A stretch of 64,000 nt of DNA from Alphaproteobacteria bacterium. GTDB lineage: Bacteria; Pseudomonadota; Alphaproteobacteria; RF32; CAG-239. Positions 1 to 64,000 of this stretch are shown here, piece after piece (positions within the stretch are counted from its first letter, which is position 1; each line of letters starts with the position of its first letter). The stretch lies in assembly GCA_028706255.1 (NCBI GenBank), contig JAQWBS010000005.1, positions 35,673 through 99,672 of the forward strand, read 5' to 3'. The translations under genes were made by a program, and so were the position numbers. The notes beneath the pieces are model-generated. The model was not told where the DNA came from and did no database searches. It worked only from the letters and a program-made list of their open reading frames with translations.

Positions 1-125
1 GGGCAAGACCGCATTATGTTTTAGACATTGATGAACAAGACTTTGCAATTGAAATGCTAAAGCTTCTGGATAAGCTTCTCCCTTTCCCAAAACCTAAAAA
101 GAAAAAAGTTAAAGTAATAGATTAA
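1..125 (+). CDS. 3' end of a CDS that starts upstream of the window (…LDKLLPFPKPKKKKVKVID*); product unknown
   Basis: Open frame from the window edge to TAA at 123-125; lysine-rich tail; no family recognised. Confidence 0.3.
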   Translation, partial: ARPHYVLDIDEQDFAIEMLKLLDKLLPFPKPKKKKVKVID

Positions 126-233
126 GTCTTTTGCTTTGATTGGATTGCCACGCTTCGCTCGCAATGACAGCACTCAATTGTCATATTCGGGTTGTTTTTT
201 TTTTTAGTCATATTCGGGCTTGACCCGAATATC
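126..233 (-). repeat. Composite palindromic repeat: GTCATTGCGAGCGAAGCGTGGCAATCCAATCAAAG core plus an ATATTCGGG-N5-CCCGAATAT hairpin with GTCATATTCGGG half-sites; inverted copy of the element at 19797-19913
   Basis: Direct comparison: 126-168 is the reverse complement of the 19474/19859 core; 180-233 is the reverse complement of 19797-19852. Confidence 0.75.
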
Positions 234-238
234 CATAT

Positions 239-1618
239 TTAATATTTCCCTTGGTAAGCATCTTTTTCGGCATCTTTGATTCTGTTTTCAAGGTCGGCAA
301 TTTTGAGGGAAAGGGCGGGGGTTGGATTTCCTTTCTTTGCCATATCAAGTTGTTTGTTTGCGGCATCAAATTGTCCTAAACGTAAGCTAGATTCTGCAGA
401 AGCATAATTTGCTTCCGTCATTTTCCCCCGCATTGCATAAGTTCTTGCGAGCAGTAGCCAAGCTTCATAAGTTGGTTGCACAATGACAACTTTGTTCAAA
501 TTTCTTTCTGTTTCAATAAGTTCCGCTTGTGTCGGCTCATCTTCCAACGTTGCTTGGGCTAAACTAACCATAAACAAATTAGAAGTTGGTAACAGGCTTA
601 AAGCCTTTTTATATTCTGTCTTAGCTTGTTTCACATTGCCTGTTTCAAGATAAATTTGAGCTTTCAATTCGTGAAAAAACGGATTGTTGGGTTCAAGCGA
701 AATGAGTTCATCAATCAATGCAATGGCTTTCTTCTTTTGCATAATCCGATAATTAACAATAGCAAGCGCATATTTCTCAACAATGGTTTGTCCTTTGCCA
801 TAAGCTGCGAAAACCATTTCAGGAGGATAAATAAAAGCATAAAGCTTGGCTTTAACACGGCGAAATTCCTCGGTTTGAGTCACTTGTTTGTAAGGTGAGT
901 TTTGCGTGGCTTCCTCAATGAAAGAAATCCTTTCTTTGGTCACAGGGTGCGTTCTGAAATATGGTGTTTCGCTAACGCCAGTGGCTAAATTTTCTTGCTC
1001 AATTTTTTTCATAAAATTACGCATGCCCTGAGGTGAAATCTGATTGTCGTTCAACAAGCGAACACCTGCTTCGTCAGCACTTCTTTCTTCTTGAACACGA
1101 TAATTGAGATAGTTGTTCATCATTGAGCTTTGAGAGCCAAGCATTAATGCCATACCAACATCACCACGACCACTGGCAATAGCGGCCGCTCCTGCAACCA
1201 GCATTGAAGCTAAACCAGCCTCACTTAATTGTTGAGCTTTCAATTTACCTCGTAAGATATGTCCACCTTGAATATGTCCAATTTCATGGGCAATCACGCC
1301 ACGAAGTTCATCATCGCTACCGGCTCTAACAATAGTCCCCGTGTTGATGAAAAGCAAATTACCGTCCGCCACGAAAGCGTTCAAACTTTCGTCAGAGAGA
1401 ATATAGACATTATTACGATTAAAAGGAATGTTTGCACTGCGAAACAGTGGAACACTTAGCTTTTGAATGAAGCTTTCCGTTTCTTCATCATAGATAATGG
1501 TTTGGGCTTGCAAATTACCAACAAGCAAAAAACTTGCAAGCAGAATAAAACTGCTCACAAGCTTTTTGTTGATTTTTCTGAAGAGGGGGCTTAGCCTCCG
1601 ATAAGTTTTCTCCACCAA
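239..1618 (-). CDS. bepA: M48-family zinc metalloprotease with C-terminal TPR repeats (BepA/YfgC-like periplasmic protease)
   Basis: Signal-peptide-like N-terminus; HEIGH zinc motif (VIAHEIGHIQGGH); TPR-like C-terminal half; the annotated start overlaps the rne stop by about 28 nt, so the true start may be downstream or a non-ATG codon. Confidence 0.75.
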   Translation of the reverse strand: MVEKTYRRLSPLFRKINKKLVSSFILLASFLLVGNLQAQTIIYDEETESFIQKLSVPLFRSANIPFNRNNVYILSDESLNAFVADGNLLFINTGTIVRAGSDDELRGVIAHEIGHIQGGHILRGKLKAQQLSEAGLASMLVAGAAAIASGRGDVGMALMLGSQSSMMNNYLNYRVQEERSADEAGVRLLNDNQISPQGMRNFMKKIEQENLATGVSETPYFRTHPVTKERISFIEEATQNSPYKQVTQTEEFRRVKAKLYAFIYPPEMVFAAYGKGQTIVEKYALAIVNYRIMQKKKAIALIDELISLEPNNPFFHELKAQIYLETGNVKQAKTEYKKALSLLPTSNLFMVSLAQATLEDEPTQAELIETERNLNKVVIVQPTYEAWLLLARTYAMRGKMTEANYASAESSLRLGQFDAANKQLDMAKKGNPTPALSLKIADLENRIKDAEKDAYQGKY

Positions 1619-3975
1619 GTAGATTTTCCTTTCTTCTCTTTTTTCTCATTTCCGTTGCCAGATTCTTCGTTACGACGCTCTTCATAACGATTGCCATTTT
1701 CACGGTTTTCAAAACGACGACGGTTATTATATCTGTTCTTACGGCGATGATTATTGTTATTGTTATTGCGATTGCCGTTATTGTTGTTTTGTCTGTCGTC
1801 AGAAGATTTATCGTTATTTTCTTCCCAATAAATTTCTTCTTGTTTTTCAGGCTCATTAACTGTTTCAGTTGCTTCAGCCTTTTCTTCAACATCATTGCCG
1901 TTGCTTTTGGTTCTTTCAATTTTAAGACCAGCCACGTTTTTGATGCTGTCATCAGCACTAATGATAATGGTCATGTTATATTTATTTTCCAAGGCAACCA
2001 AAACTTCTCTTTTATTATTGAGAATATAAATGGCGATGTTGCTTGGAATGTAAACGTTAACTGAACTAAAACGGTTTTTGATGCCTTCGGCTTCAATTTC
2101 ACGCAAAACAGAGATTGCACTAGATTCAACAGTGCGGATGATGCCTTTGCCTAAACAGTGTGGACAAGGCTCATAACTTGTTTCAAAGAAAGACGGGTGC
2201 ATTCTTTGACGAGAAATTTCAATCAACCCAAAAATGCTCATCTTACCAACTTGAACACGGGAACGATCTTTTTTCAAAGCTTCTTTGATGCGTCGTTCAA
2301 CAGCTTGGTTATTTGCATTTTCATCCATATCAATAAAGTCGACTACAACCAAACCAGCAAGGTTACGCAAACGCAATTGACGAGCAATTTCATCAGCCGC
2401 TTCCAAATTGGTTTTAAGTGCTGTTTCTTCCAAGTCTTTCTCACGAGTTGAACGCCCAGAGTTGACATCAATTGCCACCAAAGCTTCTGTTGGGTTAATC
2501 ACCAAATAGCCACCAGATTCCAATTGAACAGTAGTGTCGTGCAGTTTTTCAAGCTGTCCTTCAACTTGAAAACGTTGGAAAAGAGGAATGTCGTTTTCAC
2601 GGCAAGTCTTAATTTTCTTCAAGCTTTGTGGCGAAAGAATTTTAATAAATTCACGAGCCAATTGATAGGCTTTTGCACCATCAACAATCACTTCTGAAAC
2701 ATCTTTGGTGTACATATCACGTAAAGAGCGTTTAATGAGGTTTGCTTCTTCATAAATGAGCGTTGGGGCTTTGCTCTTCAAAGAATCGTGTCTGATTTGA
2801 TTCCATGTTCTCATCAAGTAGTTATAGTCACGGCAAATGTCTTCTTTGCTCTTTTCTTCGCCCGCAGTTCTGACAATCATAGACATATCAGAAGTTAGCG
2901 GAAGCTCTTTCAAAATATTTTTAAGTCTTTTTCTGTCGTTGCCGTTAGTAATTTTGCGAGAAACGCCACCACTTTTAATGCGGTTAGGCATCAAAACGCA
3001 ATATCTGCCAGCAAGAGAAAGATAAGTGCTAAGTGCAGCGCCTTTGTTGCCTCTTTCTTCTTTCACAACTTGAACAACAACAATTTGTCCTTCTTTGATG
3101 ACTTCTTGAATTTTTTTACGATGGAAAAGTTTACGAGAAATCATTAGTTTTCTCAAAACTTCATCGTTAAAGCCTTGTTCCTCATCATCATCGTCATCTT
3201 CATCATCGTCAAATTCGTCTTCTTCATTGTCACGAGAGAATTTTTTACGAGAAGATTTGTATGGTTCATCTTCAGAAATTTTTTCTTCTTCAGTTCCCGT
3301 TGCTTCAGCGGAGACTTTTACTTTGTCGCCACTTGGTCTTCTGCGGTTTTTGTGATTTTTCTTCATCAAACGGCGAGATTTGTTTTTTTGTTGCTCGTCA
3401 TCAGAAGCTTCGTCAGGGGTTTCTTCTGAAGGTTCAGTGGAAGTTTTTTCAGAATCTGTTTCAGAGCTAGTTGTGGAACTTTCTTCTGTTTCACACACAG
3501 TTTCTGCTTGGGCTTCTGTTTGAGTTTCTTGAGAAACTTCTTCAGAAGATTCTTCATTTTTTTCTGCTTCGGTTTTTTGAGCTTCTAGCTTTTTTTGTTC
3601 TTCAATTGCACGAGCGGATTCTCTTTCTTCACGAGCTTTTTCTCGTTGCAATTCTTTTTCTTTGAGGGCTTGTTTTTTGCCTTCAATAAATTCATCAACT
3701 TCTTTTTCAACTTCAGCCAACTCTGTGTCTGAAACATTGTAATAGTCTGGGTGAATTTCACCAAAAGCCAAGAAGCCATGCTTATTGCCACCATAATCAA
3801 CGAAGGCAGCTTGCAGGGAAGGTTCAACACGAACAACTTTTGCTAAATAAACATTTCCTTTAATTTGTTTTCTAAAACTTGATTCAAATTCAACATCTTC
3901 AAGTTTGTTTCCATTTACGACAACAACCCTTGTTTCTTCAGGGTGTGTGTCATCGATGAGCATTCTTTTTGTCAT
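1591..3975 (-). CDS. rne: Ribonuclease E
   Basis: N-terminal S1/catalytic domain (MTKRMLIDDTHPEE…, RNase E/G core motifs); large acidic Glu/Asp/Ser-rich insertion typical of alphaproteobacterial RNase E; Asn/Arg-rich C-tail; ATG at 3975 chosen by N-terminal conservation (ORF-track start is 9 codons upstream). Confidence 0.9.
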   Translation of the reverse strand: MTKRMLIDDTHPEETRVVVVNGNKLEDVEFESSFRKQIKGNVYLAKVVRVEPSLQAAFVDYGGNKHGFLAFGEIHPDYYNVSDTELAEVEKEVDEFIEGKKQALKEKELQREKAREERESARAIEEQKKLEAQKTEAEKNEESSEEVSQETQTEAQAETVCETEESSTTSSETDSEKTSTEPSEETPDEASDDEQQKNKSRRLMKKNHKNRRRPSGDKVKVSAEATGTEEEKISEDEPYKSSRKKFSRDNEEDEFDDDEDDDDDEEQGFNDEVLRKLMISRKLFHRKKIQEVIKEGQIVVVQVVKEERGNKGAALSTYLSLAGRYCVLMPNRIKSGGVSRKITNGNDRKRLKNILKELPLTSDMSMIVRTAGEEKSKEDICRDYNYLMRTWNQIRHDSLKSKAPTLIYEEANLIKRSLRDMYTKDVSEVIVDGAKAYQLAREFIKILSPQSLKKIKTCRENDIPLFQRFQVEGQLEKLHDTTVQLESGGYLVINPTEALVAIDVNSGRSTREKDLEETALKTNLEAADEIARQLRLRNLAGLVVVDFIDMDENANNQAVERRIKEALKKDRSRVQVGKMSIFGLIEISRQRMHPSFFETSYEPCPHCLGKGIIRTVESSAISVLREIEAEGIKNRFSSVNVYIPSNIAIYILNNKREVLVALENKYNMTIIISADDSIKNVAGLKIERTKSNGNDVEEKAEATETVNEPEKQEEIYWEENNDKSSDDRQNNNNGNRNNNNNNHRRKNRYNNRRRFENRENGNRYEERRNEESGNGNEKKEKKGKSTWWRKLIGG

Positions 3976-4002
3976 AATTATTAAATTAACTCCGCAACAC
4001 AT

Positions 4003-4519
4003 ATAGCTGTGATTAAACAGCCAAAATTTATCTTAAAATGTTGTTTGAGAATCGAAAAAAGGGAGCTACACCAAACAGACCTTTGCCTTAAGAGGGGCAA
4101 AAGAAGTGTCGCTTTTAAAAAACTGCAAAGATTTATATCTATATTTTCAATTTATCTCTGCAAAATTTCAATTTTTTTGAACATTCATTCCTTGTTATTG
4201 CTTATTACGATGTTCAAAAGATAAAACTCAATCAACAAAAACTTTTCATTTCAACTATGTGATAATATTCAGTCGCTATGAAAGAATATGGTATCAACAA
4301 TTAAATCCACCTAAAAAACAAATGATATAATAGAATTTAACGCCAATATTTTTTAATTCACATAATCTAACAATAAAATATACAAAGATAATTAAAATTA
4401 CAACATTAATTTTGGTTATCTGAAAAAAATATTTTTTTTAACGCATTGGTAATAACTATTTTATATAACTTAAGTAAGTAGTGAATTTTGCATTTTAACG
4501 GACTAGAGCGACCCCAACA
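4003..4519. promoter_or_regulatory. AT-rich 517-bp divergent intergenic region: probable long rne 5' leader plus the amiC promoter
   Basis: Long non-coding gap between divergent rne and amiC; contains the hairpin CTTTGCC-N8-GGCAAAG (4080-4101); RNase E genes typically carry long autoregulatory leaders. Confidence 0.3.
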
Positions 4520-5761
4520 ATGAAAAATGTTTTTCAAAAATTAAGAAACATGCTGAGAACTTTAAGCTTTTTGTTACCGTTTTGTTGTCTTGCGACAAGC
4601 GAAGCTTTAGCTTATGATGTTTCAGATATTCGCATTGGGCAAGGGGTTGGAAGCATTCGCATCGTTTTTGATTCTTCCAAAAAATTTGATTATAAAGTTT
4701 TCTTGCTGGATGGTCCGAAAAGACTTGTGGTTGATATTTATGGAGCGACAGTTAATCCACGCATTGAAAAAGAAGTGACTGATAGTGATTTTGTGGAAAA
4801 CTTAAGAGTTGGGACAAAAATGGGGGATTCAACCCGCATTGTGTTTGACTTGAAAAAAAGTTCTATCATTAAAAAAGCTTTTGTTTTACCTCCTCAAAGC
4901 AGTTTTGATTGGCGTTTTGTGGTGGATATTTCTTTGGCTTCTGACCGTCAATATGCACAGAGCGTGGGAGCTGATAAGGCTTTCAGTAGCAGTGACACCA
5001 TTCAAGATTATTCCGACCGTGCAACAGCAACTTCAAGCTATTCTGCACCGAAATCTTCAGGAAATAAGAAAAGAATTATCGTCTTAGACCCTGGGCATGG
5101 TGGAAAAGACCCTGGGGCAATTGGTTATTCAGGCGTTTATGAAAAAAACATCACCTTGGCTATGGCGAAAGAATTAAAAGCACTTTTAGATAGAGATTCT
5201 CGTTATAAAGTTTATTTAACCAGAAATCGTGATGTGTTTATCTCTCTTCGTGATAGGGTAAAAATTTCTCGAAATCATGATGCAGATTTGTTTATCTCTA
5301 TTCATGCAGATAGTGCAAGAAATAGAAATGCAGTCGGACTTTCTGTTTACACTTTGTCTGAAGTGGCATCGGATAAGGAAGCAGAAGCTCTGGCTGACCG
5401 TGAAAATAAGGCAGATATCATTGCTGGGTTGAATCTTGTGGAACATTCTAAAGAAGTTTCAGACATTCTCATCAACTTGGCACAAAGAGAAACGATGAAC
5501 CGTTCATCTGAATTTGCTTCTTTTATGGTGGTTGAGATGAGAAAAGTTGCGAAAATTTTATCTAACACACATCGTTTTGCTGGGTTTGCGGTTTTAAAAG
5601 CGCCTGATGTGCCTTCTGTTTTGTTGGAAATGGGTTATCTTTCTAATAGAACCGAGGAAAGACTTTTGAAACAACCGTCATATCGTAAAAAATTGGCAAC
5701 AGCCACGAAAAAGGCAATTGATAAATATTTCGAAAATATGCAGCAAGCTTCTGTATTTTAA
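4520..5761 (+). CDS. amiC: N-acetylmuramoyl-L-alanine amidase with N-terminal AMIN domain (AmiC-like)
   Basis: Signal peptide; AMIN-like N-domain; Amidase_3 motifs (LDPGHGGKDPGAIG, …SIHADS…). Confidence 0.85.
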   Translation: MKNVFQKLRNMLRTLSFLLPFCCLATSEALAYDVSDIRIGQGVGSIRIVFDSSKKFDYKVFLLDGPKRLVVDIYGATVNPRIEKEVTDSDFVENLRVGTKMGDSTRIVFDLKKSSIIKKAFVLPPQSSFDWRFVVDISLASDRQYAQSVGADKAFSSSDTIQDYSDRATATSSYSAPKSSGNKKRIIVLDPGHGGKDPGAIGYSGVYEKNITLAMAKELKALLDRDSRYKVYLTRNRDVFISLRDRVKISRNHDADLFISIHADSARNRNAVGLSVYTLSEVASDKEAEALADRENKADIIAGLNLVEHSKEVSDILINLAQRETMNRSSEFASFMVVEMRKVAKILSNTHRFAGFAVLKAPDVPSVLLEMGYLSNRTEERLLKQPSYRKKLATATKKAIDKYFENMQQASVF

Positions 5762-5870
5762 TAAAATTAAAAATTATCCATATATTGCAATATTTTACTG
5801 TTAAAATAGAATAAATTGTTATAAATTGTGGGTTCAGTTTATTATAATCAAATTTAGCTCGGATATATTA

Positions 5871-8342
5871 ATGCTTAAAACGTTATCTTCTTTGTTCAGT
5901 ACCCTATGTTTCTTTGCGGTTATCACCATTGTGGTTGTAATTTCAACTTTGTGGAAGTTTTCTGAAGGACTTCCCGAATTTCATCAATTGGCGAAATATG
6001 AACCGCCAGTTACGACCAGATTCTATGCTGGTGACGGTCAGCTTTTGATGGAATATGCCAACGAAAAGAGAATTTTCGTGCCAGAAAATAAAATTCCGAC
6101 AATGGTTAAAAATGCATTCATTGCCACAGAAGATCAAAGATTCTACTCTCATATTGGTGTTGACCCTGTGGGGTTAACGCGTGCTTTGTTGGGAAATCTT
6201 AAAAATATTGGTCAAGGACGTCGACCAGCAGGAGCTTCAACGATTACGCAACAAGTGGCAAAAAACTTTTTGCTTTCTTCTGAGCTTTCATATTCTCGTA
6301 AGATTAAAGAAATGTTGCTCTCCCTCAAAATTGAAAGAGCCTTTTCAAAAGAACATATTTTAGAGCTTTATTTAAATGAAATTTATTTAGGAAATCGCTC
6401 TTATGGTGTGGCTGCAGCAGCACTTAATTATTTTGGGAAATCGCTTGATGAATTGGACTTGGAAGAAGTTGCTTACTTAGCAGCTTTGCCAAAAGGACCA
6501 AATAATTACAATCCAAAAACAAAATATAACGCAGCAATTGCACGTCGTAATGCTGTTTTAACACGTATGATTGAAGAAAGTTATATTGAAGCGGAAGAAG
6601 GCGAACTAGCCAAGCAAAAACCGCTTGTGACCATTCAAAGAAGCAATGAATTTGTCAAAGATGCTGACTATTTCAGTGAAGAAGTTAGAAGAGTGACCAA
6701 AAATAATTTTGGGGAAGAAGCACTCTATGAGGGCGGACTTTTGGTGAGAACGACCTTAGACCCTGAATTGCAATCTATTGCCACCAAGGCTTTCAAAGAT
6801 AATATTAGAAATTATGATTTAAGACATGGTTATCGTGGTCCAATTCAAAATATTGAACTCAAAGATGACTATATGGATGTGTTCAAAAAAATTGCTAAGC
6901 CAGATGGCGCAGATGCAACTTGGCAAAAGGCGCTTGTGTTGAATGTGACCGCAAATGCTGCGGAAATTGAAACAATTGAGGGTGGAAAAGGGACAATTCC
7001 TTTGTCTGTCTTAACATGGGCAAAGAAAAGACTTCCAAAACAAGCTGTTGGTTCTGCACCAACAAACGTAACCTCTGTTTTAGCAAAAGGGGATGTGATT
7101 TTGGTTGAGAAAGCTTCTCCAACTAAGAAATTGGCTGAAAATGCTTATGAACTTCGCCAAGTTCCCGATGCTGAGGGCGGAATGATTGTGATGGATCCAC
7201 ACACGGGTAAGGTTTTGGCAATGGTTGGGGGCTATTCTTTTAATAAGTCACAATTCAATCGTGCGGTTCAGGCTCGTCGTCAGACAGGTTCTGCATTCAA
7301 ACCTGTGGTTTATTTGACGGCACTTGAAAATGGCTATGCACCAAATGATTTGATTTTAGATGCACCTTTCGTGCTTGACCAAGGCCCTGGGTTGCCAAAA
7401 TGGAAACCTGTGAACTATTCTAAGAAATTTTATGGCTTGATGACGTTGCGTCAAGGGGTTGAGAAATCAAGAAACTTAATGACCGTTCGTTTGGCTCAAG
7501 ATATTGGTATGGATAAAGTGGCTGAAACAACCAGAGTTCTCGGCATTAATAATAATTTGCCAAAATATCTTTCAATGTCTTTAGGGGCTTCTGATGCGCG
7601 TTTGGTGGATATGACCAATGCTTATTCAAGTTTTGTGAATGGAGGAAAGAAAGTTGTGCCATATTTTGTGGAAAGAGTGCAAGACCGTCAAGGAAACACC
7701 ATTTTCAAGCATGACACTAGAGTATGTGAAAATTGCAATGCTGAGGCTTGGGACGGCACGCAACAAATTCCAGAACTCCAAGACATCAGAGAGCAAATTA
7801 TTGATCCATTGAGTGCTTACCAAATGACATATATTTTGGAAGGCGTGGCAACCAGAGGAACAGGGGCAAGATTAAGACAGATTAATAAGCACTTGGCAGG
7901 CAAAACAGGAACGACGAATGAAAATAAAGATGGTTGGTTTATTGGTTTTTCACCAGACTTAGTGGTGGGCATTTTTGTTGGCTTTGATGAACCTAGAACT
8001 TTAGGGCGTGTTGAAACTGGGGCAGCTGTGGCTTTGCCAGTGTTCTTTGAATTTATGAAAGAAGCTTTGAAACATCAACCTGATATGCCATTTCGTACAC
8101 CTTCTGGCATTAAGTTTATGAGAATTAATTATAACACTGGAAAACCAGCGACGCCGTTTGACAAAGAAGTGATTTCTGAAGCCTTGAAGCCTGAAGATGC
8201 TTCTCAAAAGGTCATTAGCGGGGGCGAGGAAAAAGCAGGTGATGTCACAGAAGGTGAAGAAAACACCGAGGCAGGTACAGATGAAAAAGTAGATTTTTCA
8301 TCAGATGAAGGCGATGCTTTCCAATTGGGAACAGAATATTAA
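5871..8342 (+). CDS. mrcA: Penicillin-binding protein 1A (bifunctional transglycosylase/transpeptidase)
   Basis: N-terminal TM anchor; glycosyltransferase motifs (EDQRFYSH, RKxxE); transpeptidase SxxK and KTGT motifs; start at ATG 5871 preferred over the ORF-track start at 5826. Confidence 0.85.
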   Translation: MLKTLSSLFSTLCFFAVITIVVVISTLWKFSEGLPEFHQLAKYEPPVTTRFYAGDGQLLMEYANEKRIFVPENKIPTMVKNAFIATEDQRFYSHIGVDPVGLTRALLGNLKNIGQGRRPAGASTITQQVAKNFLLSSELSYSRKIKEMLLSLKIERAFSKEHILELYLNEIYLGNRSYGVAAAALNYFGKSLDELDLEEVAYLAALPKGPNNYNPKTKYNAAIARRNAVLTRMIEESYIEAEEGELAKQKPLVTIQRSNEFVKDADYFSEEVRRVTKNNFGEEALYEGGLLVRTTLDPELQSIATKAFKDNIRNYDLRHGYRGPIQNIELKDDYMDVFKKIAKPDGADATWQKALVLNVTANAAEIETIEGGKGTIPLSVLTWAKKRLPKQAVGSAPTNVTSVLAKGDVILVEKASPTKKLAENAYELRQVPDAEGGMIVMDPHTGKVLAMVGGYSFNKSQFNRAVQARRQTGSAFKPVVYLTALENGYAPNDLILDAPFVLDQGPGLPKWKPVNYSKKFYGLMTLRQGVEKSRNLMTVRLAQDIGMDKVAETTRVLGINNNLPKYLSMSLGASDARLVDMTNAYSSFVNGGKKVVPYFVERVQDRQGNTIFKHDTRVCENCNAEAWDGTQQIPELQDIREQIIDPLSAYQMTYILEGVATRGTGARLRQINKHLAGKTGTTNENKDGWFIGFSPDLVVGIFVGFDEPRTLGRVETGAAVALPVFFEFMKEALKHQPDMPFRTPSGIKFMRINYNTGKPATPFDKEVISEALKPEDASQKVISGGEEKAGDVTEGEENTEAGTDEKVDFSSDEGDAFQLGTEY

Positions 8343-8354
8343 GAGAGTTAAGAA

Positions 8355-9450
8355 ATGAATATTGAAATTGCAAATGCCATAGAAGAAATTAAAACCTCAT
8401 TAGAGCTTATTCGGAGGTCTCTTTGACTATGATAATGCACTTATTCGTCTTGATGAATTAAACGCTCTTTCTCAAGATTCTAACTTATGGAATGATGCTG
8501 AAAAAGCTCAAAAGTTGATGAGTGAGAAAAACACTCTGGAAACAGCCTTGGCGGATTATGACGACATGAGCCAAGCGGTTGTTGACCTTGCTGAGCTTGC
8601 AGAAATTGCTGATGAAGATGATAACGAAATGTTGCAAGATATTGTGGCACAAGTTGAACATCTGAAAACGGAAGCAAAAAGAAAAGAACTTGAAGCGTTG
8701 CTTTCAGGGGAAGTTGATGCCAATGATGCCTTTTTAGAAGTGCATGCTGGAAGTGGTGGCACAGAGGCGCAAGATTGGACACAAATGTTGCTCAGAATGT
8801 ATGCTCGTTGGGCAGAATCACATAAATATAAAGTGGAATATCTTGAAGAAACCGAAGGGGATGTTGCGGGTATCAAATCTGTCACCATTAAAATTGCTGG
8901 CAAAAATGCTTATGGCTGGTTGAAGTCTGAAACAGGGGTTCATCGATTGGTGAGAATTTCTCCTTTTGATAGTTCAGCAAGAAGACACACGAGTTTTGCT
9001 TCGGTTGGGGTTTACCCTGTGATTGATGATGAAATCAAAATTGAAATCAAAGAAAGTGATTGCAGAATTGACACTTACAGAGCCAGCGGGGCAGGTGGAC
9101 AGCACGTTAACAAAACTGATTCAGCAATTAGAATTACGCATATTCCAACAGGAATTGTGGTGCAATGTCAAAATGACCGCTCCCAATTTAAAAACCGTGA
9201 TGCCGCATGGAAAATGTTGAAAGCCCGTCTTTATGAACTAGAACTTCAAAAAAGAGAAGCGGAAGCACAAGGCTTGAGAGATTCTCAGACAGACATTGGC
9301 TGGGGACATCAAATTCGTTCCTATGTTTTGCAACCTTATAAGCTTATCAAAGACTTACGCACTGAAGTTGAAACCTCAGATTCAAAAAGTGTGCTTGATG
9401 GCGAAATTGATTTGTTCTTAGAAGCTTATCTGTCACACAAGGTTGGGTAA
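8355..9450 (+). CDS. prfB: Peptide chain release factor 2, expressed through a programmed +1 ribosomal frameshift at CTT TGA C (8421-8427)
   Basis: Frame 0 ATG at 8355 runs 23 codons to an in-frame TGA at 8424-8426; it is preceded by an SD-like GGAGG and the CTT slippery codon; the +1 frame continues ([17 protein letters not shown]…) into the 311-aa RF2 ORF with its GGQ motif. Confidence 0.9.
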
Positions 9451-9453
9451 GCG

Positions 9454-10287
9454 ATGAAAAATAGATTTTGTAAGACTATATTTAAATTAATTCTTCTTTT
9501 TGTAACGGTCTATGCTGTGCTTTGTTTTGCGATTTATTTATTTCCTGAGCTTTTTGTAAATCATCCAAGCGACAAAGTTTCAGACATTGAGAAAGCTCGT
9601 GAAAAGGGTTATCCCGCAGAATTGATGTCTTATAAAGCAAAAGATGGCACAAAACTTTATGGTTGGTACACCAAAGGCACAAATGGAAAAGCAATCTTGT
9701 TTGCTCATGGCAATGCAATGAATTTAGAGCGGTTTTATCATAAACTTATTCCATTAGCGAATGCTGGCTATGCAACTTTTTTGCCTGAATATCGTGGTTA
9801 CGGTGGGATAAAAGGAAAGATTAATAGTCATAACCTAACTTTAGACACGATTGCAGGACTGGAAGAGCTTTATAAATTGGGCTATAAAAATGAAGATATC
9901 ATCATTTATGGAATGTCTTTAGGCTCTCATATGGCAACTGCAACGGCTTACTATATGAAAAAAAATGGCAAATTTGATGCACTTGTGTTGGAAGTTCCAT
10001 TTGATAATTTGCCGAATACGGCAAAAAATGTGATTCCTTTTTATATGCCTTTTGACTTTTTGATGAAAGATAAATATGATAGTTTATCGCTTATTTCTGA
10101 AGTGGATACCAGAGTTTTGATTATGGCGGCTGAGAAAGATGTGATTGTGCCAAACCAAAGAGCTAAAGCGCTTTATCAGGCGGCTGCTGAACCAAAAAAC
10201 TTTATTTTATATGAAAATGGCAAACATAGTTATCTTTATGCGAAAGCAAACTATAAAGATATGTTGAAATGGTTGAGTCTGAGATAG
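9454..10287 (+). CDS. Alpha/beta-fold hydrolase (serine hydrolase, membrane-anchored)
   Basis: N-terminal TM helix; GxSxG nucleophile elbow (GMSLGSH); later Asp/His positions consistent with the fold. Confidence 0.65.
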   Translation: MKNRFCKTIFKLILLFVTVYAVLCFAIYLFPELFVNHPSDKVSDIEKAREKGYPAELMSYKAKDGTKLYGWYTKGTNGKAILFAHGNAMNLERFYHKLIPLANAGYATFLPEYRGYGGIKGKINSHNLTLDTIAGLEELYKLGYKNEDIIIYGMSLGSHMATATAYYMKKNGKFDALVLEVPFDNLPNTAKNVIPFYMPFDFLMKDKYDSLSLISEVDTRVLIMAAEKDVIVPNQRAKALYQAAAEPKNFILYENGKHSYLYAKANYKDMLKWLSLR

Positions 10288-10293
10288 TTAGAA

Positions 10294-13200
10294 ATGGGAA
10301 TGTTAAATAAGAAAAAATATTTAGCCAGAAGAATTACGGACTATGTCGGAACAGCGATTTTTGCTTTCTTGCTCATTTTTATATGGCAACTTTATCGTTC
10401 GCCAATTCCATTGCCTTTCTTAAAGCCATATATCATCAAAGCCTTGAATCACGATAGTCAGGAATATGCTGTGGCGGTTGAAAGTGTGAACTTAGAATTA
10501 GTCCGCTCCATTCAGCCAATTAAGATTATTGCTCGAGAGGTTGAATATAAAAACAATAAAGGTAGCATTTCAATTAATGCACCAAGAATTGAAATTTCAT
10601 TCAGTGTACGTGCCTTAATTCGAGGCATAATTTCGCCGAGTTCTGTTGTGTTTGATAGCCCATCTGTTTCCGTTTTTACCAACTATGGTGAAACAGATAA
10701 AAGTTCTGAAATGAGCTTGAATGAGAAAAAAATCGGCTATTATTTCGACACTTTCAATCGCTTCATTGAGCGTTTCAATTCGCAAGATTTATCTTATCCT
10801 GAAAGTTATATCAATTATATTGCCATTCAAAATGGTGATTTTGAGTTTCATGAGGTTGACCTTAATCGAAACTGGAATTTTGTTAAAGCAAATTATGTGT
10901 TTGATAGGGATAGAGAAGATATAAACATTGGCATTGATGGTAATTTGATGATGGGTGAAGAAGCTGTTCCGCTTGATTTTGATTTGAAATATATGCCAAA
11001 AGTTGAGAAAGTTGACATTGATTTAGCCTTTTCAAATTTCTTGCCCTCAAAGGCTGTGGAAGCTTTTATTTCCGAGCAAGAACAAGCTGCAATCTATAAG
11101 GTTGATGTGCCAATTAATGGCAAACTTGACATTCTTGTCGATTTTAAGAAAGTTTTACAAAACAAGAATAATATCTCTAAGAGTTTAGACACTGCTGTTG
11201 AAGACTTCAAATTTAGATTTGAAGGAGATGATGGCAAAATTGCTTTTTCTGATAATGAAGCGTTTAACTATGACATTAAGGCATTTAGTTTGTCTGGGGA
11301 AGTTGACAGTGGCTTAAATGAAATTAAAATTTCTGATGCGCAGTTTGATATGGGAGAGAAGTCGACTTCTTTGAGTTTATATATTTCAGGTTTTAAAAAT
11401 TTATTACTCAAGAGTTCAATGAAAGACTTGAAAATTACGCTCAAGACTGAAGTTGAAAAAATGAATTTTAGCGAATTGCCTCGTTATTGGCCACGCTATA
11501 TTGCTGAAGATGCTTGGATTTGGGTTAAAGAAGGGATTTATGAGGGAGAAATTAAGGACGCTGCTTTTGCGTTTGAATTTGCTTATGACGCTAAACAAAA
11601 AGGACTTGCTTTCAAAAATTTAAGTGGAGAAGGAAAAGTCGAAAATGCCTCTTTGAATTATCTTGAGGGAATGCCTCATGCGCATAAAGTTTTTGGAAAA
11701 GCCACCTTTTATAATGATAAAATTGATATAAAAATTGATAAGGGTGAATCTGTTGGGAATAAGCTCACAGATGGACGTGTGATTTTATATGATTTAGATA
11801 AATATGATAACTTCATAGATATTCAACTTTCAGCAACTTCTTCCATTCCTGACGCTTTAAAGTTGATTGATAGCCCACCTTTGGAATTTGCAAGTGAAAT
11901 GGGCATTAAACCAGATGATATTTCTGGAAAAGCTGAAATCAATCTTAAACTAGATTTTGAATTAAAGAAAACTTTGACACCTGAAGAAGTGAAAGTGGCA
12001 GTTCAGTCCAAACTTTCAGATGTTACCATTAAAAATATTATCAAAGATAAAATCATCAAAGGGGATAGACTTGATTTGTCTGTGAATAATAAAGAAATGG
12101 TGGTGCGTGGTGATGTTGTGATTGATGAACTTCCAATGAATTTGGTTTGGCAAAAGCCTTTTATGAATAATAAATATCTCAATAAATATGAACTTTCATT
12201 TGATTTGAATACGCATATGAAGAAAAAACTAGGTTTTGATTTTGATATTTTGAAAGCCCCATATTTTATTGGCGATACCAAAATTAAGGCGAATGTGCTA
12301 GAAGTGAAAACAAATAAGTTTAAAGTCAATTTTGCTTCAGATTTGCTTGAAAATGAGATAAATTATGCCTTCCTTGGGTTTCTTAAAGAAAAAGGCGTGG
12401 TCGGAAGTTTGAATTTTTCCGTTGATGTGGAAAATGACAAAGTGAAAAAAATTAATGAGATAAAACTCACTAAAGAAGATTTTGAAGTTGAAGCTTCAAT
12501 GGATTTGAACAAAAAAGGTGAAATTGAAACCATTGATATCACGAAAGTGAAAGGACCCAAAACAAGTGCCAAAGCTAAGGTGATGATGAGCAAAGTGAAT
12601 GGTCAAGAACTAATTAAAGTGAACATTTCTGGATTGAGCTATGACATTTCTAATCTTTTTGAGATAAATATTAAAAGCAATGAAAAAACAGACTTAGATC
12701 CTGAAGAATATCTTAAACAAATGCCAAATACGGACATTAACATTGCCGTGGATAGCTTATGGACAAACAAAGAAGTTCCTGTGACGAACTTTGCGGGAAA
12801 TATGAAAATCAGGAACAAAATTGGCATTGATGAAATAAAAATGGTGGGCAATTTTGCGTATGTTAAAGATTCAAATTTCAGGTTTGAATATCTGCCAAGA
12901 GAACAAGGTGAGCATCTCATTAATGTCACCAGTAGTGATGCTGGAAAAGCTCTGAAAATTTTGAGGCTATATGACTATATGAATGGGGGAGATTTAAAAA
13001 TTTCTGCGCTTAAAGAAAAAGATGGTAAAATTGTTGGGCATGCCAAAATTAGAAGTTTTAACATCTTAAACACCAGTTTGTTGGCAAAAGTGGTGAGTAT
13101 GGCATCTTTAACAGGCATTATTAACACGTTGAGCGGTGAAGGAATTGCTTTTTCTCACCTTGACGTGCCATTTGAATTTGATGGTAGTGTGATAGAGATG

Positions 13201-13491
13201 AAAGAAGCAAAAGCTTTCGGAAATGTGTTGGGAATTTCGGCAAATGGTTATTATGATTATGACACAAGCCGTATAAAACTGGGAGGAATGCTTGCCCCTG
13301 CTTATAGTATCAATCGTTTTCTGGCAGGAATTCCACTGGTTGGAAGATTGCTTTCAGGAAAAGATGGCACAGTCTTTGCCGCGAGCTATCGTGTTTCTGG
13401 GGATGCGGAAAACCCTAAAATTAAAGTTGATCCACTTTCGGCAATTAGCCCTAATTCTATTAAAGAGATGTTTTCTAAAGATGAAAATTAA
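10294..13491 (+). CDS. AsmA-family / DUF3971 large envelope protein (AsmA_2 C-terminal domain)
   Basis: N-terminal TM; 1065 aa; C-terminal region (…GISANGYYDYD…GGMLAPAYSINRFLAGIPLVGRLLSGKDGTVFAASYRVSGDAENPKIKVDPLS…) matches the conserved tail of AsmA/YhdP-like proteins. Confidence 0.6.
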   Translation: MGMLNKKKYLARRITDYVGTAIFAFLLIFIWQLYRSPIPLPFLKPYIIKALNHDSQEYAVAVESVNLELVRSIQPIKIIAREVEYKNNKGSISINAPRIEISFSVRALIRGIISPSSVVFDSPSVSVFTNYGETDKSSEMSLNEKKIGYYFDTFNRFIERFNSQDLSYPESYINYIAIQNGDFEFHEVDLNRNWNFVKANYVFDRDREDINIGIDGNLMMGEEAVPLDFDLKYMPKVEKVDIDLAFSNFLPSKAVEAFISEQEQAAIYKVDVPINGKLDILVDFKKVLQNKNNISKSLDTAVEDFKFRFEGDDGKIAFSDNEAFNYDIKAFSLSGEVDSGLNEIKISDAQFDMGEKSTSLSLYISGFKNLLLKSSMKDLKITLKTEVEKMNFSELPRYWPRYIAEDAWIWVKEGIYEGEIKDAAFAFEFAYDAKQKGLAFKNLSGEGKVENASLNYLEGMPHAHKVFGKATFYNDKIDIKIDKGESVGNKLTDGRVILYDLDKYDNFIDIQLSATSSIPDALKLIDSPPLEFASEMGIKPDDISGKAEINLKLDFELKKTLTPEEVKVAVQSKLSDVTIKNIIKDKIIKGDRLDLSVNNKEMVVRGDVVIDELPMNLVWQKPFMNNKYLNKYELSFDLNTHMKKKLGFDFDILKAPYFIGDTKIKANVLEVKTNKFKVNFASDLLENEINYAFLGFLKEKGVVGSLNFSVDVENDKVKKINEIKLTKEDFEVEASMDLNKKGEIETIDITKVKGPKTSAKAKVMMSKVNGQELIKVNISGLSYDISNLFEINIKSNEKTDLDPEEYLKQMPNTDINIAVDSLWTNKEVPVTNFAGNMKIRNKIGIDEIKMVGNFAYVKDSNFRFEYLPREQGEHLINVTSSDAGKALKILRLYDYMNGGDLKISALKEKDGKIVGHAKIRSFNILNTSLLAKVVSMASLTGIINTLSGEGIAFSHLDVPFEFDGSVIEMKEAKAFGNVLGISANGYYDYDTSRIKLGGMLAPAYSINRFLAGIPLVGRLLSGKDGTVFAASYRVSGDAENPKIKVDPLSAISPNSIKEMFSKDEN

Positions 13492-13954
13492 AAGTCTTAA
13501 AATTGGACTGGATTTTCATGGAGTCATTAATGAGCATTATAAATTTTTTGAAGAATTTACGTCGCTTGCTTTAGCGAGAGGGCATAAAATTTTTGTCATT
13601 AGTGGAGGAAAAGGGGCTGTCTTGAAAAAAGAGTTGGCAGAGCACAACATTAAATATAGTGAGCTTTATTCTCTTTATGATTATTTTTCAGCATTAGGTT
13701 TGGTTGAAACGTTATCGGATGGCAGGTTTTATGTTGATGAAACTTTGTGGAACAAGCAAAAGGCAATTTATTGTTTGGAACAAAAAATTGATGTCCATAT
13801 TGATGATAGCATAGGATATTTACATAATTTTGAAACAGATTACTATCATTGCAATCCAGAGCAAAAGAAATGTTTTTGCTCTTGCCAAAAAGAAGTTCCA
13901 TTCTTTGTTAATCCGCACTTAGCCCTTCAGGAGATTGAAAAGACCTTTGGTTAA
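13481..13954 (+). CDS. Hypothetical protein (158 aa); start overlaps the stop of the AsmA-family gene
   Basis: ATG at 13481 overlaps the upstream stop (13489-13491); weak HAD-like LDFHGVI / VHIDDS motifs; the ORF-track extension to 13292 overlaps the previous gene and is rejected. Confidence 0.4.
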   Translation: MKIKSLKIGLDFHGVINEHYKFFEEFTSLALARGHKIFVISGGKGAVLKKELAEHNIKYSELYSLYDYFSALGLVETLSDGRFYVDETLWNKQKAIYCLEQKIDVHIDDSIGYLHNFETDYYHCNPEQKKCFCSCQKEVPFFVNPHLALQEIEKTFG

Positions 13955-13959
13955 TGACC

Positions 13960-14190
13960 TCAATCAAAGGTCTTTTTTGCATAATCACGATATGCTCTGA
14001 GCAATTTTTCAAGCTTAATTGGGTTGAGTTCTTTCTTCTTTAATTTTGCAATATCTTTCGTTTTATTCAGACAAACTGCATTGAGCCATTTTTTATCATA
14101 GCTTATGTTTTGTTGTAAAAAATTATATCTATTTTCAAGTTCGTTGAGGGTTTCTGAAGCTCCCTCAAGATAAATTTTATTGTTTCTCAT
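13960..14190 (-). CDS. Hypothetical 76-aa protein co-transcribed downstream of the phage repressor
   Basis: 3-nt gap from the repressor stop; charged, helical; no family recognised. Confidence 0.4.
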   Translation of the reverse strand: MRNNKIYLEGASETLNELENRYNFLQQNISYDKKWLNAVCLNKTKDIAKLKKKELNPIKLEKLLRAYRDYAKKTFD

Positions 14191-14193
14191 TTT

Positions 14194-14802
14194 TTACTGA
14201 CTTACCCATAAAATTCGATTGATTTCTTTGATTTTGCTAATTTCTAAGCTAATTTCTTTTTGTTTATCATTTAGCTCTATAATTTCGATTGTGCGAGCTG
14301 TTCTGCGAATAAATTCACCGATAAAAATGTTTCCATCAGAATATTTCACAAGGATTCGGTCTTTGCGTCTGGTTTCAGAATTTTGAGAGAGAATTAGAAT
14401 TGAGCCAATGTCATAAATGAGGGTTTCACAATCAATTTCTATGGCATAAAGCTTGTCTTTACTGTCTGGAAATTTGATTTTTTTTAGATAAGTCTTATCC
14501 TCTAAAAGCTCAGCATTTTCTTCAAGTTTTGAGAGCTCAACATAAGGAATATTGTGCGCTAAACTCTTGGGAGAAGATGTTTTTCCTAAGTTATAAAACT
14601 CTTCAAAACTGATGTGACAAGATTCGATAATTTTTTGAATACTATCTAAAGAAGGGAATCTTTTCTTTCCATCAGGTCTTGTTCTTTTGCTTTTATTGAA
14701 GGTTGTGGAGTCAAGCCCTGCTTTTTTTGCGAGTCCGGAAGCTGATAAACCATTTGCTTTGGCTAAGTTATCAACAGCGTCCCAAATTTTTTCGTGATTC
14801 AT
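14194..14802 (-). CDS. Phage CI/LexA-like repressor (N-terminal XRE HTH, C-terminal S24-like peptidase domain)
   Basis: HTH segment LSASGLAKKAGLDSTTFNKSKR; C-terminal β-rich domain with a LexA-like layout (…IGSILIL…LVKYSDG…); divergent to the + strand phage genes. Confidence 0.7.
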   Translation of the reverse strand: MNHEKIWDAVDNLAKANGLSASGLAKKAGLDSTTFNKSKRTRPDGKKRFPSLDSIQKIIESCHISFEEFYNLGKTSSPKSLAHNIPYVELSKLEENAELLEDKTYLKKIKFPDSKDKLYAIEIDCETLIYDIGSILILSQNSETRRKDRILVKYSDGNIFIGEFIRRTARTIEIIELNDKQKEISLEISKIKEINRILWVSQ

Positions 14803-14967
14803 GTTATCTCCTTAAAATCAAGCTATTAACGATTATGTCACTCATTATATATCAAATATAAATAGGAATCAAATCTTTTTTTGATTGAAATTCCTACAAC
14901 CTTATGTATAACCTCATACAGTTAATAAACTATTAATAATATTATACAACTAAAAGGAGTTTTGCTA
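14803..14967. promoter_or_regulatory. Divergent switch region between the repressor and the early operon (candidate operators and promoters)
   Basis: AT-rich 165 bp; inverted repeat AATCAAA-N7-TTTGATT; AAGGAG SD 8 nt before ATG 14968. Confidence 0.4.
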
Positions 14968-15297
14968 ATGGGGAGAATGTATGAGCCTTTTGAGAATGCA
15001 GAAGAGGTTTGGTTCTGGTTTTGCAGTAGCCTTATCAGCCAAGAAGACGGTTGGCGTGCCATGGGTGATTATGGGGGAAAAGAACGTTGTTGCGAAATCA
15101 ATGATATCTATCGAATTATTAAGAGGTTGAAGCTTTGTCACGAAACATCTAATCGTCATTTAAGAGTTGCTCTGAAATGGGGTAAGGAACTGACACCGCC
15201 ATATTATGCTAAAAGAGCAAAGAGAAGCGAAGTGAGAATCTGGGGGGAATTTATCACGGCTTTAGAAACTGCTTTGAAGAAAAAAGGAATTATATGA
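14968..15297 (+). CDS. Hypothetical phage early protein (110 aa, Trp/Cys-rich)
   Basis: Good SD (AAGGAG) then ATG; first gene of the operon divergent from the repressor; no family recognised. Confidence 0.5.
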   Translation: MGRMYEPFENAEEVWFWFCSSLISQEDGWRAMGDYGGKERCCEINDIYRIIKRLKLCHETSNRHLRVALKWGKELTPPYYAKRAKRSEVRIWGEFITALETALKKKGII

Positions 15298-15704
15298 AAA
15301 TGAATAATGCTATAAGCCAAGAAATTTCAGAATATTATGTTGTGTTTATTGATGAAACAAGCCTGTGGTGGTTGAGGTTTTTGAAAAAAGGCTTTCGCCA
15401 TTGTTATTTGCTTTTTCAGATTGATGAGGGAATGACATGGGTTGAAGCGAATCCTATGTCTAATCGTTTTTTCTTTTGTACCTATTCGTTTTGTGAAAAA
15501 GTTGATTATATTGCGGAGCTTAAAAAACAAATGAACTGTGAAATAATTTTACAAAAAGTTGAAAATGTTGGTTTAAAAATCGCACCGCTTAGTTTTTTTT
15601 CTTGTGTGGAATTTGTCAAGAGAAGCTTGGGGATTCATAGCTTTTGGACAATCACACCTTATCAGTTGTATAAAAAATTAAAGATTGTAGGAAAAAAGTC
15701 TTGA
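15294..15704 (+). CDS. Hypothetical phage early protein (136 aa)
   Basis: Start overlaps the previous stop (ATGA), so the two are translationally coupled; no family recognised. Confidence 0.5.
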   Translation: MKMNNAISQEISEYYVVFIDETSLWWLRFLKKGFRHCYLLFQIDEGMTWVEANPMSNRFFFCTYSFCEKVDYIAELKKQMNCEIILQKVENVGLKIAPLSFFSCVEFVKRSLGIHSFWTITPYQLYKKLKIVGKKS

Positions 15705-15767
15705 CAAATGGTTTTTTATATGTTACACCCTTAATTGTCACTAGGGAGTAGTGTATCTAAAATTTAT

Positions 15768-15800
15768 AAAGCTCAGTTGTTTAACTGGGCTTTATTTTTT
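15768..15800 (+). terminator. Rho-independent terminator between the early genes and the tail genes
   Basis: AAAGCTCAGTT-GTTT-AACTGGGCTTT stem followed by ATTTTTTT. Confidence 0.5.
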
Positions 15801-15867
15801 TAGAAAAATGGTGAAGTGGTTTTTAGTCTTTCTTTTGGAAAGGCTATTTTTTTTATTTAGGTGTTTT

Positions 15868-16476
15868 ATGAGCGAGAAGAAAATTAAAACAATTAAGGCT
15901 TTGAAAACACGTTTGAAGAAAACTTTAAGTATTTGCTCTAAAGCTTTATTTAAGCTTGGAGTTGATGGCATTGTTTCCTTTGAAGAAGGAACAGCAGAGG
16001 CGGACATTTCCAACAATCTGTTTGGGTTAATCCGTGATGGGCTTCTTTCTTCATATCCTTGGAGTTTTGCCACTGCACAAAAAAGATTGCCACGCCTTTC
16101 TGAAAATCCGTTAGCAGACTATAAATATGCTTATCTGTTGCCAAACGATTATTTGCGAATGATATCCGCAGGTTCAGGCACAAGAGGGCTTGGGTTAGAG
16201 TATCGCATTCAGAAAAATATGCTACATACTAACGCAGAAGAGGTGGTAATTACTTATATTTTTCGTCCGAAAGAGGAAGATTTTCCTCCGTTTTTTTGCG
16301 ATGTTTTGACCACAAAATTGGCGTCAGAATTTTGTTTGCCGCTCACGGAAGATAATGCCAAAGCAAATATTTTAATTAAAAGGGCTGAAGAAGAAATTAA
16401 AAATGCTCGATTAATTGATTCTCAACAAGCAACCCCGAAAAAGTTTGAAGATTTTACCTTGGTTGAGGTGAGATGA
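15868..16476 (+). CDS. Podovirus tail tubular protein A (T7 gp11-like)
   Basis: Translation aligns by eye along its length with T7 gp11: W-[ST]-F block, DYL-x-[LM]-[MI]-S block, …FPPFFCDVLTTKLASEF… versus …MPECFRYWIVTKASRQF…, and an acidic EEE block. Confidence 0.6.
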   Translation: MSEKKIKTIKALKTRLKKTLSICSKALFKLGVDGIVSFEEGTAEADISNNLFGLIRDGLLSSYPWSFATAQKRLPRLSENPLADYKYAYLLPNDYLRMISAGSGTRGLGLEYRIQKNMLHTNAEEVVITYIFRPKEEDFPPFFCDVLTTKLASEFCLPLTEDNAKANILIKRAEEEIKNARLIDSQQATPKKFEDFTLVEVR

Positions 16477-18374
16477 TGGCGAATATGTTTTCAGTTAAAA
16501 CAAATTTCACAGCAGGGCAAGTTTCTGAAAAAATTTTTGGACGAGGAGATTTAGGGGTTTATGAAAATGGGGCAAGAACTTTGGAAAATGTCATCATTCA
16601 ACCAACAGGCGGTGTTTCAAGAAGAAAAGGCTTGAAATTAGTTGATGAAGTTGAGGCAAAAGCAAAGCTTATTCCATTTGAGTTTAACGTGAATCAGACT
16701 TATCTTTTGTGCTTGTTTAACAACAAAATGCGTGTTTATAAAGATGATATGTTGATTGCTGAAATTGCCACGCCTTGGGCAAATGACCAACTTAATCAAC
16801 TAAACTGGACACAAAGTGCGGATACGCTTTTGGTGGTTCATCCTGAAGTTGCACCTAAGAAAATTACCAGAAATCTTGATGAGGTTTGGAAGGTGGAAGA
16901 TTGGGAATATTACACAAAAGATGGCATGGTTTTCTGCCCTTATTATAACTTTTATCAAAACAGAAATAATTTGCAGTCAAGTGGCACAAGTGGAACAGTG
17001 ACCTTAACAGCAACGGAAGATGTTTTCAGCACAGGCTATGTGGGGGTAATGATAAAACTTGGAACAGGGCTGGTAAAGGTGACGGAATATCTCACCACAA
17101 AGACAGTGAAGGCTTTGGTTTTAAAAAATGTGACAACAACAAGCACAAATGAATGGGAAGAACAGTCTTTTTCACCACTCAGAGGTTATCCAAGGTCGAT
17201 TACTTTTCATCAAGACAGGCTTGTGATTGGTGGCTCTAAAGGCTTGCCCAATCGATTGTGGTTTTCTAAGTCGTCAGATTTATTTAATTTTGACTTAGGC
17301 ACAGGGCTTGATGATGAGGCAATTGAATTTGCCATTTTGTCAGACCAAATCAATGCTATCTGCAATCTCGTTTCCAGCCGTCATTTGCTGATTTTTACCA
17401 CAGGGGCAGAATGGATGTTGTCTGCGGAAACTTTAACGCCAACCAGCTTAGTCTTGAGTTGTCAAACCAATACGGGAAGTTATGGGAAGAATAATCTCTT
17501 ACCGCAACAGATTAATGGGGCGACAGTGTTTGTTTCTAAAAATGGCAAGCAATTGCAAGAGTTTTTATATACAGACACCGAACAGGCATATTTAAGCAAA
17601 GACTTAAATTTGTTGGCAGATAATATTTTACAACAACCGCTTTCAATTGCTTTTTCACAATATGAAAATGTGGTTTATTTGGTGTTGGAAGACGGCACGG
17701 TTTCGGCTTTAACAACTTATCGAACGGAAGAGGTTAATGCTTGGAGCAAGCTTAAAACTTCAGGAGAATTTGTTTCTGTTGCCGTTATTGGGGAAGAAAT
17801 TTATTTTGCTGTGGCAAGAGGAGAAAGATTCTTTATTGAAAGATTTAGCGACACTTTTTTTGCGGATTGTGCAGTTGAATTAACAAGTGAGGATAATCAA
17901 AGCCATTGGGAGGGATTAAGTGTTTACGAAGGGCAAGAGGTTTGTGTTTCCTCAAAGGGGTATAATCTTGGGAAATATATTGTTCAAGATGAGGCAATTG
18001 ACTTGTTTGAGGAAACATCAAAGATTTATGTCGGACTTCCATATGAACATCTGATTGAACCTATGCCTTATATGATGGAAAATATCAAACCAATGCCGGT
18101 TAAAGGACTGCGTGTGGTGAATGCTTTATTTAGATTAATCAACAGCAAGTCTTTTAGGCTTAGATTGGCAGATGAATATGTGACTATTCCTCTAAAGAGA
18201 ATGTATAAAGACCAAATTTTAGATGCTCCTGCAAATAATTTTTCCGGAGACATTAATGTGCGTTCTTTGAAGTGGCTCAGAGAGATGAACTTGCCCATGT
18301 GGAGCATTAAAAGTGATGAACCTGTGGCGTTTAATCTGCTTTTGGCAGCAATGGAAGTGAAAATTAAAATTTAA
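16473..18374 (+). CDS. Podovirus tail tubular protein B (T7 gp12-like)
   Basis: Start overlaps the gp11-like stop (ATGATGG); N-terminal GGVSRRKGLKL and PNRLWFSKSSDLFNF blocks resemble the T7 gp12 motifs GLQKRP and RNRLGF…FNFYP; position immediately after the gp11-like gene. Confidence 0.5.
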   Translation: MMANMFSVKTNFTAGQVSEKIFGRGDLGVYENGARTLENVIIQPTGGVSRRKGLKLVDEVEAKAKLIPFEFNVNQTYLLCLFNNKMRVYKDDMLIAEIATPWANDQLNQLNWTQSADTLLVVHPEVAPKKITRNLDEVWKVEDWEYYTKDGMVFCPYYNFYQNRNNLQSSGTSGTVTLTATEDVFSTGYVGVMIKLGTGLVKVTEYLTTKTVKALVLKNVTTTSTNEWEEQSFSPLRGYPRSITFHQDRLVIGGSKGLPNRLWFSKSSDLFNFDLGTGLDDEAIEFAILSDQINAICNLVSSRHLLIFTTGAEWMLSAETLTPTSLVLSCQTNTGSYGKNNLLPQQINGATVFVSKNGKQLQEFLYTDTEQAYLSKDLNLLADNILQQPLSIAFSQYENVVYLVLEDGTVSALTTYRTEEVNAWSKLKTSGEFVSVAVIGEEIYFAVARGERFFIERFSDTFFADCAVELTSEDNQSHWEGLSVYEGQEVCVSSKGYNLGKYIVQDEAIDLFEETSKIYVGLPYEHLIEPMPYMMENIKPMPVKGLRVVNALFRLINSKSFRLRLADEYVTIPLKRMYKDQILDAPANNFSGDINVRSLKWLREMNLPMWSIKSDEPVAFNLLLAAMEVKIKI

Positions 18375-18389
18375 CGAAAGGAGGAAAAT

Positions 18390-18770
18390 ATGGGAGCAAC
18401 GGCTTTAACAGTAGCTGCTGTGGCAGCTTTTGCAAATCAAAAACATACTGAAAGAAAAACTAGAAGTGCAGAGTTGAAAAGTATACGAAGGCAACAGGCA
18501 ATTAATGAGGCGAAAAAGAAGAATATTTTAGAAGGACAATTGGCAGCAAGAAGAGCCAAAGTTGGAAGTTTAGGAATTTCAACTTCAGGGTCAAATGTTG
18601 CTGTTCAAAATAGATTGGTGGGAGATGCTCAGCGTGAAATTTCTTATGATAATTGGGGCTATCAGGATAAATATGCTCAAGTCTTTAATAATTATCAAGA
18701 CAAAATAAGGAGCGAAGCTATTGATTATGCCCCAAAAGTTTATAATTATGTTGAGAAAATGATAAAGTAG
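18390..18770 (+). CDS. Hypothetical phage protein (126 aa); an internal-virion-protein-like slot after tail tubular B
   Basis: Strong SD (AAGGAGGAAAATATG); positional analogy to T7 gene 13; no sequence family recognised. Confidence 0.45.
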   Translation: MGATALTVAAVAAFANQKHTERKTRSAELKSIRRQQAINEAKKKNILEGQLAARRAKVGSLGISTSGSNVAVQNRLVGDAQREISYDNWGYQDKYAQVFNNYQDKIRSEAIDYAPKVYNYVEKMIK

Positions 18771-18780
18771 GAGAATTGGA

Positions 18781-18975
18781 ATGCCACGAAAAAAAGAAAC
18801 TTATTTGGAAAAAAGAAAAAAAGCTTATCTGAAAGAAATTCCAATTGAAGAGCAATTAGATGCTATCTTAAAAGCTTTTGATATGGTTTTACAGGAAGAT
18901 GGCGTTTTGCCTTATGAACTAATTGATGTGATTGAAAAATGGCAGAAGATTAAGTTTAAATTTCCCAAAGAATGA
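18781..18975 (+). CDS. Hypothetical small protein (64 aa)
   Basis: SD GGAGAATTGGAATG; Lys-rich; no family recognised. Confidence 0.4.
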   Translation: MPRKKETYLEKRKKAYLKEIPIEEQLDAILKAFDMVLQEDGVLPYELIDVIEKWQKIKFKFPKE

Positions 18976-18985
18976 TGCAAAAAAA

Positions 18986-19013
18986 GTGACCCAAAGAGAA
19001 GTCTTTGGGTCAC
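18986..19013. terminator. Bidirectional hairpin terminator between convergent genes
   Basis: GTGACCCAAAG-AGAAGT-CTTTGGGTCAC, a perfect 11-bp stem; A-run on one side and T-rich run on the other, which gives a strong T-run for the minus-strand gene 19049-19294. Confidence 0.5.
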
Positions 19014-19048
19014 GTTTGTAAAATGAAAAAACAAAAATTTAGGAAAAA

Positions 19049-19294
19049 CTATTTTTTCTTATTTTTCTTTTCCAAGTCTTTCAAAATTTCAGGCTTATAA
19101 ATTTCGAGAATTTTATAAACACCAATTAATCCAACTAAAATATAGATTAAATTAACGATGAAACCTAAGCCAATAATATCAAACATATGATGTAAAATAT
19201 CAACATCAAGAAGTCCAAGAACGAGGTAATATGATGTGGCAAAGACGCAGATGAGGTTGCCAAATTTTTTAATGAGTTCAATAATTTTATCCAT
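19049..19294 (-). CDS. Small two-TM membrane protein with a highly charged C-terminus (holin-like)
   Basis: 81 aa; two hydrophobic helices; KDLEKKNKKK tail; convergent with the phage structural genes. Confidence 0.4.
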   Translation of the reverse strand: MDKIIELIKKFGNLICVFATSYYLVLGLLDVDILHHMFDIIGLGFIVNLIYILVGLIGVYKILEIYKPEILKDLEKKNKKK

Positions 19295-19404
19295 TTTCTA
19301 TCTCCGATGAGGAATTTTGAAATAATAACAGCTTTAATATTAAACAGTTTTTTATAATATTCAAGAATTTCCATGCAATTATTAATATTTGTGTGAAATT
19401 TTTA

Positions 19405-19915
19405 TCTCGGTCATTGCAATGTTTTTCTGTCATTGCGAGCGAAGTGTGAGATAATAGAACATTCTATCATCTTTGTCATTGCGAGCGAAGCGTGGCAATC
19501 CAATCAAAGCATGAATCCAAATAGCAATATCTCTCCATTCAGGTAGAGCCTCAGTCGAGATGACAGGAGTAAAGATAATCCCTAAAAAGCAATATCTCTC
19601 CGTTCGCTTCGCTCAGTCGAGATGACAGGGGCTTGAGAGGACATAAAAGAATTGTCATTTCGAAATTGACAACGTCAATGAGAAATCTTGCCTTATCGTC
19701 ATTCCATCACTTCCTTTATCATTTCCCATACTTCTCTGTCATTCCCAACGTCCTCCTCGTTGTCATTCCCGAGAAATCGGGAATCCACCTTTATGGATAT
19801 TCGGGTCAAGCCCGAATATGACAACTTAAAAATTAGCCCGAATATGACCCCTATGTATTGTCATTGCGAGCGAAGCGTGGCAATCCAATCAAAGAATGAA
19901 TCTGAATAGCAATTT
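19405..19915. repeat. Cluster of short palindromic repeats of the GTCATT family (GTCATTGCGAGCGAAG x3, GTCATTCCCGAGAAATCGGGAATCC hairpin, AGCAATATCTCTCC…TCAGTCGAGATGACAGG x2, ATATTCGGG-N5-CCCGAATAT)
   Basis: Repeated motifs visible in both orientations; 8-bp stem with GAAA loop at 19765-19784; no long ORF with sensible composition. Confidence 0.75.
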
Positions 19916-20101
19916 TTACATTTTTATTTTTTTACTGATTGACATCTTATTTTTTTAGTCTTACAATTCGATATATGGCGAATTGACGAATTGGATTTTA
20001 AAAGTTGATAAAATTGAGTTGGAGTTAAGGTTAGATTAGAAACAGAAATAAGATTAGATTAGAAAAACAGTAAGTTTATTAAATGTTGTAAGGAGGGGTA
20101 A

Positions 20102-20473
20102 ATGATAAGTTTTATGACAATGATGAAAGCAGTGTCGGATAAAAATAGAGTGCGGATTGTGGCGGCTTTGCAAAATTCTTCAATGTGTGTTTGTCAATTG
20201 ACTTCTTTATTAAAGCTCGCACCTTCAACAACTTCTAAACATATCTCAATTTTACAACAGGCAAAGCTCATTGAAAGCACCAGAAAAGGGAAATGGGTTT
20301 TTTATACAATCATTGAAGAAAAGAAAAACCCGCTAGTAAAAGAGGTTTTGACACTGATTAATAAGGGCACGAATGGATTTGAAGAAATCAAAGCGGATAA
20401 AAAACGTCTGCACGAAATTTTAAATGAATATTGTGAAATTCATCACGAATTTCACGGCAAAGCGGGGAGATAA
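20102..20473 (+). CDS. ArsR/SmtB-family metal-responsive repressor (CadC-like)
   Basis: wHTH with a metal-binding CVC motif (SMCVCQL); AGGAGG SD 5 nt upstream; stop is 3 nt before the ATPase gene. Confidence 0.8.
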   Translation: MISFMTMMKAVSDKNRVRIVAALQNSSMCVCQLTSLLKLAPSTTSKHISILQQAKLIESTRKGKWVFYTIIEEKKNPLVKEVLTLINKGTNGFEEIKADKKRLHEILNEYCEIHHEFHGKAGR

Positions 20474-20476
20474 ATA

Positions 20477-22477
20477 ATGGCACATTCACATAAACAAACA
20501 ACAGAAATATCTGAAATGCACGAACATCACCATTGTTGTTGTGGACATTGTCATCATCATGAAGAAGCACGTGATTCTCATGAACATTCACATGAACATT
20601 CTCATTCACATAACGATGAATGTGGTTGTGGGCATAACCATAATCATGGTGGAGAATATGATAAATGGATTTTAAGCCTTTCCGCTGTGCTTTATTTAGC
20701 AGTGATTGTGGTTGAGCATTTTATGACGATTTCCCCAATGATAACGGATGGCATTTTTTATGTTCTCTATTTGCTTTGTGGGTTCTCCGTGTTGAAAGAA
20801 GCTTTTAAGGGCGTGCTTCAAAAAGATTTTTTCAATGAATTTACGCTTATGACAATTGCCACGCTTGGGGCAGTTGCAATTTCAGAGTTGCCTGAAGCTG
20901 TTGGCGTAATGCTCTTTTATCGCATAGGAGAAGCGTTGCAGGAATATGCTGCAAACAAATCTCGAAACTCCATTAAGAGCCTTTTAGATTCTAAGCCAGA
21001 GTCCGCACATCTGATAGAAGGAGAGGAGATTAGGGAAATTCGTGTCGAGGAAATTCGCATTGGGCAAGAATTTCAAGTGAAGTCCGGTGAAAGAGTGCCA
21101 ACAGATGCTGTGGTCTTGAAAGGACAATCTCACCTAGATACTTCTTCAATCACAGGAGAATTTATGCCTATTGAGGTATTTGAAGGAACAGAGGTTTTAG
21201 GGGGAAGCATTAACATTGGTGGGGTTTTGGTCGTCAAAGCCTTGAAAGAATTTAGAGATACGAGTGTTGCCAGAACAATGGAGTTGGTCGAAAATTCTGC
21301 CAAGACAAAAGCACCAACAGAGAAGTTTATTAGTAAGTTTGCCAAAGTATATACCCCAATCGTCTTTTTCTTGGCGCTTGCGGTTGCAACCATTCCACCA
21401 TTGTTTTTCGGGCAACCTTGGGAAACATGGATTTATCGCTCACTGGTAATGCTCGTTATCTCTTGCCCTTGTGCTTTGGTCATTTCTATTCCACTGAGTT
21501 ACTTTGCTTCTATGGGGGCAGCATCTCGTTTGGGAATTCTAATTAAGGGTGGTGTGGTGATTGACGCTTTGACAAGTGTTGATATGGTAGCTTTTGATAA
21601 AACGGGAACGCTTACCAAGGGAGAATTAACAATTTCAGCCATTAAGCCAGTTGAAGGTGTTTCAGAGGCAGAACTTTTGGAATTGGCAAAAGAAGTTGAG
21701 CAATATTCAAATCACCCAATTGCTCAGACAATTTTGGGAAATGATTCTCTGAAGCATAATGAAACAGCAGAGGTGGAAGAAGTTGCAGGGCAGGGATTGT
21801 TGGTTAAACTTGGAAAAGAAACTTATCTTGCTGGTAATGCCAAGCTCTTAAAAGCACATCAAGTCATCTTTGAAGAAGAGGAAAGCTTTGGCACGCTCAT
21901 TTATATTGCCAAGAACAAAGCTTATCAAGGGGTGATTGTTTTGAATGACACAATCAAGCCTGAGGCGGTGAAAACGGTTGCGGAAATTAAAAAACAAGGC
22001 ATGTTGACTTATATGTTGACGGGAGATAATGAAAAGTCTGCAAGTTATGTTGCCGAAAAAGTGGGCGTGGATGAATATCAAGCAGAGCTTTTGCCTGAAG
22101 ACAAGCTCTATATTGTTGAAGAGTTACATAAGTCATCAAAAGTGATGTTTGTTGGCGATGGCACAAACGATGCTCCTGTTCTAGCAAATGCTTCTGTTGG
22201 AGTGGCAATGGGGGGCTTAGGCTCTAAGTTAGCAATTGAGGTTTCCGATGGGGTCATTTTAAATGATGATATCTCAAAGGTGCTAACACTCCTTAATTTA
22301 GCGAAGAGAACCAAAACAATTGTTTGGCAAAATATTTCCCTTGCGCTTGGTGTGAAAACGCTCTTTATGGTATTGGGGATTGTGGGGGTCTCTGGATTAT
22401 GGGAAGCTGTATTTGCTGATGTTGGCGTGAGTGTTTTGGCAATTTTGAATGCAATCAGGCTTTTGCGTAAAAATTAA
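20477..22477 (+). CDS. zntA: Heavy-metal (Zn/Cd/Co-type) translocating P1B-type ATPase with a His/Cys-rich N-terminal metal-binding tail
   Basis: CPC transmembrane motif (SCPCALV); DKTGTLT phosphorylation site; GDGTNDAP hinge; N-terminal HEHHHCCCGHCHHHEE…HSHEHSH. Confidence 0.9.
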   Translation: MAHSHKQTTEISEMHEHHHCCCGHCHHHEEARDSHEHSHEHSHSHNDECGCGHNHNHGGEYDKWILSLSAVLYLAVIVVEHFMTISPMITDGIFYVLYLLCGFSVLKEAFKGVLQKDFFNEFTLMTIATLGAVAISELPEAVGVMLFYRIGEALQEYAANKSRNSIKSLLDSKPESAHLIEGEEIREIRVEEIRIGQEFQVKSGERVPTDAVVLKGQSHLDTSSITGEFMPIEVFEGTEVLGGSINIGGVLVVKALKEFRDTSVARTMELVENSAKTKAPTEKFISKFAKVYTPIVFFLALAVATIPPLFFGQPWETWIYRSLVMLVISCPCALVISIPLSYFASMGAASRLGILIKGGVVIDALTSVDMVAFDKTGTLTKGELTISAIKPVEGVSEAELLELAKEVEQYSNHPIAQTILGNDSLKHNETAEVEEVAGQGLLVKLGKETYLAGNAKLLKAHQVIFEEEESFGTLIYIAKNKAYQGVIVLNDTIKPEAVKTVAEIKKQGMLTYMLTGDNEKSASYVAEKVGVDEYQAELLPEDKLYIVEELHKSSKVMFVGDGTNDAPVLANASVGVAMGGLGSKLAIEVSDGVILNDDISKVLTLLNLAKRTKTIVWQNISLALGVKTLFMVLGIVGVSGLWEAVFADVGVSVLAILNAIRLLRKN

Positions 22478-22537
22478 AGTAATTTTAATGCTAAGTTTCT
22501 ATAAGTGATTATAGCATAGTTTATGAGGAGAAGATTT

Positions 22538-23050
22538 ATGGAAGAAAGCGCATTATTTAAATTGACGCAAGGGTTATATATTTTAGGCAGTCGTGATGGC
22601 GACAGGTTCGTAGGTAGTGCGGTTGATGCGGTGATGCAGGTTTCTAATAAGCCATTATACATTGTGGTTTCTTGCCACAACACCTCATATACGAAAGAAA
22701 TGCTTGAAGCTTGCGGAGAATTTTCCATTTCAATCTTAGGCGAAAACAGCAATCCTTTTGTGATTGGCAATTTTGGGTTTCAAAGTAGTCGCACGGTTGA
22801 TAAATGGAATAATGTTCCGTTCTTTGTTGAGGATAATTTACCTTTTTTGCAAGAAAGCATTGCAATTATCAAAGGAAAAGTATTAAGTAAGGAAGTGTTG
22901 GGAACAAACACATTATTCACTGCCGAAGTGGTAGATTGTCGAAACCTTAAGGAAGAAGGGGCAATCACGTATAATGAATATCGCAATGGTTATAAGAATA
23001 AAGTGTTCAAAGCGATGGAAGAATATCGCAAAACATTGGTCAAAAAATAG
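22538..23050 (+). CDS. Flavin reductase-like (FMN-binding split-barrel) protein
   Basis: Flavin_reduct-like N-terminus (LTQGLYILGSRDGDRFVGSAV…); start at ATG 22538 (GAGGAG SD 7 nt upstream) preferred over 22523. Confidence 0.65.
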   Translation: MEESALFKLTQGLYILGSRDGDRFVGSAVDAVMQVSNKPLYIVVSCHNTSYTKEMLEACGEFSISILGENSNPFVIGNFGFQSSRTVDKWNNVPFFVEDNLPFLQESIAIIKGKVLSKEVLGTNTLFTAEVVDCRNLKEEGAITYNEYRNGYKNKVFKAMEEYRKTLVKK

Positions 23051-23062
23051 AGGAGAAGATGA

Positions 23063-23200
23063 ATGGCTGAAGAAAAGAAGCATGTTTGCACAGTTTGTGG
23101 ATGGGAATATGACGGTTCTGAAGGACCATGGGAAGAACTTCCAGAAGACTATCTTTGCCCGCTATGTGGCGTTGGAAAAGATTTGTTTGAAGAACAATAA
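23063..23200 (+). CDS. Rubredoxin (45 aa); not in the ORF track
   Basis: [45 protein letters not shown] carries both CxxCG knuckles and the CPxCG motif; AGGAG SD 7 nt upstream. Confidence 0.8.
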
Positions 23201-23204
23201 GCAT

Positions 23205-23232
23205 AAAAGCCTCTCTTTGGAGAGGTTTTTTT
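23205..23232 (+). terminator. Rho-independent terminator after the rubredoxin gene
   Basis: CCTCTC-TTT-GGAGAGG followed by TTTTTTT. Confidence 0.65.
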
Positions 23233-23479
23233 ATTTCAGAATCGGAAAGAATCCTCCCCAAAAGGTTAACGGGAGCGGGTTAGAGCCTAAAAATGTGGTG
23301 GAAAAAGCTAAAAAACTGTTTTTTTGTAAAAAAAAATCAAAAAAAGTTGTTAAATACGTTTATTTCATTTGACTTATCTGAAAATAAAGGCTTAAATTTT
23401 CTTGTGATTGTGATTTAGGTTCTTTTGAATATACGTAATCACATTGGTTTATAACAATTTTTTAGAGGGAGTCCTCACC

Positions 23480-23758
23480 GTGAATAAAAGTGAACTTATT
23501 ACTAGCATTGCTAGCAAAACTGGCCTTACTAAGACAGATTCTACTAAGGCTTTAGATGCATTCATCGCTTCTGTTGCTGAAGAAGTTAAAAAAGGTGGTG
23601 AAGTTCGTTTAGTTGGTTTCGGTACATTTTCTGTATCAGAACGTAAAGCAACTACTGGTCGTAACCCTCGCACTGGCGCGACAATCAAAATTGCTGCTAA
23701 GAAAGTAGTTAAATTTAAGCCAGGTAGCGAATTAGTTGCCGTAGCTAATAAGAAATAG
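23480..23758 (+). CDS. hup: HU/IHF-family nucleoid-associated DNA-binding protein
   Basis: MNKSELI… start (GTG at 23480, AGAGGGA SD); …GFGTFSV…RNPRTGA… arm motifs; 93 aa. Confidence 0.85.
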   Translation: MNKSELITSIASKTGLTKTDSTKALDAFIASVAEEVKKGGEVRLVGFGTFSVSERKATTGRNPRTGATIKIAAKKVVKFKPGSELVAVANKK

Positions 23759-23768
23759 TGACTCAAAG

Positions 23769-23797
23769 AAAGGGAGGTTATTGCTTCCCTTTTTTTT
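23769..23797 (+). terminator. Rho-independent terminator
   Basis: GGGAGG-TTATTG-CTTCCC followed by TTTTTTTT. Confidence 0.55.
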
Positions 23798-23820
23798 AAT
23801 TATTTCTCTGTACAAAAAAA

Positions 23821-23848
23821 AGAGCTCAAGAAAGAGCTCTTTTTTTTA
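23821..23848. terminator. Second, bidirectional hairpin terminator
   Basis: AGAGCTC-AAGAA-AGAGCTCT, a perfect stem, flanked by an A8 run and a T8 run. Confidence 0.6.
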
Positions 23849-24214
23849 TGACTAAAATGTGGAAACGGGAATTTTAACAGACAAAGATGAACTTGTTTTC
23901 CCAAAATTTTAAAGGAATGCAATAAGAAAACGGCGTAAAGAATTGAATTTTTATCCCGTTTTTTTGTGTCTTTAATTTATCTTATGCTTTATAAGATAAG
24001 TCAAATTTTTTAATCAGTTGTTTTGCCAAATGGACAGGCTGTTGAATTTATCCGTCTACAACAGGTGAATCCTCCCATGTATAGGTCAAAAACATTGTAT
24101 CTCGAAGCAGTTTCATCACCAAAGCTTCAAATATCTTAATTTTCCTATTCACAAATATATAAATATTTGATACTTTGCTTGGGTTAAGAATTTTATATAA
24201 AAGAGGAAATTAAA

Positions 24215-25732
24215 ATGGCACTTAAAACAACAAGAAAAGAAAATTACCCTGAGTGGTATCAAAGTGTGGTGGCGGAAGCTGATATGGCGGAAATTTCTGC
24301 CTCTCCAGGCTGTATGGTTATCAAACCTTGGGGATATGGAATTTGGGAGAATATTCAAAAGTTCTTAGATGAAAAAATCAAAGACACAGGGCATGAAAAT
24401 TGCTATTTCCCAATGTTTATTCCGCTTTCTTTCTTCCAAAAAGAAGCTGACCATGTGGAAGGCTTTGCCAAAGAAATGGCTGTGGTTACACATTCAAGAT
24501 TAAGTTCTGTCGACGGTAAATTAGTGCCAGATGCACCGCTCGAAGAACCCTTGATTGTCCGCCCGACTTCTGAAGCAATTATTGCAGATTCTTTTTCAAA
24601 ATGGATTCAATCTTATCGTGATTTGCCAATTCTCATCAATCAATGGGCAAATGTGGTTCGTTGGGAAATGCGTCCAAGAATGTTCCTCCGCACCAGAGAG
24701 TTTTTGTGGCAAGAGGGTCACACAGCTCACTCAACAACAGAAGAAGCTGAAGAAGAAACATTAAAAATGCTTGAAGTTTATCGCCAAACTTCTGAAGATG
24801 CTTTGGCAATGCCTGTGTTAACTGGTCGCAAACCTGAATTTGACAAGTTCCCAGGGGCTGTCGACACCTATTGTATTGAATCTATGATGCAAGACGGAAA
24901 GTCTTTGCAAGCAGGAACTTCTCACTATTTGGGTCAAACTTTTGCAAAATCTGCAAACATCACATTCGTAAACAAAAACAATGAAAACGAATATGCTTAC
25001 ACAACTTCATGGGGTGTTTCAACTCGTTTGATTGGGGGGGTGATTATGTCGCATGCTGATGATGAAGGAATGATTGTTCCTCCTCGCATTGCGCCATATC
25101 AGATTGTTATTCTTCCTGTGATTAGAAAGCCTGAGGAAGCTGAAGAAGTGATGAATTACATCACACAATTCCAAAATGAAATTAAACAACAAACAGCTTT
25201 TGGCGAAAAAATTCGTATCAAAATTGATAATCGTGATAAGAAATCTGCCGACAAATTCTGGGAATGGACCAGAAAAGGAGCTCCAATTCTTTGTGAAATT
25301 GGTCCTCGTGACGTTCAAGGTAATAAAGTGATGGTTAAAGAACGCCTTAAGTTTGGAACAGAAGAAGGCAAACAAATCTTGGATAAAGATGAATTTGCGC
25401 ATGCTGTTGGTGAAAAAATTGAGAAAATTCAGACAGAAATGTTTGCAAAAGCTAAGGCTCGTTTGGAAAACAACATCAACACATCAATCAAGACCAATGC
25501 TGATTTCGTGAAATATTTTGAAGCACCAAGCACTTGGATTGAAGAAAATGGTAAAGGAGTTGGGTTTGTTCGTGGTAAATGGAGTGGTGATGAAAAATCT
25601 GATGAACTTTTAAAAGAGATGAAGATTAATATTCGTTGCATTCCATTCGACCAAAGCGGAACAGAAGGCGAATGTTTGCTTACTGGTAAGAAAGGGGCAA
25701 CAATCGACGTAATCTATGGCAGAAGCTATTAG
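24215..25732 (+). CDS. proS: Prolyl-tRNA synthetase, archaeal/eukaryote-like architecture with a C-terminal zinc-binding domain ending in Tyr
   Basis: Class II motifs; the N-terminus runs straight into the catalytic domain with no bacterial-type INS editing insertion; C-terminus …CIPFDQSGTEGECLLTGKKGATIDVIYGRSY. Confidence 0.8.
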   Translation: MALKTTRKENYPEWYQSVVAEADMAEISASPGCMVIKPWGYGIWENIQKFLDEKIKDTGHENCYFPMFIPLSFFQKEADHVEGFAKEMAVVTHSRLSSVDGKLVPDAPLEEPLIVRPTSEAIIADSFSKWIQSYRDLPILINQWANVVRWEMRPRMFLRTREFLWQEGHTAHSTTEEAEEETLKMLEVYRQTSEDALAMPVLTGRKPEFDKFPGAVDTYCIESMMQDGKSLQAGTSHYLGQTFAKSANITFVNKNNENEYAYTTSWGVSTRLIGGVIMSHADDEGMIVPPRIAPYQIVILPVIRKPEEAEEVMNYITQFQNEIKQQTAFGEKIRIKIDNRDKKSADKFWEWTRKGAPILCEIGPRDVQGNKVMVKERLKFGTEEGKQILDKDEFAHAVGEKIEKIQTEMFAKAKARLENNINTSIKTNADFVKYFEAPSTWIEENGKGVGFVRGKWSGDEKSDELLKEMKINIRCIPFDQSGTEGECLLTGKKGATIDVIYGRSY

Positions 25733-25761
25733 TTTAGACTAAAACATAATTAAACTTAAGG

Positions 25762-25795
25762 AAAAGCCGAGCAATATGCTTGGCTTTACTTTTTA
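25762..25795 (+). terminator. Terminator after proS
   Basis: AAAGCCGAGC-AATAT-GCTTGGCTTT followed by a T-rich tract. Confidence 0.5.
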
Positions 25796-25866
25796 TAGGT
25801 TGACAAATTCGACAAAAAGTGTAAAGTATGAGCAACTTACTTATTATTAATCAAAAAACACTTATT

Positions 25867-26451
25867 ATGAACAAAATTAATTCTTTAGCTTTTCATGGAG
25901 AAAATTTCACTATTGGTTCTTTCAACGTCATTGAAAAAAATGTTATCATCGGTAACAATGTTACCATTGGAAACGGTTGCACAATCTGCGAAGGAACGAA
26001 AATCGGCGACAATGTCTTTATTGGACACAATGTCGTCATCGGACAAAAATGCAAAATCGAATCAGGCGTGGAAATTTCTTGCGGAAGCTTGATAAATGAC
26101 AAGGTGTGGATTGGACAAGACGCCATTGTTTCTCTTGGTGGGAAAGTTTTGGCAGATGTTCTTCCTTTTGCCATAGTTCAAGACAAAGAGATTTTCAGTT
26201 TCAATCAGGAGGCGGTTAAAGCTCAAAGAAAAGAGCTTGGCATTGCACCTCGAGAGATCGAAAGTATGTCTGCGGAAGCGTGGCGTTTGATTGATTACAT
26301 ATTGACTCATCGGGAAAGCTTTCCTGAAAGAATCAAAAAGGAACTTCGCCGTGCTGAAGGGCTAACCGATGGCAAAATTTTGAGAATAGTTTGCGAATTT
26401 GCCCTCAATGAGGAACGTAAAGGAAAAGAGTTTTGCCCTTATAATTACTAA
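25867..26451 (+). CDS. Truncated LpxA-like left-handed β-helix acyltransferase paralog (hexapeptide repeats plus an LpxA-type C-terminal helical domain)
   Basis: Runs of [LIV]G-x-x-x-x-I hexapeptides; C-terminal …NQEAVKAQRKELGIAPREIESMSAEAWRLI… resembles LpxA …[23 protein letters not shown]…; only 194 aa. Confidence 0.5.
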   Translation: MNKINSLAFHGENFTIGSFNVIEKNVIIGNNVTIGNGCTICEGTKIGDNVFIGHNVVIGQKCKIESGVEISCGSLINDKVWIGQDAIVSLGGKVLADVLPFAIVQDKEIFSFNQEAVKAQRKELGIAPREIESMSAEAWRLIDYILTHRESFPERIKKELRRAEGLTDGKILRIVCEFALNEERKGKEFCPYNY

Positions 26452-26473
26452 GGAATCCAAAGCAAAGAGAATA

Positions 26474-26508
26474 AAAAGTCAGACTTCAAAGTCTGGCTTT
26501 TTTTGTTG
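26474..26508 (+). terminator. Rho-independent terminator
   Basis: AGTCAGACT-TCAA-AGTCTGGCT followed by TTTTTTT. Confidence 0.6.
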
Positions 26509-26598
26509 TAATAAATTGTAGAAGTTTGTGTATTTACTTTGCAAAGAAAACTTAATAAATTATACTCAGAAAAATAAATCATTTAAGGAGATACATAT

Positions 26599-27405
26599 AT
26601 GTCTAATATTCACCCAAGTGCCGTTGTTGAAAAAGGGGCGCAAATTGCAGCTTCTGCAAAAATTGGTCCTTTCTGCTTCATTAGTGCTAAGGCAAAAATT
26701 GGGGAAGAGGTTGAACTTATCTCCAATGTCACTGTGATGAACGACACAACAATCGGTGCAGGCACAAAAGTATTTCCAGGGGCTGTTTTGGGTGCAGGTC
26801 CACAAGACCACGGCAACGAATTCAAAGACGGCATGAAACTCATCATCGGTAAAAACAACATCATTCGTGAAAATGTGACCATGCAATGTGGCACACCAAA
26901 AGAACAAATGACAACTGTTGTTGGGGATGACGGGATGTTTATGGTCAATTCACACATCGCACACGACTGCGTGGTTGGAAATGGGGTGATTATGACAAAT
27001 AATGCGGTGATTGGCGGACATGTTCACTTGGGCGATAATGTCATTCTCGGTGGAAATTCTGCCGTTCACCAATTTGTTCGTATTGGTCGTTGTGCAATGA
27101 TTGGCGGGCTTGCTGGTGCGGATAGAGATGTTATTCCTTTCGGAATGGTGTTTGGCGTTCGTGAAGGTATTGGTAGTATTAATATGGTTGGTTTGAAACG
27201 CAGAGGATTCACCAAAGAACAAGTTGCTGAAATTATGCACACTTTCAACGTGTTGTTCAAAGATGAAAGTTTTGGAGCTTTTGCCGACCGTGTGGAATAT
27301 GCTCGTAAATCTTATGGCAAAAACCCAATTATTGATGAAATTTTAGATTTTATTAAAGATTCTGAAACTGGTCGTCGTCGTGTGATGACAGCTGCAAGGA
27401 ACTAA
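26599..27405 (+). CDS. lpxA: Acyl-ACP--UDP-N-acetylglucosamine O-acyltransferase
   Basis: Full-length hexapeptide β-helix plus C-terminal domain (…MVGLKRRGFTKEQVAEIMHTFNVLF…). Confidence 0.85.
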   Translation: MSNIHPSAVVEKGAQIAASAKIGPFCFISAKAKIGEEVELISNVTVMNDTTIGAGTKVFPGAVLGAGPQDHGNEFKDGMKLIIGKNNIIRENVTMQCGTPKEQMTTVVGDDGMFMVNSHIAHDCVVGNGVIMTNNAVIGGHVHLGDNVILGGNSAVHQFVRIGRCAMIGGLAGADRDVIPFGMVFGVREGIGSINMVGLKRRGFTKEQVAEIMHTFNVLFKDESFGAFADRVEYARKSYGKNPIIDEILDFIKDSETGRRRVMTAARN

Positions 27406-27410
27406 GAACA

Positions 27411-28256
27411 TTGTCGGATAAAAGCAGAAAATTGGGCATCATTGCCGGTGGAAGCACAATTCCTAAGAGATTGATTGACGAATGTGTGGCACAAGGAAGA
27501 GATTTTTTTGTGCTTTGCATTGAAGGAAATGCCGATGAAACTTATTTCACAGATGCAATTCCACATAAATGGATAAGAATTGGTCAATCTGGAACAGGAT
27601 TTAAGCTTTTTAAAGATGAAAAAGTGCAAGATGTGGTGATGATTGGCACAATTAAACGTCCAACATTGTCAGACCTTATTCCTGACCTCAGAACCACAAT
27701 GTTTTTCACTAAGATTGCTGCTAAATCTTTAGGAGATGACGGGATTTTACGTGCTTTGGCGAATGACATTGAACATGAGGGGATGAAAATTAAGGGTGTT
27801 CATGAAGTGATGCCCGAAATTTTGGCTCGTGAGGGCATAATGACCAAAACAAAACCAGATAAACAAGCATTGCAAGATATTAAGCGAGGCGTTGAAGTTT
27901 GTTTAGAGTTAGGGCGTCTTGACGTGGGGCAGGCGGTTATTGTTCAACAAGGGCTTATTCTTGCTGTTGAAGGCATTGAAGGCACAGACAAACTCATTGA
28001 ACGTACCAAGGATTATCAACGCAAGGGTGAAAAACCAATTTTGGTAAAACTTAGAAAACCAAATCAAGATATGCGACTTGACTTGCCGACCATTGGGTTG
28101 AGAACAATTGAAAAAGCCATTGAAAGCGGGTTGAGAGGCGTTGCTGTTCATGCTGGAAATGCGTTGATGGTTGATGAAAAAGAAGCGATTGAACTTGCGA
28201 ATAAACATAATATATTTATTATTGGCATCAACCCCGCAGATTATGTGAAAGAATAA
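27411..28256 (+). CDS. lpxI: UDP-2,3-diacylglucosamine pyrophosphatase LpxI (DUF1009)
   Basis: Position between lpxA and lpxB as in alphaproteobacteria; N-terminal GIIAGGSTIP…; size about 280 aa. Confidence 0.7.
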   Translation: MSDKSRKLGIIAGGSTIPKRLIDECVAQGRDFFVLCIEGNADETYFTDAIPHKWIRIGQSGTGFKLFKDEKVQDVVMIGTIKRPTLSDLIPDLRTTMFFTKIAAKSLGDDGILRALANDIEHEGMKIKGVHEVMPEILAREGIMTKTKPDKQALQDIKRGVEVCLELGRLDVGQAVIVQQGLILAVEGIEGTDKLIERTKDYQRKGEKPILVKLRKPNQDMRLDLPTIGLRTIEKAIESGLRGVAVHAGNALMVDEKEAIELANKHNIFIIGINPADYVKE

Positions 28257-29440
28257 TGAAACAAGAAAACAAAAAATTGAAAATTTATCTCATTGCTGGA
28301 GAGCCTTCTGGAGATGCTTTAGGCTCAAGATTGATGAGGGCTTTGAGAAAAAAGACCAATGGAAATGTTGAGTTTTTAGGACTTGGCGGAGATTCTATGG
28401 AAGCTGAGGGCTTAACCCCGTTGTTTGATATTTCCGACCTTGCAATTATGGGTTTAGCAGAAGTTATTCCAAGCATTCCTAAAGTTTTGAGAAGAATTAA
28501 GCAAACCGTGGCAGATATCATCAAACAACAGCCTGATATTGTTATCACAATTGATAGTTGGAGTTTTGCTTCACGAGTTCAGAAAAAGCTCAGAAAACTT
28601 GCCACAAACATTCCACAAGTGCATTATGTTGCGCCACAAGTTTGGGCTTGGAAGAAAAAAAGAGCGAAAACGATGTATAAATATGTCGACCATTTGCTCA
28701 CTCTTTTGCCACAAGAACCGAAATATTTCACACCATATCATTTGGAAACAACCTTTGTTGGTCACCCTGTCATTGAAAGTGGCATTTTCACAGGTAGTGC
28801 GGAAGATTTTCGCAAAAAATTTAATATCTCAGCTGAAAAAAGGATTATCTCCTTGCTCCCTGGGTCAAGACACAACGAAGTTGCAAGACTTTTTACTGAC
28901 TTTATTGCAACCGCAAAACTTTTGAAACAAGAAGATGAAAACTTTGTTTTTGTTGTCCCAACAGTTAAAACCGTTTCCAAACGTGTGAAAGAAATGGCGG
29001 CAAAAAGCGAATTGGAAGTGATTGTCGTTGAAAAAGAATGTGACCGTCATGATGCCTTTATTGCCTCTGAAGTAGCAATTGCTGCCTCTGGAACAGTGGC
29101 TTTGGAATTGGCAATTGCAAACATTCCGCATATTGTGGCTTATAAAGTTTCGCCAACGTCTGCCTTTCTGGCTCGCCGTTTGCTTAAAATTCAATTTGTG
29201 AATTTGTCAAATATTATGCTTGGAAGAGAAATTGTGCCAGAACTTTTGCAAGAACGTTGCGTGCCTCAAAACATCAAACATTACATTGATAAGCTTTTGC
29301 ACAAAGATGAGTTGTATGACACGCAAATGGAAGGATTTCAGGAAGTTCGCGAGGTCTTAGGCATGGGCGAACAAACGCCAAGCGAAAATGCAAGCGATGT
29401 TATACTAAAAATTATTAACGAAACTAAAAAAGAAGCTTGA
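28256..29440 (+). CDS. lpxB: Lipid-A-disaccharide synthase
   Basis: N-terminal IAGEPSGD… GT-B motif; 394 aa; start overlaps the lpxI stop. Confidence 0.85.
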   Translation: MKQENKKLKIYLIAGEPSGDALGSRLMRALRKKTNGNVEFLGLGGDSMEAEGLTPLFDISDLAIMGLAEVIPSIPKVLRRIKQTVADIIKQQPDIVITIDSWSFASRVQKKLRKLATNIPQVHYVAPQVWAWKKKRAKTMYKYVDHLLTLLPQEPKYFTPYHLETTFVGHPVIESGIFTGSAEDFRKKFNISAEKRIISLLPGSRHNEVARLFTDFIATAKLLKQEDENFVFVVPTVKTVSKRVKEMAAKSELEVIVVEKECDRHDAFIASEVAIAASGTVALELAIANIPHIVAYKVSPTSAFLARRLLKIQFVNLSNIMLGREIVPELLQERCVPQNIKHYIDKLLHKDELYDTQMEGFQEVREVLGMGEQTPSENASDVILKIINETKKEA

Positions 29441-29459
29441 TTAAAGCTTCTTTTTTTTT
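29426..29459 (+). terminator. Rho-independent terminator overlapping the lpxB stop codon
   Basis: AGAAGCTT-GATTA-AAGCTTCT followed by T9. Confidence 0.55.
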
Positions 29460-29505
29460 ATACTCATTAGATTAATTGTTTTTATATTTTAGGAAACATA
29501 ATCAG

Positions 29506-31032
29506 ATGAAGAAATTGATTGAGATTGTCGATACAACGGTGCGTGATGGAGAACAAACGAAAGGTGTTTCTTATCGAAAAGAAGAAAAGCTCATCATTGT
29601 ACGTCGTCTTTTGGAAGAGGTGAAAGTTTCTCGCTGTGAAGTTTGCAGTGCAAAAGTGAGTCCTGATGAACAAGTGGGGCTAACTCATTTGATGGCTTGG
29701 GCAAAGTCTGCAAAAATGCAAGACCGCATTGAGGCTTTGAGCTTTACGGATTATGACAAATCAATTGCTTGGTTAGAGCCGACAGGCTGTCGCAGAATTA
29801 ATTTATTGACGAAAGGCTCTCAAAGACACTGTGAACTCCAGCTCAAAAAAACATTGCAAGAACATTTAACGGATGTTGAGAAAACCGTCAAATATGCCCA
29901 AGATAAAGGCTTTAAAATTAATGTCTATCTTGAAGACTGGTCAAATGGCATCAAAGATAGTCCTAATTATGTTTGGAAAATGTTAGAAGCTTATTCAAAA
30001 TTTGGATTTGATAAAATATTGCTTCCTGACACCTTGGGAATTCTCAACCCATTCACGACCCAAAAATATATTGCTGAAACGGTGAAAAGATTTCCGAATA
30101 TGGCATATGAATTTCATGCCCATAATGATTATGGCATGGCAACAGGAAATTCTTTGGCAGCGATTATGGCGGGTGCAAGTGGGGTTCATGTAACGGTTAA
30201 TTCTCTGGGTGAACGAACAGGAAACGTGGACTTGGCACAAATTGTAACGACAATCAATGACCATACTAATTTCACAACAACCGTTGATGAAAAAAAGCTC
30301 AAAGAAGCTAGCCAGTTAGTTGAAACCTTCAGCGGAAAGCGAATTGCTTGGAATATGCCGATTGTGGGCAATGATGTCTTCACCCAAATAGCGGGCATTC
30401 ACGCAGACGGCGATAAGAAGGGTAATCTTTATGCTTCAAGCTTAACACCAGACAGATTTGACCGAAACAGAGATTATGCCCTTGGCAAGCTTTCTGGCAA
30501 GGCAAATATTGAAATGAACTTGCGTAAGCTTGGCATTAGTTTGAACGAAGACCAAAAAGCAAAAATTTTGGAAAAAGTTGTTGAACTTGGCGACTTGAAA
30601 AAGAATGTCACGGTTTACGACTTGCCTTTCTTGGTGGCGGATATGTTCGGGGCACAAAGATATAAAACGTTCAGAGTGGTCGGCTGTGTTGTCACTACCA
30701 CAATGAAAATGAAGCCAAGTGCCAATATTCAGGTGGAATATAATGGGGAAATTTATGAAGAAACAGCTGTGGGAAGTGGTGGTTTTGATGCCTTTATGAT
30801 TGCGCTTCGTAAGCTTGCTCCAAAAATGGGCATTGAAATTCCGAAATTGATTGATTTTGAAATCACCATTCCACCGGGGGGAAATTCTAATTCCATCGTT
30901 GAAGCAAACATCAAGTGGGATAATGGCATGACAACGCACGCCGTGTCTTCCGACCAAGTGAAAGCCTCCATCAAAGCAACGGAACGTGTGATTAACTTGA
31001 TTTATTCCAAAGAACTTTTGAAAGAAGAATAA
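29506..31032 (+). CDS. LeuA/CimA-family synthase (2-isopropylmalate / citramalate / homocitrate synthase family) with a C-terminal LeuA-dimer regulatory domain
   Basis: DTTVRDGEQ HMGL-like start; (β/α)8 barrel motifs (HAHNDYG); C-terminal …IKWDNGMTTHAVSSDQVKASIKA…. Confidence 0.7.
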   Translation: MKKLIEIVDTTVRDGEQTKGVSYRKEEKLIIVRRLLEEVKVSRCEVCSAKVSPDEQVGLTHLMAWAKSAKMQDRIEALSFTDYDKSIAWLEPTGCRRINLLTKGSQRHCELQLKKTLQEHLTDVEKTVKYAQDKGFKINVYLEDWSNGIKDSPNYVWKMLEAYSKFGFDKILLPDTLGILNPFTTQKYIAETVKRFPNMAYEFHAHNDYGMATGNSLAAIMAGASGVHVTVNSLGERTGNVDLAQIVTTINDHTNFTTTVDEKKLKEASQLVETFSGKRIAWNMPIVGNDVFTQIAGIHADGDKKGNLYASSLTPDRFDRNRDYALGKLSGKANIEMNLRKLGISLNEDQKAKILEKVVELGDLKKNVTVYDLPFLVADMFGAQRYKTFRVVGCVVTTTMKMKPSANIQVEYNGEIYEETAVGSGGFDAFMIALRKLAPKMGIEIPKLIDFEITIPPGGNSNSIVEANIKWDNGMTTHAVSSDQVKASIKATERVINLIYSKELLKEE

Positions 31033-31034
31033 AA

Positions 31035-31781
31035 ATGAAAAAGAAAGTCATTGCCATTGGTGGCGGAAGTATGTGGGAAGGAAAAAGAGATATTTATCCA
31101 ATTTCTCGTCAAATTCTCAAACGCTCAGGAAAAAATAAAGGAACAATTTGTTTTATCCCAACCGCTAGCAAAGACAGTCAAATAGGGATTGATGCTTTTC
31201 AAAAATATTATGGCACAAAGTTTGGTTGCACCATTAATGTGCTAAAACTCTATGAAAATGCTCCTGATTATGCCACAATTCGCGAGATGATTTTATCTTC
31301 TGACATCGTTTATGTTGGGGGTGGAAACACCAAAATGATGATTGAAATTTGGAAGACGCACAAAGTTGATGCGCTTTTGAAAGAAGCCTATGAAAAAGGG
31401 ATTGTGATGTCTGGCTTAAGTGCTGGAGGCATTTGTTGGTTCAAATATGGCAATAGTGATTCAAATCAGATTGCTGAACATAATGAGAGCGTGCCTCTTA
31501 TTCAAGTCGACGGGTTAGGCTGGTTTGACCTTATGTTTTGTCCGCATTATGATGAAGAAAAAGACAGAGAACCATCCTTAAAAGAAATGACCAAAGGCAA
31601 AAAATTCAAAGCTCTTGGTGTGGACAGATGTGCTGCCATTGAAATTGTGGAAGACGAATTTCGTATTCTAACCACAAAGCCAACTGCAAATGTTTATCTG
31701 GTTTATTGGCAGGGTGAAACATATATCAAAAAAGCCTTACCCAAAGATATGAAATTTAGAAAACTTTCTGAACTTATCTAA
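31035..31781 (+). CDS. Peptidase S51 family protein (dipeptidase E / cyanophycinase-like)
   Basis: IGGGS… start and …VYVGGGNT…SGLSAGG… nucleophile region typical of S51. Confidence 0.6.
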   Translation: MKKKVIAIGGGSMWEGKRDIYPISRQILKRSGKNKGTICFIPTASKDSQIGIDAFQKYYGTKFGCTINVLKLYENAPDYATIREMILSSDIVYVGGGNTKMMIEIWKTHKVDALLKEAYEKGIVMSGLSAGGICWFKYGNSDSNQIAEHNESVPLIQVDGLGWFDLMFCPHYDEEKDREPSLKEMTKGKKFKALGVDRCAAIEIVEDEFRILTTKPTANVYLVYWQGETYIKKALPKDMKFRKLSELI

Positions 31782-31794
31782 AAGAGGGAACAAA

Positions 31795-33858
31795 TTGTTT
31801 TCATACTTAAGACTTTTCATTCACAAAACAAAAGAGATGTTTTTCGCTGAACAATCTCGTTGGTTTTTGTGGTCTCCTGTTTTATTTGGCATCGGGATCG
31901 GTGTTTATTTCACCTTGCCGTTTGAAGTTTCTAAGTGGATTGTTATAGCTGTTTTTGAGCTTTTTTTGCTCCTCTTTTATCTGTTTCGTCATCAGTCAAA
32001 TCGCCTTTTTATAACTTCATGTTTATTCTTAATTTTAATAGGTTATATCTCTGTTTATATGCAAGTTTTATATTTTTCAAAGTCGATTTATCCTGTGGAA
32101 GAAAAACGAGTTTATTTCAAAGGACGCATTGAAAATATTGATCATAATTATCGTGGCAAGCAACGAATTATTGTTGATGAATTGGTTGATTTTGATGAAA
32201 TGCCAATTAAAGGAAAATATCGCCTGACTTTGATGTCAAAATATCCTGAACTAAGAGACGGAGATTGCATCGAAACGGTTGCTGAAATTAGCCCACCGAC
32301 AAAACCTTTTCTGGTTGGAGGCTATATTCCCTCTGTGCAGACTTTTTTTGAAAAAATCAGTGGGGTTGGTTATGTGAGTGCTGGTGTTTTGCCTGTTGAA
32401 TGTTCGAAAAGCAATCGATTTATGGATTATCTGAATAATCAGCGAATTAAGATTGAACAGCACATTGCCAAGATTTTACCACCTAATGAGGCGGCTGTTG
32501 TGGCGGCAATTTCTGTTGGAAGCCGTGGAGGCATCACCAATAAGCTGAAAGATGATTATCGAGATTCGGGTTTGGCACATTTTCTTTCCATCTCTGGCGT
32601 GCATATGACGATGATTGCGGGGTTGACCTTCTTTTTTGTTCGGTTCTTAATAGCACTTATTCCATTTTTTGCCTTGAGGGTGGACGGGAAAAAGGTTTCC
32701 GCCATTTTAGCTTTGCTGATGAGTTTTATTTATTTGTTGATTTCAGGCATGGAAATTCCCGCCCAAAGAGCCTTTTTTATGACAACCATTGTCTTACTTG
32801 GGGTTTTGTTGGATAGGAATGCTATTTCTTTGCGTGTTCTAGCAGTGACAACGCTGATTATCTTAATTCTTTCACCTCAAGCTTTAGTTGGACCAAGTTT
32901 TCAAATGTCCTTTGCAGCAGTCATCGCTTTAATTGCCTTTTATGAAAAATATGGTGCTTCTGTTGGAAGATTTATCAGAGGAGAGAGCTATAAGCAAAAC
33001 AACCTATTAAGCAAATTGGTTAAAGTGTTGCTTGTCTATTTCTGCGGAATTATCCTCACAGACCTTGTCGCCAGCATAACAACTTCTGTTTATGCGGTTT
33101 ACCATTTTAACCGCTTAGCAATTTATACCAGCATTGGAAACAGCCTTTCAGGACCGATTATTGGCTTTGTGGTGATGCCTTTTTTGCTTTTCTCACTGAT
33201 TTTAATGCCGTTGGGGTTGGATAAAATTCCTCTTGAAATTTGTGGTTGGGGTGTTCAAAAGGTGAATGAAATCACGAGTTATGTGGCTGCTTTGCCAGAT
33301 TCCTCTGTTCTCATTCCTTCTTTTCCATTATGGGGATTGCTATTTCTCACGTTTGGAGGTTTATGGCTTTGCTTGTGGCAAAAACCATGGCGAAATTGGG
33401 GGTGGATAGGGATTTTTATCGGCTGTTGCAGTCTGTTCAGCGTTTCAAATCCAAGCTTAATCATTAATGAAGAAGCCAACACCATCGCCGTGCAAGCTGA
33501 AAATGGGGAAATGGTGGTTTTGCCTTCTCGTGGCAATTATGTTTTGAAAAAAGTTTGGCTGGAAAAAACGGCAAGCACGCCCTTAAAAGCCAAACAAAAG
33601 AAGCTGTTAAAAGAAATCTATCAAGGAAAAGCTGAAGATTTATCTTGGCTTAACCTAAAATGTTTTGAAACTTATTGTGATTATAAGGGGCGTATAAAAA
33701 TCTATAAAAACGGAAGATTATATGATATAAAGAAAAATGAATATTTCATCGTTTATAGTGGCGGTTCAGTTTGGATTGAAAAAGACCAATTGAAAATTAG
33801 AACAATGGATGAATATCTCGGCAAAAGAGCCTATATACAAAAGGAAGTTATTGAATAA
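31795..33858 (+). CDS. comEC: ComEC/Rec2-family membrane channel protein (competence domain; no metallo-β-lactamase domain)
   Basis: Multiple TM helices; …AHFLSISGVHMTMIAGL… signature of the competence domain. Confidence 0.7.
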   Translation: MFSYLRLFIHKTKEMFFAEQSRWFLWSPVLFGIGIGVYFTLPFEVSKWIVIAVFELFLLLFYLFRHQSNRLFITSCLFLILIGYISVYMQVLYFSKSIYPVEEKRVYFKGRIENIDHNYRGKQRIIVDELVDFDEMPIKGKYRLTLMSKYPELRDGDCIETVAEISPPTKPFLVGGYIPSVQTFFEKISGVGYVSAGVLPVECSKSNRFMDYLNNQRIKIEQHIAKILPPNEAAVVAAISVGSRGGITNKLKDDYRDSGLAHFLSISGVHMTMIAGLTFFFVRFLIALIPFFALRVDGKKVSAILALLMSFIYLLISGMEIPAQRAFFMTTIVLLGVLLDRNAISLRVLAVTTLIILILSPQALVGPSFQMSFAAVIALIAFYEKYGASVGRFIRGESYKQNNLLSKLVKVLLVYFCGIILTDLVASITTSVYAVYHFNRLAIYTSIGNSLSGPIIGFVVMPFLLFSLILMPLGLDKIPLEICGWGVQKVNEITSYVAALPDSSVLIPSFPLWGLLFLTFGGLWLCLWQKPWRNWGWIGIFIGCCSLFSVSNPSLIINEEANTIAVQAENGEMVVLPSRGNYVLKKVWLEKTASTPLKAKQKKLLKEIYQGKAEDLSWLNLKCFETYCDYKGRIKIYKNGRLYDIKKNEYFIVYSGGSVWIEKDQLKIRTMDEYLGKRAYIQKEVIE

Positions 33859-33879
33859 TATTTTTATGAGGAGAAGAAA

Positions 33880-35040
33880 ATGTCAGCACATAGATTTATC
33901 TTAAATGAAACAAGCTATCACGGACAAGGTGCAATTAAGGAGATTGTGACAGAAATTAAACATCGCAATTTCAAAAAAGCCTTCATTGTAACAGATAAAG
34001 ATTTGGTGAAATTTAATGTTGTCAAAAAAGTGACGGATATCCTAGATGAACATAAGCTCCCATATGAAGTTTTTGATGATGTGAAAGCTAATCCAGCTGT
34101 TTCCACTGTGAAGGCAGGGGTAGGCGCTTATAAAAAATCAGGTGCGGATTACATCATTGCCATTGGTGGCGGTTCTCCGATTGACACTGCAAAAGGCATC
34201 GGCATTATCATTAATAACCCAGAATTTTCAGATGTGGTTTCGCTAGAAGGGGTTGCTCCAACAAAAAATCGTTCTGTTCCAATTATTGCGATTCCAACAA
34301 CTGCGGGAACAGCGGCAGAAACCACAATCAATTATGTTATCACAGATGAAGAAAAGAAACGCAAATTTGTTTGTGTTGACCCGAATGATATTCCTGTGGT
34401 GGCAATTGTTGACCCTGAGATGATGTCTTCTATGCCGAAAGGATTAACTGCTGCAACAGGGATGGACGCTTTGACACACGCCATTGAAGCTTATACCACG
34501 CTTGGGGCTTGGGAATTGGCGGATACACTAAACTTAAAGGCAATTGAAATGATTGGACGCTCTTTGCGTGGGGCGGTTCAAAACGAACCAAAGGCGAGGG
34601 AAGATATGGCTCTGGCACAATATGTGACAGGCATGGCTTTCTCAAACGTGGGCTTAGGCGTTGTTCACGGTATGGCTCACCCACTTGGTGCTTTTTATGA
34701 CACGCCACATGGCATTGCGAATGCGGTTTTATTGCCATATGTGATGGCTTTCAATGCCCCAGACACAGGTGATAAATTTAGAGATGTTGCCAAAGCACTT
34801 GGTGTTCAAGGAACAGAAAAAATGAGCCAAGAAGCATATCGCAAGGCAGCAATTGACGCCGTTAAACAGCTTTCAAAAGATGTGGGCATTCCTGCAACCT
34901 TGAAAGAAATTGGGGTGAAAGAGCAAGATTTGGAAACCCTAGCAAAAGCGGCAATGGCTGACGTTTGCACAGGTGGAAACCCAAGAACGTGCAATTTAGG
35001 ATTAGTTTTGGAAGTTTATAAAAAAGCTTATCAAGGCTAA
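33880..35040 (+). CDS. Iron-containing (group III) alcohol dehydrogenase, lactaldehyde/propanediol oxidoreductase-like
   Basis: GGGSPIDTAK NAD-binding motif; His-rich iron site (…HGMAHPLGA…); 386 aa. Confidence 0.8.
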   Translation: MSAHRFILNETSYHGQGAIKEIVTEIKHRNFKKAFIVTDKDLVKFNVVKKVTDILDEHKLPYEVFDDVKANPAVSTVKAGVGAYKKSGADYIIAIGGGSPIDTAKGIGIIINNPEFSDVVSLEGVAPTKNRSVPIIAIPTTAGTAAETTINYVITDEEKKRKFVCVDPNDIPVVAIVDPEMMSSMPKGLTAATGMDALTHAIEAYTTLGAWELADTLNLKAIEMIGRSLRGAVQNEPKAREDMALAQYVTGMAFSNVGLGVVHGMAHPLGAFYDTPHGIANAVLLPYVMAFNAPDTGDKFRDVAKALGVQGTEKMSQEAYRKAAIDAVKQLSKDVGIPATLKEIGVKEQDLETLAKAAMADVCTGGNPRTCNLGLVLEVYKKAYQG

Positions 35041-35060
35041 GCCTTGCAACAAATAAAAAA

Positions 35061-35093
35061 CCCTCTCTTAGAAATTTCTAAGGGAGGGTTTAA
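35061..35093. terminator. Bidirectional terminator between convergent genes
   Basis: CCCTCTCTTAG-AAATTT-CTAAGGGAGGG with flanking A-run and T-run. Confidence 0.6.
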
Positions 35094-35109
35094 ATTTTTA
35101 AGTATCAGT

Positions 35110-35430
35110 CTACAAAATCCGATGATAGCCTGATAATATTTTCTTCGCTTCTTGCTTAACCGAAATGAGATGTTTTCTCTCATTGAGATGTTTTTTCAAT
35201 TCAAGTTCGCAATAATCTCTTTCTGGTTTTGAAAGCTCTTTGTTCTTTTCTAGTTCTTCTTGATAATAAGAAATGTTATTGTTCACAATAAACAATTTCT
35301 TGTCAACAAGGCTTATTTCTTTCTCATACTTTTTGATTCTTTCATATTTGAAAGATTGGGGAAGCTGAGCATAAGCGGAAACTGAAAAAACAAGAAAAGC
35401 AAAGACAAATAAGATAAAAAATTTTTTCAT
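35110..35430 (-). CDS. Small secreted coiled-coil protein (106 aa), hypothetical
   Basis: Signal peptide MKKFFILFVFAFLVFSVSAYA; charged helical remainder. Confidence 0.45.
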   Translation of the reverse strand: MKKFFILFVFAFLVFSVSAYAQLPQSFKYERIKKYEKEISLVDKKLFIVNNNISYYQEELEKNKELSKPERDYCELELKKHLNERKHLISVKQEAKKILSGYHRIL

Positions 35431-35580
35431 AATGATAATATAATTAATAAGACAAAATTGTATTTTTGAAATTTAATCATAACTTAAAAAGATTTTCTAT
35501 ACAACATATTATATATTAAAGCTTTGTAACAAAAAAACTGCCGACCCAAAGGACAGCAGTTTCTAAGAACAAAGATAATG

Positions 35581-37455
35581 TTAATCAGCAAGACCAAGGA
35601 GACGATATTTAATTCTCACATCATAGTCTTGAGCATAATCATTCACCAAGTTTCCTTGATATTCTTTCGCCAGATTCATTTTTAAAATAGCTTTGCTTTT
35701 TTCAATGTCTGTGGCTGTTGGTTTGCTAATCTTCAAATTAGATGGTTTAGCAACCGCAATGATTTTGATTTTATCATTATCAATCACACGAGCAGTGTCG
35801 TAATTTTCTTGGAACAACTGCATCATTGCTTGTTGACCAACATTTTCAAAACTATCTGTGCGGGTGAGAGGTTTTGTTTGTTGGAATGTAAGGCTAAATC
35901 TTTTAGCAATGTCTTTAAGATTTTCACCTGTTTCAACATAGTGCAAAACATCATTGGTAATTTCTTGAACAATCGCTGCTCTTTCATTAACTGCCCAAAT
36001 CTTTTCAATTTGTCCTCTAACTAAATTCAAGTCACGAGGATGAGCTTCATTGATGACATCAACTCTTAAAACCACAAGCCCATTATTTGTTTCAATCACT
36101 TGGCTGAGTTCGTTTGTGCTATATAAGAAAGCAGTGTCAACGAAGTCATTATCTTTTAATAAAGACTTATATGCACTGGCAACTTGCTTCGCATTCCCAT
36201 CTTCAGTGAGCGTAGAAATTTTGTAAATTTTAGTGTTCAAAGATTGAGCAATCGCTTCCAAATCATCCCCACTGCCAATTTGGTCTTCGATGGTTCGGCT
36301 TAAATCTTGAGTGATTTCATAAGCTTTTTCATGACGAAGTTCAGCAACAATTTCTTGTTTTGCTTTAGCATAGTCAACTTTAGAAGCAGGAGTCACTTCT
36401 GTTACTTTAACTAAGTGCCAGCCTAAGTCAGATTTGAAGGGTGCACCAACCAAGTTCTTCTTAGCAGCAAAAACATTCGTTGAAACATCTTCAGCAAGCA
36501 TATCAGCAGAAACAGAACCTAAGTTTGTGTCTTCCTTAGATTGCTTTGCAAATTTTTCAGCAGCTGCATAAAATTCCATGCCATTCAAAATTGCCTTTCT
36601 AGCTTCAACCGCTTCAACTTCATCAGTGAAGATGATTTGTAGAACAGTTCTTTTTTCAGGCGTTTCATATTGCTCAATATGTTCTTTATAATAAGCAGAT
36701 ATTTCTTTTTCTGTTGGCTTATAGTTTTTAGACACGTCTTCATTATTGATAAAGATAAAAGAAATGTCACGATTTTCAGGTTCTGTGAACTCTGCTGCGA
36801 AGTCTTGATAATATTGATTAACTTCTTCTTCAGAGATGTTTCTATCAATTTTGACTTTATTCGTGTCAAGTTTAATATATTCAAAAATTTTCTTCTGATT
36901 TTCTGCTTTTGCCATATATCTTGCCATAATTTCAGGAACAGGCATATTTTCAACAGGCGTTTCAACAAGATGTTGCTTCATCACAGCATTTTTGATACGA
37001 GCGAGATAGGTCGCTTCATTCAAGCCAGAAACAGCCAGCAAACGACGCATTTTCATAAGATCAAATTGTCCAAATTCATTTTGAAATTCAGGTTGAGAGA
37101 AAACAATTTTGCGAATAAGCCCATCACTAACATAAACATTATATTTGTCAGCTGTTCTTTCAACAATTAAATCTGTGAGTTCTTTATTCAAAACTTGTTG
37201 AAGGATAATGGCTCTAATACCATCATTATATTTTTCTCCAAGCAAGCCTTTTGCCATAGAGCTTTCTTTTTCCACTTCGGTCATAAAGTCGCCTTGCAAC
37301 ACTTCCAAACCATCAACTTTAATCACTGGTTTGTTTTGCCCAACACTGCTCATATATCCTGAAACACCAAAAAGCGACATAAAGCTCATTGCTGTCAAAA
37401 ATAAAATAAACTTTGTGAACCAAGCATTTTGACTTTTTCTAAAAAATTTCATCAT
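35581..37455 (-). CDS. ppiD: Periplasmic chaperone / peptidyl-prolyl isomerase PpiD-like (SurA-N plus parvulin domain, membrane-anchored)
   Basis: N-terminal TM; 624 aa; parvulin-like segment (…GWHLVKV…); location upstream of tpiA-secG-pyrG. Confidence 0.65.
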   Translation of the reverse strand: MMKFFRKSQNAWFTKFILFLTAMSFMSLFGVSGYMSSVGQNKPVIKVDGLEVLQGDFMTEVEKESSMAKGLLGEKYNDGIRAIILQQVLNKELTDLIVERTADKYNVYVSDGLIRKIVFSQPEFQNEFGQFDLMKMRRLLAVSGLNEATYLARIKNAVMKQHLVETPVENMPVPEIMARYMAKAENQKKIFEYIKLDTNKVKIDRNISEEEVNQYYQDFAAEFTEPENRDISFIFINNEDVSKNYKPTEKEISAYYKEHIEQYETPEKRTVLQIIFTDEVEAVEARKAILNGMEFYAAAEKFAKQSKEDTNLGSVSADMLAEDVSTNVFAAKKNLVGAPFKSDLGWHLVKVTEVTPASKVDYAKAKQEIVAELRHEKAYEITQDLSRTIEDQIGSGDDLEAIAQSLNTKIYKISTLTEDGNAKQVASAYKSLLKDNDFVDTAFLYSTNELSQVIETNNGLVVLRVDVINEAHPRDLNLVRGQIEKIWAVNERAAIVQEITNDVLHYVETGENLKDIAKRFSLTFQQTKPLTRTDSFENVGQQAMMQLFQENYDTARVIDNDKIKIIAVAKPSNLKISKPTATDIEKSKAILKMNLAKEYQGNLVNDYAQDYDVRIKYRLLGLAD

Positions 37456-37635
37456 GATTAATTAATCCTAACTGACATAAATTATAAAACGTTTTATCGG
37501 AGTATAGAAAAAAAGCTCAAGATATGCAATCTGATTAATATTAATGTTGAAAAGTTTTTTTTGACTGGAAAAAAAAATTCGCTGTGATAAAAACAAACAA
37601 AGAGAAAAATGAAAATATGAAAGGGATTAAAGCAT

Positions 37636-38397
37636 ATGGCTAGAAAAAAATTAATTGCTGGAAACTGGAAGATGAACGGGCTTTTGGCAGATGGTGTTGA
37701 GTTGGCAAAAGGGGTTGCTGCTGAAGTTAAAAAGCTTGGCAGAGTTTCAACCGTTGAATTTTTGGTTTGTCCACCTGCAACATTGCTTACTTCTGTTAAG
37801 AAGGCTTTGAAAGGCGCAAGAGTTGCTTTGGGAGCACAAGATTGCCACTTCAACCTTAAAGGAGCTCACACTGGCGATATTAGCCCAGCAATGTTGACAG
37901 ATGTTGGTTGTTCATATGTGATTCTTGGTCACTCTGAAAGAAGAGCAGATCACGGAGAATCTAACGCATTAATTAATAAGAAAGCTGTTTCGGCTCAAGC
38001 TGAAGGCTTGAAAGCAGTGATTTGCATTGGTGAAACAGAAGCACAGAGAGATGCTGGCAAAACACTTGAAGTTTGCAGAGAACAAATTTTGGGTTCTGTT
38101 CCTGAAGGTTCAACAAATAAAAAAACAGTCATTGCTTATGAACCAGTTTGGGCAATTGGCACAGGAAAGACTCCGACAGCTGCCGATGTTCAAGAAGTTC
38201 ACGCTGAAATTCGTAAAGTCTTGTCAAAGAAACTTGGACGTGCGGTTGCCAATAAAATTCAAATTCTTTACGGCGGTTCTGTGAAACCAACAAATGCAAA
38301 AGAATTTTTGTCTTTGCCTGATGTTGATGGGGCATTGATTGGTGGCGCAAGTTTGAAAGTTGAAGATTTTTTGGGCATTGCTACAAAAGTCTTGTAA
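37636..38397 (+). CDS. tpiA: Triose-phosphate isomerase
   Basis: NWKMNG, AYEPVWAIGTGKT and GGSV motifs. Confidence 0.92.
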   Translation: MARKKLIAGNWKMNGLLADGVELAKGVAAEVKKLGRVSTVEFLVCPPATLLTSVKKALKGARVALGAQDCHFNLKGAHTGDISPAMLTDVGCSYVILGHSERRADHGESNALINKKAVSAQAEGLKAVICIGETEAQRDAGKTLEVCREQILGSVPEGSTNKKTVIAYEPVWAIGTGKTPTAADVQEVHAEIRKVLSKKLGRAVANKIQILYGGSVKPTNAKEFLSLPDVDGALIGGASLKVEDFLGIATKVL

Positions 38398-38455
38398 TTT
38401 GTTTCAATTTGATTTAAAAGAACCATAAAGTTTTATTAAAAAGGAAAATAATATT

Positions 38456-38779
38456 ATGGAAACGGTTTTATTGGTTTTACATTTGATGGTTGCTATCTTT
38501 TTGGTTGCTGTCATCTTGTTGCAACAATCTTCTGCCGGTGCATTAGACGGTCTTGGTGGTGGAAACAGTGCCAGTAGCTTCTTGAGTGCACGTGGTAAAG
38601 GTAATCTGTTGACTAGAGTTACAGCTATTTTAGCTGGAACGTTCATTTTGACCAGTATTTTGCTTTCAATTTATTATAAAAATCCTGAACACAAAGCAAA
38701 GTCGATTCTTGATGTTGCCCCTGTTGTCGAGGAATCTGCAGCACCTAGCGTGCCTGTTGTTCCGACCGACGGCGAATAG
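38456..38779 (+). CDS. secG: Preprotein translocase subunit SecG
   Basis: Two TM helices with a Gly-rich loop (LQQSSAGALDGLGGGNS), followed by an intrinsic hairpin at 38803-38829. Confidence 0.85.
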   Translation: METVLLVLHLMVAIFLVAVILLQQSSAGALDGLGGGNSASSFLSARGKGNLLTRVTAILAGTFILTSILLSIYYKNPEHKAKSILDVAPVVEESAAPSVPVVPTDGE

Positions 38780-38851
38780 ATGAAAATAAAAACTAAAAAT
38801 AAGGGCACCTTTTCAAAAGGTGCCCTTGTCACTTTAAAGTAGAGGAAAAAA

Positions 38852-40516
38852 ATGTCTGAAAATACGATAATTGAAACACTTAACCCTAAGAATAAATTTA
38901 TCTTTATCACTGGCGGCGTTGTTTCGTCTTTAGGCAAGGGATTGGCTTCGGCATCTCTAGCTTCTTTATTACAAAGTAAAGGCTATAAAGTTAGGCTTCG
39001 TAAGCTTGACCCATATCTAAACGTTGACCCAGGGACAATGTCACCTTATCAACATGGTGAAGTTTATGTCACAGATGATGGTACCGAAGCAGACTTAGAC
39101 TTAGGTCACTATGAACGCTTTTCGGGCGTGCCTGCAAAAAGAACAGATAGCATCACCACAGGCAAAATTTATCAACGTGTGATTGATAAAGAAAGAAGAG
39201 GCGACTATCTTGGGGCAACGATTCAAGTCATTCCTCATGTGACAAATGAAATTCAGGAATTTATTTATTCAGACTTAAGCGATGAAGATTTTGTCTTGTG
39301 TGAAATTGGTGGAACAGTGGGCGACATTGAAGGTCAGCCATATCTTGAAACAATCCGTCAGGTGGCATATGATTTGGGCAAAGAAAGAGTAATGTTCTTG
39401 CATGTTACGTTGTTGCCATATATCCCAACAGCTGGCGAGCTTAAAACCAAACCGACACAACACTCTGTGAAACATTTGCAGGAATATGGAATTCAACCAG
39501 ATATGCTTTTGTGTCGTTCACAAATGCCAATTCCACAAAATGAAAAAAGAAAAATTGCCCTTTTTTGTAATATCAAAGAAGAGAATGTGATTACGGCGGA
39601 AGATGTAAAAAGCATTTATCAGGTGCCAATTGCTTATTCAATGGAAGGTATGGATAAGCAAGTTTGCAAATATTTTGGCTTGGATTGTGATCAACCAACA
39701 GATTTAAGCAAATGGCAAAATATTATGAAGGTAATTTCTAATCCTGAAGGTGAAGTTCAAATTGCTGTGGTTGGAAAATATGTTCAGCTTTTGGAAGCAT
39801 ATAAATCTTTGAATGAAGCTTTGGTGCATGGCGGAATTGCCAATCATCATAAAGTTAAAATCAAATGGATTGACGCTGAAGATTTGGAAAATGGTAATCC
39901 GAGTGATTATTTATCTGACGTTTCTGCAATCCTTGTCCCAGGGGGGTTTGGTTCTCGTGGAACAGACGGAAAAATGATTGCTATTCGTTATGCTAGAGAA
40001 AATAAATTGCCTTTCTTCGGAATTTGTTTCGGAATGCAATTGGCTGTGATTGAAACCATGAGAAATGTGGTTGGCGTTAAAAATGCTGGCACAACAGAAA
40101 TTCATGAAGGTTGTGAACCTGTGGTTGGTTTGATGACCGAATGGGACAAAGAAGGGGCAAAGCAAGTGCGTCATAAAAACGGCGATTTAGGTGGCACAAT
40201 GCGTTTAGGTGCTTATGAAGCTGTTTTAAAACCAGAGTCTTTGGTGCGTCAAATTTATGGCACGGAAACCATTTCAGAACGTCACCGTCACCGCTATGAA
40301 GTGAATATGAAATATGAAAAAGATTTGAATTCTGCGGGAATGTTTATTGCGGCAACATCACCAGATGGGAAGCTTCCTGAAATTGCTGAAATCAGAAATC
40401 ACCCATGGTTTGTTGGGGTGCAATTCCACCCAGAACTTAAATCTAAACCATTTGCTCCACATCCATTGTTTGTGTCTTTTGTGAAGGCTGCAATTGATAA
40501 AGGAAGATTGCTTTAA
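38852..40516 (+). CDS. pyrG: CTP synthase
   Basis: N-terminal [13 protein letters not shown]; glutamine amidotransferase GICFGMQ / HPE triad. Confidence 0.95.
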
Positions 40517-40544
40517 ATTTTTTATAACGTTTATTCTTTTTTAC

Positions 40545-40580
40545 AGGTGCGTAGCTGTGTTTTGGTTACGCACCTTTCTT
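40545..40580 (+). terminator. Terminator after pyrG
   Basis: GGTGCGTA-N14-TACGCACC followed by TTTCTT. Confidence 0.5.
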
Positions 40581-40671
40581 ATAATACTATAGTTAATATT
40601 GTCTTTAATGCCTTTTATTCGGTAGAATGAGTGATTATGTACTTAATAGCTATGATATTTGAGAGAGAAAA

Positions 40672-43188
40672 ATGAGACGCTTTTTATGGACTTTTTTATT
40701 GTCAACAACCATGATTTCAACAGCAAATGCCACTTGCTCAGCACCAGGAGCGAGAGGTAATATTATTTGTACTGCTGATGGAAGTGGAAATATTAACGAA
40801 GTGAATGATTTGGATTTAAATATTACATCAGGATCTTTGATTTATGCGGTTACTTTTTCTCAACCAGTTACAGATATTAATTTTGTAAATAATGGGGATA
40901 TCACGAATGCTTATGGAGGTGGTTTCGTATATGGAACATATGGGGTTGCTTCAAGTGCGAATATCACATTTGTTCAAAATGCAGATATTTATATGTCTGG
41001 AAACTCAAATACTTATGGTTTAAATATTAATGATACTTCCGGATTGGCTGATATAACATGGAATGGAGATATTATTATTGATGATTTTGGAGGAAGTTAT
41101 TCTCATGGAATTGTTAGTATAGCCTCAGAAACAAAATTAAACGTGGGAGATGATGTTAAAATCACCATGAAAACGAATAATGATACGAATAGAGACATGA
41201 AAGGAATTGCCATTATAAGTGATAAAGCAGAGGTGAATATTGGTAAGAATGTTATAATTGATGTTTTTAATCATGGTGATGTTGCTGTTTCTTATACTGC
41301 AAATGAAGGAAGTTTGTTTATTGATAAGGGGTCTCAAATTCTTGGAAGATGGGCTGGTATCACTATAGGTGTATCTGATTCTGTTAATATGGTTAACTAT
41401 GGACTGATTGATTCAAATAATTCTCATGCTTTATATGTTGGGCAAGATTCTGCAGGAAGTTTATCTTTTGCAAATTATGGGACGGTGAATGGTTATATAC
41501 ACTCAAGAGGAACAAACCTGACTTTAAATCATTATGGTACGTGGAATCTAATTGATTTTAGTGGATATAATAATGCTTTGGGTATTAGAGATACACTTTC
41601 CCCTTCTGTCCAAGGATTTGCGGGTGGAAGCATGGAAAATAATGGTGTTATAACGATGGTAAATACAGATTTTTATAATTTATCAGCAACAACAATTTCA
41701 ACATCTAAAGAATATAAAATAAATGGCTCAACCTATACTGCTAATCAATATCTTGTTGATGGAAATTCGGTGCATGATATGAATAATGGTGCAATGCAGG
41801 CTGCTTTTTATAACCTTTCATCCTTTTCTAACAAAGGTGAAATTGATATGACCTATAATTCCTATGCAGGTGATGTGTTAAGAATGAGTTCAGGTTTGCC
41901 CACTGGTTCTGGAGGAGGTGCTTCAGAATATATTTCAAATGGTGGGTTATTGAAGATTGATACAGTTTTAAATGAAGGAGGCGCGAATTCGGTCTCAGAC
42001 GTTTTGGTTGTTGATAATACAGTTCTTGGATCAGGAGGTGCAACTAGTATTTTAGTTAAGAATGCTGGAGGTATGGGAGCTGAGACAACTGGTGAAGGGA
42101 TTAAAGTTGTTGAAGTTTTAGGAACATCTTCTGACGCAGGGTCGTTCAAACTTGGTTCAGTTTTAACCGCAGGGATATATGAATATGCTCTATATCAAGG
42201 AGATTTGTCAGGGATTGATTCTTTAAGTTGGTATTTACGAGCAAACTCAGCTAGCATTTCCCCTAAGATTGGGGGCGTTTTGGCAACTCAATCAGCCATG
42301 AACGACATTTTTATGCATGGTTTATATGACAGATTGGGACGTCCAAGTTTTATAGATAATTGTTCAGAAGTTTATAATAAATATGGAATGTGGGCAAGAA
42401 TTGAAGGGCGTAATGCTTCTGGGTCTGTTGATTCATCAGCAAAGTTTGATAGTGATATTTACTCAACTCAAATTGGTTCAGACATTTACCGTACAGATTT
42501 AGAGAAGGGTAGTGTTCATGTCGGTTTAATGGGGGGATATGGACGTATTAATACAGAAAGCAAATCTAAGACGACAGGAAACAAATCTGAAGGCACAGCA
42601 AATGTTTATGGACTAGGAACTTATGCAACTTATTATAATGGACCATTATATATTGATGGTTGGACCCAATATTCTTGGGCAAGCAATAAAGTTGGTAACA
42701 AAGGAAATGCAAAAGATAAATATGATAGTTCAAACATTACGTTGAGCATTGAAACGGGGTATGGTCTCTTGTTTGCACAAGATAATTACTATCATTATAT
42801 TATTGAACCACAAGCACAATTAGCTTATGTTATGACGGAGATGGATAGTTATACAAGTAAGGTTGACGGACTTCATGTGAGTGGTAAGAATGATGGCTTT
42901 ATAAGTCGTTTAGGCACAAGAATTTATACAAAAGACAAAAAGCTAAGAAGTTATACGTTAGAACCATATGTTGAAGCAAACTGGATTCACAACACGAATC
43001 AAATTGAACAAAAGTTTGATGGAAATAAGTTCAAGATTGCAACACCAAAAAATAAATATGAATTCAAGGCTGGTTTGCAAAGTGCTATCTCACAAAAATT
43101 CCAGATTTGGGGCGATGTCGGATATGCTTTTGGAAAGCATAGCTTTGATGAAAAATCTTTCACGCTTGGGGCTAGATATCTGTGGTAA
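40672..43188 (+). CDS. Classical (type Va) autotransporter with signal peptide, about 550-aa passenger and C-terminal β-barrel translocator
   Basis: Signal peptide MRRFLWTFLLSTTMISTANA; Gly/Asn/Thr-rich β-helix-like passenger; C-terminal alternating amphipathic strands ending …FTLGARYLW. Confidence 0.8.
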   Translation: MRRFLWTFLLSTTMISTANATCSAPGARGNIICTADGSGNINEVNDLDLNITSGSLIYAVTFSQPVTDINFVNNGDITNAYGGGFVYGTYGVASSANITFVQNADIYMSGNSNTYGLNINDTSGLADITWNGDIIIDDFGGSYSHGIVSIASETKLNVGDDVKITMKTNNDTNRDMKGIAIISDKAEVNIGKNVIIDVFNHGDVAVSYTANEGSLFIDKGSQILGRWAGITIGVSDSVNMVNYGLIDSNNSHALYVGQDSAGSLSFANYGTVNGYIHSRGTNLTLNHYGTWNLIDFSGYNNALGIRDTLSPSVQGFAGGSMENNGVITMVNTDFYNLSATTISTSKEYKINGSTYTANQYLVDGNSVHDMNNGAMQAAFYNLSSFSNKGEIDMTYNSYAGDVLRMSSGLPTGSGGGASEYISNGGLLKIDTVLNEGGANSVSDVLVVDNTVLGSGGATSILVKNAGGMGAETTGEGIKVVEVLGTSSDAGSFKLGSVLTAGIYEYALYQGDLSGIDSLSWYLRANSASISPKIGGVLATQSAMNDIFMHGLYDRLGRPSFIDNCSEVYNKYGMWARIEGRNASGSVDSSAKFDSDIYSTQIGSDIYRTDLEKGSVHVGLMGGYGRINTESKSKTTGNKSEGTANVYGLGTYATYYNGPLYIDGWTQYSWASNKVGNKGNAKDKYDSSNITLSIETGYGLLFAQDNYYHYIIEPQAQLAYVMTEMDSYTSKVDGLHVSGKNDGFISRLGTRIYTKDKKLRSYTLEPYVEANWIHNTNQIEQKFDGNKFKIATPKNKYEFKAGLQSAISQKFQIWGDVGYAFGKHSFDEKSFTLGARYLW

Positions 43189-43213
43189 TTTAATAATATT
43201 TAAAAAAAGTGCG

Positions 43214-43250
43214 TAAAAACAATATTTGGTTATTGTTTTTATGCATTTTT
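43214..43250 (+). terminator. Terminator after the autotransporter gene
   Basis: AAAACAATA-TTTGGT-TATTGTTTT followed by a T-rich tract. Confidence 0.45.
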
Positions 43251-43293
43251 ATGTTATACAGCAAAAAAATATTATAAAAAAACAGGAGCTTTT

Positions 43294-44067
43294 ATGAAAA
43301 AGATTATTTTTACGACCCTCTTTTCTTTTTGTTTTATCTCTGGTGCTTCGGCAGTGGATTTGAGCAATGCTTATGGTGAAAAAACAATGGAAGAAAAGTT
43401 GAGAGCCTATCAGAAAATTAACACTCAGCTTCAAGATGAAGATAAAACCCCTGAAAAAGCTAAAATTAAGCTCTATGAAGAAGAGGAAGAAGAACATATC
43501 TTACCTGCAAAATCAGAGAGCGAACCTTTAACCGTTGAACCTTTGACAAGTTCTCCTTCAGATGAAACAACTGAAGAAGGCACAATTTCAAAATATTGGA
43601 ATAAGTTTAAGCACAACACTTCTGAAACTTGGAACAATCCAACTAATTATAATGTGATGATTCCTTTCTATGCTTGGCACAACCGCTTGGCATATGACAA
43701 GAAACATCTTGATAAATATAATGAAGAAGCTTGGGGTTTGGGTTTTGCAATGTCACGCTATGATGAAGATGATGACTGGCACTCGCTTTATGCAATGGTG
43801 TTTAAGGATTCAAATTTCCATCCTGAAACAATGTTCGGCTATGCTTACCAGAGTCGTCACTATTTTGATTGCAACCATAAATGGTTTGCAGGGGCGGGCT
43901 TTACACTTGGCTTGACTCAAAGACATGAATATTCATATATTCCAGTGCCTTTGCCTTTGCCAATGGTCAGCTTTGGACATCGAAATTTCAACATCAATAT
44001 GGCTTATGTGCCAGGGATTACGAATGACGGAAACGTTGCGTTCTTCTTCACCAATGTTGAATTCTAA
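43294..44067 (+). CDS. pagP: PagP-like lipid A palmitoyltransferase with an acidic N-terminal extension
   Basis: Residues about 100-257 align closely by eye with E. coli PagP (…PFYAWHNRLAYDKK…WGLGFAMSRYDEDDDWHSLYAMVFKDS…YIPVPLPLPMVSFG…YVPGITNDGNVAFFF…EF); signal peptide plus about 70 aa of Glu/Ser/Thr-rich linker. Confidence 0.7.
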   Translation: MKKIIFTTLFSFCFISGASAVDLSNAYGEKTMEEKLRAYQKINTQLQDEDKTPEKAKIKLYEEEEEEHILPAKSESEPLTVEPLTSSPSDETTEEGTISKYWNKFKHNTSETWNNPTNYNVMIPFYAWHNRLAYDKKHLDKYNEEAWGLGFAMSRYDEDDDWHSLYAMVFKDSNFHPETMFGYAYQSRHYFDCNHKWFAGAGFTLGLTQRHEYSYIPVPLPLPMVSFGHRNFNINMAYVPGITNDGNVAFFFTNVEF

Positions 44068-44074
44068 TTTGAAA

Positions 44075-44102
44075 TAGGGGCTTGCAAGAGCCTCTTTTTT
44101 TT
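44075..44102 (+). terminator. Terminator after pagP
   Basis: AGGGGCT-TGCAAG-AGCCTCT followed by T9. Confidence 0.55.
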
Positions 44103-44188
44103 GCTCATAACTATTTATATGATTGCGAAATTCAAGAAAAGCTGATATTTTGTCAGCATTCATAACTATATTTATCTGGAGTTTAGAA

Positions 44189-45031
44189 ATGCAACAAAGA
44201 GAAGTCCAATTAGGAAATTTTAAAATCGGTAACAAGCTTCCTCTCGCTGTTTTAGCAGGACCTTGTCAAATTGAATCTCGTCAACATGCCATTGACTTGG
44301 CGGGAAAATTAGTTGAAATCACTAAAGAAGTAGGCATTAATTATGTGTTTAAAGCCTCTTTTGATAAGGCAAACAGAACCTCTATTTCAGGGGCAAGAGG
44401 CGTGGGCATTGAAGAAGGTCTTCGCACTTTTGACGAAATTAAAAAACTTTACGGTTGCCCAATTGTGACGGATATTCACGAAAAAGAACAATGTGCTATT
44501 GTTGCTCAACATGTTGATATGTTGCAAATTCCAGCATTTTTATGCCGTCAAACAGACTTGGTTGTAGCTGCGGCTCAAACAGGCAAAGTGATTAATGTGA
44601 AAAAAGGACAATTTCTTGCACCTTGGGACGTTAAAAACATTGTAAAAAAATGTGAAGACACAGGAAACTTCAATGTTTGTTTAACGGAAAGAGGCACAAG
44701 CTTTGGTTATAACACGCTTGTCAATGATATGACAGCTTTCCCTGTGATGGCAAATGAAACAGGTTGTCCACTTATTTTTGACGCCACACACTCTGTTCAA
44801 AAACCTGGTGGACTTGGCGGTTCAACAGGTGGAAATCGTGAGTTTGTTCCACCTCTCTCTCGTGCTGCTGTGGCGGTTGGGATTGCGGCTGTGTTTATTG
44901 AAACACATGAAAACCCAGAAGTTGCGTTCAGTGACGGTCCAAATAGTGTTTATTTGAAAGATATGAAAAACTTGCTCTCAACGTTGAAGCAATATGACAC
45001 TTTAACAAAAACTTTGGTGAATGAATATTAA
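44189..45031 (+). CDS. kdsA: 3-deoxy-8-phosphooctulonate synthase
   Basis: …LAGPCQIESRQHA… start, DIHE and PAFLCRQTDL motifs; start at ATG 44189. Confidence 0.9.
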   Translation: MQQREVQLGNFKIGNKLPLAVLAGPCQIESRQHAIDLAGKLVEITKEVGINYVFKASFDKANRTSISGARGVGIEEGLRTFDEIKKLYGCPIVTDIHEKEQCAIVAQHVDMLQIPAFLCRQTDLVVAAAQTGKVINVKKGQFLAPWDVKNIVKKCEDTGNFNVCLTERGTSFGYNTLVNDMTAFPVMANETGCPLIFDATHSVQKPGGLGGSTGGNREFVPPLSRAAVAVGIAAVFIETHENPEVAFSDGPNSVYLKDMKNLLSTLKQYDTLTKTLVNEY

Positions 45032-45034
45032 TCA

Positions 45035-45766
45035 ATGAATATTATTGATGAAGGATACATAATTGGGTTACGCAAACACGGGGATAAATCTTTGATTTTA
45101 ACCGTGTTAACCAAACATAACGGAAAACTTATCGGTTATGTTAAGGGAGCTTTGAGTAAAAAAACTTTTTCAACCTTTCAATTGGGAAATTTAGTTCACA
45201 TTCAAGCTTATGCTCGCCTTGATGAAAATATGCTGAGCTTTAGGATTGAGCTGATTGCACCTGTTGCCGTGTCTTTTATGTCTTCTCCACAAAAACTTGA
45301 TGTGCTTTCTTCTTTTTGCACGCTTTGTCACGATTGTTTGCCTGAAAAAGAACCTTTAGAGCGTTTTTTCTACTATATTGATAGTTTTTTTTCTTTCATT
45401 AATGAGGAAAATTGGTTTGTGCATTATGCCTTGTTTGAATATTTCTTGCTTGATTTTTTAGGAATTGGGCTTGATTTGAGCGAATGTTCAGCAACAGGAG
45501 TGACCGAAAATTTAGCATATGTTTCCCCAAAGAGCGGAAAGGCGGTTTGTTTTTCAGCAGGACAGCCATATAAAGATAGATTATATCAATTTCCACATTT
45601 TGTGGTGGAAAACAATTATTTTCCGACAGCGTTTGAAGTGGCAGATTTGTTGGATATGACAGCATTTTTCCTCAATAAAAACTTTTTTAAAGCACATGGC
45701 TTGAAATTCCCAATAAAGCGTGCTAATTTGCGTGAAATTACAATTGAATATAAAGAAGCAGTATAA
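45035..45766 (+). CDS. recO: DNA repair protein RecO
   Basis: N-terminal OB-fold segment (EGYIIGLRKHGDKSLILTVLTKHNGKLIGYVKGA); Cys-containing C-terminal domain; 243 aa. Confidence 0.75.
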   Translation: MNIIDEGYIIGLRKHGDKSLILTVLTKHNGKLIGYVKGALSKKTFSTFQLGNLVHIQAYARLDENMLSFRIELIAPVAVSFMSSPQKLDVLSSFCTLCHDCLPEKEPLERFFYYIDSFFSFINEENWFVHYALFEYFLLDFLGIGLDLSECSATGVTENLAYVSPKSGKAVCFSAGQPYKDRLYQFPHFVVENNYFPTAFEVADLLDMTAFFLNKNFFKAHGLKFPIKRANLREITIEYKEAV

Positions 45767-45769
45767 AAG

Positions 45770-47989
45770 ATGACAAAAGAACTACAAAACATCAAAGAAG
45801 TTCAGCTTGCCGAAGAGCTCAGCAAAAGATATTTATCTTATGCGATGTCGACCATTGTTTCTCGTTCGCTTCCAGACGTGAGAGATGGCTTGAAGCCAGT
45901 GCATAGACGTCTGCTTTATGCAATGCGTCAACTTCACTTAGACCCAAAATCTGGCTTTAAAAAATGTGCCAGAGTGGTTGGGGATGTGATTGGTAAATAT
46001 CACCCACATGGTGATTCAGCCGTTTATGGTGCAATGGTGCGTTTGGCACAAGATTTTTCAGTGCGATATCCCTTGGTTGATGGACAAGGAAACTTCGGAA
46101 ACATTGACGGAGACGGTCCAGCCGCAATGCGTTATACGGAAGCAAAACTTACCGAATTTGCCATGGCAGTTATGGAAGGCTTGAACGAAGATGCAGTTGA
46201 TTTCAGAGAAACTTATGACGGGGACGACAGCGAACCAATCGTGATGCCGTCAGCTGTTCCAAACTTACTATGTAATGGTTCAAGCGGAATTGCTGTTGGT
46301 ATGGCAACTAACATTCCTCCTCACAATTTGAGTGAAGTTTGCGATGCTTTGCTTCACGTGATTGAAAAACCAGATTGTGAAATTGATGCTTTGGTTAGAA
46401 AAATTAAAGGTCCAGATTTTCCAACAGGTGGTATTATTACAGACGGATTTGCGAGCATTTTAGACACGTATAAGCAAGGCCGTGGAGCTTTCAAAATCAG
46501 AGCAAAATGGGAAAAAGAAGAGCTTTCTCATGGGCAATATCAAATTGTCATTACCGAAGTGCCATATCAAGTTCAAAAAGCAAAACTCATTGAGAAAATT
46601 GCTTCCTTGATTATTGAGAAAAAAGTACCACTCTTAGATGACATTAAAGATGAATCAACAATCGATGTTCGCATTGTGTTAGTGCCAAAAAACCGCACAG
46701 TTGATGCAAATTTGCTGATGGAACATTTGTTCAAACAAACCGAACTTGAAGTTCGTTTTAATATGAATATGAACGTGCTTGATTCCGACGGCGTACCTCG
46801 TGTGATGAGCTTGAAAGAAGTTTTGGTGGAATATTTAAACCACCGTCACGTTGTGTTGCAAAGAAAAGCCAATTTCAGATTAGATAAAATTAATAATCGC
46901 TTGGAGCTTTTAGCAGGCTATTTAATTGCATTCCTCAATATTGATGAGGTGATTCACATTATCCGTCAAGAAGATGAACCAAAACAAGTTCTGATGAAGA
47001 AATTTGACTTAACGGAAAATCAGGCTGAGGCGATTTTGAATATGCGTCTTCGCTCTTTGCGTAAGCTCGAAGAAGTTGAAATCAGAAGAGAATTTGACGA
47101 GCTTTCAGGGGAAAAAGGCGAAATTGAAGCTTTGCTTGCAGATGAGGGTAAACGTTGGGCAAAAATTGCTGAAGAAATTAAAGCAACCAAAGAAAAATTT
47201 AGTAAAAAGACGGCTTTGGGTCGTAGACGTACGGAATTTGTTGAGGCAACGGAAGAATTTGAAATGCCTTTGGAAGTTTTGGTTGAAAAAGAGCCTATCA
47301 CGGTCATTCTTTCTGAAAAAGGTTGGATTAGATGTTTGAAAGGACATGCTAACCTTGAAGAAGAATTTAAGTTCAAAGATGATGATAGTCTGTTGATGGC
47401 ACTTCACGCTCAAACAACAGATAAGATTGTTATCTTCGACACAAATGGCAAGTTTTTCAACATTCTCGGGCACGAAATTCCAAGTGGAAGAGGGTTCGGA
47501 CAACCGCTTCGTTTGATGATTGATATGGCAAACACCGACAATGTTTGTGCGATGTTTGTTTATGAAGAAAGCAAGAAATATCTCATTGCGTCAAGTTCGG
47601 GCAGGGGCTTTGTGGTTGATGAAAGTCATTTAATTGCACAGACCAAAAACGGACGCAAAATCATGAACTTAGATGAAGGCGAAGTTGCTCAATATTGCGT
47701 CGAGGTCACAGGGGATATGATTGCTGTGGTCGGAACTAATCGTAGAATGATTATCTTTGAATTAGAAGAAATTCCGTCAATGGCAAGAGGTCGTGGCGTG
47801 GCATTGCAAAAATATAAAGATGCCAATATTTCAGACATTCAAATCTTCAAAAAAGAAGAAGGTTTCGTCTTTGAAAAGACCAACGGACCTAAGGTGGAAA
47901 CTGATTTAATTACTTGGCTCGGACACCGTGCTCAAGTTGGAAAGCAAGTGCCTTACGGCTTCCCAAGAAGCAACAAGTTCAAGGGCTAA
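45770..47989 (+). CDS. parC: DNA topoisomerase IV subunit A
   Basis: GyrA/ParC N-terminal domain with active-site region (…[10 protein letters not shown]…); 739 aa fits ParC rather than GyrA; follows recO. Confidence 0.8.
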
Positions 47990-48009
47990 GCTAATGTAAA
48001 ACATCATCC

Positions 48010-48048
48010 AAAAGGAATACTTAACTAAAGTATTCCTTTTGTTGTTTG
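48010..48048 (+). terminator. Terminator after parC
   Basis: AAAGGAATACT-TAACTA-AGTATTCCTTT, a perfect 11-bp stem, followed by TTGTTGTTTG. Confidence 0.6.
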
Positions 48049-48095
48049 ACGAAGCATCTGATTTATGTTACTAATCTCCTGAATTATTTATTATT

Positions 48096-48722
48096 GTGTC
48101 ACATTTAATTTTTTTTACTATGGTACTTTTTTTTACTTTATTAGTTCTAGTTGTGTTAACCTTTTCTTTTTCATTTAATTTCTTTTACATTAATTTCTGG
48201 TGGAGATATAAAACTTGGATTAAAGGAAAAATCATTTTCCTGCCAATGATTGTCAAAGAAGGTAAATTGACCTTTGAAGACCCTTCTTTTGAGGCTTATA
48301 TTAAGCTAAACAGAAATGATTATCATCTCTCAGATGAGTTTAAAAATTTTGAAAGAAAAAGACTACATCTTCCTTTTGCTTCTTGTTCCATTGCACCTTT
48401 TGCCAGTTGTTCTTTTGCGTTTGCAGAAATGAATTTGAAAATTGTTTTCATTCAAGATGATTGTGTGAAATGTCTAATTCCAAGAGTTTATTATGAAGAT
48501 GAATTTCAGTTTGATGTTTTATCGCTGAAGAATGAAGTGTTGATTGATTATTGCTTGAAAAAAGAGTTTGTTAAAACTCACGTTTTTGACCTGCAAGAAG
48601 GAGGCGATATTCATCAAGCAAAGAAGAACCTTTTTTGCCTTAAGGCGGAAGATGGCAAAATTTCTGTGTCTATTGAGCCTAGAATTGTCAAAGCTAAAAA
48701 GGAAGAAATTCCTGAGTTGTGA
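48096..48722 (+). CDS. Hypothetical protein, possibly degenerate (N-terminal hydrophobic stretch, tandem PFASCS repeat)
   Basis: ORF only; the N-terminus is encoded by a poly-T/AT-rich tract; internal tandem repeat LPFASCSIAPFASCSF. Confidence 0.3.
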   Translation: MSHLIFFTMVLFFTLLVLVVLTFSFSFNFFYINFWWRYKTWIKGKIIFLPMIVKEGKLTFEDPSFEAYIKLNRNDYHLSDEFKNFERKRLHLPFASCSIAPFASCSFAFAEMNLKIVFIQDDCVKCLIPRVYYEDEFQFDVLSLKNEVLIDYCLKKEFVKTHVFDLQEGGDIHQAKKNLFCLKAEDGKISVSIEPRIVKAKKEEIPEL

Positions 48723-48800
48723 AAAAGTATCATTCATTTTGAAAAAGGGAAGTTGAAACTTCTCTTTTTTTGTGTTTATATGCAAATAAAGGAACATAAA

Positions 48801-48977
48801 ATGAGTGAGATTTTATTTGAATTTGTCAGAGAGGGAAGCTTGGTTAAAGTTTCAGCGATTGATGTTGAAACAAAAACTGAGGCAATCGTTGTCGTGCCTT
48901 TGGGCTTAACTGAAAATCAAATGAAACAACATGCGCTGAACCGCTTGAAATATCTTTTGCAAAAAAAGCGGAAATAA
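48801..48977 (+). CDS. Small hypothetical protein (58 aa)
   Basis: GGAACATAAAATG context; compact, charged C-terminus; ORF-track start at 48753 trimmed to ATG 48801. Confidence 0.4.
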   Translation: MSEILFEFVREGSLVKVSAIDVETKTEAIVVVPLGLTENQMKQHALNRLKYLLQKKRK

Positions 48978-49022
48978 CCCTGTCATAATCCTTTAAATTT
49001 CAAAAAAACTTGTTATAATCAA
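48978..49022 (+). promoter_or_regulatory. Candidate sigma70 promoter with extended -10 (TGtTATAAT) for the giant coiled-coil gene
   Basis: TGTTATAAT at 49011-49019; second TGTCATAAT at 48981-48989; weak -35 elements. Confidence 0.35.
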
Positions 49023-49129
49023 GGCAGATTTTTAGTGCCTCGCTAAGATAAAATTAAACATCTTGCTTTAGAATGTTGAAATGAATTTTATGGTTTGCAA
49101 AGCATATCTTGAAAATAAGGAATTTTTTG

Positions 49130-52100
49130 ATGTCAAAACAAGAACTTGATACACAAGCTTACGAAGAAGAGAGCGTCCTCGATGAAGCAACTTATGAAAG
49201 AGACTTTTCAGAAGAAAGACCTCGCAAAAGCAACATCAATGTTGACGTGCATGAAGGTTGGCTGACTAATAACCTTAATCGCTTGATGATTGGAATTAGT
49301 GTTTTTTGGTTTGCCTTTGTTTTGATTTATATTACCCAATTCTTTGGTTGGTCAAATCTGTTCTTGATGATGCCTGATGAATTTGGCGGTTTTCTTGCTG
49401 GGGTGACTTTGCCTTTGGCAATTATTTGGGTGGTGATGGCATATATTGACCGAGGTTCTAGTTTCAAAAATGAAGCGAAGTTTTTGAGAGCTTATATGAA
49501 CCAGTTGGTTTATCCTGAAGAAGGTAGCGCAAAAACAGCTAAAGCTATGGCGGATGCTATTCGTTCACAAGTGGTTGAACTTCAAGAAGTGACTAAAATT
49601 GCAACCAAACAAACAGATATCATTAAAAATGAACTTTCAAGCCGTGTTGACGACTTTGCCCGTTTGGTTTCTTTGCTTGATAATTATTCAGGTAAGTCAA
49701 TGAGAGAACTTGGCGAAACGGTTGAAACTTTAACGAAAAGTTTTGAATATGTGAGCGATAAAGCCATTGGAGCAACCGACGGGTTTAAAGACACAATTGC
49801 TGAATTTAATGTTTCAGCTAATCAGGTTCAAGATAACTTAAAGACCTTGATTTCTGTTGTTTCGCCACAATTAGATGATATGGAAAAATATGCAGCAAGA
49901 CTTCAAAACTTGAACATTGATAATGAAAACCGTATGGCAAAAGCGAATAATTTGCTTTCTGAATTTAGTGCAAAATCAAGCACCAATATGGAATATGTTG
50001 CTGACTTACTCACAAACCAATTGACGAAAATTGATGAATCTTCTTCAAAAGTGAGAGAAGAATATGGCTCAATTGAAAAAACGTTGGATAAGAGTTTGGA
50101 AAAAGTGGGCGATTTACTCACTTCACAAAGCAAATTTGTTTTGGAACATGTGGATATGCTTGGTAAGAAATCTGATGTGCTTTCAGGTAAATTCACTGAA
50201 CATGGCGAAAAAATCAGTCTTGAGATTGAAAAGATTATGTCTCGCACAAATTCTTTGGAAGAATCAATTGCAATCCAAGTGAGAGATTTAGACAGCGTTT
50301 CTAAACGAATTGAAGGTTCAATGCAAGAAGTTGAAGATTCCGTCAATTCACAAGTGGCTGTGCTTGAAGATAAATCAAAATATGCGATTGAAACAATTTC
50401 TTCTTTGGTTGAAAAACTTGAAGATGAAAATAATCGTATTGCCGAAGTAACGGATAAAAACATCGAAAGAGGCGAAAAAGTTTCTGCTGAAGTTGCAAAA
50501 AGAAATGACGTTTTGCATAATGTTTCAGAAGAAATTTTGACACATTTGAGAAGCTTAAGTCAAGAACTTGAAATGAACACCAACAACATCAGAATTCAGT
50601 CTGAAGATTCAATTGCCAAGTTTAATGACGTGAATAATAATCTGAAGAAAAACACAGAATCGCTCAATGAAACAACCTCAATCATTGTCACACAAAGCAA
50701 AATTGGTGAAACCTCTTTGGCACAACAGCAACGTCATATTGCTGATTCAATCAGCCGTCTGGACGCAACTAAGGGTGAACTTAAACGTCAAATTGATGAG
50801 CTCACTCGTGCGGCAACAATTGTGAACCAAGAAGCTGAAACTTCTCTTGCGAATGTTAAAAAACATCTTGAAGAAGTTATCTCTAGTTCTGAAGAAGTTG
50901 CCAAAAGAAGTCAAAAAATTCTTGAGAAAATGCAACACCAAGCAACCGAATTTGATGAAACATCGGATAGAGTTTTGGATAAAACAACCAAAGCAGGCGA
51001 AATTCTTGAAACTCAGAATAAGAAAATTGGTGAAACTTCTGAAAACATTCTTGAAAGAGCAAACGAAGTTAAGCGAATTATTGAAAAAGAAGCAGAAGTT
51101 ATTGATTCAACAACAACAAGTTCTGAAAAAACATATCAAAACATTCTCAATTCGTTTGAAAGTCAATCTGTTCTCATCAACTCTGTTGCTGAAAATACTG
51201 TCTCTTACGTTTCGGATGTGGTTCAAGCTTTGGATGAAAAAGCGGAAGCCATTAACTTGCTCTTTAAGCACCAAGAAAATGAATTTAAAGATATTTGTGA
51301 AAAAATCTCTGAAAACACAGGTAGTATTGGTTCTTCATTGAAACAAAACTTATCAACCATTGAACAAAGTGCAGACAGAGTCTTTTCTCGTATGGCACTT
51401 TTGGAAGAAGATGTCACCAAGCGTTCTGAAACAGTTATCTCTAGTTCAACGAGAACCATTGACCGCTTGGCAGAAGTGGATAATGCCATTGGCTTGAGAA
51501 ATAATGAAGTGAACGAATTTGTTAAATCTTCATCTGAAAAACTTGGTGAAATTGCTGAGAGCTTCAAAACAAATATTAGTGCTTTCTCAAACATTGTGAA
51601 AGAAGTTAAAGATGAGTCAAATGAAACAACCAACAACTTGCTAACAAATTTCAATAAGGTTAAGGAAGTTAACTCTAGTCTTGTCCAAGAAACGAAAAAC
51701 GTTTCAACAATTATTGACAATAATATCAAAAATATTGATGTGGCAATGATTAAAGCAAAAGCACAAGCAGACGCAATTAGAGAAACTTTTGAACAACAAA
51801 AAGAAAGCTTGAGCGACATTGTGAATGTGGTTTCAACGCAATCCAGATTAGGCGAGGCATCTCTCACACAGCAATATAAAATTTTGTCTGATGTTTCAAC
51901 AGATGTTGCTAAGAAGATGAATGAAATTAATGATAGTTTCAAAAAAGGCACAGATAAAGTCTTTGATACAACAGGTAAAGTGGCTTATGAAATTGATGTT
52001 CTGGGTGATAGATTGCTGAAAGTTGGCGAAGATGTTGCAAAGTCTTCAAAATCGACCATTAAAGATGTTGAACAAGTGAATATGGCCTTGTCACAATCTG

Positions 52101-53149
52101 CAGAAGACTTAATCCATACGGCAACAACGTCAAATAAGTCTATCTCTGATGTGATGAAAAACTACGAAACATATATTTCCAGATTTTCAACAGTCACTGC
52201 TGAAGCCAGCACCAGCGTTGTTGAAATTAGCGATTTAATCACTGAACAAAATGATAAAATGATTAAAATTAGTGAAGATACCAAACAACTGGTTGATTGT
52301 TTCAATGTGGTCTTGAACGACACATCATTACAACTTTCAAATCGTGCAAATTATGCTTACGACAAAGTGAAAGGTCTGGGCGAAAGCTTTAAAAACTTGA
52401 GTATGCAACTTGAAGAAACAACCAAACATAGTTCAAAACATTTGGAAAATTCAGGCGATAAATTACGTTCGTCAATTTCTGAAATTGCTGCAAATGCTGA
52501 AAGAATTTCAAATGAAATCAGAAATTCAGGCGAAGTGTTCTTGAAACAATCTGAAGTTTTGGTCGGAGCAACAGATGAAACCTTGAAAAAAGTTGAAAAT
52601 GTGATGAGTTTCTTGAATAAATCTTCAGGTGAATTTGTCAATAAGTCTGAAACAATTGTTCAAAAATCCGCAACGTTTAATGAGATGTTTGATAAGCAAA
52701 TCGCTCTTTTAGCATCAACTTCTAAGAAAGCAGATGAGAAGATTAAAGAGCTCAACAAGGGTTATGATGAAGTGGAACTTTCAAACTTCTTGAAATCTGC
52801 CGCTCATATTGTGGAACAGTTAGAAGCTGCTTCTGTGGACATTAACCGCATTTATAATCCTGATTCTGAAGAAGAACTTTGGAAGAAATATTATAACGGT
52901 GATAGTTCTGCTTTTGTTAGACATTTGGAAAAAACAATGACCAAAAAGCAAATCATCAACATCAAAAACTTATTTGAGAAAAATGTTGAGTTCAGAACTT
53001 TTGTCACACGTTACATTTCAGAATTTGAACATTTGTTGGATAAAGCTAAGAAGAGCGAAAACGCAAGCTTATTGCTTTCAGTGCTTTCAGGCTCTGACAT
53101 TGGAAAAATTTACTATATCTTGGCAAAATCTTTGGATAAAATAGATTAA
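49130..53149 (+). CDS. Giant (1339-aa) membrane-anchored coiled-coil protein: acidic N-tail, two TM helices, about 1150 aa of apolipoprotein-like heptad repeats, and a C-terminal globular domain
   Basis: TM segments LMIGISVFWFAFVLIYITQFF and FLAGVTLPLAIIWVVMAYI; long low-complexity E/K/S/T/N-rich helical repeats; stop overlaps the dusB start. Confidence 0.7.
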   Translation: MSKQELDTQAYEEESVLDEATYERDFSEERPRKSNINVDVHEGWLTNNLNRLMIGISVFWFAFVLIYITQFFGWSNLFLMMPDEFGGFLAGVTLPLAIIWVVMAYIDRGSSFKNEAKFLRAYMNQLVYPEEGSAKTAKAMADAIRSQVVELQEVTKIATKQTDIIKNELSSRVDDFARLVSLLDNYSGKSMRELGETVETLTKSFEYVSDKAIGATDGFKDTIAEFNVSANQVQDNLKTLISVVSPQLDDMEKYAARLQNLNIDNENRMAKANNLLSEFSAKSSTNMEYVADLLTNQLTKIDESSSKVREEYGSIEKTLDKSLEKVGDLLTSQSKFVLEHVDMLGKKSDVLSGKFTEHGEKISLEIEKIMSRTNSLEESIAIQVRDLDSVSKRIEGSMQEVEDSVNSQVAVLEDKSKYAIETISSLVEKLEDENNRIAEVTDKNIERGEKVSAEVAKRNDVLHNVSEEILTHLRSLSQELEMNTNNIRIQSEDSIAKFNDVNNNLKKNTESLNETTSIIVTQSKIGETSLAQQQRHIADSISRLDATKGELKRQIDELTRAATIVNQEAETSLANVKKHLEEVISSSEEVAKRSQKILEKMQHQATEFDETSDRVLDKTTKAGEILETQNKKIGETSENILERANEVKRIIEKEAEVIDSTTTSSEKTYQNILNSFESQSVLINSVAENTVSYVSDVVQALDEKAEAINLLFKHQENEFKDICEKISENTGSIGSSLKQNLSTIEQSADRVFSRMALLEEDVTKRSETVISSSTRTIDRLAEVDNAIGLRNNEVNEFVKSSSEKLGEIAESFKTNISAFSNIVKEVKDESNETTNNLLTNFNKVKEVNSSLVQETKNVSTIIDNNIKNIDVAMIKAKAQADAIRETFEQQKESLSDIVNVVSTQSRLGEASLTQQYKILSDVSTDVAKKMNEINDSFKKGTDKVFDTTGKVAYEIDVLGDRLLKVGEDVAKSSKSTIKDVEQVNMALSQSAEDLIHTATTSNKSISDVMKNYETYISRFSTVTAEASTSVVEISDLITEQNDKMIKISEDTKQLVDCFNVVLNDTSLQLSNRANYAYDKVKGLGESFKNLSMQLEETTKHSSKHLENSGDKLRSSISEIAANAERISNEIRNSGEVFLKQSEVLVGATDETLKKVENVMSFLNKSSGEFVNKSETIVQKSATFNEMFDKQIALLASTSKKADEKIKELNKGYDEVELSNFLKSAAHIVEQLEAASVDINRIYNPDSEEELWKKYYNGDSSAFVRHLEKTMTKKQIINIKNLFEKNVEFRTFVTRYISEFEHLLDKAKKSENASLLLSVLSGSDIGKIYYILAKSLDKID

Positions 53150-54147
53150 TGCAAGCGTTAGGATTCAAAAGTAAAGTCTTTTTAGCCCCAATGGCAGGAA
53201 TTACAGATCTTCCAATGAGAAGATTGGTTGCTTCAATTGGTGGCGGACAAATGGTTTCCGAAATGGTGGCGATTAATTCGGTACAATATAAAAATCCGAA
53301 GAGTTATCGCATCGCAGATGTAAGGAGCGAGCCTTATCCTGTGGTCGTTCAGTTGTTAGGGAATGAGCCAGAACTATTTGCTGAAGTTGTGCCTTTGATT
53401 GAAGAAATGGGTGCTCATTCCATTGATATTAATATGGGATGTCCGGTTAAGAAAATCACGGCAAATAACACAGGTTCAGCTTTGATGAAAGATATTTCAC
53501 TGGCAGCGAAAATTGTTGAATCTGCCGTGAAAGCCTCCAAACTCAAAGTGAGCGTAAAATTCCGAAAAGGTTGGGATAATAATTCAGTCAATGCGGTTGA
53601 ATTTGCAAAGATGTGTGAAGATAAAGGAGCTGCATATGTGACAGTTCATGGACGCACCAGAAGTGAGTTCTATTCTGGCAAAGCTGATTGGGACATTATC
53701 AAAGCAGTTAAAGAAAGCGTGAAAATTCCTGTCATTGGGAATGGTGATGTAAATTCACCTCAAAAAGCTCAGGAAATGCTTGCATACACGGGTGTTGATG
53801 CAGTGATGGTTGGCAGAGCAGCTTTAGGAAATCCTTGGATGGTGCCAAATATTCATCAGTTTTTAGAAACAGGTGAAGAACTCCCTAAACCAACGGTTCA
53901 AGAAATTAAACAAGTTCTTTTGAAACATATGGACGAGCTTTTGGCTTATTATAATGAACAAATTGGGCTCCCTGTGACCAGAAAATATGTCTGTTGGTAT
54001 TGTAAAAATCTTTATGATGCGAAACGTTTTCGAGAACGTTATAACCGCATTGATAATTATGCCGATGCAGTGGCAGAAATTAATGACTATTTCGACAACA
54101 TTGCTGAATTTGTGACGGGTGAGGACAGCGAAGAAGTTTTGTTTTAA
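53149..54147 (+). CDS. dusB: tRNA-dihydrouridine synthase B
   Basis: FLAPMAGITD start; MGCP and catalytic K/C region; TIM-barrel Dus family. Confidence 0.85.
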   Translation: MQALGFKSKVFLAPMAGITDLPMRRLVASIGGGQMVSEMVAINSVQYKNPKSYRIADVRSEPYPVVVQLLGNEPELFAEVVPLIEEMGAHSIDINMGCPVKKITANNTGSALMKDISLAAKIVESAVKASKLKVSVKFRKGWDNNSVNAVEFAKMCEDKGAAYVTVHGRTRSEFYSGKADWDIIKAVKESVKIPVIGNGDVNSPQKAQEMLAYTGVDAVMVGRAALGNPWMVPNIHQFLETGEELPKPTVQEIKQVLLKHMDELLAYYNEQIGLPVTRKYVCWYCKNLYDAKRFRERYNRIDNYADAVAEINDYFDNIAEFVTGEDSEEVLF

Positions 54148-54213
54148 ATCTCTTGCATAATTTTGAAATAAGATTAAAATCGGGCTAAATAAATAATAAT
54201 AACAAAGAAAGGT

Positions 54214-54435
54214 ATGGCTATGTCCGGCAAAGTTCAAAGCGATTTTTTAGATGAAATTAAAAAAAATGATGTTTCAGTAACGGTTTTTCTCGTTAATGGA
54301 ATTAAGTTGCAAGGGTTGATTACATTTTTTGATGATGAAACAATTTTGCTTCGTCGTGATGGACACACACAACTTATTTATAAACATGCCGTTTCAACAA
54401 TTATGCCAAATACAATGGTAGAAATTCAAGAGTAA
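54214..54435 (+). CDS. hfq: RNA chaperone Hfq
   Basis: Sm1/Sm2 motifs (VFLVNGIKLQG…YKHAVSTI). Confidence 0.9.
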   Translation: MAMSGKVQSDFLDEIKKNDVSVTVFLVNGIKLQGLITFFDDETILLRRDGHTQLIYKHAVSTIMPNTMVEIQE

Positions 54436-54439
54436 AAAC

Positions 54440-55738
54440 TTGGGGCTGATTGAATTAAATCAAAACAAAAAAAGCAAGGCGATTGTCGTCTTTCCTAATG
54501 TTTATCATTCAGAAATTAAACTCTCTCCGGAAGCAAGGCTTGAAGAAGCTGAAGGGCTTGCTTTGGCAATTAATTTAGAGATTGTTCATAAAGAAATTGT
54601 CAATTTGAAGCAACTCAAACCAGCAACTTATTTTTCCAGTGGTTTAATTGAAAGATTTTTGCCAATTATTGAAGAAAATGAAGCAGAGCTTTTCATTATC
54701 GACACCACCATTAGCCCAATTCAACAAAGAAACTTAGAAAAAGCATTAAAGGTTAAAATCATTGATAGAACAGCTTTGATTTTGGAGATTTTCGGTGAAA
54801 GAGCCAACACCCGAGAAGGCGTTTTGCAAGTTGAACTAGCACATTTAACCTATCAACGTAGCCGTTTGGTTAGAAGTTGGACACACTTGGAACGTCAAAG
54901 AGGCGGAGCGGGCTTTTTAGGAGGCCCTGGGGAAACGCAAATAGAGTTAGACCGCCGTTTAATTGATGATAAAATTGTAAAAATCAAAAAAGAATTAGAA
55001 AAAGTAAAAAAAACCCGTGAACTTCATCGAGGTTCAAGACGTAAAGTGCCTTATCCTGTTGTGGCATTAGTGGGTTATACGAACGCTGGAAAATCTTCTT
55101 TGTTCAATGCTCTTTCCAAAGCAGGTGTTTTTGCTGAAGACTTGCTATTTGCGACGCTTGACCCAACGATGCGAAAAATCAGTCTGCCAAGTGGACGAGA
55201 AATTATCTTGTCCGACACAGTGGGCTTCATTTCAGATTTGCCACATGAATTAGTGATGTCTTTTCGTGCCACTTTGGAAGAAGTTTTGGAAGCTGACGTT
55301 GTCGTTCACGTGAGAGATATTGCAAATGTCGACACAGCGGCTCAGAAAAAAGATGTGCTTTCTGTTTTAGCGAATTTAGGCTTAAAAGAAATTGAATCTG
55401 ATGTAAAATATCTTGAAGTTTTGAACAAAATTGACCTTTTGAGCGATGATAAAAAAACTTATTATCAAAATTCAACTAAAATTTTGGAAAGCAATGCTGC
55501 AACTTCCGCTCATTCTGGCGAAGGATTAGATCTTTTGTTGAAAAAAATAGATGCCAAACTTTCGGCAAAACACCAAATTGTTAAACTCAAACTCAATGTT
55601 GCTGAAGGCAAGTTAATGGCTTGGATATATGAAAATGCTGAAGTTTTGAGTGTAGAAAACAAAAAAGAGCTTATGTATTTAACGGTTAAAATTTCCAAAC
55701 TCAATTTAGATAAGTTTAATTCTAAAATTGCTTCCTAA
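54440..55738 (+). CDS. hflX: GTPase HflX
   Basis: HflX N-domain followed by G1 (GYTNAGKSSL), G3 (DTVGF) and G4 (NKID) motifs; the start codon is uncertain (TTG at 54440). Confidence 0.8.
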   Translation: MGLIELNQNKKSKAIVVFPNVYHSEIKLSPEARLEEAEGLALAINLEIVHKEIVNLKQLKPATYFSSGLIERFLPIIEENEAELFIIDTTISPIQQRNLEKALKVKIIDRTALILEIFGERANTREGVLQVELAHLTYQRSRLVRSWTHLERQRGGAGFLGGPGETQIELDRRLIDDKIVKIKKELEKVKKTRELHRGSRRKVPYPVVALVGYTNAGKSSLFNALSKAGVFAEDLLFATLDPTMRKISLPSGREIILSDTVGFISDLPHELVMSFRATLEEVLEADVVVHVRDIANVDTAAQKKDVLSVLANLGLKEIESDVKYLEVLNKIDLLSDDKKTYYQNSTKILESNAATSAHSGEGLDLLLKKIDAKLSAKHQIVKLKLNVAEGKLMAWIYENAEVLSVENKKELMYLTVKISKLNLDKFNSKIAS

Positions 55739-55833
55739 CAAATGTTAGGCTTTACCCCTTTTAATTTTTAAGATATAGATTATCTTTAGTATATATTCTA
55801 AAGTATAATATTAATTAAAAGTTGTATTGCTGT

Positions 55834-56388
55834 ATGTTTGTCAGAAAATGGAGCATTTTTATTTTGACGATGCTAATCTCTTTCCCAGCTTGGGGTGGAG
55901 AAGGAAAGATTTTGGCAATTTTTTTCACTCCTGGGAATGAATGTGAAACAGAAATCATCAGAAAAATTAATCAGGCTCAAAAAATAGACATTGCAGTTTA
56001 TGCCATTAATAATGATAACATTGTCAAAGCCTTGATAGAAGGATATCACCAAGGCAAAGAGATTCGCATTGTGACAGATAGAGTACAATCTAAAGGCAAA
56101 TGGTCTAAAGTTTCAGAACTTTCTCAGTCTGGAATTGCACTGCAAACAAATCGCAGACACAAAATTGAACATAATAAATTTGCAGTTTTTGATGAAGAGG
56201 AAGTGGTGAGTGGGTCTTTTAACTGGACCAATCCCGCAAGTCTTAAAAATAGTGAAAATTGCATTTTCTTCACAGACCCTCAGAAAAATTTTCAAAGCAG
56301 GTTTCAGTATCTATGGAATTTTTATAAACCAACAGAAAAGGCAAGGGCGGAACCACATCAAAAAAGCCCCGCAATTGCGAGGCTTTAA
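55834..56388 (+). CDS. Secreted phospholipase-D-superfamily nuclease (Nuc-like; single HKD motif)
   Basis: Signal peptide MFVRKWSIFILTMLISFPAWG; HxK(x)4D motif HNKFAVFD followed by GSFNWT; size about the same as Nuc endonuclease. Confidence 0.6.
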   Translation: MFVRKWSIFILTMLISFPAWGGEGKILAIFFTPGNECETEIIRKINQAQKIDIAVYAINNDNIVKALIEGYHQGKEIRIVTDRVQSKGKWSKVSELSQSGIALQTNRRHKIEHNKFAVFDEEEVVSGSFNWTNPASLKNSENCIFFTDPQKNFQSRFQYLWNFYKPTEKARAEPHQKSPAIARL

Positions 56389-56403
56389 GAAGTTTATTTC
56401 AGC

Positions 56404-57564
56404 TTAAGCAGCTTTTGTTTTTTGAGCAAAACTGTTGAGGCAAGAAATGATGTAGTCTTGTTCTTCAGTTGTCAAATAAGGGTGCATTGGAAGGCTCAAA
56501 ACTTTGCTTGCCATTGATTCGCAAACAGGAAGAGAACGTGTGTTGTAGCTCTTATATGCTGTTTGTGTGTGAACTGGTCTTGGATAGAAGTTTGCAAAAG
56601 GGATGCCACATTCTTTCAACCAATCTTGAAGTTCAGCTTTGTTGTCTGCAAGAATTGTGTAAATTGCATAAGCAGAAACACAATTATTGAGAACCTTTTG
56701 TGTTTTGAATGATGAATCCAAGTTTGCTGAATAATATTTACCAATTTTTTCACGATTTTTAAGTTCATCATCAAATACAGTCAATTTTTGCATCACAACA
56801 GCAGCTTGGAAGCTATCCATACGAGCAGTTAAGCCCAAACGAACGTTGTCATATTTATCTTCTGTGCTTGATCCGTGAACACGGCAAGATTTAACAAGGG
56901 CTAGTTCTTCATCAGTGTTGCAGAAAACCGCACCACCGTCACCATAGCAACCCAAAGGTTTTGTAGGGTAGAAGCTTGTTGCTGTCATATCAGCCAACGT
57001 TGAATGACCAACTTTTTTGCCTTCATAAACTGCACCATAGCTTTGTGCGGCATCAGACAAATATTTCATATTATTTTCTTTAGCAACAGCGTGGATTTCA
57101 GAATAGTTTGCAGGGTTTCCAAAGATATCAACGGAAATAATAGCTTTTGGTGTAAGTTTGCCTTGTGCTTTAACTTCTGCAATTGCTTTTTTAAGGTCAG
57201 CAACGTCCATATTCCAAGTTTCTGTATTTGAGTCAACAAACACAGGAGTTGCACCCAAGAAAGCAACAGCTTCAGCAGTCGCAACGAATGTGAAAGAAGG
57301 AACGAAAACAGCATCTCCAGCTTTAACTTCCCAAGCCATAAGGGCTAAAATCAAAGCATCTGTTCCTGAAGAACAAGTTGCACAATGTTTTGTGCCTGAG
57401 TAAGAAGCAAGTTTTGTATCAAGCTCAGCACATTCAGGACCTTGAGCATATCCACCATGATTTAAGATTTTTTCAAAAGCATTCAAGAAATTTTCTTGTC
57501 CAATAGCCTTTTGATTTGAAGGAATATCAAAAAGGCAGATAGATTTTGAAGGTTTATTAGTCAT
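56404..57564 (-). CDS. DegT/DnrJ/EryC1/StrS-family PLP-dependent sugar aminotransferase (ArnB-like)
   Basis: Fold-type I aminotransferase motifs (…GTDALILAL…, …SFYPTKPLG… with the PLP lysine); start at the second ATG (MTNKPSK). Confidence 0.75.
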   Translation of the reverse strand: MTNKPSKSICLFDIPSNQKAIGQENFLNAFEKILNHGGYAQGPECAELDTKLASYSGTKHCATCSSGTDALILALMAWEVKAGDAVFVPSFTFVATAEAVAFLGATPVFVDSNTETWNMDVADLKKAIAEVKAQGKLTPKAIISVDIFGNPANYSEIHAVAKENNMKYLSDAAQSYGAVYEGKKVGHSTLADMTATSFYPTKPLGCYGDGGAVFCNTDEELALVKSCRVHGSSTEDKYDNVRLGLTARMDSFQAAVVMQKLTVFDDELKNREKIGKYYSANLDSSFKTQKVLNNCVSAYAIYTILADNKAELQDWLKECGIPFANFYPRPVHTQTAYKSYNTRSLPVCESMASKVLSLPMHPYLTTEEQDYIISCLNSFAQKTKAA

Positions 57565-57766
57565 CTTATTATTTCCCATATATAATTAACACTGTTTGGG
57601 AGTGTACTTTAGTTTCTAAATATATGCAAAACACAAAACATTTATATTTATTACAATTCAAAAATTGTTTCTATTGCTGAATTTAGCGATAATTTTGTTG
57701 ATTTTGTAGGTTTTATTGCTATATTTAATCAAGATAAATAGTATAAGGGTTTTAAATGTGACTAAA

Positions 57767-58528
57767 ATGTTAACCAAAAGATGTATGACACTTGCCGTTG
57801 TCTTAGGTGTTTGTTTCTCAGCAGGAGTTGTTCGTGCTGATATTCCTGTGGAAAATGAAGATAAGTTTGAAGGCTTTAATCGAGCTATGTTCGGTTTTAA
57901 TATGACATTAGACGAATATGTGCTTGAACCTCTCGCAAAAGGCTATCGTGCCATTACCAATCAATATGTGCGCGACAGAGTAAGTGGTGTCCTTTCAAAT
58001 ATTGTTGAACCTGTTTCTGCGGTCAATCATCTATTACAAGGTGACGTCGTAAAAAGTGGTCAGAATATTGGTCGATTTGCTTTAAACTCAACCTTAGGGC
58101 TTTTGGGAATGTATGATGTTGCTGGTGGCGGTTGGCATCTTGCTCCTGCAAAAACAAATTTTGATGAAACTTTGGCAACTTGGTGTGTTAAAGATGGTCC
58201 TTATCTTGTGTTCCCTGTTTTAGGAATGAACACAATGCGTTCTTTCAGTGGGGAAATTGTTGATGGTTTTGCGAACCCACTCTATATTGCCACTTACGGC
58301 GATTCTAATATCAATGCAAAGGTTCTTTACCCTTATGCTGGTTTAGTGATGATTTCCAAAAGAGAAAAATCAATTGAATTTATTGATAGTTTCAAGCAAA
58401 GCTCTGTTGATTTATATGCAATTTCTCGTTCTGCCTTTTTGCAAAACCGGAAGAAAATGGCAAGATGTGGCGTCGTGGAAGAAAGTGCAACACCAGATTA
58501 TGATTTTGATTTTGATGTTGAAGAATAA
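57767..58528 (+). CDS. mlaA: MlaA/VacJ outer-membrane lipoprotein of the phospholipid-maintenance system
   Basis: Signal peptide; MlaA family core (…FNRAMFGFN…LNSTLGLLGMYDVA…). Confidence 0.7.
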   Translation: MLTKRCMTLAVVLGVCFSAGVVRADIPVENEDKFEGFNRAMFGFNMTLDEYVLEPLAKGYRAITNQYVRDRVSGVLSNIVEPVSAVNHLLQGDVVKSGQNIGRFALNSTLGLLGMYDVAGGGWHLAPAKTNFDETLATWCVKDGPYLVFPVLGMNTMRSFSGEIVDGFANPLYIATYGDSNINAKVLYPYAGLVMISKREKSIEFIDSFKQSSVDLYAISRSAFLQNRKKMARCGVVEESATPDYDFDFDVEE

Positions 58529-58554
58529 ACGTAAAAGTTTTAGGAGAAAATAGA

Positions 58555-59151
58555 ATGAAAAAATTGGCTTTCTTGGTTGTTTGTTTGGCTTTCGTGGCCA
58601 CAAATGCTTTGGCTGAAATTAATACAAAAAAAGCAGAGGCTTTTATTGAAAAATTGACCACAGACGGCATTGAGGAATTGGTTAATTCTAATGCTTCTAA
58701 GGCTGTTAAACAAGAAAAGTTTCGTAAACTTTTTAATGAAGATCTTGACTTGGACTTTATTGGTAAATTTGTTTTAGGTCGTTATTGGAGAACAGCAACT
58801 CCAACACAACAAAAAGATTTCTTAGACGCTTATAGAGAACTCAATATTCAAACTTGGTCAGCTCGTTTTGATGAGTTCAAAGGCAAAACGTTTGAGTTCC
58901 AAAATGTGACACCATCAACCAGTCAAGACCAAGTCTTTGTGAACACAATTGTAGATATGAAAAATGGTCAACAGCCTGCAAAAGTTGTTTGGCGTGTGCG
59001 TCAAAAGGGTGAAACATTCAAAGTTGTTGATATTATCATTGAAAATGTCAGCCTTGCTATTTCTGCTCGTAATGAATATGCTGGATATATCAAAGCAAAT
59101 GGGCTTGATGCCTTGATTAAAGATTTGCAAACAAGAGCAAAGAAATCTTAA
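58555..59151 (+). CDS. mlaC: MlaC/Ttg2D periplasmic phospholipid-binding protein
   Basis: Signal peptide; Tol_Tol_Ttg2 family layout; adjacent to mlaA. Confidence 0.7.
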   Translation: MKKLAFLVVCLAFVATNALAEINTKKAEAFIEKLTTDGIEELVNSNASKAVKQEKFRKLFNEDLDLDFIGKFVLGRYWRTATPTQQKDFLDAYRELNIQTWSARFDEFKGKTFEFQNVTPSTSQDQVFVNTIVDMKNGQQPAKVVWRVRQKGETFKVVDIIIENVSLAISARNEYAGYIKANGLDALIKDLQTRAKKS

Positions 59152-59170
59152 AGTTATAATTTAAATAAAC

Positions 59171-59203
59171 AAAAAGACCGCTTGATTAAAGGCGGTTTTT
59201 TTG
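59171..59203. terminator. Bidirectional terminator between convergent mlaC and flgE
   Basis: ACCGC-N10-GCGGT flanked by an A-run and T7. Confidence 0.4.
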
Positions 59204-59222
59204 TTTTTAGATTAAATCTTAA

Positions 59223-60443
59223 TTATGATTTTAAATCAATGATTGTGCTAACCATTTCATTGTTTACGGTGAAGGTCTGCGTGTTCATTGAATAAGCTCG
59301 TTGCACTTGAATCATTCGAGAAAATTCTTCTTCAGGGTTGACATTTGAGCTCTCCAAAGATTGAGCTTTAACAATTGTTTTATCTGCCGTATCATATCCC
59401 ATTACATAAAAACTATCTCCAGTGCCATTTCCAGCTTGAAAAAGAGTTCCTGTGACTGCGGTTAAGTTTTCGGGAGCGGTAAAGCCAACCAAAGAAAGTT
59501 TAGCGACATCAATTGTTTGTCCGTTGGAATAAGCTGCTTTTAGAACACCATCATCATCAATATAACTTTTGAGGAAATTTCCGCTAGATTTTCCATCTTG
59601 TGCAAGGTCTTTAACAACATTTGCACCATCATACTGTGTCATTTTAGAAATGTCCATTGTCACAACATTTTGACTACCGTCACTCCAATCAACAGTGAAG
59701 TCGAAATTTTGTGGAGAAAGAACTTCTCCATTATTTCCGAAAACCACCTGAATCGGGTCTGAAGATACAGTTGCGCCATCCATATTAAAGGAAACATCCC
59801 ACGTGTTCACATTTCCTTCAACTTTACTGAAAATCATATTCATATTTTGACCGTCATTATTTGGCCCATAAATAGTGATTCCATAACTGCTTGAATTTAC
59901 GTCAGAAGCAGGAACGTTTGCTAAAAGAGAAACTGTTGACGTTGGAACAGAAGGAATAACATCTGTGCTTGGCATAATGATATGGCTTGGAGAACTACTG
60001 AAACCTCCTTCTTCAAGGGCTTCGAATCCTTGAACTTTCATATTGCTAGAATTTACCATATAAGTAACACCATCTTCGGTGAGGGTGCTAAAATTTCCGG
60101 CACGACTATAATAAACATTGTCATAACCATCTCTGACCATAAAAAAGGCGTTTTCACGGTTAATGGCAACATCATAATTATTACCAGTTGAAGCAACTGT
60201 TCCTTGTTTCAAGATATTTGTGCGTTCATAAGCACTGACACCATAGATGTCAGAACGTGAACCATAATTGCCACTGGCATTGGTTTTGATTGCAGGCTGA
60301 CTTCCGAGCAAGGTTGAAAACATTGTCTCGTTAGACTTATATCCTGTTGTTGTCATATTCGCAATGTTCATGCTCACGCTTTGCATTGCTCTTGACTGTG
60401 CTTCCATTCCACTAATAGAAGCATAAAAATTACTCAAAGACAT
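59223..60443 (-). CDS. flgE: Flagellar hook protein FlgE-like (flagellar hook/rod family)
   Basis: N-terminal MSLSNFYASISGMEAQ…MNIANMTTTGYK; C-terminal …ESSNVNPEEEFSRMIQVQRAYSMNTQTF…; 406 aa fits the hook protein. Confidence 0.6.
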   Translation of the reverse strand: MSLSNFYASISGMEAQSRAMQSVSMNIANMTTTGYKSNETMFSTLLGSQPAIKTNASGNYGSRSDIYGVSAYERTNILKQGTVASTGNNYDVAINRENAFFMVRDGYDNVYYSRAGNFSTLTEDGVTYMVNSSNMKVQGFEALEEGGFSSSPSHIIMPSTDVIPSVPTSTVSLLANVPASDVNSSSYGITIYGPNNDGQNMNMIFSKVEGNVNTWDVSFNMDGATVSSDPIQVVFGNNGEVLSPQNFDFTVDWSDGSQNVVTMDISKMTQYDGANVVKDLAQDGKSSGNFLKSYIDDDGVLKAAYSNGQTIDVAKLSLVGFTAPENLTAVTGTLFQAGNGTGDSFYVMGYDTADKTIVKAQSLESSNVNPEEEFSRMIQVQRAYSMNTQTFTVNNEMVSTIIDLKS

Positions 60444-60735
60444 TTTGAATATCCCATATAATTTACCACATAAGATTATATGCAAATTTCGTGCCATTTA
60501 ATTATTTTATATATAAAATCTATTTTAAGTTGTTTTTTTATTATTAATAAATATCAAATTTTTACAGATGAAATATTTTTTTAAAATATATAAATTTCAA
60601 GCCAAAAACACTCATTTATGCGTAAAATTTTTAGATTATATCCACGTTTTTAAGATTTTTGTTGTTTTTAAGGAAAATCGGGAGTATGAATCTAGTTGAG
60701 TTTTTTTAATTAATCATATTAGAGAGAAAAAAATA

Positions 60736-61215
60736 ATGTCTGATAATTTGGATACTAAAGTTATAAGTAAGCTTGCTGAAATTCTTGATAAAAACAACCT
60801 CACTGAATTGGAATATGAAGGTGAAACATTCAGAATTTGCCTCACAAGAGATTTTTCAGGTAATGTTCAAGCACCAACTTATGTTCAAGCTCCGATGCAA
60901 GTTCAAGCACCTGTTGTAGCTTCTGCACCTGTTGTTACTTCTGCTCCTGCTGTGGCTCAAGAAGATGATTATAGTAAGCATCCTGGAGCTGTTAAATCTC
61001 CAATGGTTGGGGTTGTTTATCTTTCAAGTTCTCCAAACACACCTAATTATGTTGAAGCTGGTACTTCAGTTAAGGAAGGTGACACAATTTGCTTAATCGA
61101 AGCAATGAAAACCTTTAACCCTGTTAAAGCAACAAAATCTGGTAAAGTTACAAAAATTTTGGTTGCAGGCGGTGATCCTGTTGAATATGGCGAGCCTTTG
61201 GTTATCATTGAATAA
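60736..61215 (+). CDS. accB: Acetyl-CoA carboxylase biotin carboxyl carrier protein
   Basis: Pro/Ala/Val-rich linker; biotinyl-lysine motif EAMKT. Confidence 0.9.
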   Translation: MSDNLDTKVISKLAEILDKNNLTELEYEGETFRICLTRDFSGNVQAPTYVQAPMQVQAPVVASAPVVTSAPAVAQEDDYSKHPGAVKSPMVGVVYLSSSPNTPNYVEAGTSVKEGDTICLIEAMKTFNPVKATKSGKVTKILVAGGDPVEYGEPLVIIE

Positions 61216-61227
61216 TAAAGTTGGAAA

Positions 61228-62580
61228 TTGCTTATGTTTGAAAAAGTATTAATTGCTAATCGTGGTGAAGTTGCCCTCAGAATCCATAGAGCCTGTAAAG
61301 AAATGGGTATCAAGACTGTGGCTGTTCACTCCGAAGCTGATGCTGATGCAATGCATGTTAGACTTGCTGATGAAGCTGTTTGCATTGGACCAGCACGCTC
61401 AACCGATTCATATTTGAATAAATCTGCCATCATTTCTGCAGCTTTAATCACAGGGGCAGATGCTATTCACCCTGGGTTTGGCTTCCTTTCTGAAAATGCA
61501 GATTTTGCTGATATGGTTGAACTTCATGGAATTACGTTCATTGGACCTTCTTCCGAACAAATGAGAACAATGGGTGACAAGGTTGCTGCTCGTGAAGCTG
61601 CAATTCAATCTGGTTTGCCTGTCGTTCCTGGTTCTCCTGCACTTGAAAGTGTTGAAGATGCTGTGAAATGGGGTGCAAAAATTGGTTACCCTGTCATCAT
61701 TAAAGCTTCTGCGGGTGGTGGCGGAAAAGGAATGAAACAAGCTTATAATGAAGAAGAAGTGAAAACAGCTTTCACAATGGCTAAGGCTGAAGCTAAAGCT
61801 GCTTTTTCTAATGATGTGGTTTATATGGAAAAATATCTCCAAAAACCTCGTCATATTGAAATTCAAATTTTGGCAGATAAGCATGGAAACGTTGTTCACC
61901 TTGGTGAACGTGACTGTTCAATCCAAAGAAATCACCAAAAAGTTTTGGAAGAAACTCATTCTCCTGCGTTGAACGAACAACAAAGAGAAGAAATTGGTGA
62001 AATTGCACGTAAGGCTATGGAAAAAATTGGCTACTACAATGCTGGAACAATTGAGTTCTTGTTTGAAGAAGGCAAGTTTTATTTCATTGAAATGAACACA
62101 CGTCTGCAAGTTGAACACCCAATCACAGAAGCCATTACCGGCATTGATATTGTTCGTGAACAAATCAGAATTGCTAGTGGTGCAGCTTTGGGATATACTC
62201 AAAAAGACATTAAATTTGCTGGTCATGCCATTGAGTGTCGTATCAATGCTGAAGACCCTGAAACTTTTATCCCTTGTGCTGGAAAGATAACTGACTGGCA
62301 TGCCCCTGGCGGACTTGGTGTTCGTGTCGATTCTGCAATTTATTCGGGATATTCAATTCCGCCATACTATGATAGTATGATTGCAAAATTGATTGTTTAT
62401 GGCAAAACCAGAAACGCTTGCCTAATGCGATTGCGTCGTGCTTTGGAAGAGTTTGTAATTGGTGGCACAAAGACAACCATTCCTTTGCAACAGGAAATTA
62501 TTTCCCAGCCAGAATTCATTGATGGAAATTATAACATCCATTGGCTTGAAAAACATATGGCTGAAACTAAGAAAAAATAG
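61228..62580 (+). CDS. accC: Acetyl-CoA carboxylase biotin carboxylase subunit
   Basis: ATP-grasp motifs; MFEKVLIANRGE start; EMNTRLQVEHP. Confidence 0.95.
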   Translation: MLMFEKVLIANRGEVALRIHRACKEMGIKTVAVHSEADADAMHVRLADEAVCIGPARSTDSYLNKSAIISAALITGADAIHPGFGFLSENADFADMVELHGITFIGPSSEQMRTMGDKVAAREAAIQSGLPVVPGSPALESVEDAVKWGAKIGYPVIIKASAGGGGKGMKQAYNEEEVKTAFTMAKAEAKAAFSNDVVYMEKYLQKPRHIEIQILADKHGNVVHLGERDCSIQRNHQKVLEETHSPALNEQQREEIGEIARKAMEKIGYYNAGTIEFLFEEGKFYFIEMNTRLQVEHPITEAITGIDIVREQIRIASGAALGYTQKDIKFAGHAIECRINAEDPETFIPCAGKITDWHAPGGLGVRVDSAIYSGYSIPPYYDSMIAKLIVYGKTRNACLMRLRRALEEFVIGGTKTTIPLQQEIISQPEFIDGNYNIHWLEKHMAETKKK

Positions 62581-62625
62581 TTTTTTTTCCAATCCCCGAG
62601 CATAATTCTCGGGGATTTCTTTATA
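62581..62625. terminator. Terminator after accC
   Basis: AATCCCCGAG-CATAATT-CTCGGGGATT, a perfect 10-bp stem with T-runs on both sides. Confidence 0.6.
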
Positions 62626-62709
62626 AAAGATTTGCGTATAAAGTAATTGTTAAATTTTTTAATTTAGATATAATACGAATAAGAATAACCATTACCAGTT
62701 AAGGCGTAA

Positions 62710-64000
62710 ATGTTAAGACAATATGAATTAGTTGATTTAGTTAAATCCTATGACCCCGAAGCCGATGAAGATGCTCTGAACAGGGCATATGTTTTTGCAA
62801 TGAAAAAACATGGAGCACAATTGCGTGCTTCTGGCGACCCATATTATTCTCATCCTGTAGAAGTTGCAGGTATTTTAACTAAAATGAAGCTTGATGCTTC
62901 CTCCATTATTGCAGGTCTGTTGCATGACACAGTTGAAGACACCGACACAACGGTTGAAGAAATCAAAGAGCTTTTTGGCGAACAAGTAGCAAACCTTGTT
63001 GATGGCTTGACTAAGTTGGCAATGATTGAACAAAAATCAACCAACAGCAAACAAGCAGAAAACTTTAGAAAATTGCTTTTAGCAATGAGTGAAGATATCC
63101 GTGTTTTGTTGATTAAGCTTGCGGATAGATTGCATAATATGCGAACCTTGCACTATATCCAAAAACCTGAAAAAAGACTTCGTATTGCCAAAGAAACCTT
63201 AGATATCTATGCGCCTTTAGCAGAGCGTATTGGTATGCAAGAAGTGAAGAATGAACTGGAAGAAATTGCCTTTGCAGAAATTCATAAAGAAGCTCATGCT
63301 TCTATTGTGGCTCGTTTGAACTTTTTGAGAGAGCAGGGAAGCAATATTGTTCCAAAAATCATTAAGCAACTTCAAAAAGATATGAAAGATAATGACATTA
63401 AGGCAAGCGTTACAGGACGTGAAAAAACGCCTTATTCCATTTGGCGAAAAATGCAACAAAAGAATGCGACCTTTGAACAACTTGCAGATATTATGGCTTT
63501 CAGAATTTGCGTTGATGACATTGGCAGTTGTTATCAGGCTTTAGGCGTGGTGCATAGCAAATATCATATGGTTCCTCGTCGCTTTAAAGATTATATTTCA
63601 ACACCAAAACCAAACGGTTATCGCTCCATTCACACAGGGGTTATTGGCCCTGAAAACACTCGAATTGAAATTCAGATTCGCACAAGTGATATGCATGAAA
63701 TTGCAGAAAAAGGTGTTGCTGCTCACTGGGCTTATAAGCAAGGGCAAAAAGCAGAAGGTAAAAACTTCCGCTGGGTGCGTGAGCTTTTGGATATTTTGGA
63801 ACAGGCTTCCAATCCTGAAGAATTTCTCGAAAATACCAAAATGGAAATGTATAATGACCAAGTTTTCTGTTTTACGCCTAAAGGTGACTTAATTGGGCTT
63901 CCAATTAGCTCAACACCGGTAGATTTTGCCTATGCGGTTCACTCTAGCGTGGGAGATACTTGTGTTGGGGCAAAAATTAATGGTGAAATTAAACCACTTA
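62710..64000 (+). CDS. spoT: Bifunctional (p)ppGpp synthetase/hydrolase RelA/SpoT homolog; 5' part, continues beyond the window
   Basis: HD-domain start (…YYSHPVEVAGILT…HDTVED…); synthetase region (…RFKDYISTPKPNGYRSIHT…); no stop before the window end. Confidence 0.85.
   Translation, partial: MLRQYELVDLVKSYDPEADEDALNRAYVFAMKKHGAQLRASGDPYYSHPVEVAGILTKMKLDASSIIAGLLHDTVEDTDTTVEEIKELFGEQVANLVDGLTKLAMIEQKSTNSKQAENFRKLLLAMSEDIRVLLIKLADRLHNMRTLHYIQKPEKRLRIAKETLDIYAPLAERIGMQEVKNELEEIAFAEIHKEAHASIVARLNFLREQGSNIVPKIIKQLQKDMKDNDIKASVTGREKTPYSIWRKMQQKNATFEQLADIMAFRICVDDIGSCYQALGVVHSKYHMVPRRFKDYISTPKPNGYRSIHTGVIGPENTRIEIQIRTSDMHEIAEKGVAAHWAYKQGQKAEGKNFRWVRELLDILEQASNPEEFLENTKMEMYNDQVFCFTPKGDLIGLPISSTPVDFAYAVHSSVGDTCVGAKINGEIKPL

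Follow-up and report, generated by a model that had tools for sequence, protein, structure and literature searches.

Why a stretch of about 500 bp just upstream of a metal-resistance operon should be packed with short palindromic repeats is the question raised by this locus, which lies in a 64-kb stretch of DNA from an uncultured alphaproteobacterial host (hereafter the window, meaning the whole of the sequence analysed). Approximately 12 units, full or cut-down, are found between positions 19410 and 19913; every one of them opens with (T/C)GTCAT, and they fall into four stem types, which we call A to D. A preliminary description of the region had taken it for small interspersed repeats of the MITE or REP kind that form hairpins, and all of the motifs it listed are indeed present. 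We consider it probable that non-coding repeats of the REP type, which form hairpins and belong to the superfamily tagged with CGTC or TGTC, make up the region as a clustered mosaic, and the earlier reading is sustained by the published features of that superfamily that are found here as well as by the recurrence of the units 19 kb away and in other genomes. The locus itself is ordinary selfish repeat DNA of an already described and very widespread kind; an odd-looking 0.5-kb stretch is explained in this way, which for the locus matters little, and the interest lies mainly in the superfamily: how broadly it occurs, that phages carry it, and that its heads stutter in a polar manner.

Repeat units and their folding

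The words GTCAT/ATGAC occur 12 times in 511 nt, against 0.98 expected from the window's own rate (Poisson 7e-10), and the 20-mer pattern GTCATTGCGAGCGAAG(C/T)GTG has four matches in the window, against 0.01 expected from shuffles, at 19429, 19475 and 19860 on the forward strand and at 168->149 on the reverse strand. The units share one design, namely an unpaired 5' YGTC tag, a stem opening with two A-T pairs, either a short loop or the tip GCGAAGC, and CCA as the tail. Decayed and truncated copies make up half of the array (Table 1). Truncated heads reading GTCATT(C/G)C are found at 19410, 19698 and 19738, and two or three truncated type-B heads fall within 19698-19746, as part of a stutter with periods of about 20, 20 and 24 nt that runs into the full type-B unit. 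The hairpin of that unit, ATTCCCGA-GAAA-TCGGGAAT at 19765-19784, is perfect and reads ATTCCCGAGAAATCGGGAAT. The two type-A long forms are 95% identical to each other, and with the second of them the array ends, 26 nt upstream of the -35 box of arsR. The type-C unit at 19795-19822 is a perfect hairpin unit of 28 nt; this unit, its truncated copy at 19837-19848 and the second cluster at 142-234 had gone unmentioned in the preliminary description.

Table 1. Repeat units and neighbouring features, in window coordinates
Feature	Position	Strand	Remarks
Second cluster	142..234	-	begins 4 nt past the stop codon of an M48/TPR peptidase gene
Truncated type-A head	19410..19421	+	GTCATTGCAATG; tag and collapsed stem
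Truncated type-A unit	19429..19448	+	GTCATTGCGAGCGAAGTGTG; one mismatch; without the closing GCAATCC
Type-A long form	19473..19528	+	56 nt; contains the full unit 19475-19501
Full type-A unit	19475..19501	+	T-GTC ATTGC GA GCGAAGC GTG GCAAT CCA
Type-D copy 1	19523..19567	-	reverse complement CCTGTCATCTCGACTGAGG...GGAGAGATATTGCT; interior replaced, without GCGAAGC; unit at about 19564->19523
Type-D copy 2	19588..19629	-	reverse complement CCTGTC ATCTC GACTGA GCGAAGC GAACG GAGAT ATTGCT
Near-palindrome	19652..19672	+	TTGTCATTTCGAAATTGACAA; degenerate tag-to-tag unit
Type-B head stutter	19698..19761	+	GTCATTCC, decayed ATCATTTCC, GTCATTCCC; C/T-rich spacer after each
Full type-B unit	19761..19788	+	TGTC ATTCCCGA GAAA TCGGGAAT CCA; stem 8 bp, loop 4 nt
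Full type-C unit	19795..19822	-	reverse complement TGTC ATATTCGGG CTTGA CCCGAATAT CCA; stem 9 bp, loop 5 nt
Truncated type-C head	19837..19848	-	reverse complement GTCATATTCGGG; 26 nt 5' of the full type-C unit on its own strand
Type-A long form	19858..19913	+	contains the full unit 19860-19886; ends after AGCAAT
arsR promoter-like site	19939..19967	+	TTGACA-17-TACAAT, then operator-like sequence; context, not repeat; kept in relative L166

Inverted pairs of units with their tags outside were shown by folding to form one clasped double hairpin. The type-B unit on the forward strand and the type-C unit on the reverse strand face each other in this manner, and their tags, together with the flanks, pair as GTTGTC/GACAAC. 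Folding as RNA had been put forward in the preliminary description as a check on its reading; the 96 nt of the B-C dimer stretch (19755-19850) fold as RNA with a free energy of -33.2 kcal/mol and a z of -5.5. As single-stranded DNA, units B and C alone reach -7.7 and -8.2 kcal/mol (z of -3.8 and -4.8, respectively), and a lone type-A unit does no better than its shuffles, possibly because nearest-neighbour folding does not model the GCGAAGC mini-hairpin. The oligonucleotide d(GCGAAGC) is well known as an unusually stable DNA mini-hairpin.

A tags-outside (HH) dimer is also formed by the type-A unit at 19475, as left arm, and the type-D units. In the predicted single-stranded DNA fold the type-A unit pairs with 19588-19626 of type D through GAGCGAAGCG/CGCTTCGCTC and GTCAT/ATGAC, and this pairing encloses the other type-D copy (19523-19567). 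Types A and D have the tag, the AT-first stem and the heptamer GCGAAGC in common, and their stems (ATTGC/GCAAT in A, ATCTC/GAGAT in D) differ by two compensated pairs. Both AGCAAT...GATGAC copies that the preliminary description had listed (AGCAATATCTCTCC(A/G)TTC...CTCAGTCGAGATGACAGG; 19523-19567 and 19588-19629) are present, but the inverted GAGCGAAGCG core that it had attributed to the two of them is held by type-D copy 2 only, while the interior of copy 1 is unrelated.

Contrary to the expectation that ORF callers would place spurious proteins here, nothing is called between 19294 and 20102 in two gene-call sets. A mechanical 73-aa ORF (19688-19909) was considered and rejected as a real protein, as it has no Pfam match and is uncalled in both sets. 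Repeat-derived ORFs occur in other genomes (ORF cluster L010/L045/L100/L107), and the locus may serve as a warning to annotators to make no ORF or CRISPR calls in such stretches.

The second cluster and the island junction

The second cluster sits between convergent genes and reads, in the order of the reverse strand, as a full type-C unit (234->207), a type-C head (191->180) and a type-A unit (168->142). Its 27-mer and 28-mer are identical, with 0 mismatches, to the copies at 19.8 kb, the spacers differ, and the same composite is thereby found at two loci 19 kb apart. These two clusters with their identical units are the copies found in the 64 kb, and 1.7 kb of further DNA beyond the window hold no units. 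The motifs are not unique to the main array, given the 142-234 cluster and the copies in other genomes. For identical dispersed copies such as these, gene conversion could be an alternative to transposition. A public short-read contig of the source organism (19,293 bp) has one end inside unit C, at window position 208, and the other at a calculated position of about 19,500, which is the end of the type-A unit. As its ends fall at both repeat clusters, both clusters break assemblies, and the repeats explain why short-read assembly stops at the two sites.

The surroundings of the main array, which lies between a phage-derived block and a regulator of the ArsR family followed by a heavy-metal P-type ATPase, agree with the position that the preliminary description had given it. 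Housekeeping genes occupy the DNA to the left of 13.5 kb (RNase E/G, amidase, PBP1A, RF-2 and a YhdP-like protein). The phage-derived block extends from 13.5 to 19.3 kb and includes a repressor-like gene and homologues of the T7-type tail tubular proteins A and B (phrog_394 at 6e-47 and phrog_376 at 1e-140). To the right of the array, the regulator and the ATPase are joined by genes for a flavin reductase, rubredoxin, HU and ProRS. The array itself lies between divergently transcribed genes, upstream of both neighbours. A terminator-like hairpin at 18986-19013 is the only such site in the area and is distinct from the units. There are no tRNA genes in the window, and a search for plasmid relatives of the whole 521-nt region returned none.

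From this position it had been suggested that the array marks a recombination hotspot at the edge of the island, and this suggestion our results do not support. Two relatives, L166 and L168, whose ATPases are 71% and 58% identical to that of the window, have the same order of genes as the window (phage module, a reverse gene of 79-81 aa, then arsR and the ATPase gene), but the spacer at the junction measures just 196-197 bp, and their sequences, of 22 and 16 kb, are free of GTCAT units. L166 can be aligned with the window over the left part of the spacer and over the promoter and operator stretch of arsR, and the array lies in between. Because relatives share the junction and lack the units, the junction is older than the array, and their short, repeat-free spacer makes the array a gain of about 0.5 kb that is specific to this lineage. 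Nor are there any units at the left edge of the island. The array would thus appear from these alignments to be neither the agent nor the marker of the island boundary. Target-site duplications, which had likewise been proposed as something to look for, could not be recognised at the array ends when the flanks were compared with L166, where the similarity is of an A/T-rich kind only; of the features of a MITE, then, the dimers have the inverted ends, and no duplication is recognisable in the A/T-rich flanks against this relative. Side effects of the array may include the formation of hairpins or cruciforms, a changed spacing upstream of the arsR promoter, and the supply of homology for recombination.

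Distribution, head stutter and mobilisation

In a collection of species-representative genomes, at least 120 genome stretches, spread over a dozen or more phyla, contain the exact 20-mer GTCATTGCGAGCGAAGYGTG; this breadth is well beyond the five phyla from which CGTC REPs were reported in 2013 (PMC3733652). Among the matches listed, and going by the titles of their records, Chloroflexota account for about 33 loci, Pseudomonadota for about 29 and Bacteroidota for about 23, and the other hosts are Spirochaetota, Patescibacteria, Bacillota, Nitrospirota, Desulfobacterota, Campylobacterota, Acidobacteriota, Actinomycetota, Elusimicrobiota, Hydrogenedentota and Dadabacteria. In most listed loci the 20-mer is the left arm of an imperfect tags-outside hairpin of 70-110 nt, of the form GTCATTGCGAG...GCAATCY-(variable)-RGATTGC...CTCGCAATGAC. 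When 255 type-A arms from other genomes were compared, the base before GTC was T in 149 and C in 97, and the stretch between GAG and GCAAT came in 97 variants; the tails read CTC, CCA or CCC. Canonical units with an 8-bp stem and a GAAA loop are also present in 10 of the at least 120 listed loci, and a Treponema locus has a 9-bp unit with the CTTGA loop of unit C and a compensated stem.

The element is carried by mobile DNA as well. On a megaplasmid of Novosphingobium resinovorum it occurs at 38 places, and there it forms a perfect tags-outside dimer whose tags are CGTC and whose tails are CCAG. It is also found on plasmids of Psychrobacter and Tolypothrix, in prophages of Helicobacter canis and in gut phage contigs, with cultured isolates among the hosts, and one group of tailed phages commonly carries the type-A unit. 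No bacterial Rfam family matches the type-A dimers from other genomes, and a string search of the published literature for GTCATTGCGAG and its variants returned chance primer matches only. A metagenome scan with GCGTGGCAATCCAATCAAAG gave five loci, four of which (50-54% G+C) carry related elements in other organisms, while the fifth (43% G+C) is without a GTCAT unit; as GCGTGGCAATCCAATCAAAG matches in other organisms, the AATCAAAG extension is not specific to this lineage.

The truncated copies are distributed in a polar manner. Counting as a truncated head any tag with its 5' half-stem that lies within 70 nt of a full unit, in the 120 listed loci and the window, we found 24 heads upstream and 3 downstream of full units (24 of 27 on the 5' side), whereas truncated tails showed the opposite bias, with 1 upstream and 6 downstream. 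Arrays of heads have periods of 18-26 nt, up to 11 copies, and pyrimidine-rich spacers (0.72 vs 0.58); they involve three stem types and occur in Beta- and Alphaproteobacteria, Bacteroidota and Chloroflexota. The 5'-side polarity holds for each of the three head arrays of the window. At one orthologous site in phage contigs that are about 90% identical, two contigs have one copy and a third has four in tandem, and head arrays therefore expand and contract quickly. It is possible that such arrays of truncated heads are the footprint of the mobilising mechanism.

Among the window ORFs of at least 110 aa that were searched against Pfam, none has a transposase-like domain, and neither the 64 kb nor the recurrent neighbours of units in the 120 listed loci yielded a mobilising enzyme. 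Clustering of ORFs from these loci returned only generic families as recurrent, e.g. ABC transporters, and the families that recur in 39 viral-contig loci are phage structural proteins. To our knowledge, the CGTC-type REPs are the one large REP superfamily without a known mobilising enzyme. The lack of a transposase in the searched window ORFs and in the 120 listed loci agrees with the conclusion of 2013 that CGTC elements have no dedicated transposase (PMC3733652).

The model we favour would have dimers or composites spreading as single-stranded DNA hairpins, with an enzyme supplied in trans, for which analogues might be the RAYT proteins of GTAG REPs or those recombinases of the IS110 type whose target is dRS3. 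The cluster would then have grown locally by tandem duplication of the tag-proximal half (the head stutter), older copies would have decayed in place, and the array would carry no host function by design. The breadth of distribution, the density in one phage group and the polar head stutter across phyla and stem types offer handles for finding the enzyme. A bolder proposal, and an unlikely one in our estimate, is that the YGTC hairpins, including those of the GTCATTGCGAG...GCAATC form, are one pan-bacterial system served by a single, very widespread enzyme, either phage-borne or a housekeeping enzyme of single-stranded DNA, whose iterative or abortive action would leave the stutters as its footprint. 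If this were true, the array of the window would be a readable record of the mobilising mechanism.

Rival readings and comparison with known systems

The superfamily to which we assign the units was delineated by Di Nocera, De Gregorio and Rocco in 2013, with families CGTC-1 to CGTC-4 (PMC3733652). In their survey (PMC3733652), a CGTC REP has an unpaired tag that reads CGTC or often TGTC, a CCTC variant being also allowed, a stem of 8-9 bp with A-T in the first and second position, a loop of 4-5 nt, and a short unpaired 3' tail that is mostly CCA; tags-outside inverted dimers are the main arrangement, the elements are described there as having no associated transposase and as residing mostly in Alphaproteobacteria, clusters are called rare, most REPs are placed at the 3' ends of genes and argued to be transcribed, and CGTC-1 is equated with the dRS3 repeat of Neisseria. 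The consensus of dRS3 is ATTCCC-N8-GGGAAT (PMC1797815). In the window, the tag reads TGTC in units A, B and D and in the C unit at 19822, and AGTC in the C unit at 207; CCA follows units A, B and C; the B(+)/C(-) and A(+)/D(-) pairs are tags-outside dimers; and no transposase is linked to the units, either in the searched window ORFs or in the 120 listed loci. Stems of the published length with A-T first pairs are found in B (ATTCCCGA/TCGGGAAT, 8 bp) and C (ATATTCGGG/CCCGAATAT, 9 bp), whose loops (GAAA and CTTGA) are also of the published size, whereas A and D have 5 perfect pairs only, around an interior of 12-16 nt. Going by their predicted structure, units B and C appear to show each published feature exactly, and unit B would fit CGTC-1, its letters being those of the dRS3 consensus. 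Types A and D, which keep the tag, the AT-first stem and, in A, the CCA tail, and whose bodies lie beyond the stated limits for stem and loop, are treated here as a variant type within the superfamily.

Other explanations for so many short dyad-symmetric repeats within a few hundred bases have to be weighed against this assignment. Degeneration of a CRISPR array, an array of integron attC sites, or low complexity arisen by chance have practically no probability left and we regard them as excluded: Tandem Repeats Finder found no regular periodic array inside the region, so that its structure is not CRISPR-like, the units have no fixed period and come in four types and both orientations, no cas or intI gene is present among the Pfam-searched ORFs, no RYYYAAC/GTTRRRY core sites exist in the region, and shuffles account for 0.01 of the 4 pattern matches seen. 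The preliminary description, which had set CRISPR aside, was right to do so, there being neither a periodic array nor cas domains. The reading of the array, or of its B-C core, as the gene of a small RNA kept for the regulation of targets is more substantial, even though we find it quite improbable. Positions 19748-19847 of the forward strand align end to end with the Rfam family FtrB (RF02748) at 34 bits and an E-value of about 5e-4, and the B-C dimer is very stable as RNA. FtrB is a 115-nt RNA of Francisella tularensis that was seen on Northern blots with a probe containing GTCATTCCCGCGTAGGCGGGAATCTC, a dRS3-type unit (PMC3091763), and its expression in Francisella means that dimers of this sort can be stable transcripts. 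The consensus of the FtrB model is itself a dRS3-type hairpin followed by a UCAAG-loop hairpin, and the B-C dimer, which aligns with it over the whole length, has the same GUCAUUCCCG...CGGGAAUC hairpin, short U-rich spacer and UCAAG-loop hairpin. However, the score is half of the 66-bit gathering score, and the similarity is confined to the two REP-like hairpins and short spacers. Across the whole window Rfam gave nothing at gathering thresholds, and at E<1 only this sub-threshold FtrB. Moreover, the DNA just upstream of 19748 offers no good match to a promoter, nothing resembling a terminator comes after the stretch, relatives are without the element at this locus, and deletion of ftrB gave no phenotype in published work (PMC3091763).

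The two remaining readings concern the array as a product of island traffic or as a servant of the host. If the units were attachment or recombination sites left by the integration or rearrangement of a phage-like island, the array would be the scar of that traffic, and it does touch the right end of the phage-derived block, the type-A unit is common in one tailed-phage group, and a parallel could be drawn with dRS3, on which the recombinase of filamentous prophages acts in Neisseria. Against this, two relatives have this junction and no units at all, the left end of the island is likewise without a unit, the searched window ORFs contain nothing recognisable as an integrase or IS110-type gene, and the head genes of the island were lost by an internal deletion far from the array, so we would give this explanation only a small probability. 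The hairpins might alternatively be structural elements selected by the host, such as stabilisers of mRNA 3' ends, terminators or insulators, and not selfish repeats. The second cluster, just past a stop codon and between convergent genes, is in the classic REP position, which is that of most REPs in the 2013 survey, where they are argued to be transcribed (PMC3733652). The main array, in contrast, is upstream of both neighbouring genes and hence is not a 3' UTR, no unit is followed by a U-tract, the sole terminator-like site nearby is the different hairpin at 18986-19013, half of the array is truncated or decayed, and relatives do without it. As an account of the locus this reading thus has only a slight chance of being right, and a role as terminator or stabiliser is plausible for the second cluster only.

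A mosaic of selfish CGTC/TGTC-tagged REPs remains our preferred reading, and by analogy the array may be compared to a small NIME array of Neisseria or to a BIME of E. coli. It resembles the former in the ATTCCC-N8-GGGAAT unit at 19765-19784 and in being a dense intergenic mosaic with unrelated spacers that varies between relatives, but it has one complete dRS3-type unit only, does not alternate with RS elements of 50-150 bp as a NIME does, and has no Piv/IS110-type recombinase or filamentous prophage nearby. With the GTAG REPs, their REPIN-RAYT systems and the BIMEs of E. coli it shares a tag joined to a hairpin, inverted doublets that form long hairpins, an extragenic location, mosaic clusters and, by the matches in other genomes, a high copy number, whereas the tag is YGTC here in place of GT[AG]G, the stems begin with A/T and do not have the G/C-rich base found there, and no Y1 transposase is present in the 64-kb window or beside units in the 120 listed loci. 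The Rickettsia RPE-4 and RPE-6 elements and the CGTC-4 clusters of Wolbachia belong to the same superfamily by the assignment made in the survey and also reside in low-G+C Alphaproteobacteria (PMC3733652); the Wolbachia elements are clustered, as here, while Rickettsia RPEs often lie in frame inside genes and all units of the window are intergenic. There remains the comparison with the CGTC REPs as a whole. The 5-bp perfect stem of types A and D, around a 12-16 nt interior with GCGAAGC, falls outside their limits, and the main array is, unlike them, clustered and placed between divergent genes, with a 3'-end position at the second cluster only. In spite of these differences, the array has in common with them the tag, the AT-first stems, the CCA tail, the HH dimers, the lack of a transposase, an alphaproteobacterial host, and the coexistence of several families in one genome.

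Truncated heads and possibly exchangeable tips

On their 5' side, the full YGTC-tagged units of these REP-type arrays have 1-11 truncated copies in the same orientation, a polar arrangement that we call head stutter. Each copy comprises the tag and the 5' half-stem together with a pyrimidine-rich spacer, and the period is 18-26 nt. In the window and the 120 genome loci among the matches listed, truncated heads were found upstream of the full unit in 24 cases and downstream in 3. The pattern is common to three stem types and to several phyla, and its copy number varies even among phage contigs about 90% identical to each other; it is not mentioned in the sections consulted of the 2013 survey of CGTC REPs (PMC3733652). 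In groundwater metagenome contigs, a conserved frame, GTCATTGCGAG...CGTGGCAATCCAATCAAAG, holds differing mini-hairpins (e.g. CCCCAGCAGGGG and CGCATATACTGAAAGCG) in place of CGAAG, which points to a modular, swappable tip.

Locations of the features described (L numbers, loci and contigs outside the window)
Feature	Location	Strand
Head stutter, window	19410-19475; 19698-19762	
Head stutter, window	19848->19822	-
Head stutter, window, second cluster	180->207	+
Head stutter, other loci	L100:1566-1860; L089:1097-1160; L117:5285-5330; L156:6560-6680; L012, L086, L098, L113	
Frame with replaced tip	L161:3392-3490; L164:2300-2400; L163; L165	
Repeat-rich tailed-phage group	about 25 of the 39 viral contigs L122-L160; L021	
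T7-like structural module	window 13481-19294; L166:1-9426; L168:1-9434	
FtrB-like stretch	window 19748-19847	+

Phages and the module beside arsR-ATPase

Type-A heads reach 8-19 per ~10 kb in one group of related tailed phages with an SPP1-like portal and 52-58% G+C, where many intergenic gaps are occupied by them. Such a density of REP-type repeats is unusual in phage genomes, and the type-A element could be using these phages, which include a prophage found in a Chloroflexia MAG, as vehicles.

In three alphaproteobacterial assemblies (the window and the relatives L166 and L168), a compact T7-like structural module comprising terminase, portal, scaffold, capsid, tail tubular A and nozzle protein lies directly upstream of arsR-ATPase; portal, scaffold and capsid have been lost from the window copy. 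Compared with the window, the nozzle protein of the two relatives is 70% and 58% identical, in step with the ATPase (71% and 58%). This looks like a podovirus-like element long co-inherited at one chromosomal site, either domesticated or GTA-like, or else like repeated site-specific integration. In the window, the interval that separates the arsR operator-like sequence from the start codon of arsR also carries two tandem TAAG(G/A)TTAGATTAGAAA copies, 23 nt apart (20026-20065), in a stretch of ~100 nt missing in both relatives.

Assembly breaks and likeness to FtrB

The repeats fragment assemblies of the source organism, as the public short-read contig SRR22315502_349908 ends at units of both clusters: within unit C of the second cluster (window 208) and, by calculation from its length, at about window 19500, at the main array's type-A unit.

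The Rfam family FtrB (RF02748), an sRNA reported as Francisella-specific in the original paper (PMC3091763), apparently combines a CGTC/dRS3-type hairpin with another REP-like one whose loop is UCAAG, which suggests that this sRNA derived from a REP dimer.

Follow-up and report, generated by a model that had tools for sequence, protein, structure and literature searches.

Which kind of protein is encoded by the giant gene lying directly upstream of dusB in a 64,000-nucleotide stretch of an alphaproteobacterial genome of the RF32 lineage (contig JAQWBS010000005.1; the window hereafter means this whole stretch)? The original prediction was of a membrane-anchored helical protein, more like the polar landmarks or scaffolds of alphaproteobacteria than any enzyme, with a TipN-like layout and translational coupling to dusB. 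The gene and its local features, in window coordinates, are the following.

49130..53149, + strand: coding sequence, stop included, of a 1,339-aa GPR/RgsE-superfamily protein, from the open reading frame (ORF) listing and homologue alignments
49117..49121, + strand: Shine-Dalgarno-like AAGGA, 8 nt 5′ of the ATG, read from the sequence
48992..49019, + strand: promoter-like site of sigma-70 type, TTTAAA-16 nt-TATAAT with TG before the -10 (extended -10), a consensus match only
53147..53151, + strand: TAATG, in which the stop of the giant gene and the start of dusB have one base in common
49903..50463, − strand: antisense ORF of 186 aa within the conserved gene, regarded as non-coding
51223–51951 and 52357–52641, − strand: further antisense ORFs within the conserved gene, regarded as non-coding

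The giant gene is real and conserved. The TTG-started ORF at 49109..53149 (+) would encode 1,346 aa; homologues start aligning at the methionine of the ATG at 49130, which gives 1,339 aa. Searches returned 203 homologous protein clusters, the best 120 of which measure 1,208–1,458 aa with coverage of 96–100% in nearly all, and full-length relatives at 40–85% identity fill more than 200 protein clusters and come from no fewer than 80 genomes of uncultured Alphaproteobacteria from gut and rumen. Of 231 genomic relatives, 80 were kept and the ORF is intact in every one. The antisense ORFs are regarded as non-coding because the plus-strand frame is the one conserved in these 80 loci. They had been attributed to a repetitive gene, and the antisense ORFs are indeed there; the repetitiveness does not hold at the DNA level, where a search for tandem repeats in the gene found none scoring above 37. 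What repeats in the protein is a hydrophobic pattern, together with one ancient internal duplication. Upstream, a site matching 10 of 12 consensus positions lies where a strong extended -10 promoter had been proposed; it is a consensus match only, and the region contains three such sites against 1.6 expected.

Whether the giant gene is tied to dusB was assessed from its neighbourhood, which comprises housekeeping genes; the comparison covered the 64-kb window and 16-kb loci.

48801..48977, + strand: DUF6898 small protein of 58 aa, the upstream syntenic neighbour in most related loci
53149..54147, + strand: dusB (tRNA-dihydrouridine synthase), probably co-transcribed with the giant gene
54214–54435, 3′ of dusB: hfq
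54440–55738, following hfq: hflX

The stop codon TAA of the giant gene occupies 53147–53149 and the junction reads ..GATTAATGCAA..; the predicted TAATG overlap is thus present, but the gene ends at 53149 rather than at 53151, the position of the final G of the dusB start codon. Gene order (parC, DUF6898, giant gene, dusB, hflX) is constant across related loci, DUF6898 being present in most, and the giant gene adjoins dusB in 80 of 80. Coupling and co-expression had nevertheless been overstated: in most relatives a spacer of 340–620 nt, encoding a small gene, separates the two. Because most relatives keep this gene-coding spacer, the TAATG overlap looks like a lineage-specific outcome of small-gene loss rather than a mark of a functional tie to tRNA modification, and co-transcription with dusB would have arisen through the loss, in this lineage, of the small gene that stands between them in most others.

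From N to C terminus, the protein consists of an acidic N-tail, an N-dom (a membrane hairpin of two helices plus a conserved juxtamembrane segment), a helix of approximately 1,075 residues and a 125-aa C-terminal domain (C-dom).

49130..49282, + strand, residues 1–51: N-tail, acidic, poorly conserved, presumably cytoplasmic, AlphaFold 2 (AF2) pLDDT below 50
49259..49729, + strand, residues 44–200: N-dom, the most conserved block in the alignment of relatives
49520..52744, + strand, residues 131–1205: coiled-coil rod of 43 consecutive 25-residue units
50090..50215, + strand, residues 321–362: sole indel hot spot of the rod and possible hinge, AF2 helix break at 338–362
50378..51532, + strand, residues ~417–801: internal duplication copy 1, with the conserved island SQSK(I/V)(G/S)E(T/A)SLAQQQ
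51566..52648, + strand, residues ~813–1173: internal duplication copy 2, with the island TQ.RLGEASL(A/T)QQYK
52772..53146, + strand, residues 1215–1339: C-dom, all-alpha, approximately seven short helices at the extreme C terminus, AF2 pLDDT ~75–88

Much of the layout read from the sequence at the outset stands. The N-tail is acidic (13 D+E versus 6 K+R in residues 1–52), and there are two hydrophobic segments, the predicted transmembrane helices (~52–72 and ~85–106), with K/R after the second; we infer that both termini lie in the cytoplasm. Within the N-dom, the two helices TM1 and TM2 are joined by a short conserved loop, GWSNLFLMMPDE, and followed by the juxtamembrane segment with the conserved motif FK.EAKFLRAYMNQLVYPE.G..TAKAMADAIRSQV. 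The near-continuous helix also holds, over ~1,075 residues (~131–1205), and the C-terminal globular domain is distinct but measures ~125 aa rather than ~150. Its consensus reads ..SVDINRI(Y/F)NP..EE.LWKKYYNGD..F.R.L....EFR..V..Y..EFE... Neither the N-dom nor the C-dom matched a Pfam or NCBIfam family or a solved structure. Sequence and profile searches of the PDB gave nothing specific to the protein, and the best Foldseek hit in the PDB for an AF2 model of residues 1000–1339 had an E value of 0.88. When Pfam, NCBIfam and PADLOC models were run on the protein and eight distant relatives, only sub-threshold coiled-coil matches appeared (ATG17-like, DUF948, ZorA tails and SMC).

The rod is exceptionally regular. 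Each 25-residue unit carries seven core columns (3, 7, 10/11, 14, 17/18, 21 and 25), which corresponds to a periodicity of 25/7, or 3.57, and the 43 units run without a register break. The spectral peak at 3.57 reaches a power of 20.6, whereas shuffled sequences give 2.35 at most. Autocorrelation at lags of 25 and 50 comes to 0.42 and 0.33, and over 1,060 residues the phase keeps within ~100 degrees. Core columns are 63–81% LIVMF, and four of them contain 0% charged residues; overall LIVMF content is 28.6%, that is, 2 in 7, in a rod rich in S/E/K/L/V/I/N/T. AF2 models make the rod (~131–1205) nearly all helix; the monomer model of residues 1–1200 was used for secondary structure only because of its low confidence (pLDDT 54, pTM 0.26), and helix breaks differ between the two AF2 models. 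Only six prolines occur among the 1,339 residues, unclustered, and a single one lies within the rod, which therefore lacks proline punctuation. Relatives carry insertions of 62, 80, 84 or 87 aa at residues 321–362, the sole hot spot in a comparison of 23 diverse relatives, and the distal part of duplication copy 2 (residues 1010–1175) is strongly conserved. The distance between anchors at the two ends is exactly 1,122 residues in 64 proteins and 1,184 in 46. Such length conservation holds within clades only: among clades, rod length differs widely and both end domains are retained. A constant helical phase from N to C end across the superfamily was ruled out (Rayleigh R of 0.13 for the turn fraction and 0.06 modulo 25).

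The end domains identify the family. A tblastn search with the C-terminal 150 aa against 7.3 Gb of DNA returned six records only (E of 1e-18 to 6e-14), all of RgsE type: a Sinorhizobium meliloti 'kinesin' gene, three from Sinorhizobium sp., one from Shinella and one Sphingomonas gene. The S. meliloti gene (E of 6e-14; 2,089 aa, adjoining petABC) is rgsE, SMc00190. By BLASTP, the C-dom aligns to RgsE residues 1976–2087 with 37% identity over 113 aa (E of 3e-19; 71 bits by HMM) and residues 56–409 align to RgsE 126–449 (E of 1e-6), while an HMM of the RF32 N-dom matches RgsE 156–249 at 14.6 bits (E of 1e-6). A profile built from non-RF32 relatives only was then scored on both ends. Its N end gave 135.8 bits on the 1,339-aa protein and 37.1 bits on RgsE 121–273 (E of 3e-13); its C end gave 181.9 and 118.5 bits, respectively. 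Judged from these alignments, the N-dom and C-dom are homologous to, and collinear with, the end domains of S. meliloti RgsE, and convergence is an unlikely source of their similarity to RgsE/GPR. The non-enzymatic, membrane-anchored scaffold of alphaproteobacterial polar type originally proposed thus gains a family, one that the first reading of the sequence had not named. An N-dom search found 688 representative proteins at E < 1e-3, and the two domains stand at opposite ends of 41 retrieved proteins of 326–1,494 aa. The architecture was seen in gut RF32-type metagenome-assembled genomes (MAGs), Rhodospirillales, Sphingomonadales, Rhizobiales and MAGs labelled Rickettsiales.

What is reported of the characterized members places them at the cell pole. 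RgsE is a polar protein of 2,089 aa that is 42% identical to its homologue GPR, the growth pole ring protein of Agrobacterium tumefaciens; it has TolQ, RgsA and RgsS as interaction partners, and distant homologues occur in Rhodospirillales and Emcibacterales (PMC7327166); the Brucella protein is located at the new pole (PMC9938171). GPR, which has been grouped with apolipoprotein-domain proteins, cannot function or localize without its C terminus, and these deletion results fit how strongly the C-dom is conserved (PMC8262873).

We consider it probable that the 1,339-aa protein belongs, distantly, to the GPR/RgsE superfamily and is a cytoplasmic coiled-coil scaffold with a differently built rod that marks or organizes a zone of the envelope; by analogy with GPR and RgsE, we infer a role at the pole or growth zone. 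The rod would form a parallel, homo-oligomeric and weakly left-handed coiled coil of ~160 nm (1,075 × ~0.15 nm) that either sets a constant spacing between membrane anchor and C-dom or runs beneath the membrane. The C-dom and the rod patches at 520–535, 676–760, 905–916 and 1010–1175 may drive self-assembly and partner binding, and the resulting assembly would mark or organize a growth or division zone of the envelope, at the pole or septum as for GPR/RgsE. Several observations count against this picture. The rod is unalignable with that of RgsE, has another periodicity and lacks both PF01442 matches and proline-rich regions. Krol et al. did not find the other Rgs proteins outside Rhizobiales and suggest a different role for the homologues there (PMC7327166). 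The family also occurs in Sphingomonas. This genus is not known to grow unipolarly.

TipN, the new-pole landmark of Caulobacter crescentus, has two transmembrane helices at its N terminus, then a large coiled coil in the cytoplasm, and is ~890 aa long. The layout, though only the layout, is matched here, family members of 750–910 aa come near TipN in size, parC is a conserved neighbour and the host is flagellated, with an FlgE-like gene at 59223–60497. A landmark of this type would remain at the new pole once the cell has divided, and what it positions there would be the assembly of flagella or the ParA-driven segregation of the chromosome, not envelope growth. We hold this to be unlikely: Pfam and NCBIfam searches of the 1,339-aa protein and eight distant relatives gave no TipN-type match, and its characterized homologues are RgsE and GPR only. 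A pure spacer or ruler tether, one that keeps a C-dom-bound cytoplasmic partner (the nucleoid, ParA or a chemosensory array, for example) at a defined spacing from the membrane and takes no part in envelope growth, would account for a rod whose length is exact within clades (1,122 or 1,184 residues between anchors in 110 proteins), which has one indel site and which varies widely between clades that keep both end domains. The Streptomyces protein Scy, with 1,326 aa and a regular coiled coil of 51 residues per 14 turns that binds ParA, offers an analogy (PMC3718342). Length conservation is, however, also expected of any in-register coiled coil, and the characterized homologues act at the growth pole, which leaves the tether with rather little probability.

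A similarly low probability attaches to the proposal, made for GPR, of an apolipoprotein- or perilipin-like amphipathic helix resting on the inner leaflet, where it would bind or sequester lipid. Weak precomputed matches to PF01442 or ApoLp-III on some close and distant homologues point in this direction, as does the placing of GPR among apolipoprotein-domain proteins (PMC8262873). The 1,339-aa protein itself has no PF01442 match at E ≤ 1; its hydrophobic residues form a narrow a/d-type seam (7 of 25 positions) with charged residues filling the others, and its periodicity is 3.57, not 3.67. The apolipoprotein-like repeats of the original prediction are accordingly apt in the loose sense of long amphipathic helices and wrong in detail, the units being 25/7 repeats rather than proline-punctuated 11- or 22-mers. 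Automatic annotations of relatives ('methyl-accepting chemotaxis protein', 'chromosome segregation ATPase' and 'kinesin') suggest instead a ZorA-like anti-phage motor tail, a chemoreceptor or an SMC-like ATPase. ZorA models do match below threshold (46.8 bits against a cut-off of 190; PADLOC E of 3e-14), as do SMC models; yet the ZorA matches are confined to the coiled-coil tail, beyond profile position ~330, and never reach the MotA/ExbB/TolQ membrane domain. With only two transmembrane helices, no ATPase head, no methyl-accepting chemotaxis protein (MCP) signalling domain, no zorB and a housekeeping setting between DUF6898 and dusB, this reading is extremely improbable and effectively refuted by domain content.

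GPR/RgsE proteins are central to unipolar growth in Rhizobiales and have so far been described mainly through weak apolipoprotein-domain matches; GPR is inactivated by tags on its C terminus. What the family conserves is a pair of end domains, absent from curated libraries and common to proteins of ~330 to 2,100 aa in several orders of alphaproteobacteria, with abundant uncultured lineages of the gut among the carriers. The rod between them can take the form of an exceptionally regular 25/7 coiled coil, constant in length down to the single residue. Domains and rod offer concrete handles for experiments on GPR/RgsE, and the family provides an annotation for hundreds of proteins now labelled 'hypothetical', 'kinesin', 'ATPase' or 'MCP'. 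More speculatively, and we think it a long shot, the N-dom plus C-dom architecture could define a single ancient system of coiled-coil rulers, membrane-anchored and pan-alphaproteobacterial, in which clade-specific, exactly conserved rod length (~50 to ~1,700 residues) and twist (25/7 versus 11/3) set the geometry of polar or septal rings, with GPR/RgsE as its Rhizobiales specialization and TipN perhaps another derivative.

The 1,339-aa protein is not a new kind of system. It resembles the ZorA tail in carrying a long cytoplasmic coiled coil on a membrane domain, with collinear profile matches over up to ~400 residues, but ZorA has a MotA/ExbB/TolQ-type channel and a ZorB partner, both absent here, the gene lies outside a defence island, and the likeness extends no further than the coiled-coil pattern. 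With the apolipoprotein A1/A4/E domain (PF01442) it has long amphipathic helices in common. Scy, a polarisome protein that organizes polar growth (PMC3718342), is analogous in size and in its very long, regular, non-canonical coiled coil; it is non-homologous, soluble without a transmembrane anchor and actinobacterial, and its repeat is 51/14 (3.64) rather than 25/7. TipN, a coiled-coil pole protein acting on ParA (PMC3718342), is alike in layout but shorter, and no curated family is common to the two. RgsE and GPR differ from the 1,339-aa protein in size (RgsE 2,089 aa and GPR Atu1348 2,115 aa, ~2,100 aa in both), in rod periodicity (3.66, or 11/3, in RgsE, versus 3.57 in strict register here) in gene neighbourhood (Fer2-Hpt-RgsE-petABC in S. 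meliloti versus parC-DUF6898-X-dusB) and in host, which here is an uncultured gut alphaproteobacterium. Multiple PF01442 domains with 11-residue-based repeats characterize the GPR/RgsE family, proline-rich or low-complexity regions are described near the termini of GPR, and RgsE has a proline-rich stretch before the C-dom, features that the 1,339-aa protein lacks. The likeness to GPR runs through RgsE, for which the identity to GPR is itself a reported value (PMC7327166). Common to all three are the N-tail, two N-terminal transmembrane helices and a very long, continuous helical region, which here would likewise be cytoplasmic, framed by two homologous end domains, the juxtamembrane N-dom and one of ~115–125 aa at the extreme C terminus.

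The open reading frame (49109..53149, + strand) opens with TTG and would encode 1,346 aa. An internal ATG at 49130, with AAGGA 8 nt 5′ of it, gives 1,339 aa, and homologues of full length start aligning at this Met, in agreement with the length originally predicted. That prediction had placed the end at 53151; the giant-gene stop TAA (53147-53149) and the dusB ATG (53149-53151) share one base in a TAATG, so that 53151 is the last base of the dusB start codon and not the gene end. The proposed strong extended -10 promoter is present as a consensus match only:

48992-49019, promoter-like TTTAAA-16-TATAAT with TG upstream

Three antisense ORFs (94-242 aa) lie within the gene, as had been anticipated, but a search for DNA-level tandem repeats in it found none; its "repeats" are a protein-level pattern.

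The giant gene is genuine and conserved among uncultured gut Alphaproteobacteria. Among 5.8 billion proteins searched, 203 clusters of homologues were found, the best 120 of which are 1,208-1,458 aa long, nearly all with 96-100% query coverage and 40-85% identity; the named homologues among the clusters are 'hypothetical protein' entries of Alphaproteobacteria MAGs. From a genomic scan with one genome per species (231 relatives), 80 were kept. Each is a MAG from gut, rumen or caecum, and the labels read uncultured Alphaproteobacteria, 'Candidatus Scatocola' or 'uncultured Azospirillum sp.'. All 80 loci have an intact ORF with dusB after it, and wherever the flank is long enough the order is parC, small DUF6898 gene, giant gene, dusB, hflX. 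The gene is neither interrupted nor non-conserved low-complexity DNA. One relative at 64% identity comes from a contig titled 'MAG: Lactobacillaceae bacterium' (L002, JAISVX010000003.1, 829 kb); its synteny, parC-giant-dusB-hflX, is alphaproteobacterial, pointing to a probable mislabelling or mis-binning of the MAG.

The window is core chromosome (PpiD, TpiA, PyrG, autotransporter, PagP, RecO, ParC, DusB, Hfq, HflX, MlaA, MlaC, FlgE, AccBC). Co-expression with dusB had been deduced from the overlap, which is real, and co-transcription with dusB-hfq-hflX is plausible. However, a one-base overlap or a spacer of ≤12 nt occurs in the window's closest relatives and one other clade, and the spacing is 340-620 nt in most loci. 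Each of the eight spacers examined codes for a conserved small protein (112-195 aa) with the C-terminal motif ..DFMH..NR.FDF(K/N)(I/V), for which a Pfam search gave no match:

L004:9891-10487, small gene between giant gene and dusB in an RF32 locus
L033:10125-10474, the same gene in a second locus; also present in most other RF32 loci

It is absent from the window (53147-53151) and from two related loci (L001 and L002). Because this gene fills the spacer of most relatives, the TAATG overlap looks like the result of small-gene loss rather than the sign of a functional link.

Between dusB and hflX sits hfq (73 aa, 54214-54435, + strand). The usual alphaproteobacterial cluster is nifR3(dusB)-ntrBC-ntrYX-hfq-hflX, which the window order matches without the ntr genes; in other RF32 loci the dusB-to-hflX gap is 1.7-2.3 kb. 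Between parC and the DUF6898 gene there is a putative gene of 208 aa with a GTG start (48096-48722, + strand), which gave no match in Pfam and PADLOC searches and has a terminator-like hairpin 3′ of it (48741-48770). The window also holds outer-membrane lipid-homeostasis genes (10294-13491, 43294-44067, 57716-59151) for an AsmA/YhdP-like 1,065-aa protein, PagP, MlaA and MlaC, and a FlgE-like hook gene (59223-60497, - strand).

Composition and hydropathy bear out the predicted acidic N-tail (residues 1-52, 13 D+E against 6 K+R) and two membrane helices (~52-72 and 85-106), followed by a long region rich in S/E/K/L/V/I/N/T; the whole protein contains six prolines. In an alignment of 23 diverse relatives, conservation is strongest in three segments:

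Residues 44-200, N-terminal domain: TM1, short loop GWSNLFLMMPDE, TM2, FK.EAKFLRAYMNQLVYPE.G..TAKAMADAIRSQV
Residues 1010-1175, distal rod, strongly conserved
Residues 1215-1339, C-terminal domain, strongly conserved

Further conserved islands occur in the rod at 520-535, 676-760 and 905-916. Residues ~417-801 and 813-1173 match each other (BLASTP E 6e-6 to 2e-4) and are an ancient internal duplication. Residues 1000-1339, modelled with AlphaFold 2 (AF2) from a 67-sequence alignment (pLDDT 75), are predicted to form two very long helices and then a bundle of ~7 short helices, with pLDDT ~75-88 in the C-terminal domain. The distinct C-terminal globular domain that had been anticipated at about 150 aa is present, but it spans about 125 aa (1215-1339) and is predicted to be all-helical. 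Foldseek of this model against the PDB gave no match (best E 0.88), PDB searches by sequence and by profile returned nothing specific, and neither end domain has Pfam or NCBIfam coverage in the window protein or eight distant relatives. The topology is probably N-in/C-in.

The L/I/V/M/F positions give one sharp spectral peak at 3.57 residues (power 20.6; the highest value among 50 shuffles is 2.35), whose power over the full 1,060 residues nearly equals the coherent sum of thirds; the local phase keeps within ~100 degrees between residues 120 and 1180, and autocorrelation peaks at lags 25 (0.42) and 50 (0.33). From residue 131, 43 successive rows of 25 hold one register: columns 3, 7, 14, 21 and 25 are 63-81% LIVMF, 10/11 and 17/18 split the other two core positions, and columns 7, 14, 21 and 25 contain no charged residue. 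The pattern is a 25/7 coiled coil, in which three heptads are joined by a stutter of four residues (7-7-11 in the equivalent notation). LIVMF content is 28.6%, the expectation for a narrow a/d seam, which with the 25/7 pattern indicates a coiled-coil core rather than a broad lipid-binding face. Contrary to the original proposal, the repeats are not apolipoprotein-like, and the narrow seam, the periodicity of 3.57, the scarcity of prolines and the lack of a PF01442 match speak against lipid binding of the apolipoprotein kind.

The rod would form a continuous, weakly left-handed coiled coil of ~160 nm, probably as a parallel oligomer. A low-confidence AF2 monomer of residues 1-1200 (pLDDT 54) is nearly all helix, including individual helices 195 and 390 residues long, and its main break (338-362) coincides with the family's only indel hot spot, at which relatives have 62, 80, 84 or 87 aa inserted after residues 321-344. 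Length is conserved: the distance between the invariant anchors P129 and W1251 is exactly 1,122 in 64 relatives and 1,184 in 46, although these are only 40-55% identical. Four proteins of 537-702 aa (P0133, P0135, P0138 and P0139) have short rods between end domains very close to the window's (N-terminal domain 47-59% identical), and show that even fairly close relatives can differ by the loss or gain of large rod blocks.

An exhaustive phmmer search with the N-terminal domain over 1.84 billion representatives matched 688 proteins at E<1e-3, of which 154 reach E<1e-10. HMMs of both domains place the N-terminal domain at the start and the C-terminal domain at the very end of 41 retrieved proteins of 326-1,494 aa, with helical middles of ~50 to ~1,150 residues. 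Few members have names: in Rhodospirillales there are Roseospira visakhapatnamensis (WP_184043908.1) and R. marina; partial proteins come from MAGs labelled Rickettsiales, and a Sphingomonas parapaucimobilis member has 774 aa (C-terminal domain, 88.6 bits).

We searched a 7.3-Gb plasmid collection by tblastn with two separate queries, the Roseospira protein and the last 150 residues of the window protein. Both queries found the same six records and no others (four Sinorhizobium, Shinella, Sphingomonas). The S. meliloti match (E 6e-14, window query) corresponds to the 3′ end of a 2,089-aa gene annotated 'kinesin', adjoining petABC. Its size and locus match the description of RgsE (SMc00190), which has 2,089 aa and is 42% identical to A. 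tumefaciens GPR (Krol et al., PMC7327166), identifying the gene as RgsE. Its 3.72-Mb record, CP090106.1 (PLSDB title 'S. meliloti strain Ak57 plasmid pSymB'), contains folP and petABC besides RgsE and is evidently a mislabelled chromosome. Direct comparisons show homology to RgsE at both ends:

Window 56-409 with RgsE 126-449: BLASTP, E 1e-6
Window 1226-1337 with RgsE 1976-2087: BLASTP, 37% identity, E 3e-19
RF32 C-terminal domain HMM with RgsE: 71 bits
Profile of non-RF32 relatives with RgsE 121-273: 37.1 bits, E 3e-13
Profile of non-RF32 relatives with RgsE 1973-2087: 118.5 bits, E 6e-38

By analogy with GPR/RgsE, the window protein may scaffold an envelope growth or division zone, with the C-terminal domain and conserved rod patches as putative assembly and partner-binding sites. 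GPR requires its C terminus for function and localization (PMC8262873), and Brucella RgsE sits at the new pole (PMC9938171). The analogy is weakened by the family's presence in Sphingomonas and by the reported absence of other Rgs proteins beyond Rhizobiales; Krol et al. suggested a different role for the 'more distant homologs' that they noted in Emcibacterales and Rhodospirillales (PMC7327166). A TipN-like landmark, the layout first proposed, is a rival with the same arrangement as TipN; the polar-scaffold reading offered with it is largely right, but the relative identified by sequence is RgsE/GPR, not TipN. Alternatively, the protein could act on a cytoplasmic partner as a ruler or tether, comparable to Scy, a 1,326-aa protein that has a 51-residue, 14-turn coiled coil and binds ParA (PMC3718342).

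ZorA (Zorya) profiles match 49535-52400 (residues ~136-1091) by their coiled-coil tail only, collinearly over up to ~400 residues (PADLOC E 3e-14), which suggests that ZorA tails use a similar low-twist coiled-coil pattern. A ZorA, MCP or SMC-type function is rejected because similarity is limited to the tail, without a channel, signalling or ATPase domain.

The window protein thus belongs to the RgsE/GPR family in the broad sense, sharing homologous end domains in the same order and the same overall architecture. It is ~750 residues shorter than RgsE, has no PF01442 match, and lacks the proline-rich linkers of RgsE/GPR; the two rods cannot be aligned. Hydrophobic periodicity is 3.655-3.665 (11/3) in RgsE and in P0295, a 1,221-aa relative with RgsE-like synteny, against 3.57 in the window protein; non-Rhizobiales members share a value of 3.54-3.58. 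The RgsE-type genes of Sinorhizobium, Sphingomonas and the P0295 MAG have a small divergent gene upstream that the window gene lacks:

L081:2087-2455 (-), S. meliloti, annotated Hpt-domain
L082:4820-5113 (-), Sphingomonas parapaucimobilis, annotated Hpt-domain
L084:4030-4344 (-), MAG, no Pfam match on record

This arrangement suggests a conserved link of RgsE-type genes to phosphorelay. The Hpt-type gene is also not present in Roseospira, and a 2Fe-2S ferredoxin gene lies near the RgsE-type gene in two of these three loci. With two end domains defined, the breadth of the family outlined and an exceptionally regular 25/7 rod, the window protein is a new structural variant of the known, poorly understood RgsE/GPR family.
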